Assembly (NCBI GenBank): GCA_973895155.1
Contig: OZ316899.1
Location: 4,715,241-4,779,240 of the forward strand
Length of the DNA stretch: 64,000 nucleotides
From: Marsupella aquatica
Taxonomy: Eukaryota; Plantae; Marchantiophyta
Direction of reading: 5' to 3'
Of the stretch, positions 1 through 64,000 are shown piece after piece. The notes under the pieces were generated by a model, which saw only the letters and a list, made by a program, of their open reading frames with translations, did not search any database and was not told where the DNA came from. Numbering within the stretch: the stretch's first letter is position 1; each line of letters begins with the position of its first letter. The position numbers and the translations under genes were made by a program.

Positions 1-3000
1 TCAATTATGTGAGCAAGTTGCAAGGCGGAATCAATGTTAGATATGGTTGAAGCGTCATCTGGGTTAGATAGGTAGTTGGCATCCACAGAGCCTATTAGGA
101 TATTGGGCATATTCTTTGGGAAATAAAGTCCCAAATCAATGGTTCCTAGCAGGTATCTGAATATGTGCTTAATATTGTTCCAGTGTCGGATTGTTGGCTG
201 TGAGCTGTGGCGAGCAAGCAGGCTAACCGCAAAGGAAATGTTGGGGCATGTCTGGTTGGCAAGGTAAGGTTTCTCCGGTCCCATAACTAATTTGGTCTCC
301 ATGCATTTCTTGAACATGTCCTTAAGTGGATCTAGGGATCGTAGTTTCATCGGTGTACTGACAGGGTGGGCATGTTGCATATTGAATTGCTTGATTATCT
401 TCTTGGTGTATGTGGATTGGTTGATCAGTATCCCGTTAGGTAGGCAATGGAATTGTACTCTAAGCCAGTAGTTAGGTGCTTCAAGGTCTTTCATTTCAAA
501 AACTCCTTTCAATGTCTTGATTGTCTATGTTGTGAGTTTTGGAGTGCCAAATATGTTGATGTCGTCAACATATATGGCAAGTATGGCAAATATGGTGCTG
601 ATTTGCTAAATAAATAGGCAGGGGGCTATATGTTTGTTGGTGAAGTTCAGAGCTAGCATTTCCGCTTTGAATCGTTTGAACCTGCTTTAGCTCTGTTTAA
701 GTCCATATAAAGAGCGTAATACCTGTACAGCAAAAGCCTTCTGGACTTTTGTTTTTGTAGTATTTTTCTGTATGCTTAGATTGGTAGTAGGCCAATTTTT
801 TACTTCAGTTGAGGGGGTAGCGAGGATCATCAGTTATCAATGGCTGATAACTGTTATTAGTTATCAGTTTTACCGCCTTGAAATTTCTGAATCTCAGCTG
901 AGGAGCTGAGATAGGGCCTTTGCACTTTTGCGCATCTCAGCTGGGCAGCTGAGATTGACTCAATTTCAACTGACCTTGCCGAGAGCGGCGTAAGGACAAA
1001 AAAAATTCCCTCTCTTTTTTGGAAAAATTCAAACAAAAAAAATTTAAAAAGTTTTTTTTCTCCATCAAGTTGCTAGAAAAAAACTCTTTTTTTGTTGCAT
1101 TTTTTCAGCGCCCCAACTTGGCGGCCTCTCTGAGATGACATGACGACTGATATCAGGTCAACTGATGGAAAACACTGATAACTGATGATGTAACTTTACT
1201 CTTTTGTTGAGTGTAGTGCATATTTTTGTTGTTGGACTGAAGGTCCATTCGATGTCTCCAGGATTTGTCTAGTAGGGGCAATGTGGATAGGTCTGGCATT
1301 TTGTTTGGCAGTAGGTTGTTTAGGGTCCTTTGGTGTGTGTAGCACACTGGGACTCTCTTATGGGCTGAAGGTCCATCTTGAATAATTTGCTTGATGTCTG
1401 GTAACAAGTCTGGGGCTAATGTGTGGGCTCTCTCCTCCTGATATGGAAATCCACTCTCTAGAGTAATTTGGGGGGTGCCTTTATATAAATTTTTACCATA
1501 GGGGTATGCAATGACCACGTCCATGAGATGCATGACGAGGTTGTGGGTTAAAGTGAAGGCAATCATATATCTATAGGTAATGGTGTCCATGACAGGGGAA
1601 TAGGTGAGGTCCTAATCACATCCGTGGATCTGGGTATAGCCCTTTGCAACCAGGAGGGCTTTATATTTATTGACTTTGCTTATGGCGTTCCTCGTTCTTA
1701 CAAAGATGAACTTGTAGCCTGTGAAGTTTGTATTTGGTAATATAGGGATTATCTTTTTGAAGACTTGTCTTTTAATAAGTGAGTCCAATTTGGAGTTGAT
1801 GGCAGCTTCCCACTGTGGCCAGTCGTCTCTTTTTTGTGCTTCAAGAACTGTAAGTGGATCTGGTGCTTCCTTTGTAATTTCTTGTGAGATTACGAATGCA
1901 AATTGGTCATTTATTTTGGTGTTATCTTGAGGCCAGGTTCTTCCTGTGTGCATGTATTGGATGGATATCTCTTCATTGTCTCTATTGGGTGTTGGTTTGG
2001 TGGGGTAGGTATATCGCTATAACTATTTGTTTTTGTCGTGGGCAAGTATCTTTGGCTCCAGGTGGGCGGCCTCATTTAGCTGTCAGTGCAGTATTTTTGG
2101 CTCTGCCATTGGTCATGATAAGGCAAGCTAGGGCGTTGGCCGCCTCTGTGTGTGATCGGGTGATTGTTGCGGCATCATTGAATGCTTTGGGTAAGATTTT
2201 CATCATGTGTGTCAAGTGAAGGATCCTCTGTACCTCTTGATCTGTTTGTTTGGTACTGGGTCATTCCAGAAAAGGGTCTATAGCTGCCATGATTGTAATT
2301 GTGGTTCCTTTGCTGATCCTGTTGGGTGTTTGGCAATGTCCAGTCGTGGGAAAGTGTCTTCAAAAAAGTGGCAATCCTGGAATCTTGCCTTGAATACGTC
2401 ACCGGTTGAAGGTTCCAAAAATTTGGATGATAGATGGGGAATTGCGTCCAAGGTATATCCCCTTTCTTCTTTGTGGGCCCATCTTTGTGCGTTTAGGGCC
2501 AAGAATTGGAACAAGTACTTGGCATCCAAATGTTCGGAGGTGCAATATGTCCGGAGGTAGGCCAAATGCTAGGTGGTGTGGGTTTGTTGGTTGAACACTG
2601 AGGGTCTATACTTGAGTAGGGATGCAGCATGTAGTATAGCATGTCCCCAAGCCAAGGTTGGTAGTTGTGTTTGCATTAGCTATCATTTGGAGTCTTTTTA
2701 TAATTGATTCCGCCACTCCATTTTGGAAATGTACATAGGGCATAGGGTATTGCATGTTGATGCCTATTGTTGAGCAGAAGTCATCAAATGGTCTTGATGT
2801 GAATTCCCCTGCATTATGCGCTCTTAAGATGTTGATAATGTTCTCTGGGAACTAAGCTTTAAGTTTTAGAATGTGTACCAGTATACGGGGGAAGACTAGG
2901 TTCCGCGTAGAGATTAGGGATACTTGGGACCATTTAGTTGATGAGTCTATGATTGCCAAGAAGAAACAAAAGGGTTTGCTAGGTGGGTTGATGGGGCTGC

Positions 3001-3900
3001 AGACATCTGCATCCAGTTGTTCAAGGAAATTTTGTATGGTTGGGGCTGTTTTGGAGATTGTTGGGCGGATCACTAGTTTGCCTTGTGAGCAAGCAATGCA
3101 AGGTTGTGTGATAGAGAGCGGATGGTCTGACGCCCTTGGGGATGCCAATGTGTCCTGAATGATTCTATAGTAATATTAGTTCCTAGGTGTCCTAGTTGAT
3201 TGTGCCAAGTTTTGGTGAGTGTTAGTGTATTCACTATTGTGTGGAATGAGTGTATCCATGTCACATATATTCCAGGGGGGCATATAGGCAGGGTCTCTTT
3301 GATTATCATTCTAGTAGTAGTCTTCTCTAGGATATGGAGGGATTCATCTGGCTGTCTTGTGGCTGTACTTATGTGTAGGTTGTTGGCCCGGATGTCCTTG
3401 AAGCTTAAGAGGTTTCATGTGACGTAGGGTGCATATATGGCAGATTGAATGTTTATCAGTGTGCCCATGGGCAGTATCACGGTTGCAGGGTCGTGACCAC
3501 TTTCAATGTAGTTTTTGCCTGTATTTGTGGTCATGGCTCTTACGGTGTTATGTGTTTAAAATATTTCCGCTCCCATAGGATTGCGTGTGAGGTCCCGCTG
3601 TCTATGATGCATGTTATAATGGCTTCTAATGGGGCTGTCTCGCTTCCAAGGGTGGTCATGTGAGTTTCAGGTGGGGGTGGAGCGTCTCTATATTGGGCAA
3701 TATTTTCTTCTAATTTGAGGTAATTTCCCTGTTCTGTAGTGTACTCAGGGTTGAGGCTTTGTTGGTATAATTGAACATGGTGGGATGGTGCTCTGCATTC
3801 TTTCCTTAGGTACCCTTAGTGCCAAATCTGAAGCATTGAGGAGGGTTGGTAGACTTATTTGTGATTGGGATTCTGTTACCTTGGCCACGTCCACATCCCT
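1..3900 (-). mobile_element. Degenerate Ty1/Copia LTR retrotransposon gag-pol fragment (runs off left edge)
   Basis: Minus-strand fragments occur in Copia order. Zn-knuckle-like QCFRF at ~3830; protease CIIDSGTSH at ~3600; GAG-pre-integrase WHNQLGH and CIACSQGK; integrase (IIDSSTKWSQV); RT N-terminus (YKALLVAKGYTQIHG, 1612-1953); further RT motifs at 1-760. Many stops and frameshifts. Confidence 0.9.
826..1189. mobile_element. MITE-like insertion with 14-bp terminal inverted repeats inside the Copia RT
   Basis: ATCATCAGTTATCA at 826-839 and its reverse complement TGATAACTGATGAT at 1176-1189. The interior is non-coding with A/T runs and interrupts the RT region. Confidence 0.6.
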
Positions 3901-4911
3901 GTCCTCTCGTGCATTCATGCGTGCGGGTTGGAGTCCAGGTTAGGGGCCAAATATAGGGGACCAAAGGCGTCCTGGAGGTGACAGGTCTCCAAAAGCATAT
4001 ATGAGGGGAGTGGTGTCTCCTTGGGGGCCAAGGGCGAGCCCAAGTCATGAATCGTGGCGGTCATGACACCAGGAGGAAACGCCAAACAAAACCGCAATAA
4101 CTTCTCAACTGGAAGTCCATTGGGGGACTTCTTGGATGCATTGGAAATCTCTCAAGGAGTACTTCATCCTCTTGATCTAATTTGGGTCTAGGGTTTCCAT
4201 GGATTCTTGGGGTTTGTGGGGGCTAGCTTGCCTGCTTGCCAAATCCTGTTGAAATAGCATCCAAGTTGTGTTCAATTTCCCATGGGAGCTTGCATTGGGG
4301 AGGCAAAGAAAAGTAGGTATGGAGGTTGAGTTCCAAGTGCACTTGAACTCTAGACTATGAAGTTGAGCAAGAACCTTGGAGTTGGTTGCCAAAGTTGGGG
4401 CCAATCTGGTCCCGACATTTTAGGACAAGCTTTGGGACAAGCGAAGCTATTTGGGCCACGAGCATGTCCTGGGGGTAGGGCAGTCAGCTAGTGACGGAAA
4501 GAAAGTGGAGAAGCATGGGCGGCACCCAAATGAACAATGGGTGTTGGCTTTTTCTCTGGCTTATGACAAGGCCATGCGGGTCCAAGAGGATCTATTCGTT
4601 GACCTACTTACCAATGTCTGTTGAGCTTGAAGTTAGGATGCTAGTGTAGGAGGGCCTAGATCCTACAGGTTACTCACCAAGGTGTTTGGTTTCTTGTGCA
4701 GACGGGGAGGACCATTGAGCAACAATTGTGTTACTATAGGGCGCAAGTGCGGCTTTGTATGGGAGTTGTCATTGAAGGTGCAAGAGGTACCAAGTTGTTT
4801 GCTTAAGCAATTCTGTATAGGCGTTTGGGCACCAAGGGCACTTAGGCAAGGGTGTTCCAATCATGCTGGATTTCCTCTCTTTCCACAAGTTGTTTTCTGC
4901 AAGTGTGGCCA

Positions 4912-5100
4912 TGTGTGCTGGTTTGCAACTCACGGTGTTTTGAAGGTCTCAGTCTAGCTTTAGCTTGGTGGCGGCAGACTCATAGTGGGCAGGTCATAGT
5001 TTCAAGCCGTGTGCTGGTTTGCAAAGGTGATTTGAGGGTCTCAGTTTGGTTTGAGCTTGGTGGCAGTTGACTCACTCTTGGAAGGTTGTACTTTCAAGCA
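4912..5100. repeat. Two-copy diverged ~95-bp tandem duplication
   Basis: tgtgctggtttgcaa...ggtctcagt...agcttggtggc...tttcaagc occurs at ~4912 and again at ~5010. Confidence 0.6.
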
Positions 5101-5405
5101 ATGTCCTATCTCCAAGGTTAGATCTCTTGTTAAGTGCATTTCTACATGATTTGAATCTATGTTGCAAGCTCAACATTAATTATCTGGCAAAATTTTCTCT
5201 TGGAGGGGTTTGTCAAGATGTATAGTTATTGTCAACTAATTCTTGATTGGTTTCTAATGTAATCTTAGATCAAAATGGTGAAGAGGAAAGACTCTGCCTG
5301 AATAGGACCAATTGGTAGCACAACTTCTCAACGGAGTAAGAAACAATGGTCTACATCCCTTTGCCAATGACATCTTGACTAATACGCTCACAAGGTGGTC
5401 CTCTT

Positions 5406-5960
5406 GTGGAGTCAGTGGACTCAAGGAGAAAGTTTGAGCCAAAGCAGATATTTTTTAAGCCAATTGGAGTAGCAAAATTACCCAATATTGCAAAGAAGGG
5501 ATCTTGGGAGTCAATTGTCTCCAAGTATGAGATGAAGTTTGAAAAGGGTCCTCCCCAAATCCCCTTGCGCCGGCTCATGCCAATGGAGGCCATGAGGAAT
5601 CTTCATGACAAGTCAATGACCAAACTAAAGAAAGGATTTAGAGAGAGCGGCTATGTTGTAAAGCTCAATGAGTTTCACATCACTAAGTTCAATGAAGTCA
5701 AGGAGACAAGGAGTTTAAGCCCTATTGGGACTTGTTGTGGACCACAATCAATGAGCAATTTGAGCAAGAGTGCAATGCGTCAGAGGACTTCAAAATCCTC
5801 AAGGACATGATGTTTTGGGTTTTTGATAGAAACCGTAGGTCACAACTTGGTATGTAGTTGTAGAGGAGTATCCAGATCAATCACAATACCATCTATGTGT
5901 CAAATTCTCTATTATAAATCACTGGTGCATATTAAGCTCATTTCCAACGCTCAATTTTTG
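5406..5960 (+). pseudogene. Decayed ParB/Srx-like domain gene, paralog of the gene at 58390-59150
   Basis: Across frameshifts it reads PPQIPLRRLMPMEAMRNL..MTKLKKGFRESGY, DMMFWVFDRNRR and TWYVVVEEYPDQSQYHLCV. These align by eye to PPRIPLCRLIHMEVVRML..IEKLKNSFRSSGY, DKMFSVFDGNHRL and SWTMVTKENPDNVKYHPRV. Confidence 0.75.
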
Positions 5961-8592
5961 CAAACAATTGGCATCCCATTCTCCTGGAGTTGGAAAATCC
6001 AATTATCACATAATGGTAAAATGGCATACTCTTGGTTTGGATATAGTCTTTTCCGATTTAAATAAAAGTGTAACCCTTGCCAATGCATTAGAAAATGGAT
6101 CATATCCACTATGAAATACACTGGATCCCTCAAATAAGTTTCATTGATAGGTCTGATGTTGTTTGCAACGGAAACAATGTGCATTACAATATTGATTGGA
6201 AAGGGGTCATAATTGATCATAATGGATATTATATCCAACTAGCCCCATGCCTATGCGTTGCACAGAAGATGTCAAGGTGAAGAAAAGATCTTGAAGTGAA
6301 ACAGATGTGGAGGTGAGGAAAAGAAGTCAAGGTGACGAGAACAAATGTCGAGGGGAGAAAATGATGTTGAGGACTGCAAAAGCAGTCGAGGGGAGAAAAT
6401 ATATGGAGGGGAGAAAAGATGTCAAGCTGAGAAAAAAACTTCAAGCTAATTAAAGGATGCCAAGGCAAGAAAACAATGTTGAGGTTAAGAAAAGATGTTG
6501 AGGAGAGAAAAAATGTTGTGATGAGAGGAGAATATCGACTGAAGGTGAGAAAAAGATGGCGAGATAAAAAATATATGTCAAGGCAAGGCAAGAAAATATA
6601 GATTTTAATTGCAATTAATGTAATTATTGAGACATGTTATGTGTGATTGTACCCAAGCAGTTGTTGTGGTTGTGTTCAATACTTGTACATTGCAAAAAAT
6701 ATGTCATTGCATAATAGATGTCCAAGTCAAAAAATTATTGTTGCAAAAGTGATACGGAAGATAGGCGATGACAATATAAGCAAGCACATTCACACAACCC
6801 TAGGTGGAGGGTGACATTCCCCCTCCTCCTCATGGCCTCATCTTCCCATTTCTCTTGGGCTGCCTCTCCCTTATTGCCCCCTTCCTTAAAAAAAGCAAGG
6901 GTGTTCCTTTCCTCCTCTTTTCTCTCTTATTGCCTTATTATTATTTTCTTTATTTTCCCTTCCTTTGCTCCATTGTGTCTCATCCCCTATCTTGTACTTA
7001 TGGGAGGGTATGATACTATTCATCCCTTCATCCATGGGTGAATCATTAATTCCCCTCCCTACTTTGAACTCTATGTCTCCCCCAATTTCTCCTAGTCTCT
7101 ATCCCCTCATAATGGTGTCCCAAGTGCCCCCATTCCAATGACAGCACATGGCACTCACATAGAGAGTATGCCATCATTCCCCTTTTAGAGAATATTTGTG
7201 AATACCAAAATACTTTGTCTTGTTTGCTTTGGGTTAGGAAGATTTTTTTTATTAATCAAAGGCTGGGATAAAAGAGGTTATAAAATCCATGGAATGTCCC
7301 CTCCAAAAGTGATTTTGTAAACGGATGACCCGTCACATTTGGTGGGATAGGGTATTCTAGTAGTAAGATTGTGGTAAAATGGGAAATTTCGATGCTGATA
7401 GAATAGGAAAGTCCAGTGCTAGTAGAATGACAAATTTTGATTGTGGTAAACTAACAAGTTCTAATTATGTTAGATGGGCATGTAGGACTTGCACCGACAT
7501 ACTCACCCCAAAAGAGGATATAATCACTCTTGCATGCCTGAATGACTTCATACCTTCTTCTTCTCTTTTATCGCTAAGAATATTGGCAAAAATCCCCTTA
7601 TAAGCACAGTTGCATGGTGCACCCTCCAAGTGACTCTTGGATTCAATAGACCCATACTTTGAGATGCACTCTATCCTCTAGGTAGAAAATTACTTTCTGG
7701 AGAATTGAGAAAACAAGAAAGCCATACTTTCTCACATTCATTGTGATTGAATTTATTCTTGAACCACCACTACAATACTAGGGTAACTACCAAACAATGA
7801 CGGATAGAATCATTGCTGCCCTTCTATCACGATTGACTCCTCAGCTGTTATCAATGAGGGAACATCTAATACTAAAATCCAACAGCAGTTGTGGGCTTAC
7901 TTGCAAGTGCCTGAGTTCCTTCTCTAACATTGTTCTTGAATCGATTGGCAAGTGCCAATTGAAAGGTGGCACATGCGTCTTGTGTGACATGGGCAGCGTG
8001 TCACTTAACATGATACAAACATCAGATTAGGATGTATCACGGTCATTAGGACCATATCCATATAGTTAGGATGGTACGAAGAGTAGTTTTTGCAATTATG
8101 ATTAGACTAGGAATAGGTTAGTCAACTTAATGAGTACTGATTACAATGCGCACTATTATGATTGTCCGCTATACTGTGGCAGTGGCGGAGTAAAAGTTTG
8201 TTATGGCGAATCATGCTTGACCAAGACAATCAACTTCAATCAAGGGATGGCAGCTAACGGCCTCTAATACCCTCACGCCCAAGCTTGCCCAAGAGCCCCC
8301 ATAAGAGCCCAGTTGGTGGCGCGGCAGTCCATTTGCCCCTTCACGCCTCATCAATTGAACATCGTCATTTTCTCTTGCGCATCAGCCACATTTGATCAAG
8401 CTTGCTTTTATCAAAGGAAATCAAAGGTTACATGCACATTGTGAAGGAATTTAGTCAGGGCAGTGCACCAAGACAAGTGGAGTTCTTCACAAGAGATTGT
8501 GGACCTATGGTGCTAAGATATTTAAGGGGTAAGGGCAGCAGACTTAATCAAGAGGACGACAAAGGTTAGTATGCCCTTACTGCTCTTGGTTT

Positions 8593-11500
8593 CTAGACTT
8601 TGAAGCTCATTGAAAGCTCTTTGAAATGTATTGGTACTCTTGCCTTTAGAAGGCCTCCTACAAACCAAAGTACGCAAAATTGGTGATCAAGGTAGCGCAG
8701 ATTAACTACAAGAAGGCAACGCTCACCAAGGACTGAAACTACAACGACTTGCGAGACTACATTACCAAGTTGTACATCAACAAAGAAAGATTCAGATCGG
8801 TAGTTGAGGCGATTCTCAAAGTCCCCGCAAAGTACTTTAGGTTGAAGGGCAACCAGAAGCTGACTCAAGCGGAGTTTGACAAGATTCCGGGTTACATTGA
8901 CCAGCAAATTGCGGCCGAGAAGCGGGAGGAGGACATCAATAGTCAGGGGGAAGTAGCACACAATCTAATATTTCTTGGGGAAAGCTCCAACGCCTTTAAT
9001 TGGGATATGGCTACTCCGCCCGTGCCTGCTGCCACTAGACCTATTGTTCCGGCCAAGCGCATACAACAAGCCAGGCCCAATTAGTATGTCCAATTAACAA
9101 CATTGAGTGTTTGTTGGACTCGGGTGGAAATGTTAGTCCATGACTAGAGCAACGCTGAAGGAAGCGGACTAGGACGACGCCCGGCCCAAAACCAACTATG
9201 CGGACTGTGATGCCTAGCCAGGAATCACTAGGCCAGTTTAAATGGTAAAATCAGGAGTGTACCCTGGGAACACATTAGTATAATAACAAAAACAAGGAAA
9301 ATATAAACAATTATGGGTGACTATGGAACCCGAGCCGAGGCCGGAAGTAAGGACGCTGGGGGAGGGAACACGATTAGGGTTAGGGCGCGCTAAGTGTCGG
9401 CAGCTATGGGTAACCAACGGGAAGGAAGACCAGGCAAGGGGGGGTAAGGACCAATCGCAAGGAATGGTGGCTCATTTGCAAGCACAAACTAAGCAAGACG
9501 ACTACGGGAGGCCAACTACTATCAACTGCTTAGGCGAGCACTCGGGGTGGGAGCAGATATTGACTATCAACTCAAGAAGGGTATGAGCAACGTCAATCAA
9601 GCTGCTCATTTTTGGGGATGCTTGTTTGAATGGGCAACTGAGTACATTGGGACCTACAAAGACAAAGAATTGGAGAGAGCAACTCAAGAACGGCAGGAGC
9701 TCGCTCAACTATGGGAGCTGCAGAAGTCTGCTCTCTTAGGAGGAGAACTCATCAAGGCTGAATTCCTGTGGACACCTACTGGCAACGAGCTAGACGACCT
9801 TCTATTTTGCGAGAACATAATTGTCGGCATCCGGGAAGCCATCAACCGCTGCAACGACATACACTGGGAGTTGAAGGGTAGCACGGAGGGGTGGACGAAG
9901 GCAACTGTGCTCAGAGAAACATCCACAGCAGCCGCTATGAAGAGGAAAGGGAACAACAACAAAGAGGCCACCCCTGCAAAAAGAACGAGGTCGGCGGCAC
10001 CTAGGAAGCCAGCCGAGTAGGGAAGCAAGAGGCAGGGAGAAGGTGAAGAAGAGGAGGTCGATCCCATCAATGTCGTTCCAACAAGAGATGACACCTGGAA
10101 AGGCTGGGCGGCGACCCTCCCCGAGGAAGTGCAATTACACTTTGCACGTGAAGAGGATGCATGCTTTATGGCTATGCAGACTCGGAAGTACCAGGGCTTC
10201 ATGGTCGGATCCGACTTGGAAGCCTTTGTGAAATTACCATGGCTGAAGCCGGAGATGCCGGATTCAGACTTATTAGAATTCATGGGATCATGGGAGCCCG
10301 AGACCAATTCCACAAGGGTGTATGGGAAGGATTTCTATCTCACTCCCCGGTGATTGCCGAAGTGTTTGGCTTGCCAATAGGCAATAAGACCAAAGTAGAT
10401 ACCAAGAAGACCTTGCCAGACAAAGAGTTCCGGTCGTTCCCAGGGCCATCAACAAAGAATTGCTTCTTCCGAAACACCTGCACCAACCCGCACATCAGAG
10501 AGATGATCAATTTCTTGCAGGTAACCATGCATTGCAACTTGCCAAGGCCAGAGATCGGCAAGACACAGGTCTACCTGGCAAAGAGGCCAGACCCAAGCCG
10601 GGACTACAACGGGTACCTCCTCACCCAACTGAAGAAGATCTTGAAGGAGGAATAGCAGGTGATCGGCATGGGAAGCGTATCCCGACTTGGCTATCACATG
10701 CCGCTGTTGTGCCGGTATGCCCAAAGTCAGATCTTTGCCCCGGTACTTCCCTTGTAGGCAAGGGCACCACAGGAGGTTCCGGAACAGAGGTCAGCAGCAG
10801 AGAAACCCTACCAGCCCGACACTCCTACAATCAAGCAGGTGTTTAGGCCAAGGACAAAAGACTTGCCGATGCAGCAACCAGGCATGCAGAATCTATTGAA
10901 ATTGCTGGAGAAGGAAAAGAGAACGGCAATGGCAACGGCAACGGCAATGGCACCGATACAGAACACTGCTCCAGAAGTTGGCCTTAGCCGACTTACAAGG
11001 GAAAACCCCTTTACCGGAGCCAAGCAGAGAAGGAGGCCGGAACACGAGCCAGGGATTCAAATGTATGTGGGAGCCTCAAGCCCCAAATCCGAGGGAGAGC
11101 AGCCTAAAGCTCATGTTCATGGTAAACAGAGGGAGAAGACAGCCTGGAAGCCAGAGGAGGAACCAAGACCCATGAGCTGTGAGGCCGTGTTCACAGCAAG
11201 ACCAGGGGAACAGTGGGGGGAGCCGGTAGTCCAAGCCGCGGAGGAGGCGGTGGAGGACTATGGCAATGATAACTCCGGCTACGGGGACCTGTGGCCGGTT
11301 CATCCCCACGCTTCCAAGAGTAGTTTGAGGGGACCCCACCCAACAGAACATCCTCGAGTCTCCCCCACCAGATGTCGCCCCTCCGAGCTTTGACAAAATA
11401 AAACAGACGGCACAGGAGTTTCAGGAGCGACTCAAGGAAGAAGAGGAGGCAGCCCTGGCTAGGGAGAAGGATTTACCTAGGGGAGAATGGCCAGAGGACA

Positions 11501-12656
11501 TCCGACAGCTTGCAAAAAGACGGGGCAGCCCTCCAGCCACGATAGAAGAAATACGGAAGCCGGCTTGGGAACAAAGGCCGCGGTGGTTGATGCCGATGAC
11601 TTCTACTCACTCCACCTATGCTAAAGAAAGAGCCATAGAGTACAGGGAGATGTGTGGGGAACTTGCGCTCAGCATCTTTGGGGAGGAGTTGGAGCAGGGA
11701 CCCAGAGGAGGGAGAGAGCGTTGAAGGGGGAGCTCGAGGATATCCGCGGAGCCCTTGAGCAGAAGGAGGTCGAGTTAGGGAAATCCTATCAAGGGATTAT
11801 TGTGCTGCAGCAGGAGCTTGCATCCCTGACGGCTAGCTTCAAGGCCGACCTGCATGAGAAAGACGACCAACTCAATCAGACTTATGCCAAGATGAATAAA
11901 ATGGAGTTTGAGGTCGTAACGAAGCTCGACAAGGAGCTAAGAGCAACCCAGGAGGAGAGGGCTACCTTAAAGAAGGAACTGGAGGAAGCCCAGAAGGAAT
12001 TGGAGGAAGCCCAAAAGGAGCTGGAGGAGGCGCGAAAGGACCTGGACAAAACACAGGAGGAGTTGGAAGAAAGCACAAGGAAGATGGAGAACTTACAGTG
12101 GCGGGCCGACAACCAAACGGAGCGGCTAAAGAAACAAGCCGCAGTATTTAAGTGCTTTGCTTCATCAGTTCCAACTCCAATTGGGGCAACCAAGTTGCCA
12201 AGAGTAGTATTGGCCAAAGGACAAGCTGCGACACTTGCACCAGTGTCGGAGATAAGTGGCAAGGGGAAGGAACCGGCTACCAAAACAGGGAAGAAGAAGA
12301 AGCGGAAACCTTCTGGGTCAGGCAATAATGCGGCTTCTCAAGCCGTCGTGACCAAGGAGGTAAACCCGACACCAACCTCAGGCAGGGTCACGACAAAGGA
12401 TCCACAACTAGAAGGCGGGGATGGCAAGGTCAAAGCCGGAACAATCAATGATGAAGCCGGTGTGCCGGATCCACCACTAGAGCAGGCCGGGGAAGCCGTG
12501 GCCGATGCTGAGACCAAAGCCAAGCGTGGACCTAGTCAGGCCGATGGAGAGTTGACTCGGTCCGAGGCAGGTAATCTGTCAGAGGACGGACCTACGGTAG
12601 TGGTTGCGGAGGAAGCATTGGGGGCGTCCATTGAGGATCAACCACCGCTACCATGA
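8593..12656 (+). mobile_element. LTR-retroelement-associated accessory ORF region, copy A (plant transposon protein-like domain + coiled coil), degenerate
   Basis: 10129-10655 reads LEAFVKLPW..LLEFMGSW..VIAEVFGLP..NCF..TC.NP.IREMINFLQ, homologous to copies B and C. A heptad coiled coil lies in 11652-12656 with 21-bp tandem units (KELEEAQ x3, ~11971-12040). Element boundaries are not resolved. Confidence 0.6.
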
Positions 12657-14154
12657 CGGTGGTGGAGGGCCGCTCCTTTTAAGGAGGGCGGCGTGGAGGG
12701 AGGAGGCGTGAGTGGGCAGGGCGGGCTCAGATCTCCAAGTTTAGAATTAGGATCAAGACCAAGAGGCGGCCCTGACACTTAGATTAGTGGGATTGCAGAT
12801 CCACTGGTAAGAGCAACACTTGTGCTCCTGCCTCGTTGTACATAGGTAGATTATAGATAGGATAGATTAGGCTTACGCTACAAGGAATTAGGCAGATCCA
12901 CTGCCAAGATAAGTACCTGGGCAACGGGGAGTTCAGGGCCTTCTTCTTTAGCAAGTTTTTAGTGCACCAACAGGGTTGGGATCAAGTAGTAAAAGAAGCT
13001 CTTGGTTAGTTATACAATGACCCTTGTGTATATTCATGTTTCCTCATGCCTAAGAGTTAAATAGAGTTAGCCTCACGGCTTAGTTCGCAGACCTTGTGTA
13101 TGAAAAGTACTGTTTGTATGGCAAGTGCATGGTATAACTCAGTCAGAAGGAGTCGTTTTGCTATTTGTGTGTCGCATTAACTTGTTTGAAGATTGCCCAC
13201 ATCAACCAAGAGAAGGGATTAAGCAAGGTTGTAAGTGTTGGATGTGTCAAGCTGAGAGAGGTCTTAGCGGCTTACCCAAGCCAGTTGGGGATCATTCCGA
13301 CGTCGGAATCCAAACATACCTAAAGGAAGACCAGGAGAGGAGGACAAGGGAAGGCATAGAAGAGGCCGGCTACGTATCTCATGACCCGATGAAGGATCTG
13401 TCCAGTATATGTGTGTAAAATGTTAGTAGAGAGTTAGCTGCGTCCCATGCCGCTAAGCCGCGGAACCGACCTCGCCGAGAGCGAAACCTGTGGGAATCGG
13501 CTTGTGCAGGGGATTTCTTGGGTTTAGGGAGCCATGGGATGCACCACACGGACTACCCCCGCCTCCGTACCAGTTCTAGCCTTGGGCAACCCACCGCCAA
13601 TACCCACTCATGAAGGGGCCCTGCCACCCAATGGCCAAACTAGCTGCATGTAATCCGCATCCCTGAGGTGGTTTGGACTATGATCAAGAACCCATCACAC
13701 GCAAACTATCTCAAGGAGCATTGGTTGGAGAAATTTGCCCATTTAAACTGGGGGCCTACAGCCTTTGGGGAAAGGGAGGTGTACGATTTCATCTCCAATT
13801 TTGATATTGACACGCCTGCCACCAAGGTACTACGACAGACCCTGTCCCTCACGGAGTACCGGTTGGCATAGATCTTTTGTCTGCCAACCTAGCCGGTGTC
13901 AATCAAACTCTGGATTAGGGATAAGGAGTACACGCCCCAACACTTCAAGCCCGAGGGCAAAACGAACAATGGGTACAAGCAGGGTTCATGTACCAACCTG
14001 ACCTGTATGGAGCGGCTAAACTTCATACGGACTACCCTGCATATGATTGAACCTCGTTCCAAGATTTCCCTTTGCACGATTGTGCAGGTGGAGCAGTGCA
14101 AGCGGGCTAATTGGGCCCAATTCTTTAGCCACCAATTTTTGGGGCTAATTGGGA

Positions 14155-14195
14155 GTTTAGGGTTTAGGGTTTACGCTAAACCCTAAACCCTAAAC
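14155..14195. repeat. Head-to-head interstitial plant telomere repeats (hairpin)
   Basis: GTTTAGGGTTTAGGGTTTA-CGC-TAAACCCTAAACCCTAAAC forms a perfect 19-bp inverted repeat. Confidence 0.85.
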
Positions 14196-14884
14196 CTTTA
14201 GCCACCTACCTAGGGAGTCACATTGCAATCATCCTAGGCTTGTATAGACAATGGCATGAGACCAAAGGGAAGAATGTGGCCACCTCGGCCCCAACAGATG
14301 CCACCCCCGCCCCCAAAAGTGCTATGCCAAACGCCCCGACCACCACGACTCGGGTAAATCCCAACCCCGCTGCGTCACAACCTACTCCCCCGCCCTCTGC
14401 TCTGTTCGGCACCATTGTGAACAATGGGCCACCCCCACCACCCCCTAGCGTTGAGCCTCCGCTGCCCTTGACGCAGCCACCCCTAATTCCACCACCACCC
14501 GAGGAACCCATTTCCTCCTTGGTGTGGACTATGGAGGATGGCGTCACCCCGACCATGGATGCACCTTTACCTGAGAGAATGGAGGACTACCAAGTAGCTC
14601 TTGGGACCTTGGCCCACAATTTGGTCTAGAAATTTAGTCAAGACCTATCCGAGGACTTAGCAATGTACATCGAGCAACAGGTTGCACATTACTTCCAACC
14701 ACCCTTCTTCATGTTAGATCACCACCCACAACTTGTAACCCGCTTGGAGGATGAACTTATGGCAAAAGGGAATGAGATCGGGGATCTCCAGATGACTGTG
14801 GAACGACTGGAGGAGGCAGCCACCGCTCGCCACAAGGAGTAGTCCGCATCTTTGAACAATGGGATGGACTAAATCAAGAGTTAC

Positions 14885-17638
14885 TGTCACGCGATTGACA
14901 TGGGTCTTAACACCAAATCGTCACTATTGGGTGCCAAAACCATCTCCTTGTACCTGAGGATCACGAAGGGATGTTGTGAAGGCCGGTAAACACCAGTTTA
15001 TGCCCTTAACACCAGACTATCATAGCAAGACTCTGTCACACATCACCCAAGCTCAATCCCTAGGAACCAAGGTTGGGAATCAGATCCTGTGCTCATGATA
15101 GTTCTGGTGAGAAGGGGTCTTCATATCGGGCCCGTACACACAGGGCCTAGCGTTATGGTGCGCATATGTCTATACATATGCTTATTGTCATAGGTATATT
15201 TCTATTCCACCGCCGGAATGTACCCATAAACCAGTGACTCCTGACTGATTCCCGGCTTAGGGACTTCTAAGCCATTACCCCACCACTCTGCCATTCCACT
15301 CTCAGCAATCAGAGCTGTGACAGCCCTCACCCAAACCACTTCAGTGCACCCGTTACACCTCTCAGTGGTGTTGCTAGTCCCATCATACACTCAGATTGCC
15401 TCACACACACACACACATCCATGAGAGAAATGAAGCCTGAGAGGAAAACTCAATTAGATTCAAAGATGTGCACAATAGTTCACTGAGAACACTTGATCCG
15501 AACACTAGGCCCGAAGGCTGTCTCCTCCAGATTGCGACGTGCTTACCATGCAAGCTCAATCCTGAACCTGAGCCAGGCTCACTCCAGATTGCGACGGCAG
15601 ATTGGACTTGAACCAATCCCGTACTTGCCTTGCAAACTCAATCCTCAACTCAAACTCCTTCATTGCACTTCATTCTTGGGGGCACGTACAGATCTCACAC
15701 CTCCATTTTAGAATGTCAAGTACGCATGCACAATTGACTCGACTTCAAAGTTGGTACCAGGCCTAACGGCGATCTACCCCAGACTATAATGAGGCCCGGC
15801 CTCACGCTTGCCCTGCAAGCTCAGCTCTGGCCATAAATCCCTTAGTGCTCTCTACCAGACAAAGGCCGGGACTCCCCATGGATCACGTAGCCTTGCCAGA
15901 CTAAACTGTAAATGCTCCTCCTGCTGCCCCTCAATCAACATCTCAGCCTCCCTAATGTGCTCACCGCAAATCACATTGAAATCCTCCCCACAGTTTACAA
16001 TCACCAACACATCACCTATCACCAAGGCTCTGTATTGGGGGAAAAGAACCCAGTTGTGGTGCCTACTAGACAGAGCCACAATCCAACTTGCAAACCTGGC
16101 CAACTGTTGCTGTGAAGCGTGGCTGATTACTCTCTGAGTAATAGCACAACCAAGCTCTTCCCAACACACAGCTTCCAAGCCCAGCCTTCCTTGCACAGAG
16201 CTCCTCCCTGCTGCTTAGTCTAATAAGATCACACAACTAAAGCCCCCCCCGCCTCTACCGAGGGGCTGCTCTATATACTCTCACACTGAGCCCAAATGGG
16301 TGGATACTACGCTGCTGGAGCCCCATCCCAGCCCTAACAGAGCCGCCACTATCTCTAACTACTGAACCCTAACTCGCAACTTTATTTCTATCTCAAATTG
16401 GCTATGTACTTCGGATTTGGCCTTCCTCCATGGTTTTTGCAAGCTTGCGCCTCCTCTCCCGATTTCTCTATTCAACCATTTGCTGCGTGGATAGCAGCGT
16501 TGGAAGCGGCTTGAGCTCCTCTTTCCAACGAGGTCAATTATAGCCAATTTGGGCAAATACAGAGAAAATTATGCCCCCACAACCGAGAGGGGGTACTCAC
16601 TATTATGCTAACCCGAGTTACATAGCTAACCCGAGTTTGGCTAACCTAGCTATCCTATCTAACCCGAGCAGAGCTAACCCGTGGTCTCGGGTTAGGCCGC
16701 TATCCACTATCCGCTAACCTAGGCTAAGCTGAGCCCGAACCTGAGCTTGCCTATGCTAACCCGAGCCCGAGTTTAGGCTAACCCAAGTTCAGTCTAACCC
16801 TGGCTCAATCTAACCCGAACCCGGGTTAAGCCTAAGTTGAAGCCATGCTGACCTGAGCTAAGCTAAAGCTATGCTGACTTGAGCTAAGCTGAAGCCATGC
16901 TGACCTGAGCTAAGCTGAAGCCGTGCTCACATAAGCTAAGCCGTGGCCAAGCTTGGGTTAACCCAAAACTGAAGCCGAATCCGTCAATTCCGGCCACAAG
17001 TTAACCCATCACACTAATCAGGCTGTATCTTTCTTAATACACCTCCGTTTCCCAAGTGTTTTATATCTATTTTACTCGCCTTGACCAGATCTTTCCAATG
17101 CTCTTTACAGATCTGGATATGGTGACATATTGAAAGAAATATGGTTGCCGACCACCCGCGACATAGCTTTTATTTCCCTAACTTTCTAACACTAGACTAT
17201 GAACCACTAACCCAAATAACAAAATGAAGCTACACACCCAAAGACATTCAGATTTTATCATGAGAACAATCACCATACCACACAGCTTCATATTCAGCTA
17301 TGGAGACTCGCTTCCTTGAACTACCATGCCTACCTCCGTACCGGCGTCTTGAAGAGCCTTCATGCTCCATCTTGCTTGTCAAGAAGATGATATGGTTGAA
17401 GAGTTGAATCCTCTCTTCCCCAGTTTCTCCTTTGTGGCCTTGACAGTGACTACCTCAACTATGTCTGCCTTGGTTGTGCAGTCTTCAAGTTGAAATACCT
17501 TTATCCCTACTCTTAACGCCATGATTGCCCTTATTCTTGCCATCTTGCTAATTGTTATGCAATATCAATAGCTACTCCTTGCATACAGCAGCCTAGTTAA
17601 CCAGATTATAGAATAAGGACCATATCATCAGCGTAACA
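14885..17638 (-). mobile_element. Solo LTR (~2.75 kb), Gypsy-like family
   Basis: Ends are TGTCACGC...GCGTAACA with a 5-bp TSD GTTAC (14880-14884 and 17639-17643). No coding capacity. It shares sequence blocks with the LTR-like ends at 33300-33994 and 49637-50350. Confidence 0.85.
16606..16980. repeat. Degenerate tandem repeat array within the solo LTR
   Basis: Recurring (G)CTAACCCGAG units, followed by ~26-bp units tgaagccatgctgacctgagctaagc at ~16838-16940. Confidence 0.75.
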
Positions 17639-18215
17639 GTTACTTAAGACTCAGACAGACCTTAAGGGACTGGAGGCTACTGTGCTTCAGCTGGAAACGG
17701 AGTCCTTGGCTCGGGTTAACTGACCGATCTGAACAACCAGCTTGTTCAGGCTGCCCAGCAAGTGAATACAATCACCGCCAATCGGGATAAGCGTTTGACG
17801 CAGAATCAGGCCAACCTTAAAATGATTGGCCTGAGTTCGTAACGCATAAGTGGCCCGACTCCAAGCAGAGGTAGACAAAGTCTCTAACGAGGCGGAGGAA
17901 GCAGTGCGGGACAACAAGGCCTTGCAAGAGCAGGTCGCATTGCTGGTGAGCTAGAGGGGTGGGGCGGGAAACACCTTTGATCAAGGCGGCTCGAGGCCCC
18001 AGCCCAACAAGGGGACAAACCCTACACAAACAGTGTGACGTGCGCAAGGGGTGGTTAGCAGAGGGGGCGGTCAGGCAGCCGCAGTGCAACCAGAGGACAG
18101 AGGCATCTTTTTTAGTTTATTGTAGCGATAGAATAGTTGTCATTAGGCACCAATTAAGCAACTTAGTAGGAAAGATTATGACAAAGTTAGTTAAGATCAT
18201 CAAGCGTAGGATAGA

Positions 18216-21200
18216 TGTGACGCCGCCAGCATAGCGGGTAATGAGTAATCCAACCTAATACTGTGCTTTGCACGCGCACTACGAACTTAGTAGTCCGTAG
18301 TTATTAGCATAACGACACTAAAGTAGGTAGTAATCATGAATAGGACATCATTAGTCAATAAGAAGCATTTACGCCCAGGCTAGCGACGGAGCACCACCCG
18401 CACCGCCGAGTTACAAGCGTGGTATGAATATCTCCCTCGGGTCTGTATAACTGATCGAGGAGGCGGCTCTCTGACACGCCCTGATCCAGACATGCGGAGT
18501 GGCCGGTATGCTGCAAGCGTGAGAGAGTTGGCCTATCAGAAAAGAGGAAGGGTCGATCGCCAACGAGCCCTCAAGGTATAAAAGGACAGCCATTCTCTTG
18601 CGTTGCATTGACACTTCACTCCTTGCGCCAACTTTGACTCCAACTCGCCCAGTTTCTCCTTAGTTATCCATTGTCGCTCCCTGTATGCCTGTCACGATTA
18701 TGTCCAGTTTGGCCCTTCGCTTCTGGCTTCAATTTCTATCCATTGGAAATCATCTAGCAAAGTCGCTTGCCAAATTCAACCCGCTTTGGTATGAAGCCAA
18801 AAGACAGTACGAACGACTCATCTGTCTAGCCGAGCGCTCTCACTACAACGACGACTTCAGCCTCCCGGTTCAAAGAAAGTTTTGTCAAGACGACAAGATC
18901 GCCAAATTCTTCTTTGATGGTACAAAGTACCTCGGCTTTAGAGAAGTGCTCCTCCGGCTTCCAGACAAGGTCTTCACAATCCCGGGCACAATAGACTTGC
19001 AGCGACACCATTTTGACCATATCCCCGCCAAGGTTCAAGCTTCCATAGACTATCAATTTGGTAGTATGAATACGGGCAAGTCACCTGTCCTGACATCACT
19101 TGGGTTCCCCTCAAACTTGCTGAATCCGATGGTGCCTCCCCCAGCTACAACCATTGCCGACTCATTGGCACCTTCACAGACACCACCTCGGCCTGCTTGG
19201 CCAAGCCGATCTCCACCACCAACCGCACCACCTCTCCGGGTATGGTCCGTTGTGAACGTGGTGAACATCAGTTCTGAGGATGAAGAAACTCATCCTCCTC
19301 TTGTCCAAAGGCCACCGGGGGTACACCAACACGGGCCGAGTAATACCTCGCCGTCCACACAAACCCGGACCCGAGAAACTGCCCCAATAGACAACATGGT
19401 GACCGTAGCGGCCCTGGCACCTGTTTTGACTGCGGTCACACTACCCCTACCAGATAGGGAGGACAAGGAGATGTCCCCTTCTACAAGCCACCCGAGAACA
19501 ACTCTTGGGGACAAAAGAGAAAGGAACCGGCTGTAGTATCCGGTCTACCCGTGGCCACCATAGCCGTGGCCAAATTGACCATGCATCAAATGGGGGAAAA
19601 TGTTGACAAGAACATCCTCCATCCAAAACATGCAGTGTATCTGAAGACCCAGGGGTTCGAACATCTTGCCGCCCTCCCTTGGAATACTTCCAAATACTAC
19701 AAGCAAGACATAATGGAGTTCATCCAAAACTTTGACAAGGCTCGACAATAGACCCGTGCACACGGACGGGTAATGACTTTGAATGAGGAGCAGCTTACGC
19801 TCATTTTTGGCCTACCCAAGGGGCAGATTTGGGTGGAATCATGAGCCCCAGGGGGCAAGGGAGCAAAGTACCGATCCTCAAGCTTCCCACCCAAGGGTTT
19901 GGTGGACAATGGCTTCCTACTGAGGACGTGCCTCATACCGGAGGTTGCAGAGTGGCTGGAATTCCAGCGGTACGCCCTCCACATGATGGAGCTACGGGGC
20001 GAGATATCCGTAGCCCAGGTCATTCAGGTTGAGAACTATCAGCCTAGAAAGTGGGCCTCCTTCTCCATCAAGAAGTTCCGTGAGGAAATGGAGCGCCAAA
20101 GGAAGACCCTGTACCTTGGAGGGAAGGCGTACCTCGCAATATTATCACCGAGTGGTACGCCCACATTTTGTCCGCCAAACCCTTCTGCGGGTCAACAAGC
20201 CTGAGCTCATACCATCTCGGTGGGTCTTCCTAGCATTGGAATGACGGCCGCAGCCCAAATCCCAGGCCCCAACCACAGGCCATTGAGGCACCTTCACTAG
20301 TGCCAGACTCAATGGTGATTGCAACCCTGGGGACCCTAAACCAGGCCCGCGCAACAACCGTTGAGCAAGAGGATGCCGGCCCCGTGGCCGCGGCCATCAG
20401 TGCAAAGGGGATCGCGGTACCAACCGCACCAACGGAAATAGACTTTCTGGCTGGGAGCCTCGGCTGCGCTAGCCATCCTAACTCTGGGCTAGACGTGACC
20501 ACCCCGGCCTCTTCCCAAGTAGAGGTCTGCCCTTGCCCGAACCCGAGTGGGCACAGCTTAGTGAACCCAGAACTCTTAGCATCGGGTGCATATTTAAACG
20601 AGCTGTTGGGGGACTTCTCCCAACAGATTAGTCGGGAAATGGGGGAGTTCATGGCCCGAAAGGTGGCCTATTTCTTCAGCACGGAGCTGGTTGCAGCGGT
20701 AAAAGCTGGACGGGCCCAGACTGAAGCCACCACAAAGATTGAGCGGTATCGGGCCGAGGTAACCAAACTCTTGAATGAAGCCTCGGACCGGGATACCGAG
20801 TTACAATGCCTCCGTCCTCAGCTTACAACCACTCTTGCCCAAGTCATCGACATTGAGGCCCGGTTAGCCTTGGCCGAGCAGGCCGAAGCCAGGAAAGACG
20901 CTGAAATTGCACGACTCCGGGGCCACATTGACAGCCTGAAGGGACAAGCGGTAATCTGGCAGAAGGACCTAGAGGAGGCCGAGGTTTGAGCTCAAAGAGA
21001 TGTCACCCAGGTCGACCCATCACGCGCAAATAAGTATAGGGCTTTTTTATTGGGTTTAGTGAAATACTTTTAAATTTTTGTTGAAGAACATTAGGGTTAT
21101 TTTATTCCAATTTTGAGAAATATAAGAATCATAGGGTTTTAAAATCAAATCTAAAAATATTCTTGGAATATTCCATTAAGTTAGGGGTAAAAAATTCCTA

Positions 21201-21590
21201 AAAAAAAACATTGACTTAACTTTTAGGGTGTTTATTCCCCCAAAACTTTGAGCGTGATATGAAACACCCATTGGATTGAGGCCCCCAAATGAAGATAGAG
21301 GTGGCACGTCTTCAGCACAAGGCCACTGACCAGAACCAACTGGTGGCCAAGCTGACAAGCGATGGTCAGCAGTTGGAAGAGGTGTGTCAAGAGGCCATAG
21401 AAGAGACGGATGCGGCAAAGAGAGAGAATGAGTCTCTCCTAGACCAGGTCCAAATCCTCAAGCAGGATGTCGACTGGCTGAGGACGCAGCGGGACGGCCG
21501 ATCCAAGTCTCACTCGGGCGGATCTAATAAACGAGCCAGACATTAAATGGCGCTGATGGTTTGGAATAGCTTAGGTTTAGCCGCAACGAT
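18216..21590 (+). mobile_element. Accessory-ORF element copy C, degenerate
   Basis: Begins TGTGACG, with TATAAAA at ~18577. ORF pieces 18685-19536, 19551-20204, 20300-20989 and 21289-21546 are colinear with the minus-strand copy at 50500-52977. Confidence 0.7.
21001..21292. mobile_element. Short AT-rich insertion in the copy C coiled-coil ORF
   Basis: About 290 bp that is absent from the paralogous copy at ~50760-50800, where QRD..EVARLQ is contiguous. Ends are approximate. Confidence 0.5.
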
Positions 21591-21591
21591 A

Positions 21592-21899
21592 AGCACATGA
21601 CACATCCAACGCGCAAGTAGTCAACTGAAGAGATACATGGTTCACCTCCTCGAGGCTACATCCACGGGAACACACAAGAGAGCTTTACTGAACTCTAAGC
21701 CCGTCGGCCATACCAAGTCTCCACAGTGTAAGTTCTCATCTCTCAAGTGGCTCCATAACAATGAGCCTAAGTTCCACTTCCAAGCAAACACCGCTTGGCA
21801 TATAGTGTGAATCCTAGTTAACCTAACCACATCTCTTACTACGGTTAGCCTAACTATGGTTACATGTAGTAACCCTAGACCTGGAGTAAATACCTAACA
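21592..21899 (-). repeat. Copia 3' LTR (truncated ~30 bp)
   Basis: Near-identical to 31767-32079 and adjacent to the PPT. Confidence 0.9.
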
Positions 21900-24240
21900 A
21901 TCTCCCCCTTGACTCTGGTCTAGGGGAGGGTAATAATGCTAACCTATATGATTCCTCAATGGGAAGTTCTGGACGAAAACCAAAATGGTTTCCCCTCTCT
22001 AACTAGAGCAAACCAGAACTAAGCCGTAGCCTATTACTAGGAGTGAAGAAGAGCATATATCAGTAATTATAGCGAATGTTAAGAAAAACCCTTACTTGTG
22101 ACGTAATTGCAAAACCTACAGCACGTCACGATGTCTAGAGAAACTTTTCAAAGGAATCACTTTGGTAAATGCGTCAGCTGGGTTGAGTTTATCGTCTATC
22201 TTGACTAGTTCAAACAAATTATTAGACACAACCTGCCTGATAAAATGGTACCTAACGTCTATGTGCTTCACTCTACTGTCCATCACCTGGTTCATAACAA
22301 GGTGGACCGTACTTTTGACTATCACAATGAAGCTTCACATTCCCCTATGGCAATCCCATTTTAGTGATAAGTCTATCCAACCAAATCGCTTTCTTCGTTG
22401 CTTCCGTTGCTGCAACATACTCCGCTTCTGTAGTAGATTGAGCAATACACTCCTGCAAAGTAGACCTCCAACTTATGCATCCACCGCCAAGTGTGAACAC
22501 ATACCCTGTTGTTGATCTCCTTTGGTCCAAATCTTGTCCATAGTCAGAATCTACATAGCCAATCAATGATCTAGAATTCTTTGCATGCGCATCAAATAAA
22601 AGACCATGATCCACAGTACCCTTCAAGTATCTGATAATCCACTTCACTACTTCCCAGTGTACCTTCCCTGGATTTGACATGTACCTTCTCACCTTGCCCA
22701 TAGCCATGGCAAGATCAGGTCTAGTGCAAGTCATCAAATACACGAGACTTTCCACTGCCTTATCATAAGGAACCTTTGACATCAGCCCCTTCTCTGTCGC
22801 ATTTGTGGGACAAAGAATTGATGACAATTTGAAGAGTGCAGCCAAAGGGGTACTTACTGGCTTACTATCCCCCATGTTGAACCTAGCAATTACGTTCCTC
22901 GCATAACTGCTCTGTGTCAACCATAGCTTACCAGTCTCCAAGTCCCTAGTGATCTCCATACCCAAAATCCTCTTAGCTGGCCCTAGGTCCTTCATCTTAA
23001 ACTCTATACTGAGCAATGTCTTAAGCTTAACAATCTCAGACCTATCTTTGGCCACAATAAGTATGTCATCCACATAAAGTACTAAAATAATGAACCCAAA
23101 GACAACATTCTTCACCGGTTTCAAATATACACAAGAGTCAAACACACTTCTGTGAAAACCTTGTGACCAAATCAAATTGTCAAACCGCTTGTTCCACTGT
23201 CTTGGTGACTGCTTCAACCCATACAAGGATTTCAGCAAATGATCTGCAAACCAAATCCTCTTGTCCTCTCTTCACAAAACCTAGCGGTTGTCTCATGAAG
23301 ATCACCAAGGTCCACCACTTGCTGACCCTTAGGCAGCTTAACAAGCTCCCAAGTTTTGTTGTCCCTTCAATGACTGCATCTCTGTTTGCATTGTTGCAAT
23401 CCACTTCTGCTTCTCCTTTGAAGCACTTGCCTCATGAAATGAAGAAGGTTCCCCTTCTTCCAAAATCAACGCATCACCCTCATCATCAGTTGCAAAATTG
23501 TCCTCTTGCAATTGAGATGAATCAACCCACTATCCATACCTAGGAGGAGCGCGTACAGTGCGACTAGATGTTCTTCTAGTTGATGACTCCGGTTGAATTG
23601 CGTCTACTGGTATAATTTGAAGCTAGCATCCACTTGCTACTCACCAACATCAACAAACTCCTCTTGTTCCTCTGACACAAGAACCAGCTCCATGCTTGGA
23701 GCACCTCCTTCTCTCCTATCATGCACTTCATGATCAGTCTCCCCCTCAACAAGATCTGGGATAGGAGATTTTCCTTTGTCAGTATGGGAGACCTGAGTAT
23801 TCTCCCCCTCCTTCAATAATCTGGATTCATTGAAGGAAACATCCCTACTGACAACGAGCTTACAGGCAATAGGATCCCATAGCCTATAGGCCTCACACCA
23901 CTCTGATACCCAAGAAAAATATATTTTTTGGACGTAGGATCCAACTTGGTCCTATTATGCTTTGGTGTGAGAGCATATGCATCACTTCCAAAAACTACCA
24001 AGCCATGATAGTCTGCTTGCTGCTTATAACGCATTTCAAACGGCATTTTGAAATTGATTGCACTAGAAGGAGAAAGATTTACCAAAAAAGCTACAGTATT
24101 GACAACTTATAAGTAGTGGGTAATTCCAAAAGTAGGAAGAAACTGAAATTTTTTAAATTTTCTATGGTGTTTAAACTATAATTATTGCTAACATAGCGGA
24201 GATAGCATTTTGTCTACAAGTTATGGGTTCCCAAGTCTAA

Positions 24241-24376
24241 GTTACGAGTAAACTCCTGTTTACTAGTTACGAGTTTACTAGTTAATAGTATCCTGGTTTA
24301 CGAGTTTACGAGTTCATGACTGTTTACTAGTTACGAGTTTACTAGTTAGGGCTTTATGAGTTTTGCCTTACGAGTT
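24241..24376. repeat. TTACGAGTT / TTTACTAG short-motif array (left)
   Basis: Multiple same-orientation copies of ttacgagt(t) and tttactagt. Confidence 0.7.
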
Positions 24377-27189
24377 GGCGACCGGGGATCGCAACGTCTT
24401 ACGGCTACATTCAACGGGACTTAGAAATGGAATGGCGAGCATGCATTGAAGTGAAGGCAAGGTAGACCTCGGGCGCTCACTCCTGACTAAATCCCTGCCT
24501 CCTCCATTGATCCTTTCGGCCTCCCCATTTCTTTGCGCTACTACAAGACACAATTTGAGCTATGGATGGCCTGGGAGCTGATGAGCAGTACCTAGTTGAC
24601 GCATTGGCAATTCCTAAGAGCGTAGTCGCTCGAATTCCACAAGCGCCCAATAGTTATGCAAATTTACAGACTTCATTACAACAGCTAGGTCTGGGGCATC
24701 TACTTGGCGTTCCTTGGGACGTAGAACTCGACTCATACTTGCAGGATTTTGTGAAGGGGTCGTTGCTTGCTCCTGAATTTTGATAGACCATTCGAGCTCG
24801 GCCGAGTCTGTGGAATGTGGAGCAAATTGCTTGTGCCTTCCGCTGCCCTTCAGAAGGAGAAGGATTGTATTCAAAGAAGAAAGATTTGTCTACTCCCTAC
24901 TTCTCTGGGATTCGCAATCTCACAAATGGCTGGAACCTCACACAGTGTACTTATCCAGATTTGATAGTGCTGTTGGAATTTCTAGTGCCAATTTTACACC
25001 CAAAAAAGCCAACCATTTGCCCAGTGGCTTTGGTGAACACAATTGTAGCTGCACACAGTGGAGCCATCGAAGTGAATTGGGCCTTGTTAATTTTCAATGT
25101 GATGAAGGATCACGTGAGGAGCATGAAGGCAGGTAGACCTACCTATCGGCAGGTATATCTGTCTCAGCTCTATCAGGCTTATGATTGTTTACATCCAGAG
25201 GAGAGAATAGAAAGAGGATTACTCCTGATCAAACTAGGCATTGAAGAAGAAATTGGTGTGAAAGAACCAGTGGATGCTATTCCCCTAGATTCTAATGATC
25301 AGAATGTGGATGTTGATATGGATTTGGAAGATGCCTCAGTGGGTGAACTTGAAGTTTCATCTGCTCACGATATGGAGTTGGTTCGACATCCTCTGGTTAA
25401 CTTGGTGTATTCAAGAGAAGTCAACGAGGAAAATCAACCTAGAGCTGAAAAAGCTAAGGACGACTCTGAGCAACACGAAGCTGTTGCTGACCCGACCATT
25501 GCTGTCATCCTGAGAGTTGATCCGACTACTTCTTCAAAGGCAGAGTTCAACCAACAACTTATTGATAAGTTAATTACTCTTTTCGGTTGTGATGATGTGG
25601 AACTCTATGATGTTGTTTGTAATTTAAGATCAGAGGTAGTCAGCTTATCATCCCCATTTCTAGATCAATTAACTCCTGTCAGGACCACTTCCCCTACTGT
25701 GGGATCAGCCTTAGAAGAATTCGTTGCTCTCAGTCCTGTTGCACCACCAAACCTGCCTGTAGAGCCAAGTGAACCTGTTCCTGTGACAGAGGATGTAAAT
25801 TATGCTGCCATTGTAAACGACTTACTGGACATGCTACAATGTGAGCCACAGGAGATAATGTCAATTGTTAGCAACTTAACTCAGAAATCCCCAGTTGCAA
25901 AAACTCCTCATAATCCAGATCCTTACTCATACAGTCCTGATTCCAACTATGAACCCACTGATGGACCTGTCTTCACTCGGGGTCGCTCTGAAGATCCTTA
26001 TGTCAGACGGGATCTCTCTGATGACTCTGACCCACCTTCGGATAATGATACTTATAGATCTTATGACAATTCCCTTGAGTCATCACCAAGGCAGGGGTTT
26101 GAAGATGTTGATACAGCTTTGAGGTCAAACCCAAACCTAGTAGCAATGGTTACGTCCTCTACTCAGACTCCCAGGAATGCTACTATCAAGAAGAAGTACC
26201 CCAGGCTTCCCCAGGCTCAAGTACAGAAGTATGTAGACATCTGTAAGGTTATGCATGCCAACATGCCACCAGTTGGAGAATTCTGGAGATACTATTACTT
26301 AAAGAAAACTAAGGCGAGCTACATTTTTGACCTAAAGTATCATGGGACTTCTCGATTGGAAATGGCCCAGTTTGATGAGCACTAGACTGACTCTGTCTAC
26401 TTCCGACCTATTCTGGCAATGATGTTGCTGCAAGGTGATGTAGAAATGGAGGATCCTGACCTACTCCTGGCCTACTTTGGGAATTTTGTAGCTTATGTTC
26501 TGGACTTCGTGCTTACTTTTCTCATGCAGAGTAAGAAATAAACTTCTTGGCAGAACAACTATATCCCTAAGGAACCTAAGGTTGTGCTGGTTTCAACCAA
26601 CACATTGGCTGATAAGCAGAGAATCTGGGATAATGTCACCACTCACACTCTGGCCAAGTTCAATAGGTACTTTAAGGATGTTTGCTGGAGACTTCAACCT
26701 TTCTACTCGAAGATGATGAGAACTGAGGATTTCATGGCCTATTATTCTCAGGTTCATGCTGCTACCTGCAATCACTATGATGTGATTGGAATTTATAGGG
26801 AGGCACTCCGAATAGACTCTTGTTATTTGATGAGGAAAATGCCTGTGATGTATCCAGATAGGCAACTGAGATGTTTGCCCTATTCTCGAGGTTCACCACA
26901 ATAGGCTGAGCTCATGGAGGTTGTCCAATCAGGCACTGTTGCTTTTGTGGAGCTTCTCAAAATCAACGACATTCGACACCGAGACTAAGGCAGAAGTCCT
27001 AAGTGTTTTTAGTTAGTTTAGAGTAGTGCATCTTGTCCGATTTTTAGAAATGTGCTCTAGAGCTTTAAAAGTCATGAAACCTTTTTAGGATGTAATCTTA
27101 GGAAAGCCTTTTGGCAAAATTTGAGGCTTTTCTAAGCTACGAGTAGGAAGTTAAAAATAGTTGAATTTGCCAAGTTTTTACTTCTGTTG

Positions 27190-27275
27190 CAATTACGAGT
27201 TACGACTTAGTTAGACTTTTACGAGTTTAAGAGTTTACTAGTTCACAGCTTTTACTAGTTTACGAGTTTACACTT
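27190..27275. repeat. TTACGAGTT / TTTACTAG short-motif array (right)
   Basis: Same motifs and same orientation as at 24241-24376, on the other side of the ORF. Confidence 0.7.
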
Positions 27276-30200
27276 AGCCAGATTTCCGGCTTTTCACTTA
27301 CTGAATCGTCATTTTAACTTTTTGAGAGTTATGAAGAGGCATGTCTCTTCGACCCTGTGATCTCTCACTCGGTAGATTTTTACTATAAAATAGCTCTACC
27401 ACTAGTGTAGTTGATGGTTAAGTTATGCATTTTTGCCTTTTCCTTGCGTTAAACTAGTTGATCATGAATCTATGAGTTTGAGATCAGGTTTAACATTTGG
27501 AGAGACTTACCTCCTTCTTGTGTTTTTACCTATGATTATAAACACAGAAAGTAAAATTCCTTTTGTGCAAATCTTTTGAGTTGTAATGACAGATTCCTTG
27601 TTGGTGACTCATTGCAATCTCTTGAGTTCTTAGAGTTAACTCATTGAGCTTAAGCCTTATTGAAATTGATGGATTTTCTTTCATGTTGCGTAGTACCATC
27701 TAAATGTTGAAGTAGTCACTCTTTTAGATCTTGTTTGAGTACCACTTAGAAAGAAAAGACAAGACGTGTTGACGGCGCTTTAAAAGAGTACTCTAGTAAG
27801 CAGTTTAGATCTGAAAAGCAAACGTGGATTTGAATCCTTAAGTCTTTTCATTTTGACTTATGTCTAAGGAGCAACCTTGGTCAATTCCAGACTCCCTTAG
27901 CATACTTTAAGATATTTTCCCTTGTGTTTTTGTTAATCATTCCCTTTTCATTAATTTATGTTTACATGATGCTGAGTTATCATTGAAAACTTCTCACCGC
28001 TGTGGAGCGATCTTCAAAATACCTTAGTAAAGTAATCAAACTTGATTACTATATGTGGAAAACATCTTAAGTCTATTATTATTGTTTAAATCTATCAAAC
28101 CAACCCCATCTTGTTCTTTACGGGAACGAATACCGAGTTTGAAGACCATTAAGTGTGTTTTTGGTTCTTCATAGCAAACTACACAGCTTCTGCCCAAAAT
28201 TCTTGTGGTAAACCTGATTGGCTCAGCATACTCCGTGACCGCTCCAATAATGTTTGATTGAGCCTCTCAGCGACACCATTTTGCTACGGAGTATAAACTA
28301 TGGTGAGATGGCGAGTTATCCACTGTTCTGCACAATACTTTTCAAATTCTATTGAAGTGTACTCCTTGTCGTTGTCTGACCTCAGACTCTTCACCCTGGT
28401 ATCCAAATACTTAACCGTGTTTCTCGTCTGATTCTCCACTTGGGCCTTCCACTTTATAAAAATGGACAAGACATCAGACTTATGCGTCATGAAATAAATC
28501 CATATAAATCTTGAGTAATCGTTAATAAAGGATACATAGTACAATTTTCCAGAATGTGAGGGAGTTGGGGATGGTCCCCACACGTCACCCTGTATGTATT
28601 GAAGAACCGTTTTGGAACGATGAGTTCCAACACCAAAAGCACAACAATGCTTCTTTCCAAAAATGCAATGCTCACAGAAATCCAATTTACAAGACTGCAA
28701 ATAAAAAATGAGCTCATTCTTCCGCAAGATAGCCAAACCTTTCTCACTCATGTGGCCTAGCCGTGAATGCCACAGTTGAGTCATTTCCTTGTGAGACTTG
28801 GTTACATTGGCCTCTCCACATACTGTATTGCCCTGTAGCATATACAAATTCTTTTGTTTGCTCCCCTTCAAAATTACTGTCTCTCTCGCCATGACTTGAA
28901 GTTCACCATCAATTACTCGCCATTGATGACCATTTGTATCCAATACACCTAGTGAAATCAAATTCTTACGCATGCTAGATACAAACCTGACTTTGGACAC
29001 TGTGCGCACAATGCCATCAAACATTTGAATCTTTACAGACCCAATACCCTCAACTTGACAGGAGTGATCATTTCCCATCAGAACTGAACCGTTTGACACC
29101 GAATAAGAATTGAAATACTTGCGAATGTAACAAATGTGAAAGGAGCAAGCACAATCAAGAATCCACACATTGTTTGCTCTCCTAGATGATGTGCATAAGG
29201 GCATACTCCTGCTTCATAAAACATACTCATAATTGAGTAAATAAACTTTTCCATCAGCACTAGCCATATTGGCTGATGAAGATTCAACTGCCTTACCCTT
29301 ACAATCCCTCTTAACGTGACCAACCTTGTGACACTTCCAGCAGAATACTGGCTTACCAAGATTGGACAAATTAACAGCTAGGCTGTCAAATTCATCCAAG
29401 TGATCCTGAAGCTTGTTCCCCTCTTTGAGCCTAAGGCTCATCAAGAGAGATTTTTAGTACAATTGGTTTGATGCATCCTCTCGATAGTACTTCTCCCTTA
29501 GGGCTTTGAACAAAGATGCATAATCCGCGTAGTCATCCAACTTCTTGATGATATGCGGCTTTAGATAAAGCATCACCGCATTCACTATAATTACTTGTTC
29601 TTGCCTCCACCTCTTTAGTGGAATCTCCTCCTCATCATCGTACATCTCTTGTGTAGAGAGAAGGTGATCTAGGCCCATAGCATGAAGAACTCCTTTCACT
29701 TGCTTTTCTTAGATCAAGTAGTCTGTACGTCCATCATACTTTTCCACCTCAAACTTGACACCTTCAAACCTGGATGTCATCTCTTTTTCATTCACAACCC
29801 CCTCTACTTGCTACACCGGTGATCATACTAGTGTCACGCTTGCTTCCTCTTGCTCCTCTCTCTCCACCACAAAGATCTCCTCGTGGTGATCTTTGTGCTT
29901 CAAGCTCCACGTCTTCAAAAATCTCCTCCAAATCACTCATGTGAGAATGCAAGAAAAAATGATGTTTTCTCAACTTCTTCAAAAAACTCAAAACTTATCA
30001 CCGCCGTGTAGCCCATAGGCCTAGCTCTCCAACGCTGAAAACCAGAATAAAAACCGAACTCCGATGTAAAACTTTTTCACTTTTTGGTTGGGGTGGGTAA
30101 AACTTGGAATTCTCCCCCGTTTTGACCACCTTGGGGAATAAACAAAATGTGAACTAGTACCTGACGTCGGAAATGCAATTTGATTGGTGCACCACGTGGC

Positions 30201-31736
30201 CAACCTGAGGGCTACCTCCTTGCCAAAGACAAACACAAAAAGTTACCATTCGGCAGATAGAATCTTTGACGGACGGACAAAAACACGCTCTCTGTTTTTT
30301 GAAAATATTCTTGCATAGAGCAACAGGGCTCACAGGGGGCCGTTCCCCTGTCCAAGCGGTTAAAGTGGAGGGCGGCAGGTCCCGGGATGTGACTACCAAT
30401 CAGAAACCAGGGAAAAGGAATGAAAATAGGGGCTAAAGGGGGTTTAAAGCCCCTTTATTAAATTGGGAGTATATAAAAAGGGGGTTCGTTTGGACAGGCG
30501 CGTACAGGGCAGGGGCGCAGGCTGCAGGAGGAGCAACCATGAAATGGCTGCCAAAAGCAGTCGTTGGTGGTGTAAAGGGCCGCGGAGGGGGGTGACCGAC
30601 GGGAGGGCGATGGATGACCGGTGGACTGACGGGGGCAAAGAAGCAGTCAGGCAGCGCTTTGGTCGCGAACACGGCTGCGGCTCGCGTATGCGGGGAGGGG
30701 CGGTGGTGGGGTGCATAAAGGGAGGGCTGGGAGGGGGATCGGGTGTGTGCACACACGGTGGTGTGTGTATACACACACCAGCTTTTAAACCCCCCCCAAA
30801 AAAACCAAAAAATGCCCCCCACAATACAAAGGAAATAACACACGTTGCAAAGGATAAGAAAATAGCATGTGGCTGGTAAGGGCCCTAAAGACACTCCTCT
30901 CCAAAGTGTGATGGAGGTCTCTAGAGAGAGAGAGAGAGTCATAAATGGAGTATTTTTTGAGCAAAAAAATTGCCCGTAAGAAATCCAAAAATGCTTATGG
31001 AAACCAAACAAAAAAAGCTTGCACCTTGTAATGTTCGGATTACGGTGAGGAATCAGAGACCGATGTTGGTGGGTTGGAAATATTTGCGCACCCGAACCAT
31101 GTGTGGGTCAATCAACGGCAAAAATTCAGAACTCCTTCCTCCCGTGGGCACAAACGGTCAATCTTGGCCTCAAAATGATCACCTCTTTGCAATCTCTCTG
31201 TTCAGCCCAAGCACTTCATGTTTCTCCCTTCAAGGCGAGTGCAATGATGAGAAACCTCGCTCAGGCAAAAGAAGACTCCATAGTCAGTCAGAAAACCAGA
31301 ATTTTTCTTTTGCTCGTTGCGACGCACTTGTTACACACTCGGCAACAACCCAGCTACCAAAATGATCAGCTCGTCCCGATCTACAAGCGGAGCTATAACA
31401 TGCGATGCCTCATGCACCACTAAGCTCACACCGTCAAAAAGATGAACTTTGGTCCCTCCTCCAAAAAACAAAAAGAAAACCGTCGAACATGAATGTTGCC
31501 AACTTTCTTCACAAATTCCAGAACGACAAAAACTTAGATCTCTCCGCACCACAATCTCTATTCAGCAATTTCTTTGCACCATTAGAAAGCCCTTGCCCCG
31601 ATCTATCCGCTGAGCCCAAAAACTCCAAGTTCCATGCGATGGAACTCTAGGAAATCCACCGACACTCAAAGTTGGAAAAACCATCAGGAAATCCCGCACA
31701 AACAATCTCACCTCCCACGCGTGCTCTGATACCAAT

Positions 31737-32079
31737 TGTTGAGCATAGATGACACTCATAACGGTCAGCACATGACACATCCAACGCACAAGTAGTCGAC
31801 ACAAGAGATACATGGTTCACCTCCTCGAGGCTACGTCCCCGGGAACACACAAGAGAGCTTTTCTGAACTCTAAGCCCGTCAGCCATACCAAGTCTCCACA
31901 GTGTAAGCTCTCCTCATCTCTCAAGTGGCTCCATAACAATGAGCCTAAGTTCCACTTATCCAAGCAAACACCGTTTGGCATATAGTGTGAATCCTAGTTA
32001 ACCTAACCACATCTCCAACTATGGTTAGCCTAACTACGGTTACATGTCGTAACCCTAGACCTTGAATAAATACCTAACA
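31737..32079 (-). repeat. Copia 5' LTR (343 bp)
   Basis: TGTT...TAACA ends, adjacent to the iMet PBS. Confidence 0.92.
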
Positions 32080-33994
32080 TCTTCCACCATCTACTCCATT
32101 CGGAACCATTGTGAACAATGGGCCCCCACCACCGCCCCTATTGTTGAACCTCCGTTGCCTCCAACACAACCACCACCAATTCCGCCACCACCTAAGGAAC
32201 CCATTCCTTCTATTGTGTGGACTTCAAAGGAAGCCGTAGCCCTAGCCACGAAATCACCTTTGTCGGAGACCGTAGAGGAGTACCAAGTAGTTTTTGGTAC
32301 CTTAGCCCACAACCTGGTCCAAAAGTTTAGTCGGGAGCTGTCGGGGGACCTAGCAAAGTATATCGGCCAACAGGTCGCTCATTACTTCCAATCGGCCTTT
32401 TTATGTTAGATCATCACCCGCGGCTTATAACCCCCTTGGAAGATGAACTTATGGCCAAGGGAAATGATATTGGGGCACTCCAAATGACTATGGAGCGCCT
32501 GGAGATGGCAACCACCACGCACCAAGAAGATTTAGTCCGCGTCTCAAATCAACGGGATGAACTAACCAAGAGCTACTTAAGGTCAAAGGAGACCTTATGG
32601 AACTTGAGGTTGTTGTCACTGAGCTTGAGGAGGAGTCCATGGCTTGGGTTAAAAGCCTGGCCAATCTAAACGACCAATTTTTGCAGGTGGCTTAGCAGGC
32701 AAACACAGTCATTGCCGATTGGGATGAGCATTTGGCGCAAAACCAGGCCGACCTCAAAACGATCGGTCTACTCAACACGGAGGTGGCACACCTGCAGGCT
32801 AAGGTGTACAAAGTCTCCAACAAGGCAGAGTAAGCAACTCGGGATAACCAAGCCTTGTAGGATAGGGTTACTCTGTTGGTGAGCCAGTGGAATGGGGCGG
32901 GAAATGCCTCTAACTAAGGCGGCTCAAGGTCCCAACCCAACAAAGGGACAAACCTTGGGCCAACAGCATAACACGCACAAGAGATGGTTAGAGAAGGGGG
33001 CGCTCAGGCAACCGCGGGTGACAGCAAGGAGACAGTGGTATCTTTTGAGTTAACCATAGCAACAGAGTAGCTGTCATTAGGTGCCAATTAGCAGCACAAT
33101 AGATAGGATTAGGACAAAATTGGTTAGAATCATATGACATAGGATAAGGTGTAAATCAATGGGTTATAATGATTGATAGTAAGACTTAGAGATTAGTGTT
33201 ACCGTCGACCATCCCAGCCGCTGACAGCCAACAAGGTCAGTAGGCTGATGGTCAACCAAATGGCGTCAGTAGGTGGTTAGTCTATGAGTTTCCAGGGAAG
33301 GTAGTATCTCCCCCAACCCTTTGGCAAGTAGTATTAAAGACCCCCCCGGCCCCTCCGTCTGGGAAGGGGGGGCTTGTGGTTTATTTCAGTAAAGTAAGCT
33401 TGTATGGCGCACGGGGAGTCCCGGCCTAAGTAGGATTAGAGAGCACTAAGGAGTGAGAGCCAAAGTTGAGCTTGTTGGGCAAGTGCAAGACACTGTCTTC
33501 CAGAGACTGGGCATTGACTACCGTTAGGCCTGCTAGTCGCTTAGAAGTCGAGTCAACCATATACATGCTACTTCTTTATCTGAGTAAACTTGGTCTTTCC
33601 CTTTGATCTTTCCACATAGTCTATGTATTGTGCATAACTTGTCTTTAACAAAGACGCCATTTCAAGGGACGTACCGGGTGCGGACTAATGGTAGGGTTTG
33701 TGAGAAGGTGTATGCAGAATACTTCACGAGTTCTTGTTGTTGGCAATGGCTTGAAAGTCCCCAAGCTGGGAGTTAGTCTGAGTCATTAATTGTGGGTGTG
33801 TTCTAGCGGTGGAATCTAAATATATCTATGATGTTTGGGAATACGTAATAATATAGACTGCTATATATATATAGTGTGACTTAGACTAACCAGGGCCTCT
33901 ACACCCCTCCTAACCCAAAACCTCACCCTTACTGGTGGTTGAGCGTGCCCCAAGGCGTTAACTCGGATTTAAGGCCTGGGTTGTTGGTGCGACA
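32080..33994 (+). mobile_element. Accessory-ORF element copy B' (3' half) plus LTR-like end
   Basis: PPLPPTQPPPIPPPP..EEYQVVFGTLAHNLVQ is colinear with 14400-14880 and 17644-18215. 33300-33994 is the reverse-complement homolog of the solo-LTR end and terminates ...GCGACA. Confidence 0.7.
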
Positions 33995-36900
33995 AGTGAT
34001 TAAAGCACCAAGAAGCCATAGCCACAAGCTTAAAGCTCTAAACAATAAACATGAAGTAATATTACTCTGCACAAGCTTGATGAAACGCTATAAAACTTCC
34101 ACCAAAATGTAGTGCCCGCCAATGTGCAGAAGGAAATGGTAGACTATTTGTACAACAATAACACAGAAGAATGAACCATATTTGACACTTCAATTTGAAG
34201 TCTCAATCAAAAAACTGTCCCCTCCTTTAAACACAAAAGACCTCCAACGCAAATTGAGCAATCAAATGATCATGCAATTGTCAACAACAATTCAATCTTT
34301 CACCATGATCCAACACAATGAACACTCAGAAAGCTTTGATACCACTTATAAGAAACCATTTGGCTCAGACTAGACATGAAACATGAAACATGAGAGAGAA
34401 CTCAATCTTATACTACACCAACAAGACACCATATGTGATGGAGAATCTCTTGAAGGGTTCATAGCTCATGAGACTGTACATGTGAAAATGAGGGAGAGAA
34501 TGATCTCCTTCCAACCTAGACTCCCTAGGGAACTGAGATGTGGGGGTGTAAATGAAGTGGATCTTATCCTAAATCTAACCATAGTTGGGAACTTGAGTCA
34601 ATTCCTAACAATTCCTAGTAGGACTACCAAGTTGGCTATCAAGGAATGGGATAGTCAAGATAACCGGCTTGTCAAGCTTGCATGGAAGTAAGCTTTGGCA
34701 TATTCTTGAGGCCAAGAAAATGGCTCACTTGTGACATCATCAATGCTTCCATTGGTTACTGGATAAGAGAGCACAAACCATTGTAATATACACTTAGCAC
34801 ATTTTTACTAACATATTTCTACATAGTGCTAACAACTCCTGCATATAGTTACTGTTAGCCTAGCATTGGCATATGTGAAGGGCATTTGACGTGTGGTCGT
34901 ACAACAACATTATAATCAAACCCATCCACTGGCCAAAACATTGGGTACTGGTTGTGGTCAATTTAGCCTTTCTGTCGTGCGAGAGTGCATGGTTATCTTC
35001 ACCCACCACCATGCCCTATGCACGCCCACTAGGATATTAGGGTAGTTTACGTTCATCATTTAGACGCCATATTTGCAACTATAGTAGATGTGCTTGGTGT
35101 TCTCTAAGCAAGCATTCTCCTCTCAGTAGCACTTTGGGCAATGTTCTTGTAGGAAACCCTGGTTGTTCTTGAAGCAAATAGTCTTTGTTAGGAGCACTCC
35201 AGATCCAGTATACTTAGATTGTTCATTGCACATTCACTTCAGTTCTCCTTGAGTCTTAGCTTTAGCTTTGCAAGCACTTGGCTATGGCAGCACACTCCAT
35301 GGCACCTCCACACATTTGAGGATTGACTATGACTCTTTAGATGCTCCTAGCACATCATGGCATGGTGTTGGTTTTCATATGTACTACTCACTCTACATGC
35401 TACATATATATTACATACAAGGGTTTACTTTCATGCCCCATGATTGGTGTTAATGGACTATCATATATTATCTTTCTGGTTTTCTATTTTATTGTGTTAC
35501 CTGGATGCATATAGTACATGTCTCGATATGTTATGCTACCGACTCTATATGTCACAACATTGCGGTAATTATATTTCCTTGAACCCCTTTTGATCAAATC
35601 ACACAAATGTAACTGAACAATGTATACAAGTTTCTTGATTACTTTGCTTGCATACAAAAATTTCCTCTCTTATTGCCATTGGAATGACCATGCATCATCT
35701 GTTCCAATACTCCACTTCAAATTGATCGTCTGATAATTTATGATTGTGGCATATAGAGTATCAACACAGAGCATATTTCTAAATACCCCGCATAACTATG
35801 GATTGTGAGGTACAAGATTATTCTAGACCTAGTATGCCAGACAATCACTTCAATTGTAGAGGATCAGTCAAAGAGGCCAACCTTAGGTGTTTCATCTAAG
35901 CGTCCTCAATCAAGGAGATGTAACACACTCCAAGGTTATCTCAAAGAGGGCATCAACATGAAACACACGGCTTCCCTTAATGTCAGAGTGGCAACTGACA
36001 TGGGAAAACAACACCCAATGCTAATTCAGAGAGACTGCCAAGATAGGATTGGACTGCAATTGCGTTTTGACCCCCAAAAAAGTCCATCCAGGTGGAGTTG
36101 CCAAAATTGGTGGACGACTGATATCTGATGTAGTTGTGCACCTTGCTCATCATGCCTAACTAGTTACCCTTCCATGAGCTTATGTTGTGTCTCTCAACCC
36201 CCTCATCTTGACATTATTCAACCTCTTAAAATTTGTTTGAATGTGAATTGCCTCAACCTCTTCATCAAGATTCTCTAATATTGTCCAAAGGTCTCAAAGT
36301 ACTCAACGGACAGAAAAGCAAGAGTGAAAGCTTGTAAAAGCCAAAAGAGGCTATGATATCAATAAGGTCAACCAATGTCTTTGAACATGAAGGATCTAAA
36401 TGAAAGTCCTTCATGGTTGGAGTTTAGGGTGTGGAATGGAGATATGACACTATTTGGTAGAAATATCAAACTTTTTCAATTTTGGGCACTATATGAAGAT
36501 CATTTACAGCAATCAGCAACTTTATAACCTATCTTGATCCTTACAGTAAAGTTATGGAGGAAAATGAAGACGTCCCGATTTTCATGAAGAATTGCTTTGG
36601 AAGAAAACTGGAGAAAATCACTTTTCCACTGAAGAATCGTTTTTGAAGTATCTGCGATAACCTTGATAGAGGATTGTGGATTGGTCTGATATCTGATGGA
36701 CAAGTTCTCAAGCTTGTTGGAAAGCTTACACCAAGGGCTACATGGAGAATTTCTGAAATACTCAAAAATTGCTACTTCAAAATTTCCCGAACCGATTCTC
36801 TAGGAGTTTTGCCACTTGACTCTTAAATCATTTTCCCTCTTGTTTATCTTTCTGTTTGAGCTTTGTTTTAACTAGGTAGAATTAGATTTAGAGTGACACC

Positions 36901-38192
36901 ACTTGTCACCTTAGAGGTTTAGGTTTAGATTTTTAAAGATCTTACCCCTACCATATCTCGTAGGATCTTAAGTTTCTTTTAGATAGAAATAGATTTCTAG
37001 CCTATGGAGGAAACCCCTTGATTTCTCCCAGGCTATGAGGGAGCCTATATTTGGACTCCCAAGCAAAATTTGTATGTCTTTTCTTCTGAATTGATTCGTG
37101 ACCAATTTGTAGGTCTTTCTCTCATGCCAAATTGGGCTTAGGAGAGAGAATCTAATGAAAGAGAATTGCACCATCATCTAAATTGAATTCAAGCATTTCA
37201 TGCACCAATCTAAGTATTCAAGTTTTGGATGTATGAATTAGAGACAGAGAATACGATGGAATGAATGATTCAGGCGGGTCTTTGAAATCTAATAAATAGG
37301 GAATTGTATTGACTCTTACAACATAAAACAGATCACCATAGGTGTATAAGGAAGTTGGAGAGAAGAGAAAACCAATTTATCTATGGAGAAGGAGGAGAGC
37401 CTAAAGAAATTCAACTTATAATATTTTCTGAGAGAATCGTTTTAGGATTCTGTGTGTGTTGAAGATTGTAATGAAATCAGTTTAATGATTTCAAATGTTA
37501 TAAATCCTTAATAAATAACTTTGGTGAATTGTGGGAACTTTGGTGTTTTAAAGCTTATCATGTATAATTTACATGATTGGACTTACCACATAGGGTGAGG
37601 GTCAAGTTTGCATGCAAACTTGTTGTCCTAGGACTTTCTAGCAAGGTCTATATCTCCAAATGGACTAGTGATAAAATGACACATTGACCAATAAAATGGT
37701 GAATTGTGGCTTATCTTTGTTTCAAAAGTCATTTGGAAATGTTTGGTGTTCTGCCTTTCAAAAGTTTGGAGGGTTTAATTTTATAAAGCCCTGTTTTAGT
37801 TCTTACTGATTTTCCTAGTGGACCAATTGATACCTCTGGGCATTGATATGTAGGTAAAAGATGTTGTACCGCCTTAGTTAATAATTAGCATCCACCTAAA
37901 TATTATGTTAAGATGGAGATCTTCCAGAACTGTGAATGATAGTCCACAGTTGTGATATTTCATGTTGATTAGCCCGTCTTAACTCATCTTATAATATGCT
38001 ATGGGAAGTGAAATAGTAGGGCACTTGTATAAAAGACATAAGCAAACTCATTTGTACATATCAAGGTTGTTACATTTTCAGTAATAGTTTGAAATGGTTG
38101 CATGCACAAGATAACACTACCAAGTCTGTTCATTTTTTGTGAAAGATTGACAGGGTTGCACTTAGATGAGAAAAGGAAACTATTTTACTTAC

Positions 38193-41100
38193 ATTTTCGT
38201 TTTGCCTCAAAGTGTTCTTTCAAAGTATTGTTGATGAGGAAATTCTGGAAATCTGTCTGCTCCTTTGTCATTGGAGTATAGAAAATAATTTCCTTCTTGA
38301 GTGGCAAGTTTTTCTCAACTTCTTCTTTGATTCTTCGGAGCAAAAATGGTCGAAGGATGATATGCAACTTTGTTATGACCTGCACTCATATTGCTAATGC
38401 ACATCCATGTGAGGAATTGCTTTTTTGCAAACAATCACACAATACAATTTACAACCCAAATAGGGGGTGATAACTGGCACCCAAGAAGAGTAATAGGCAA
38501 GGAAAGACCAAAGAACCCAAGGCAGGAACCGAGGCAAGCTCCAACAAGCCAAACTGTCAACATGGGTGTTGAAGAAGCCTTAGCCACCCACTGATGGGTA
38601 TGTGAGTTAATAAGACAGCAATGGGCAAATAATAAAAGAGAATGAAGAATCCATTAAAGTTCCCGAAGGATTGGAAAGTAATACCTCGATGGACTGGCAG
38701 GATGTTCACTAAATTGCCATGGACTGTATTGAAACATCTAAAATTTCTGGCATAATAATTGTTCACATGTACTGAAAAATGACCTCTACAGGCCAGCCAT
38801 CTGGTGGTACCCAAATTTTAGTACCAACGTGATCACTTTGCCATCAAGCGCTTCAGAAAACCATCAAGTCCCAAGTACCAAGGTCTTACTTGACAAGGTT
38901 ATTAACTTGCCATGTGCTCTGGATGGAAAGGCCGCTTTCGAACTCAAGTAATTCAATGACATCGTCCAGGCCTAAGGCTATCAAGTAAGCATAGAGTGAC
39001 TGTACCAGTCCATACTAGTTGCCATGGAGAGCATGTCAATCCATCCAGTCATTACTTTCTATATGATTGAAATGCATAAATTGTGTCTTGTTGTAAATAC
39101 ACATATGTATTGCAGGGAAGGGGTAAAGGGCAAATACATGCCTCCATCCTTTGCTGTTCATCTATTTCTTCACTTTTAAACCCATTGCGTTGCTTGCCTG
39201 AGAAGTCAAACCTGAAAGAAATGTTTTGAAGGACGTCACCTGTTTGTCCATTGCTAGGTATCACTAATCATTGAATAAACAAAAACGATAAAGATAGTAG
39301 TTTAATTGAGTTTTTATCAAGTTAAGAAAATGCCTGTTTCATAGGAATGGAAACGTCATTGGAGCTTCTTATTGTGGATCCATTGTAGCAAAATTCAGAA
39401 ACTGCCTTAAGCTTTGTCGACTTTCCTTACCCAGGTCTCTTCAACTCTTTGATCCAATTATACCTTAAAACATTACCCTGATTACTATATCAAACATTTC
39501 TTCATATCTTCGAGTTGTTCTTAAAGCCCCAACCAAGGACTTATCAAGATATCAAACGCGAATGCAACAAGTGGCAGTTGTCCTAAATTCAATGTTTGGG
39601 TCGAAAGTGCCAGACTTGTCCTCAACTTAACTCCAGGTCTAAAATAAGTTGCAACACAGGCCTATGGTCCTTAACATCTTGTAAATTTATAATTGCCTAA
39701 TTTGATAGTGTCATGAAGAAAGATACCCATTACTACAATCCAAAATCTTCTAAAGATACAATCTAACTAGATAGCCTTGTCTAACTTGCTAACATGATGT
39801 GGAGAAAGATACCCTCTACACTCCAAAGCCTTTTTGAATAATTTCTAAAAACAAATTCTGATTAGAAGATGCTACAAGCTACTTGACAACTTTCTAGCCG
39901 CATTTTGATAGTATGTAGTGGAAAAAGATGCCCACTACGATCCAAAATAGGTTAGAGGTCCTTTCTAAACATAAAAATTAATTAGACGATGCCTAAAACT
40001 ACTCAACATCTTTCAAGCCCATATTTGATAAAATGTAGTGGAGGACAATGCCACTACCTCAATCTCAAATCTTCAACACGATCTGTAGACATTAATCTAC
40101 TAGAAAATAATCGATCTTGACTCTCAAATTCATAATTATGTTAGTTGATGACTGTCGATTTTTTCTCTAACTATGATATGATGACAAATTTACTTCACTT
40201 TGCCTTCACTATGATCACCTCTCATATATTTTTTACATGTGTTTAAAACATGAGATCAATATTACTAAATTGGATTGGATTAAATTTCTGATCTAAGTGA
40301 CATAGACTTATCATAATTTTGGCTAGATGATAAATTGACAACTCCAGACAAACGAGTTGGTAGAGAACACAAACAAGAATCCTGGTTTGCCGCTACCTGG
40401 GATTTGCTATTGAATAGCTCAAGAAATTGCTAAACCATGAATTTCTTATGAGCAATTTCGTATGAACAAATGAAATACTTGTTAGAATACATTAGTACAC
40501 TTCAACTACTCATCCTGTTAGTAAGTTTGATAGCTAGTCAATCCTAGTAGTGTTCACGTGGATTGATACGCATGTAGGGACTAGATTTACTTGATCCCCG
40601 TGGAATAGTTCTATCCACTAAATCTATTTAGTGCATCTGGTCATTCTCATGGATATGAACTGACACTTCTAGAGTCACCTTCCGGTGAGAAGGCAGAGGC
40701 TTACCTATTCAGTGCGACTCTTAGCTTAATCGTTCGCTCCACCTAAACTAGCAACGTTGTATTGGCCCTACTCTGATCAATCAACCTATCTGAGTTCAAT
40801 GACACACAATTATTCTTTCTTTTGTATCAGCAATTTTCCGTGGTATCAGAGCTTTGGCTGTAGTCACTTCAATTCGATTTTTGCTTTGAGGAGTAGAAGT
40901 TGAGGGACGCCTTCTACTCAATCCTCCCATTTCAATTGAATGATCTCACATCAAATTCTTGCGATTTTGTTGTATCTATATTATCAAATTTCATTCCTCT
41001 GAGAAATTGTTTCAATTCCAGCCAAATCGTGAAATCTTTACAACTCATAAGAATCATGCGGCTCATTCAATTCACCTTCCTCAATTTCTCGTAGTGCTAT

Positions 41101-44100
41101 TGAAGGCTTGTTTATTAGTTCTTCTATCCATTCACAATGGTGAAATCTGTGCTCTTTTCAAAATTAATGCTATTCCAAAGTTTGATGGGACATCATACCA
41201 TATCTGGAGGTCCCGGATGAATTTGTTTTTTTCTGTCCGCCCAAGGTTTAGTTGGTATTGTTGATGGAACAGTACCAAAACCTACAGCGCCTGCTGCAAC
41301 AGGAACGGTAGCATCCATGACTGGGTTACCAATGGTCCAATTGCATTATCGCAAATCCTCTCGCCAATTCGCAAGTGCATCACATCAGCTCAGCAACTAA
41401 TTCTGCTGAAGCCTGGACGAAGTTGGAAACTCTCTACCAAGTTCAAGATGGAGTAACCAAGATGTATCTCCAAGATGAGTTACAAACTCAAGATGGAAGA
41501 TGGGGAGAGCGTCCACCACTTCCACACTTTCATTGATCAACGCTTCTCAGCTGAAGTGACAACTACTAATTCAAGCCAATTTCTGGCACTGATGCGATCA
41601 ATGCCCAACAGTTATCGAAATCTGCTGATTTCTTTGCAAGGTCAAACTAACTAACTTATCACTCCAGAAAGTGACCACATATCTTCTCCAAGAGGAGCAG
41701 ATGATGAACACAGAGGCCATTGAACCATCAACAGCTCTTTTCGTTGCTCGAGGCGTTGAATCTCCACCGAACAAGACAACAACTGTACACCGTCGGAGGC
41801 AAGGTGGCTACACACAGCGAGGTTCTGGTCAAGGATGAAATCTTTCTAAAGGCGTAGGTCCTTTGAAACATAAAATTTCTTCCCAGTCCTTCCAACAGAG
41901 AAGAAACGTCTTCTACGACTGATTGGCAGTCTCCATCATCATCTAGTCATCAGGCCAATTACAAAAAGATGAAGTGCTTCTATTGTCAACTGCAAGGCCA
42001 TCACATTGATTGCCGCAAGAGAATCGCAGACCAAAAAAGCTGAGCAAAATGGTCTGACTTCTCAAGCAAACATCGCCTCTCAACTTGTGCTCGCAGTTGC
42101 ACATTCAGTTCCGAATCCTGCGATTCCCGATATTTCTTGATATCTGGACTCTGGAGCCAATCACCACATGTCTCATTTCGGTGAGTACTTTACGAACTGC
42201 GGTAGTTATAATGAGCTACAGGTCGTTTACGTTGGAGACAACTCCACTCAAATGATCCAGGGCTTGGCCAAGTCACTATCTTTCTTTTCGAAAAGCACCC
42301 AATATACAATCTCTAATCTCCTGCACTTTCCAGGGCAGTGTGTTTTGCACGATCCTCAAGGTGAAGTTATCACCACTAATTAACTGATAAAAGATTTAAA
42401 TAAATGGGTGAAACTATTTTTACCTTCACCAATTGTTGCTGCCAATATAAGTTTTCCCAACACTTCTGAAATCCGGCATAGTCATGTGGGACACATTAGT
42501 GCTGCCCGTATTTCTGAACTGCAATCAAAGAAAATGGCTGAAGATTTTCCTGATCACCTTCATTCTCATAATTCTTCCTGCACATCTCGTCTGTTTCGCA
42601 AATAGACTAGAAATCTCTTTTCCACCACCCCTGCTCATAGAGCCGTGGGCATATTGGATTAATTCACAGAAACATTTGTGATCCAATCTCCCCCGCCTGC
42701 TCACTCGGGTTTTCGATACATCATTCTCTTCATTGACCTTCACGTTCTACTACGGTTTATCTCTAATGAACAAGTCAGATGCTCTTCCACGAGTTTCTCG
42801 ATTTGTGACAAACGTGGAAACCCTGCATCAACCCCGTCGAATTAAGATGCTGCGTTCTGACAATGGTGGTGAATAGTGGTCATCAGCCTTCAACAAGGTT
42901 TGTATTTCTCGACAATTTACAGCACCACACACTCCGGAACAAAACGGGTTATCTGAACCCAGAACCGTACCCTCATTAGTTCTGTTCGCTCACTGTTGAC
43001 TCAATCAGCTCTTCCAACGACGTACTGGGGTGAAGCTCTTACAAAATAGATCGCCTAGCAAAGCGATGCCACCATCTAAAGCTGAATATGAATTGTGGTC
43101 CCTCACAAACTACCTTATCTCATCTTACTCCCGCTTTTGCAAAGATAACTGATATATCCTATTTTAAAGTTAGATTTTCGTTCTGAGGAATGCGTTTTTC
43201 TTGGCTACAGTGACCAAACTCGAGGTCTGTGTCTTGAAAGCAAAAGGGATAAAAAGATTTTACTTTCCCGAGATGTTGTTGTCTTTGAAGAACAGGTCGG
43301 CTCTGCTATTTCGGACTCTCCAACTGTTTCTTCTGAAGCTGAAGATCTAGCTCTCCGTTCAGACCCTAAAATTTTCCGATGCTCTCTTAATTCAATTCTC
43401 TCAGTTATCCCTCTCCTTCCTCATCTGCTCCATCCTCACTCGGAGCACCATGTTCGCTTGCTGCATCTCCCTCACCTAGTCATTCCTCTCAGGTGTCTCA
43501 TACCACACCATCTTCCAATTCCTCCCGGCCACCCTCACCTTCTTCCCCTGGTGATAGTCGAACTTTCCTTCACCATGAAAGGGGTTCAGAGGCAACCCCA
43601 CCACTTGTTCAGACAGACAAAGTGAAAAAATCACAAAAGAAGTTGAGCGTTACGATGCTGTCCATGAAGCTCAGAAGGAGAAACAGAAAAGGTGGACCTT
43701 ATTCACTTCATCCAGTGTATTTTCTGACCAATACCTATGAACGACCAACGACTGGACCAGATGCACATCACTGGAAGGCTGCCAATTCTGAAGAACTGCA
43801 GAATATGCCACCATGCAAGCTTGGACACTCGTTCCACTTCCTCCAAACAGAAGTATCGTCGGCTGTCGGTGGGTTTTCAACATTAAACCCACATATGATG
43901 GAAAAATACAAAGCTCGTCTAGTCGTCAAGGGTTTCACTCAAGTTCCCGACGTTGAATATGAGGAGAAGTTCAGTGAAACTACAATCCCTAGCCGTCGAC
44001 TTCTGATAGACTTAGCTGCTTGTTTCAATCCTGAACTCCATCAGATGGACGTGATTGCTGCTTTCCTATATGGGTTTCTCCAACAGCAATTTTTTATGGA

Positions 44101-47100
44101 CATCCCTAAAGGGCTCGAAGTCCCTGATGCTAATCTTGTCTGTCTTCTTGACAGCTCTATTTACGGTTTAAAACAGTCGGCCAGAATGTGTACCAAAGGT
44201 TCCACTACGCTCTTTTAAACACTGGTTTCACAAGCACTAGCGCTGACTCTAATATCTAAGTCTTACACAAAGAATTAGCTTTTCTTTTCCTCGCATTATA
44301 TATGTCGATCACACCATTCACTGGCAAGCAGTACAGTGAATTTTCCGCTACCTTAAGGGCACTCAACACTATTACTTGCAGTACAAACAATCAGATATTT
44401 TCTGATGCATCCTACGGCGACGACATCGACTCCTGGAAGTTTACCTGCAGATTTTGTTTTCTACTGGCATGGGGAGCAATCAGTTGGTCGAGCCGGAAAC
44501 AAAAGTCGGTGGTCCTTTCCAGCACCGAGTCAGAGTACATTGCAATGACGAAAGCCTGCACTGAGGCAATGTGGCTTCGACGTTTGATGTTAGTGATTGG
44601 CTTCGGCCAAAAGATCACGGAAAATGGTGTGACAATCCGACTGCTATTACTCTGGTTCATGCTTCCAACACTATGATCGACCTAGTCATATAGATATCCA
44701 GTATCATTTCATCAAGGATCAATTTCCAGTGGTGAGATCAAGATACTCTACATTCCGACCATAGATATGACTGCTGATATTTTTACTAAGGATCTACAAA
44801 ATGGACCTCACCAAAAGAATACAAGATCTCTAGGATTAACAACTTCCACTGATATAAATGATGACTTGTTAACATGAAAGTGAGTTTTTAGGGTTTAGGG
44901 TTCATAAACTAGTACACTTTAACTATTCATCCTGTTAGTCAGTGTGTTAGTTAGTCAATCCTAGTAGTGCTCACATGGATTGATACCCACTAGATTTACT
45001 TGATTCCTGTTGAATAGTTCTATCCCCTAGATCTATTTAGTGCGTCTGCATATTCTTATAGATATATATGAACTGACACACTTCTAGATTCACCTTCAGG
45101 TGATACAGAGAGAGGCACACCTGTTCAGCGTGACAATTAGCGTAGTCGTTCTCTCTACTCAAACTAGGAACATCGTATCGGCTTTACTGTTGTCAATCAA
45201 TCTATCTGACTTCAATCGCGCACAATCATTCTTTCTTTTGTATTAACAATTTCACAATACTAAACCACAGTTGCCCACGAAAGAGAATAGCAAATTTCTT
45301 CTTCTAAAAGGGCATCTTATTTCATGAACACGTGAAGTTCTTCAAAGCTGGAAAATTTATACCACACCCAAATTCGAACTATACCCAAATTTCCTAAATC
45401 TCAAAAACCTCCCGAGATAAACTCGCTTCTCACATGGCTTCAGATAAATTTCTCCACCCTTGTCTCACTGGACCCATCCTCCTCTTAGGGGTTGATAGCA
45501 TCATACCCCTTCACTTGCCTGTCATGGTGTATACTCTTCTAAGGCGCTTGGTACGATCATCAGTTGCCTATCATGGTGGATACTCCCTCGTTTCAACCCA
45601 CACACGACGCTCTCTATACTTCCACATAGTCCAACAACTAGTGGCCAAACCCGGAAGAACCAACCTAAAATGGGAGGCCATATGGTTACAATTCGACCCC
45701 AGCCAGTTATTGATCTCAACCAAAACTGCCACCTATGCTACTAAGTCTTATGACAATTGGTCTATTACTGGCTTTAGAAAGGCAATGCTTAAACATTCTC
45801 TCATATTGCAAAGTGGGTTTACCTTAACCTTCTGTCCAATGTAAAAAAGAACAACTAAGATTCTGTGAAGCTTCTACATTTTAATACAAGCCCAACAAAT
45901 TTAAGATTTTACTTCAAAATTTCAGGTCATGAATCCCAAGGGCTTTGCAAGTCAAGTATATTTTTGGAGCACAATATATCCATGGAACGTTATGCATTGA
46001 CTAACAAAGGTATGACCATGAATAATGGGACTTACCATGATTCGAATTGCCGAAGAGAAGTGAAAATTTCGGGTAGTATGAAATTAAGCAATGACCAAAG
46101 TTCTGAGAGGTTGTTTTGCAATGGAGTGCCAGTTAACAATAGTGAATTTTCAGTAGGAATCATCTTCAGCTCCCGGATAAGCTTGCAATCAGAATTCTTT
46201 AGTCTGTGGCCCTGTTCAACATGACAGTCTTCTATTTTAGCAGTCGTAAGGACCGTTTTCACAACCATGACATACGACGGGTAGGGAAAAACTGTAACCG
46301 TGAAGTACAATTTTAATATACCGAGATTTACCTCATCCACTATGACATATTTCCATTTTCGGCGACATAGATATCTCCGGTCATGAATGGCGACCTCATA
46401 TGATGTGACAATGATGGGAAAATCTGAAGATATTGTTGAGGGCATAGACCTTCTAATCTCTCCCCTTTCATACTTGCTGCCATGATAAAGGAGTACGGGT
46501 AACGTTGGAGCCCACCTGCAGTCACATTTTCGGTCATAGCATTCACAAGCATTGCATAAGCTTCACGTTGTAGTAAAATTCTTCATCCCAATTTGTGTAG
46601 GACACATTCGCCACATTTCGATCCATCACACCACAGGATGAATAGTTTTTGAGCTTGCGGTGAATTTCTCAACATGTAAAATCAGTCAGTATACAACTAG
46701 AAGCCAATTGAGAAGGGAACTGTTGCGCATCACTGTAATCAGACAGAATTCAAGCGACAACAAAAGCGTTCAGAGACAACCTTATAACCTCATCCACCCA
46801 ATTAGATAGTGTAGACAGCGGAGCACACACGAGGAAAGGGCCATACATGCCTTTCCCCTTAAGATGAGCAAGCAGTCCGATTGCTTGGATTGTCTTACCG
46901 AGACCCATCTGGTCCGCAAGAATTCCGTTTAGCCCATTTTGCCAGAGTGAAATAAGCCATTTTACACCCTTCAGCTGGTAAGATTTAAGTATACCACCTG
47001 TGAGAAAAGGTATGAGCTCCTTTTGCTCCCTAGATATGCTTTCGTTCTCAGTTGGAAAGTCTTCCCCACGTATACCAACATCTTCTTCATCATTGGAGAA

Positions 47101-48019
47101 TGTGAAGGGAGTAGCTCTTGCGGGCCCTCGCTGATGCCTGCCACAAGCACTCAAAATCGTCAGTATGGAATATGCCCCTGCTGGACAATGAACAATGTTC
47201 TCTCACTTTTGATTGATCCGAACGACCACTTAAGGGCTCAATTCGCGAAGCTTAGAAGTACGCTTACTCTGACGCCTGCAACTTTGTTTTTATCTCCATG
47301 AGCCTCAATGCCAATTCTTTGAATGTGGATAGACCCCAACTCTAGGTTCTGTTCGCGATTTATTAACTTCCACGCCTCCTTTAGATCTCTTCTGAAGTCT
47401 GATTGGCGACATAAGATGACCATGTTTCAAGGGAAAATTGGAAACGAGCAACTGGCATAAAAGCAAACAAACTCCAGCCATAGCAACAATGCTACAGGTC
47501 GTCATTGTTGAAGCATGCCTTGAAGTAGCCTTCGTCCCAAACCCACACCATCTTTCTTTAAAGTTCATTTTATAATTGCATTTGATGTCGCCATATCAGA
47601 CCCCAATCAGCACCAATGCCAGCAGGCCAGTCGGTGATAGGACGGAGAAAAAGACGTTATCTACATCAGATTCCGTAAACCATCGTGCAAATAAAATGAT
47701 CAACCGTAACTGATCCATGGAAAAGGAACACGATTGTCACGCGGAAACCAGAATCGACTATTGCCTTCAAATCACAAATTCGGACAAATTCTAATACAAT
47801 TCACGCAGCTAAATTGACACGGAAGCCTCTCCATACCAATTCTATATTATCCATTTTCTCGAGGAGAAACTCCGAGTATAACTGAGTCTGACTTAAAAGG
47901 GCATCCAGTTTCTTGTACATTGAATCCCCCAGTATCGAATATCGAGAATGAGAAGAATTCACTTTCAATGGAACATCTTTCGCCATCTCCACTTCCAGTG
48001 ATCTCTTGTGAGGCCTCAT
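38193..48019 (-). CDS. DDM1: DDM1/LSH-like SNF2 chromatin-remodelling ATPase (N-terminal half visible)
   Basis: Exons with splice sites: ~48019-47837 ([20 protein letters not shown]); a possible small exon near 47340-47268; 47137-46781 ([38 protein letters not shown]); 46515-46332 (VTSYE..KYVIVDE); 46211-46036 ([26 protein letters not shown]); 39211-39142; 38379-38193 ([15 protein letters not shown]). The ADQMGLGKT motif and the N-terminal motif are typical of plant DDM1. The start codon and C-terminal exons are uncertain. Confidence 0.88.
39700..40090. repeat. Degenerate ~100-120 bp tandem repeat (about 4 copies) in a DDM1 intron
   Basis: Recurring tttgata..gtggagaaagatacc..ctac..tccaaa..ttctaaa..attaga.gatgc units. 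Confidence 0.55.
40480..45256 (+). mobile_element. Degenerate Ty1/Copia element inserted antisense in a DDM1 intron
   Basis: TG..CA ends with TSD ATACT (40475-40479 and 45257-45261). LTRs at ~40480-40840 and ~44910-45256; PBS TGGTATCAGAGC at 40841-40852. Remnants of gag ([12 protein letters not shown]), integrase (LRSDNGGE), RT ([19 protein letters not shown]) and RNaseH (LSSTESEY). Confidence 0.93.
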
Positions 48020-49636
48020 CTCGAGGCGAGCATTAACAACAGTTCAATTTTCCTGCAACCAAGCATTTTGCCAACGGACAAATTCAGAAGCAAAAGCTGT
48101 TGCCAAGTTAGTTACGCCCTTAAGTTCGCATGGACTTTGTTTCAGGCCGTTTCGAGGCAAAAACTTTGTATTAGACAGTTTATCTCAATCCGAATAGGAA
48201 ATGTAGAGGGTCCTTTGAATGTGATTGAATGTGATTGAATGTAATCTGCACCCACCTCAAAACTATACGGCCGATTTAGTAATAGAAAAGTCTCCATGTC
48301 CTAAAACTGAACCGACACCCTGAGTCGATAATATTATCCCAATTATGAGCCAGACAACGACTGGCCCCAAAAGAAAGTTCTCCAAATTTAGATCACAGAG
48401 CCGGATTTAGCATTTTTATAATTTGATATTCGATACACAATATTGTGACGGTCACTTTGCATCCTCTAGTCTATTTCTGGTCGATTTAAGGATTCCACAC
48501 TACTTCCCCCCCCCCCCCCCCCCCCCCACCGCCCCGTTAGCCATTGACAAAACAACTTCTTCAGCTTCTGCGCCTCTGCCTCTTTCAGATACGTCCCTCG
48601 TGAAAGACTTCTGTAAGGTCTGGTAGCGCGACACATCAATGATGGACTTCTGTATTGAAAATTCCTAGAAAAATTAATCAGAAAAGCTTCGGAAGTAATG
48701 ATTCTAACAGTGGAACGACATTGAACTGGACAACACTCTGCAATCAAACATTTGCAGTAGACACTCTCGACACTAACCGATTGCACTTTTTGCCCTGACG
48801 AATACACGCCCGGAGCGATATCGCATGACAATAAGAAATGAATGCTTCAAAGTTTAGAACGTGTGAAGAGTAACCAATCGTCGCCCGTGAGAAGACTACG
48901 CCTTATTTGGAGCGCTATTGCAAAATTCTGCCCCGGAAATTCGTTCATAAAATAAGGAGGGAACGGGTGTCAATCGTCAAAAACCTGAACTTTGGTTCTA
49001 CTCACGAACATAATCGTATCTTTAGGAGTGTCTGAACCCTTGCTCAATATCAAGGAAGCATGCGAAACTCATGTAACACGAAACAACCTATAAAAAGAGC
49101 GGAAAAGTTATCACGCGAGTCTGACACAGTAACGGGTCATTGGCCTAACTTCAGTTCAATATTTCAACGGGTATCACTACCAAGCGAGCAATGGGGAAAG
49201 TTTAAAGTCACTCGGTCATCAAGTTCAGATCCACCTCAAATGTACAAATGGACTAATGAGCCCATGATAGGCTGCCCCAGGGTGACATAGCGGGTCATTG
49301 TGACTTGCGAATAAACAGGAAAAAATTTACTCTCATGAGCAAAAATTTATTCACATGACCCCTAATTTGTTTATCTCCAACTGCCTCCCTAACAAGAATC
49401 TGGTTAATAACAAACATTTTTGGGACTCCTCATGTTGATAGCAAACTCGCTAGCCATGTGGAATCATAAAAAAACACACAAAAATATAAAAGGCAGCAAA
49501 AAGCAAAAGAAATTTAAAATCACTAGTGTCCCGCTAACAACTCTCATCGCTAACAAAATTCCTGTTTGCTCGCATTATACAATACCATGTGACAGCCATT
49601 GTGGTATACAAGGGGGGGTTATTTGGTTTGAAGTAG

Positions 49637-52600
49637 TGTCACGTCGTCATCCTAGGCCTTAACCCAGGCTTTGGCTTAGACAGGCACATCCTTTATAAAT
49701 ATGAGGGTTCGGGCAGGGAGGGACGCACGAAATGCTCCTAATTCACGTAAACTAGCGCTAAGTGAGCTTACTGTTATGTACAGACACCTCCTAGGTATAG
49801 TTTGTGTTCCGCCGCCGGAACGTACTTTAGTCGACACGGGGTCGACCCCGGCTCACGGACTTCTAAGCCTTCGTGTTACCACCTTCGATCCGGATCCGTT
49901 AGTACAAGAGCTCAACCCGGGCTCGCAACCCCGTACCCGTATCCTGCACCCCGTGCACGGTTGGCATAACGTGTTCGGCCCGGCATTGATACTTGCACAC
50001 GAGACTCATACATGCATACATACATAACAGAAATCTCGATTACACGAAGGAATTTAAGGAGAAAGGATTTCATTCATTCATGATCATACACTTTACGATT
50101 GGTTGACCCGACACCTCGTGAACGACCGGGCCCAAGGCCAAGGAGTATACACTACAACGGAGCCCGGCTCCGCACTCGCCCAACGAGCTTAGTCGTATAC
50201 CCTCCCCTTGGTACTCCAGTACTTCACCGAGTTTGGGACTCCCCGTGCGTACTGCGAATGGCCAACTTCTGAGTCTAAAATCCCCCTCCCTAACCTCTAC
50301 TAGGGGGGCCGCTAAATACTAAGGGCTGAGGACCGGCCTGGCCTCGTGCCCGAATCTACGCTAACTTATATCCCTACTAAGCTGGTGCTTACTTGTCCTA
50401 TTAGTCTAACCTATTCTACACAGGCTGGCTAATGTGTCAGCGCCGCTATCTTCTGGCCGGCACTTGTCCTACCAGCCTGTTTTAGCTACTCCTAAGTCTA
50501 TTCTAAGCCTAATCCTCCGCTAATGTCTGGTGCGCTTGCCAGAGCCGTCCAAGTGGGAGCGGCCATCCCGCTGCCTATGGAGTCTGTCGTTGTCCGCCTT
50601 GAGGAGCTGGACTTGGTCCAGAGAGATTTGTTTTCTCGCTTCACCGCGTCCGTCTCCTCAACTGCCTCCTGGCATGCCTCTTCCAGTTGTTGGGCGTTGC
50701 TCGTCAGCTTGTCCACCACCTGGGTCTGTTTCCCGGCTTCGGCTTGAAGCCGTGCCACTTCGGCCTGTAGGGTGGCAATCTTCGCAGTGTCACGCTGGGC
50801 CCGCTCTTCGGCCTCCTCTAGGTCTTTCTGCTAGATGATAGTTTGGTTTTTCAAACTGTCAACCTGGGTCCGGAGCCGTGCAATCTCGGCCTCCTTCCCG
50901 GCTTTAGCTTGTTCGGACAAGGCGGTAAGGGCATGCGCATTTGCTAACAACTCATTGGCGGTTGCAACCTTGGGTTGTAGTTGCAGAAGCTCAACCTCTT
51001 GAGCTGCAACTTCATCCTTTAGGTACACGGATTCAACCCGATACCGCTCTATCCGCTGAAGGGCCTCCGACTGAGCCCGACCTGCTTTTACTGTGGTAAC
51101 CAACTCCTAATTGAAGAAGTAGGCTACCTTTCGAGCCATGAACTCCCCGGTATCCCGGGCTATCTGTTGGGAGAAATCTCCCAAAAGCCCATTTAGAAAT
51201 GTACTCGGTACGAAGAGTTCCGGGTGGTCCAGGTTATGCTCGTCTGGAGTTGGGCACGGGCAGACGTTAACTCGCGTGGGAGTCGGGGTAGTGATATCCA
51301 GCCCTGGGGATGTAGTGTTGGAAGGGGCTGGAGTGTCCTCCTCCACCATCGGGCCGTCCTCTAGAATAGCCACTGGTGGGTCTTCTGGACCTTCGGGCTC
51401 GGGCAAGGCCTCCACCGCCCCAACTTTTGCACCAGGCCCCGCCTGGTTCATTGCGGCTAAGGTTGCAATCACTGCCTCTTCCGGTACTTCTTCGGCCACG
51501 GCTACCGCTACCTGTGGAGGTTGGATGGGTGAGGCCTGCATCGCCGCCGGACTTCAGGCCTTGGGCTGAGACCGTCTCTCCAAGGCCGGGAAGATCCACT
51601 TAGTCGGGACCAACTTAGTTACGTTGACTCGGGGAAGGGTTTGTCGATCAAACCGGGCGTACCGCTCAAGAATGATCTCGATGTGGCTGGCAAAATATGC
51701 CTTCCTGCCAATGTATAGCGACTTCCGTTGTCACTCCATCTCTTCATGGAACTTCTTAGCAAAGTACAAAGCCCACTTCCTGGGTCGATAGTTCTTGACC
51801 TGGATAACCTGGGCAGCGGAGATCTCACCCTGGGGTTCCATCATGTGGAGGGCGTACCTTTGGAACTCCAGCCGCTCAGCTATCTCGGGGATGAGGCAGG
51901 TCCTCATCACAAACCCGTTGTCCACTGACCCCTCGGAGGGAAAACTCGAGGATTGGTATTTGGCTCCCTTGCCCCCGGGAGCCCGTGATTTGACTCGGTG
52001 ATCGCCCTTGAGTAGCCCAAAGATCATCCTGAGCCGTTCCTCTATGAGGGACATATTCCTCCCCCGCAGCCGAGTATGCTGACGGACGTCATCATAATTC
52101 TTGACGAACTCCGTCATGTCCTCCCCGTAGTATCTGCAGGTGTTCCAGGGGAGAGAGGCGAGGTGCTCGAACCCCTGAGTCTTCAAGTACATCGCATGTT
52201 TGGGGTGGAGGATGTTCTTATGCACGTTTTCCCCCATACGGTGCATTGCTACCTTGGTCGCGGCTACCGTGGCCATGGGTAGCCCGGATATAGCTGCAGG
52301 TTCCTTCCTCTTCCTTCCTCGAGACTGGCTCGGGGAGGGTGACACCTCCCCATCCTCTAGATCGGGTGTAGGTAGTGCCACCGCCGTTAGTATTGGGGCC
52401 GGGGCGGTTATGGTCACCGTGTTGTCTGTTGGAGCCGCTACTCTGGTCCGGGCCTGGGGAAGGGGCGATGTAGTGCTGGCTCCCTGGGTACTTACTCCTC
52501 TAGGCCACCTGAGCAGGGGTAAGGTAGCCTCTTTGTCGTCGCTGAGGTCCACAGCGTTGATGACGGATCTCACCTGTAGGGGCGGGGGTTGGCTAAACTG

Positions 52601-52977
52601 AGGCGGAGCCTGAGCCTGAGCTGGTGTTGGTGCAGGCACGGCTGGGCTGGCACCGTGGTCGATGGTGTGGTTGTCATGAAATTCTGTAGGTGCCGGTAGA
52701 GGTTTTCTAACGCAAGTGTAGGCGCCCTTGTAGATCGGGTAGCGCTGGACTTGTTGTTGATGATTTCTCGGACCCGAGTGGGGATGTGGTCAAAGTGGTG
52801 CCGCCGCTGTAAGTCGATCATGCCCGGGATATTGAAGACCTCGTCTGGGAGCCAAAGCAATGCCTCCCAGAAGCCGATATATTTGCCTCCGTCGAAGAAG
52901 TACCCTGATATTTCTTTGAGTCGGTAAAGCTCGCTCTGGGACGGGTAATCAAAGTTAAGGAGATAGTGATGGCGGCC
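49637..52977 (-). mobile_element. Accessory-ORF element copy C' with LTR-like end; truncated by the Mutator-like element
   Basis: ORF pieces 50498-52860 are colinear with copy C (HPKHAMYLKTQGFEHLASLPW, FMARKVAYFF). The terminus TGTCACG at 49637 shares blocks with the solo LTR. Confidence 0.75.
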
Positions 52978-53877
52978 GGGGTATTTACATAAGACAAGAA
53001 ATAGGAAAACAGGAAACCCAAAACAGGAAACGATGACAGGAAACAGGAAACCGAATATAGAAAACTTCAGCGAAGAATGCCCAAAAATTTTCTGGTGTGA
53101 ACAAAGAACTTGACATTCAAAACAGGACGTTTAGAAGATTCAAGTCGAATGCACAAAAAATGGTCAAGAATAGCGCCAGGCGCTCGTTTAATAAGCTTAT
53201 GGGAACTGTACATTTAAAACCATTTTGACCGCTATCCGTTAGCGAATAGCAAATCCGTCCCAAAGAACAAAAACTCGTGTACAAGAAGATATCGAAGAAC
53301 GTGCAGCGTGTCGGTTGGGCAAGTGATCACACTAGTGCCTAGCGCTAGTCCTTTTGGTTGTGGAAGAACCGTTGTCGTCCTTGATGCCAGCCTTAGATGT
53401 GGTTGTGTTGGGAGTAAAACCGTTCTCACCATAAATGCCAAGGATGGCATTCTCCTCACACCTCTTCGGCAGAGGCGGGTAACAACGAACCAAATCCAAC
53501 CAATTTGCACATCTGACGCCAATCCACAATCCACGAAGTCTTGTGATAGAAAATTAATTTACTAATATGGTAGCGCCAGGCGCTTACACAAGTTCAAAAT
53601 GATCTGAGGTGTCCACCCCGTAAACCGAAGGATCGCAAAATTCAAAAAGCAATGTGCATTGCACATCCTATGCCTATCGCTTGATACTACCAAGATGGTA
53701 AACTAGCGTCACTTGTCAGATCTATAGACAAGCGATGACAAAAATGGCTAAGACATGTATCAAATAATCTATAAGAGATAGATCAAATAAGCTGTAGCTA
53801 TACGCAAGACACACCCTAAACTGAACTCATCAACACATTTTGCACACTACGCAATGTCCATTGTGAAGGTGACCACA

Positions 53878-54354
53878 CTAGCGCCGGGCGCTAGTCCGCT
53901 CATTCGTAGATGAGCGACAATTGTCGTCGATTCCAGCTGCAAATCGGACTGAATCCGGAACGAACCCATGCTCTTGGGTCCTGATGTAAGAGGCAGATGG
54001 ACTTCGCTCGTCACCGCTTTGGGGAAACACGCCAGGAACGGTGGTACTATGGAAATCTACACGGCCAAGTTCTTCCTGTTTCCTCATTTCATCCTCCCGA
54101 GTTGGACTATGGGGAGGAGGTGGCCAGTGAACAGAAAACCTTTCCGCAAACCTCCTTGGCGGAGAATCCCTCAGCCACGGGATCAGCATTTCACCAGGAC
54201 TAATCGCTTCATCTTGCGGAAGGTTGAAGCGGTTGCGGAAGGCACTTGTTTCTGACCATTCGAGCTGTTCAGTCACGGCAACCAAACTCTCTTCCAAAAT
54301 GATCGTAGTGTGTCTTTAAAAGTAGGTTGCAGAGATTCTCCGGGGATTATCCAT
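53878..54354 (-). pseudogene. Small unknown ORF of the MULE-like element (one in-frame stop)
   Basis: ATG at 54354 gives MDNPRRISATYF*RHTTIILEESL..., in frame with ORF 53878-54297. Its C-terminus resembles that of ORF 53332-53529. Confidence 0.35.
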
Positions 54355-54952
54355 GGCAGGTCAGCGGAAGATCTCGAACACAATCGAAAGTGGAAAGCAC
54401 TATAAGATGATAATGGCGGATCACACTGAGAACTGATGCAATACAGGGCATTCAGGACTTAATCGCTCAAAGTTTATAGGGATTAGGGTGTAACCTCGTG
54501 GCGACCTTAACCGCCCACTCCATCCGGAAACGGTGGTAGCACCCTCAAACTCCCGTTATGGTCTAAAAAGGAAACGGTCGATTCAACATGAAACGGGCGT
54601 TTTCACCACACATGACCATCGCGGCAGACCAGACAAAATATTAACGAGAAATTTGACTGACGTCATCCAGAAGGTACGGGAGTACCAATTACCAGCGTCA
54701 TGGCCGTTATACAATTATAGTAGCGCCGGGCGCTACTATTATAATAGAAAGTGTACTTCGAGCGGACAATCCATGTTTACAACTGACATATAATATCTTT
54801 ATTGTACAGTATTTCTGGCATACATTTGGGTAGCGCCCGGCGCTAGCATAGTTGCACTAAAAAATACACCCAAATTAACAATAGAGATCCAAGTTAATCT
54901 GAGCACTCCGATTCACTGGATTCGGACCTGTCGGTAGATTCTGCCTCAATGT

Positions 54953-57900
54953 CTAAAAATTCACTCTTGGCCATACATCCACAAATCGGTTCCGCATAAA
55001 TTTTCTATCAGACCCCCTCCTTAATCTCAAGCCTTTATTCTCCCAGTGCAGGGTACACACACTGTCAACTTTTTTAGCAACATTTTTAGCATAGGAAGGT
55101 AAGACAAATGGTTTCTCGGGAGTTTCAATATATCGCCTAGCTACTTTCCGTCTGAGTTGGAAACGCCGACAAAGATTCCAGTCTGACCTGAGGAGGAGAA
55201 TATTGGATTTGATGTCAACGGCCGAAATATTTGCAAAAAAGGAAATAAAAAAATGTGACATCAAAGAGAGAAGAAGGGAATCGACCGTAATAAAAAACCG
55301 GGTTAGCTTATGAGCTTACTTGGTAGTTTCTTACTCAGAAGAGTCTCCGCTGTCACTCCCTCCATTAGATTCCGGATCTTCTCCGGGTAAAGACACTCTG
55401 GGAATGTTCGGATCCTCCTCTTCTTCTTCCCCCTCTTCTGCTTCATTCTCATATTCGGAGTCAAAATTTAATACTGATTTAAGTTTGTCTCTCTTTCGTT
55501 TTGCAAACACAGGCTTTGGAGGGGCTTTGGACTCAGATACTTTGGGAGTTAGAAGGTCAAGAAATATTTTTGAAGCGGTTTCAATGAACTCCTTCCTATT
55601 CTCGAGCCCAATTACAAATCGACCATAATTATCACCTGCCACAAATGTACTCCCAGAACCTACAGCCCAATCCAGAATAATATCTCCGGGACACATGATT
55701 AGTTCCAGAACAGACTGCATAAACCCTGGATGTAGTCTGGCATTCCCGGCAAATTCAAGCTCTGGAGTTGTATCCACCTTCGCAAACGAAAGTCCGATCA
55801 GATTTGTGATAGAGGGATCCTCTGTTCTTGAAAGAGGTTTGAACTTAGGATCCTTGGGGACTTTCACCTTGGATGATACCCGACAAAATATATCTAAACG
55901 TAAAGTGAATACCTGAAAATGGAACATGAACAAGTAAGGACCAAAGAATTGTAATAGCGTCGGGCGCTAGCAAAGAATTAATAGTATATTTAGTAGTGTA
56001 CCTAGGAAAAGATTAAAATTTATAATCGAGCACTACATAAAATGAGCAGCGCCTGGCGCTAGCAAAACTTTGAAAGTGTGATGAATAGATTTACCTGCAA
56101 ATCAGACTTGGCCTTGTACATGGGGAACCCCATGACAACATTATGTGTACACAAACATTGGAATTTCTTAGACTCTTGACATGCTGAGATGACCTGTGAA
56201 ATCTGATCATACTCCCCCGTATGGAGTATCGCAATAATATCGTCATCCGACAAAAAGGGATCCATTGCCTGGAAAAAACACCAAGCTAGCATACAGTCGG
56301 GAACGTTCCATTTAGGGACCTTCCTATCAAGCAAAGTTGGTTTAAGTCCAGTTGGCAAATAAATAAAACCAGTGTCAACACCAAAAGGCCTCTCTTTCCC
56401 ACCCCTCACCACCCCTTTCAGTCGGCATCCCGATTTGATTAAGTCCTTCCCCCACTTTTTGGCATCATTAACCCATTCTGGCTTCTCCTCCTTGTTAAAC
56501 ACATTGTCCACTAATTCACTGACACTGGTCTCAACGAAACAATGACAAGATGACTTGGATTTAAAATTCCCAACATCACGTTGGAGCCTAGTGGCCGCCA
56601 GAGAATCCCTTTCTGATTGCCCAGCATTGCGAGTCCTCCTGCTTTTCTTCTTTGTACTCGTTGCACTGACTGGTACAATTGATTTTTCCATAATTAAGTG
56701 GTGTGAGTGGATCTGGCAAAGCGCCAGTATTTGCTTTTGAAGCTTCCGGGGTAACCTTCGTATCATCAGTGGCGTCTGCATCCGACTTCTTTTGACCTAT
56801 TCACACGTTGCAGAGAATGAGGGATAAGTGTCAGAAAGAAAAAAAATGGATTAAGGTTGAAGTACAGGAATAGTAGCGCCAGGCGCTAGCAAAGAACTAA
56901 ATTGGGTTTGAATGGAAACGTATGTGTCTTCCCGGATCGCGTTGATGCACTTGGCAGTGTTGTGTCTACTTTCACTTTCCCTCTCGGCTTGCGGCTCCTG
57001 TCTACATGGACAACTACTGTCTCGCAGATTGTTTGTAACTCAGTAGATGATTTGTCGACGTTGCTCAGGAGCCCTTGCTTCATCTCAGAAACTATGTTGG
57101 GTAGAATCACTTTCCTAAATCATAAGGCAACTTGGCTAATTTAAGAAACCAATCCTTCTCCACTTTGTCAAATGGTGAATCCCACTTGTCTGTGTCAAGA
57201 TACCACGGGCAGTGAATTCTTTCCCACTCAGACATTTCCCGTGGTGGAAGTTTACCCTCAGTAGGATACATCGAATACAAGTCAGCAACATGATCTCCCT
57301 CCTTTGCAACAATCCACTTGTGAAATGCGACTGGATACGCCCAAAGCGCATCCGGGAATGTACTTCCATCCATATGTAAAAACGATACAAATACCTCTTG
57401 GCCCTCTTCTGATTTTTCTCTGTATATACCTCTTTATCAGGGTATTTTGATGGCCACATGGTGTTGAAGAACTTTGCCTTCACAAGATCCCCATACCTTC
57501 TGAACTCACTTGAAATAATTTCAATCATACCCTCTACTGAGTCACACCCTGAATGGGAAAGCCTATCAACTGGGAGTGTTTCAATGGCTGCGGAAATTGC
57601 AGACTGCAACATCCCAATTGCGATTCCCTCGACGGTATTCCAGGGTGACACCACTGCTTCACTGGATCATCATTCACACTGGCAGGGTGGAAGAATTGTT
57701 TTCTCAACTCTGGAGTACAGTGAGCAACAAGCAAAGTGCATCTCAATTTTGGATCGAGAGCAGAAACGATTGTGAATAGTCTAGCACGGTCCATAGTACA
57801 AACAACCGAATCGGGATTTTTCTCTCGCTTGTTCTTCTCCGTCAATATGTACATCTCTGCACAAGTACCTAGAAAATCTTCAAACTCAAGACTAAGAAGA

Positions 57901-59150
57901 GGAGTGATTTTGGATGTTTTCGTAGACCAGTCTTTGGTGGCCTCTTTCAACATGAGTGACTGTCGCTTTGCAACCTCATCAGCCGACCAAGGATTGCCTT
58001 GACTTGCTGCCAATGCCATATCCATCTTGAACTGGTTAGTGTAAGCTTTGATTTTGTTTTCGCACAAAATATAAACAAGAGCTTCCAGAGGCATTTTCCA
58101 TGTGTACCAAGAATGTTTTCGAGTCTTCTGTTTGATATACTCAAACTTTGCATAATTGGCGCTGTCAATTATTGACTTATAGTACTCTAGATCGTGAGAG
58201 AGAATCCTTCGGATTCTGTCTGCGTCAAGGATCCAAGACGGTTCAACAACAGCCTGCCCTAACCTGCAATAGGCCATGTTTGAAATTAGTAGCGCCAGGC
58301 GCTAGCATAAAAAACACTCTCTTTAGTATTTATTTAACAGCAATGGATTGCGGAAATTTTTAATTACAAGTTTGTGCCAAATTACTTACTGGTTGACAGT
58401 GTGCATAGCCGCCTCAATCTGAATTTGCGAAGCTTTATCACCCTTGAAAATGGTGCAGAGAACTCTGGGATGATACTTGACATTGTCTGGATTTTCCTTT
58501 GTGACCATAGTCCACGAGTAAAGTCGATGATTCCCATCAAACACTGAGAACATTTTGTCTTTCAAGATCGTAAAAGTTGGATCTGCCGCGCATTCTAACT
58601 CAAATTTCTCGTTCTCAGCAACCCAAATAGCATCCCAAGTCTCCTTGATCTCCTCAGTGCATATTTGCTCCACACCATCGGAATCGGTCAGTTGTACAAA
58701 AAACCGCATTCCAATCCTTGGATTGTAGCCACTACTTCGGAACGAGTTTTTCAATTTCTCAATGGACGCACTCTCCTTCTGAAGCATCCGCACTACCTCC
58801 ATGTGGATCAACCGACAAAGCGGAATCCTGGGCGGTTCCTTCTTGTTTCCCCGGAAATCTTTTCCAAATGACATTATGTGTCGCGAGATGACTTCTTCCA
58901 TCCCTAATCCAACCTCGTTGCCCTCTCCCAGCGCGTAATCGGTCATGCTATCCGTGTCCATTCGGACCCTTCTGGACTTCTGGTGTGGTAGTGTTGCGTT
59001 GATGGAAGTGATTGCTCCGCTTGACCTTGTAACTCGATGCGAGTAAAATGCCCCAGAGAACGAAGATTGTGTAGACTCGCAATGACCGTGATCTTCCTCT
59101 GGAACTGTGGTATACCCTCTTGGAGAGCTTGGGGCGATTGAAGGTTGCAT
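54953..59150 (-). pseudogene. Multi-exon ParB/Srx-like domain + beta-class N6-adenine/N4-cytosine DNA methyltransferase-fold gene (frameshifted)
   Basis: Exon 59150-58390 has RIPLCRL..SIEKLKNSFRSSGY..FSVFDGNHRL. GT-AG introns: 58389-58264 (phase-consistent), ~56920-56797, 56094-55913 and 55334-55188 (phase-consistent). The C-terminal exon reads LHPGFMQSVLELIMCPGDIILDWAVGSGSTFVAGDNYGRFVIGLENRKEFIETA, matching the N6_N4_Mtase SAM-binding motif pattern. There are several frameshifts in 56700-57700. Confidence 0.75.
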
Positions 59151-60045
59151 TGTGGAGCATGTCAATATGTGAAGGTCTCTGTACGACACAGAGCCAGTCT
59201 CTACCCTCACGCTCCAAACAAATTACCGTACACAAAGAACAACAAAAAACCTTTAAAACTTTTCCATCATAGTGCTGTTGACATCATGTGACGGAGAACG
59301 AGAAGGATTGAAAGAATCTCACTGACCAATCCAAACAAAGACAGGTGGCAGGGACTGTTTGAAATGAGTAGAATTAACGTCTACTTTCAAGTCATTTGTG
59401 GATGCAGCGATGAACGGGAGTGTATCGTTAAACAATCCAACAGAAAACAACACAAAGTAAGGAATTTGTTCATACATGTTACCATTAGATGTAACCGTTG
59501 GGCAAACCAAAGTCATCTCCATCGATACTAGCGCCCGGCGCTAGTATCAACAAACACTAAAAATACTCTCATACATGACGATGACAGGGAGGAGATTATG
59601 TCAGCGTCGGGCGCTAGCTATGTATACCCCTTGTATTTTCCCAAGAAGTACCGATTCCAAAACAATATAAAACGTTTATTGATTTTTTCAGCAATTCCAT
59701 CAAAATCAATAAAATATTTCTCTTTGACTTGACAGTCCGCCAATGATAGCGCCTGGCGCTAGCACGTTAAGTCTGGTTTCTAAGTTGAAACCCGAGTACT
59801 TCTTTATGGTAGCGCCGGGCGCTAATAATTATTTGATCGCATTTTTTGCACTTTACCGGTAAGTAGTGTCGTTGGCAAAACGACAAACTACATTTATGTG
59901 TCTGCACCTAACGACTAGTACCCGTTTTGTCGTTTACAAACGATAATCTTATGAGGTTTGGAATGAGTTTACTTAACTTAAGTCGAGTAATGTTCTCCTA
60001 TTTCCTCAGATCCTTTGTTTATCAAATTAATATCATTCTCCCGCA
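59151..60045. promoter_or_regulatory. Divergent promoter region between the cargo gene and the transposase
   Basis: ~0.9-kb AT-rich spacer between head-to-head starts. It contains 4 palindrome copies, including the extended GATACTAGCGCCCGGCGCTAGTATC (59524-59548). Confidence 0.5.
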
Positions 60046-63000
60046 ATGTCTAATTCAGTCGTGCTTCTTCATCCTGATACTGGGGAGATTGTAAGCATCC
60101 CTTTAGGTTCATCCGACACGTACAAACAGGTTAGTGAGAACTATCTTTGTGGAAGATTTGACGTTGCCATCAACGACATCCATTCCATCAAACCAGACCA
60201 TGCATCTGGAGAGGAGACAGATGACGCACTATTTGATATCGATGATGGAGTCAGGTTTTGGCACCTCAACGCTGGAAAGAGATACATTATCAATCTCCAA
60301 CAACATTCCGTTCTGAATGAAAGACATCCAGTTCCATTCATTGACCTTTCCGAGAGTGAAGAGGAGGAGGTAGCTGTAGATTTGCAGACATCCGTTAATC
60401 CAGGGCCTTCTATCAAGATAGAAGGTCACTCTCCTTCCGAGCCAAATGTTTTGGGGGGTGTTGTGTACCATCGAAGCGCAATGGATGCCATTCTCAAATT
60501 AACTGGCCATAGTGAACTGTCGCTGTTCATCCGAACAAGTGATTTCAGGCATGAGCAGGTGAATTGTCTGCCAAGTAAATACAATGGAAATGTTGTGTTT
60601 GAATTGCCTCCCGCAGAAGGTCTGCTATCAAAAGGTTCGAGGCTCCGTGACATGGACAGGCCTAAAGACTGCTACTTCTGGACACGAATATTTCCAACTT
60701 CTGCGAATGTCCAACCTAATTTTTTTGGGGAATTTGATAAAGTGACGTGTACGGGTGCACTCGAATGTCAAAATCAGAAATGTGATTATCTGCTACGGAA
60801 GAGAAGAGGAAATTCAAAAGCTTGGGATGGGACACCCAAACTTGCGGGGCCACATACCGTGGGAAAGATTATTGAGGAGGGTGGAGTAGTTTGTCACTAC
60901 TGCCAACAATTGCCCTTTTGTATTGAAGCTTGTTCAACAATGCTTTTTTATATGTACCCGCAATTACTTCTCGACGCGGATACATGTAAACATATGTCGC
61001 GTCTTCCTGTGCATGTCGGAACTCATGCGCATCCCAGTCGTAAAGTTTTTTCTTGAGGTGCGGAAAAGATTGCTCATGAGTTCATAAAGAAGCAACATGA
61101 AGCTACACCGTCTACCACACCATCGGGTATGAAGAATGTCGTAACTGGATCTTTAAGGAAGGCTCTCTGTGTGTCCAACAATGACATCGGAGAATTGGAG
61201 GAAAGAGAAATTTGGGAGTCGTTAATGGTTGTTTCGACCCCTCAAAAGTTTGCATCTCTTTTTTGGAGTGTTCGGCAAGACCAAAAAGGTAAAGGTGAGT
61301 TAGAGTTTCTTGTGGAAATGCAGAAATGCATAAACTTTCCATTTCTACAACGTTATATGCTGCCAGGTCAAGGCTGTAAGGAGGAGTGACCGCATATTTT
61401 CAAAACAACGGTAAAAGGGCACGGATCTGGAGTTGATTTGTTGGGCCAAATGCAACCTGGAGGTCGACTAGAAGGCGCGTGGGTTAGTTTTGATGTGATG
61501 AGGAGAATGACCAAGGATTGGATAACTTTTAGCACTCACGTTTATGATCACAATTACCGTGCTCTTTGCACAATCTTCACATGTGAGTTGAAAGCTGAAG
61601 ATTTTGAGTCGTTAGAAAAAGCCTGGAAATTGATGATTGAGGTTTGCCATGAAAATGGGTTAGACAACGTAGTAATCCATGGATTCATGGCTGACAATGC
61701 TCAAGCTGGATGGAATGTTGTTCGGAACGTGTTTTTTGGTGGACATCCTAACCCGGAAAAGGAGCTATCGGATGCGTTTCACTTCTATCAATCGTTTCAT
61801 CGTCATTCAATTGAAGGAGTATTGGAAGAAAAACGAGAAGAGCACCGGAAGATGTGGGACTCTTTAAGGAACGCGTCAACATTTCTTGGAGCCTACAGAA
61901 TTTCCAGGGAAATCGACATGTGGTGGAGATCAGGGAATTGTGTTTCAGGAAAGCTTCGGATGCTCCAAGGTTGGCTTGCATGGTGGGTGGTCCGATGGCG
62001 TCAATGGGGAAATTTCATTCGTTTGGTGAGTTTCAACATCCATAAACAAGTAAACACACGAATCAACATTTTAAAAGAAGGAATCAAACAAAGTCATACT
62101 AGCGCTTGGCGCTATCATTATTTCCAGTGACTTCCGTGTCCTAGTTCCACTCCAATATTTGCTCGAGTTTTGATACTAGCGCCCGACGCTAGTTTTATGA
62201 ACCACTTGTTACTCGTATTTGTCCATATTCTAGTGTGAATGGTGGTAGCGCCAGGCGCTGGCATTGATTAAACCCGAAAATCTAACCAAATAATTTGGTT
62301 CAAATGTTTCTTTATTGAATGCAGTGACTAAGCCATATTTCCTAAACTGTGCTCCAAATGTTTTATGCAGAACAAAAGCATAGAGGAAAGCGCTATGATT
62401 CCTAACTGTACTACTTCACAGGCGGCACATTCCATAATGAAGGCTTGGCAAACTAAGAAAAAGGCTGGTCTATTTGAAGCATGTGAGATGGATCAAAATA
62501 GGGCTCTGTCACAAGTTGCTGCGTATACGGCGTATAAGAGAGGTCTTAACCGAGGAACCAGACCTACAATTTGGGAATTGGCTTTCCGTTCGGCAGACCA
62601 GGCAGGTTCTTCAAAACTTTTCCAAGATGCTTCCAATATGCTTCTTTCCGGTGCGGCTGAATTCGACCTGGAAAGGAGTGGCCCTCTCAATGGGGATGTT
62701 ACCACAAAGTCTATGAAGAGGAAAGGTAAGCCTCTGGGAACATCTCGGCACAAGACTCCCATCAGCATGACACTATTCTTGTAACATCACCATATACTCG
62801 AGGCATGAAAAGGAAAAACTTAAACAAGACTGAATTCTCCCCCGTTGCATCGGGTCCTGTTCACCATGACATTGGCGTTGTGGACCTGTCAGAAAGTGAA
62901 ATTGAAGAAGGCAGACATTGGAGTACTCCGCCCTGGAGGAGGTCAACAAGGTCGTCTGCAGCCTCCCAACCTCCCAACCTCCAAAAGGTCTGCACCTCCC

Positions 63001-63904
63001 AACCTCCAAAGGTTGTCCATGACTCAACTGTGTTGGAGACAGATGTGCGACCAGGGGCGTGGCACCTACAAAGAGTGACGAGACATGGTGCAGGGCCTCA
63101 GTGTAATGGATCTCTTGGTGGAAAATTGGATCGAGATGACTGTTGCAATCATCTTAAAAAGGTTGTTTACCCGTCAACGGATGGTGTAGTTGGCATTGTT
63201 GTCAAAGAATATCGCGTGTTCAGGGGAGAACCACACCCTGAGATGATTTGGTTTTGTCCCAATAGTGCATGCTATAAGAGCCGGCCCCGTCGTAATGTGG
63301 TGAATCTTCCCCCATTTCCTCATAGCCTGCCCGTTTTGAAAGGAACTAATCTTTCCGAGGCTGAGGTCCAATTCTTGACTCAACAAGGGATTGCTATCAA
63401 TCTAGAGGCCGGATGTCAGGCTGCTCCATCTCCTTTTGACTTGCGAATCAATGTGAACCTTTTCCCGGAGAAAATCAATCTCCTTGAGCCAAATATCCGC
63501 CTTCGGAGCAGGAATGGTAATAATACAATCCCACGTTCAAATCTTTCGCAAGGGCACAACAAAAGAATTGAATCCGCAAACAAGGAGTCGATGACCCTCG
63601 TTCAACAATTTGATGTTTCTGTTGGGAACTCTTGGGGCAAACAATTTCAGATCCAAACCCAAGAGAGACTTCGCACGGCAAACACTTATTGGTACAGATT
63701 TGCATTTTCCCATGTTGTTCTTGTGAGGACTTCTATCGTCGCCATTCTCATGGTAGGCCCTTCATGCCGTGCAAGCATCTCTATTAGGTGTATACCAACG
63801 TCCTAAAACTAGATGTGGTGGATTCAACTTTGGCTAGTCAGCCAATTCTGACTGTAGGTGAGGTGAGGCTCATTCTAGCTAGGCAGAATTCTTTGGACTT
63901 ATAG
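60046..63904 (+). pseudogene. MULE (Mutator) DDE transposase with N-terminal GCM/WRKY-like Zn domain and C-terminal SWIM finger
   Basis: ORFs 60046, 61129 and 61438 are one reading frame broken by TGA stops. Motifs: CTGALECQNQKC..CHYC..C..HVGTHAHP (GCM-like); WVSFDV..GFMADNA..DAFH (MULE D, D, CxxH); intron 62026-62370; CCSCEDF..PCKHLY (SWIM, shifted frame ~63710-63785); stop at 63904. Confidence 0.85.
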
Positions 63905-64000
63905 ACTAGACATTTAGTAACGTTCAACGGCTCCAAACTGATTTGTCGCATTGGAACGTTTCAATCTTTTCAATGATACCTAATCAAATACTCATTTTCT

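Follow-up and report, generated by a model that had tools for sequence, protein, structure and literature searches.

A probable Mutator-superfamily transposon of the liverwort Marsupella aquatica with a ParB/methylase-like accessory gene and lineage-specific palindromes

Head-to-head genes in a decayed element

The 64,000-nucleotide stretch of Marsupella aquatica DNA analysed here (the window) harbours two genes arranged head to head, a transposase gene on the forward strand and a five-exon accessory (cargo) gene on the reverse strand (Table 1). The analysis supports the two-gene Mutator-like element claimed in an earlier note on this DNA. The gene pair itself had to be corrected, as both genes are pseudogenes in the window copy. 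The cargo carries three frameshifts, all in its large exon (at about 57645, 57368 and 57110), the transposase gene carries two stop codons and two frameshifts, and neither protein can be made from this copy. We interpret the locus as one copy, now decayed, of a multi-copy DNA transposon that belongs to the Mutator superfamily and is of liverwort type; this explanation, taken together with the palindrome-reader model given below, we consider somewhat probable.

The putative left end of the element, near 52978, is marked only by a break in composition (a drop in GC near 52950-53000, from about 0.56 to about 0.44) and by short repeats of the AACAGGAAAC type at 53007-53065. The left arm showed neither Pfam nor homologue matches, and no inverted match to it was detected within the window. 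The right end of the element lies past position 64000, outside the window.

Table 1. Features of the element, in positions of the 64-kb window
Feature	Position	Strand	Evidence or remark
Left non-coding arm	52978..55024	.	Composition break, repeats, six palindromes
Left-arm palindromes (n=6)	53171, 53333, 53571, 53879, 54721, 54831
Cargo, last small exon; conserved C-terminal motif PF-x-LP-x-YA...	55025..55189	-	tblastn with L001 ORF 5933-6289, 40% identity, E 2e-8
Cargo exon, C-terminal half of methylase-like domain, then acidic tail	55334..55933	-	Pfam, NCBIfam, tblastn
Cargo exon, N-terminal half of methylase-like domain	56062..56796	-	tblastn with L001 4384-5463, E 3e-16
Large cargo exon, helical middle region	56889..58261	-	Uninterrupted 506-aa L001 ORF aligns in three frames
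Cargo exon 1, disordered N-terminus and ParB/Srx-fold domain (58910-58389)	58389..59120	-	Homologues, AlphaFold, structural matches
Divergent spacer (~0.9 kb), four palindromes	59121..60036	.	Same layout in L007 and Riccia L011, with palindromes in the spacer there too
Divergent-spacer palindromes (n=4)	59529, 59602, 59747, 59810
Transposase exon 1, Cys/His-rich N-terminal region and catalytic core	60037..62025	+	Intact homologues; L007 40% identity, E 2e-109
Transposase intron GTGAGT...CAG, three palindromes	62026..62370	+	Splice sites read; exon boundary conserved in homologues
Transposase-intron palindromes (n=3)	62100, 62177, 62246
Transposase exon 2	62371..63901	+	tblastn with 490-aa L003 ORF, three frames, E 7e-105

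The transposase reads from 60046 on the forward strand, and its first exon encodes the Cys/His-rich region (about 60748-61035) and a catalytic core with D at 61492, D at 61693 and D-x2-H at 61771-61782; intact homologues read through both of its in-frame stops (61054-61056 and 61387-61389). Two frameshifts, at about 62728 and at about 63690, interrupt the second exon. At the site of the third catalytic residue, E (62410-62445), the window copy is mutated, where the homologue L003 reads ES-x-NS; a SWIM-like CxC...CxH follows at 63713-63778. The D...D...(D-x2-H)...E spacing and the C-terminal CxC...CxH are thus readable in the sequence. None of the Pfam profiles MULE, Transposase_mut and SWIM matched the window exons, 14 homologues or the L003 ORF with a threshold as loose as E <= 1. 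For P0175, a homologue that shares 45-49% identity with the window exon, the best matches by language-model features were all MULE clusters (0.94, 175 shared features), and its predicted structure matched MULE, FAR1 and ZSWIM clusters with TM 0.52-0.60. The earlier assignment to MULE transposases is therefore upheld by the neighbours of P0175 in features and structure, and not by the MULE and SWIM profiles. As part of the explanation given above, and with the same modest confidence, the gene is predicted to encode a DDE transposase of the MULE type, Cys/His-rich at its N-terminus and SWIM-like at its C-terminus.

Domains of the accessory protein

The accessory protein, of about 1000 aa, possesses in order a disordered N-terminus, a ParB/Srx fold, a helical region, a methylase-like domain and a short C-terminal motif. 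Full-length cargo proteins are present in Riccia sorocarpa. The cargo had been described as spliced; homology and canonical GT-AG sites agree with this, and the splicing stands as a prediction from DNA, not from RNA. The sequencing runs were contigs of unknown library type throughout and yielded no RNA evidence.

The ParB-like exon belongs to a family of 496 representatives (50% clustering, E <= 1e-3), in which the DGNHRL motif, at 58538-58521 on the reverse strand, is invariant and the exon ends are shared. AlphaFold modelled this domain (aa 101-274) with pLDDT > 90. In a structural search with VIA-align wide against 48,161 chains, twelve chains reached Z >= 2 and all twelve belong to the ParB/Srx superfamily. 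The best were KorB (7.4), PadC (7.1), Srx (6.2) and pNOB8 ParB-N (5.9), and among the others were SerK, Atu1540, SbnI, SspE, Spo0J, BrxU and Osa. The top Foldseek matches in PDB and BFVD were likewise ParB/Srx, with weak E-values (3e-3 to 0.04). Sequence HMMs yielded no ParBc match for the domain, the only profile matches being weak ones to TIGR03187 DGQHR (E 0.053) and, in two of 46 members, to Pfam DndB (E 0.066); a PDB profile search with the domain found nothing, and no bacterial or viral relatives were found by sequence. The first part of the cargo is thus predicted, with high model confidence, to adopt a ParB/Srx fold. The ParB/Srx-type domain with DGNHRL proposed in the earlier note is in this way supported by the structural searches, and the ParBc sequence profile did not recover it. 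Among the BFVD matches to this ParB-like model is a 479-aa phage 'DNA methylase'.

The domain showed no CTP box of the GERRxRA type and has DGNHR(L) in its place. The 480-aa region that follows is helical and possesses a conserved block, RAKR-x-YRF...SMY...CPWW. It showed no HTH, ParB or other DNA-binding fold, and its structural matches were generic helices at Z <= 5.6.

The last part of the cargo had been claimed as a prokaryote-type beta-class amino-methyltransferase, and several searches agree with this claim. The exon encoding its C-terminal half matches Pfam N6_N4_Mtase at 31.4 bits, above the curated cut-off of 26.7 (profile positions 170-220 of 221), and gave NCBIfam matches of the CcrM type. 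With tblastn, 250 phage methylase records were matched, as well as plasmid methylases, the nearest of which are stand-alone enzymes of 214 aa. An hhalign comparison of the Riccia domain with two phage enzymes gave 93% probability (E 3e-7, 199 columns). A prokaryote/phage-type beta-class N6/N4 DNA-methylase domain is therefore supported.

The SAM-binding motif I (DWAVGSGST, 55672-55646) is kept. Motif IV is degenerate in the window (YLPTG, 56361-56341), and hhalign of the family against phage enzymes sets it on their DIPY/DLPY. The catalytic pattern (D/N/S)-P-P-(Y/F/W) was not found: all eight members checked read (D/S/Y)(L/M)P(T/S/N), as against D(I/L)PY in the aligned phage enzymes, and lack the aromatic residue. 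The related element L001 has SLPNN, and the Riccia members have DLPTG, DLPSG, DMPSG or DMPTG, so that the Asp is lost in the window and L001 and kept in Riccia. Since the aromatic residue is missing in every member checked, methylation is doubtful, and conventional writing of 6mA or 4mC by the accessory protein appears unlikely from its sequence. The suggestion that the cargo may be a source of such writers is accordingly not supported. An active amino-methyltransferase that marks its own element with 6mA or 4mC at the palindromes would fit the full-length beta-class fold with its motif I, the Asp retained in Riccia and the description of the algal counterparts as predicted N4C/N6A methylases (PMC12477816). 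Nevertheless, given the state of motif IV, we consider such self-marking improbable.

Palindromes of the window and of related elements

The palindrome of the window element has the consensus TAGCGCC-N-GGCGCTA and occurs in 17 copies, all of the copies in the 64 kb falling within 53171-62260, so that the confinement of seventeen palindromes to the element is confirmed by counts within the window. Its 13-nt core AGCGCCNGGCGCT has 16 matches at <=1 mismatch against 0.03 expected, and the 15-mer TAGCGCCNGGCGCTA has 17 matches at <=3 mismatches. A search of the 64 kb for palindromes with arm 6, spacer 0-4 and at least 4 copies recovered no other repeated family. All 17 copies lie outside homology-supported exons, i.e. 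in non-coding DNA (P = 1.6e-8), and they occupy every non-coding part, from the left arm and the divergent spacer to the introns of both genes.

Related elements possess palindromes of their own. The element L007 harbours a head-to-head pair and the palindrome GCCAGCGT-A-ACGCTGGC. L001 carries TTAACGG-NN-CCGTTA in 15 copies, introns included, and starts with a 75-bp tandem array of it, and L008 carries CGGCGA-N3-TCGCCG. On a Riccia sorocarpa chromosome, the element L011 encodes a head-to-head pair, with a cargo protein of 1207 aa (P0163), and has two palindromes, one arrayed regularly in both arms (4015-4254 and 14353-15147) and a different one in the spacer. The proposed linkage of cargo, transposase and palindrome is thus seen elsewhere, at L007 and at Riccia L011. 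Across five related lineages the palindromes differ and share a common design (7-8-nt arms, a 1-3-nt spacer, a CpG in each arm) and similar locations. Among the matches listed, those with a named source come from liverworts (Riccia, Calypogeia) and one fern (Adiantum).

The palindromes would need no dedicated reader if they were hairpin-forming or rich in CpG and had been multiplied by duplication within the element, or if they served as splicing or transcription signals. In cargo introns 2 and 3 a palindrome directly follows the 5' splice site with an identical flank, which could reflect duplication, and the palindromes raise the CpG observed/expected ratio of the non-coding parts to 0.98, against 0.54 in the remaining window. 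However, five different palindromes of one design occur in the same kinds of places in five lineages, and neither drift nor duplication on its own would maintain this design; we regard an origin without a reader as very improbable. The presence of a separate palindrome in each lineage, with the head-to-head pair kept, points instead to a sequence reader encoded by the element.

That reader could be the transposase. Cut-and-paste elements usually possess subterminal repeats to which the transposase binds, and the arms in which L011 arrays its palindrome are the usual place of such repeats. The array at the start of L001 and the six copies in the left arm of the window would also suit binding sites for the Cys/His N-terminal domain during transpososome assembly, with the accessory protein doing other work such as NTP-dependent DNA clamping or counter-defence. 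However, the window element and L001 carry the same site in introns and the divergent spacer, far from the ends, and the difference between the spacer and arm palindromes of L011 suggests two or more readers, or two or more roles. We judge this alternative unlikely.

Known systems and the proposed role

The locus had been presented as a candidate new system, which is not supported, since ParB-like and methylase accessory genes have been described for Ectocarpus Sola1 and for red algae (PMC12477816; 10.1101/2025.02.11.637652). The paper on Ectocarpus Sola1, which also cites such genes for green and red algal transposons, describes a single protein of about 1100 aa with ParB-like and prokaryote-type N4/N6 methylase domains, encoded opposite to the transposase, and proposes that this protein binds its own element and modifies it (PMC12477816). 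The same architecture, with both domains in one large protein opposite to the transposase, is found in the window, in L007 and in Riccia L011. The likeness is one of described architecture. Here the element is Mutator in a liverwort, there Sola1 in a brown alga, where an element-wide palindrome set is not described (PMC12477816), and the motif IV aromatic is missing here.

In red-algal Plavaka elements, PAG2 joins an N6-methylase to SET, and PAG3, a ParB with a 2OG oxygenase, accompanies adjacent arrays of tandem inverted repeats (10.1101/2025.02.11.637652). Similar to the window element, a transposon-borne ParB-type protein stands beside inverted repeats that differ between families, with self-binding hypothesised there too; unlike here, ParB and methylase belong to separate proteins with other partner domains, and the repeats are tandem arrays by one gene instead of being spread over introns, spacer and arms (10.1101/2025.02.11.637652). 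The red-algal accessory genes pass from one superfamily to another, among them Mutator in Chondrus, and the same preprint names VANC (10.1101/2025.02.11.637652). For land plants, we found no paper describing a palindrome-bearing transposon with a ParB/methylase-like accessory protein, a design that has been noted briefly for algal transposons.

KorB of plasmid RK2, which matched the N-terminal domain best by structure (rmsd 2.6 A over 92 residues), uses short palindromic operators that are scattered over its replicon. Unlike KorB and ParB/Noc, the window protein has DGNHR, with no GERRxRA CTP box or HTH detected. With the phage and plasmid beta-class methyltransferases (PF01555), among which are phage fusions of ParB and methylase, the cargo shares the fold and the motif order; it differs from them in lacking the catalytic aromatic, in having introns and in the helical insert, about 450 aa long, between its two domains.

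Arabidopsis VANDAL elements, which are Mutator-like, encode the anti-silencing protein VANC and have family-specific short motifs concentrated in their own non-coding DNA. VANC is neither ParB- nor methylase-like, and its motifs are not palindromes. Similar to VANDAL, a Mutator-like element here combines an accessory protein with family-specific motifs in its own non-coding DNA, a functional analogy only; unlike VANC, the protein is ParB/methylase-like and its sites are palindromic. The parallel with VANC suggested earlier gains support, as an analogy, from the separate palindrome in each lineage.

Starting from the observed architecture, folds, linkage and lineage-specific palindromes, we infer which protein binds the palindromes and to what effect. 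The palindromes would be sites at which a dimeric sequence reader encoded by the element docks. This reader is most likely the accessory protein, which might recognise them by its helical region or by the target-recognition part of the methylase-like domain. The protein would find the copies of its own element and then alter their chromatin or expression state, in a way comparable to VANC and to what is proposed for algal ParB-type accessory proteins. That the accessory protein reads its own palindromes and modifies the state of the element is, within the whole explanation, what we favour by analogy, at slightly better than even chances. The ParB/Srx domain at the N-terminus of canonical ParB acts as the CTP gate and does not read parS; this, and the lack of any HTH match in the helical region, count against the reader model.

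A more specific form of the model is speculative and, in our view, rather unlikely. The accessory protein would be a methylase-derived, catalytically silent reader with a nucleotide-dependent ParB/Srx module, loading as a dimer on its own CpG palindromes and blocking host silencing. Protein and palindrome would co-diversify into a private code for each lineage. Judged by language-model features only, the system would also be related to DUF3723 accessory genes that fungal Starships carry. If true, bryophytes and ferns would possess an anti-silencing system that arose independently of VANC.

Domains of the accessory protein

The observation of the earlier note is real, and the folds that it proposed for the cargo were confirmed by searches run exon by exon or with database proteins. 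Clustered at 50%, the family of the ParB-like exon is large (496 representatives), and DGNHRL is invariant in it. A model from 46 sequences reached pLDDT >90 for aa 101-274, and when its structure was compared exhaustively with 48,161 chains, only 12 matched with Z >= 2, all 12 from the ParB/Srx superfamily. These include KorB (7.4), PadC (7.1), sulfiredoxin (6.2) and pNOB8 ParB-N (5.9), as well as serine kinase, Atu1540, SbnI, SspE, Spo0J, BrxU and Osa. In Foldseek, too, ParB/Srx proteins ranked first among PDB structures and among viral models, with weak E-values. The predicted structure supports a ParB/Srx fold for the N-terminal domain of the cargo; this part of the claim stood, while sequence profiles were nearly silent (DGQHR, E 0.053; DndB, E 0.066 in 2 of the 46 members). 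Pfam and NCBIfam searches on single exons detected no ParB, MULE, SWIM or GCM match, PDB sequence and profile searches with the ParB-like exon and with P0163, the Riccia sorocarpa cargo protein, returned chance matches only, and no bacterial or viral relatives of the domain were found by the related-locus search or by tblastn against phages.

The helical region (450 aa) following the ParB-like domain gave a moderate model (pLDDT ~80-88 for aa 10-230), in which neither an HTH nor a specific fold match was detected with Foldseek and VIA. Assignment to the canonical parS-binding ParB proteins was not supported: DGNHR takes the place of the CTP box, and the helical region showed no HTH.

Related ParB-like sequences were also found elsewhere. 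One ParB-like exon fragment stands isolated in the window, at 33-47% identity to the proteins of Riccia and L001; its surroundings lack transposase and methylase parts as well as the palindromes of the element. A 1176-aa protein of the fern Adiantum capillus-veneris (P0121) shares the ParB-like domain, matching the family profile at E 2e-20; no methylase is detectable in it, and its C-terminus is a phosphatase domain of NIF/FCP1 type (Pfam E 2e-12). By Atlas language-model features, the clusters closest to residues 165-325 of P0163, its ParB-like part, are those of DUF3723 (0.95, 181-183 features in common), and a ParB_N cluster follows at 0.92. In fungal Starship giant transposons, DUF3723 is the conserved accessory gene. 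Pfam DUF3723 matched 0 of the 46 family members, and our literature search found no paper tying DUF3723 to ParB; the link, drawn from Atlas features only, is a lead.

The prokaryote-type beta-class methylase domain proposed for the cargo was borne out. Over motifs X, I and II, exon 4 scores above the Pfam cut-off for N6_N4_Mtase, and it matched 250 phage and 15 plasmid methylases in tblastn. The Riccia domain profile gave a 199-column alignment to two phage enzymes (hhalign, 93% probability, E 3e-7), which sets the family motif IV against phage DIPY and DLPY. Motif IV reads DLPTG, DLPSG, DMPSG or DMPTG in Riccia, YLPTG in the window and SLPNN in L001, and its aromatic residue is absent in eight out of eight members checked. 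Motif I (D-x3-G-x-G-x-T) is retained. Judged by these motifs, the domain is methylase-derived and may still bind SAM and DNA; usual methylation by it is unlikely, and in this branch it is probably catalytically inactive. This probable loss of catalysis argues for a binding role and against the role of 4mC/6mA writer suggested earlier.

Structure and decay of the window copy

The five cargo exons of the window were aligned by the relative on L001, an intact copy on a metagenome contig, and by full-length Riccia sorocarpa proteins.

Features of the element and its surroundings in the window
Feature	Position	Strand	Remark
Cargo exon 1	59120-58389	-	homology to L001 / Riccia proteins
Cargo exon 2, large	58261-56889	-	homology to L001 / Riccia proteins
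Cargo exon 3	56796-56062	-	homology to L001 / Riccia proteins
Cargo exon 4	55933-55334	-	homology to L001 / Riccia proteins
Cargo exon 5	55189-55025	-	homology to L001 / Riccia proteins
Motif IV, YLPTG	56361-56341		
Transposase exon 1	60037-62025	+	one frame, stops at 61054 and 61387
Transposase intron	62026-62370		GTGAGT...CAG; 3 palindromes
Transposase exon 2	62371-63901	+	2 frame changes relative to 490-aa L003 ORF
CxC...CxH motif	63713-63778		C-terminus of transposase
Palindromes, left arm			6 copies
Palindromes, cargo introns	58290, 56874, 56047, 55955		4 copies
Palindromes, spacer between the two genes			4 copies
ParB-like exon fragment	5493-5839	+	isolated
Copia-type fragment	22345-23238	-	
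Copia-type fragment	28284-29204	-	
Copia-type fragment	43493-44218	+	
GC-rich block	49700-52960		GC 0.56; ORFs on - strand

Exon 2 is a single ORF in L001, and the window copy requires three frame changes (~57645, ~57368 and ~57110); the window cargo is therefore a pseudogene. Contigs of public runs show breaks or indels close to these places. The stretch 54900-60800 is covered by hundreds of short contigs at 90-99% likeness in two organisms, so the family is multi-copy. Over this stretch, the contigs carry 1-nt indels at 55247, 55292, 55648, 57353 and 59051, and break at 57645. Such a pattern points to many diverged copies, each bearing its own lesions. RNA support was sought in the contigs of four public runs of unspecified library type; the joints seen there either were non-canonical or had the repeated palindrome as their anchor, and yielded no usable RNA evidence. 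On two related contigs a small RING-finger gene (zf-C3HC4_3) adjoins the cargo or the transposase (L001, 925-1329, +; L003, 2574-2936, -), and a tblastn search of the window detected no such gene.

In the transposase, both stops of exon 1 are read through in intact homologues, and the window carries a mutation at the third catalytic position, where L003 has ES-x-NS. The transposase was claimed to be of MULE type. Pfam detected neither MULE nor SWIM in it; all nearest neighbours of the Calypogeia fissa homologue are MULE, FAR1 and ZSWIM clusters (features 0.94, TM 0.52-0.60). The identity of the transposase comes from Atlas neighbours, by features and predicted structure of a homologue, and that of the methylase domain from hhalign. 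We accept the term Mutator-like on the evidence of the transposase; the window ends ~100 nt past the gene. Within the window, no inverted match to the left arm was found. The window copy is dead, an inert fossil cut by the window's end.

The surroundings of the element are repeat-rich, with Copia-type retrotransposon fragments (RVT_2, rve, gag_pre-integrase). The GC-rich block adjoining its left edge has no Pfam match and may be interrupted host sequence or another repeat.

Palindromes in the window and at related loci

TAGCGCC-N-GGCGCTA is the sole repeated palindrome family of the 64-kb window. Its 17 copies all lie at 53171-62260, with none in the rest of the 64 kb, and the claimed confinement to the element holds within the window. 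The 13-nt core is present at <=1 mismatch in 16 of the 17 copies, against 0.03 expected. On the exon map, which was built by homology, all 17 fall in non-coding sequence, a placement with P ~1.6e-8 given that ~65% of the element is coding. In degenerate copies, CpG-to-TpG or CpG-to-CpA make up the majority of changes. In cargo introns 2 and 3 (- strand), a palindrome (56888-56874 and 56061-56047) comes immediately after the putative 5' splice site, and the two introns share the flank that leads into TAGCGCC (GTTCTTTGC or GTTTTGC); intron 3 has one palindrome near either end. This position could come from duplication or reflect a tie to splicing.

The linkage of cargo, transposase and palindrome was found again, in whole or in part, at other loci. 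On L007, a run-assembly contig, the transposase and the ParB-like exon stand head to head, and the spacer palindrome is GCCAGCGT-A-ACGCTGGC, which was found again behind the transposase gene of L003, a contig of the same sample. L001 and L002 share TTAACGG-NN-CCGTTA; the 15 copies on L001 are spread over introns, the region upstream of the gene and a terminal array of tandem copies. L008 has CGGCGA-N3-TCGCCG. On L011, a stretch of Riccia sorocarpa chromosome (CM100801.1), the gene of the 1207-aa P0163 stands head to head with a transposase homologue, and the divergent spacer (8509-9354) holds nine copies of CCGGCGA-N3-TCGCCGG. Different palindromes at the same head-to-head layout show that the design is conserved and the site varies by lineage.

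The arms of the L011 element (4015-4254 and 14353-15147) carry CCAGCGG-N3-CCGCTGG in regular arrays of ~68-83 bp, a palindrome related to but distinct from that of the spacer. Two palindromes in one element hint at two readers or two roles. It is possible that the transposase reads some of the palindromes, in line with the arrays in both arms. In the search for TIRs, the palindromes themselves were the sole arm-to-arm matches.

Relation to known accessory genes

The earlier proposal of a new system does not hold, since ParB-like/methylase accessory genes have already been described in algal transposons (PMC12477816, 10.1101/2025.02.11.637652). In Ectocarpus, a Sola1 element carries, opposite its transposase, the gene of a 1104-aa protein that is both ParB-like and an N4/N6 methylase (2025, PMC12477816). 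The Bostrychia genome preprint describes the ParB-type PAG3 with adjacent inverted-repeat arrays and the methylase-SET protein PAG2, reports both from Chondrus Mutator elements too, and draws the comparison with VANDAL (10.1101/2025.02.11.637652).

The present element is a land-plant, Mutator-borne member of this recently noticed class of transposon accessory genes. Its branch is probably distinguished by loss of activity in the methylase domain and by a set of palindromes specific to the lineage. For land plants, liverworts included, our literature search found no paper on genes of this kind. Mentions of these accessory genes had come from brown, red and green algae, and the present family extends them to land plants and Mutator elements. 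To our knowledge, self-recognition and silencing escape of DNA transposons are understood in molecular detail only for VANDAL/VANC. With recognisable folds, palindromes varying by lineage, and intact relatives in the sequenced liverwort Riccia sorocarpa, the family offers a second directly testable system.
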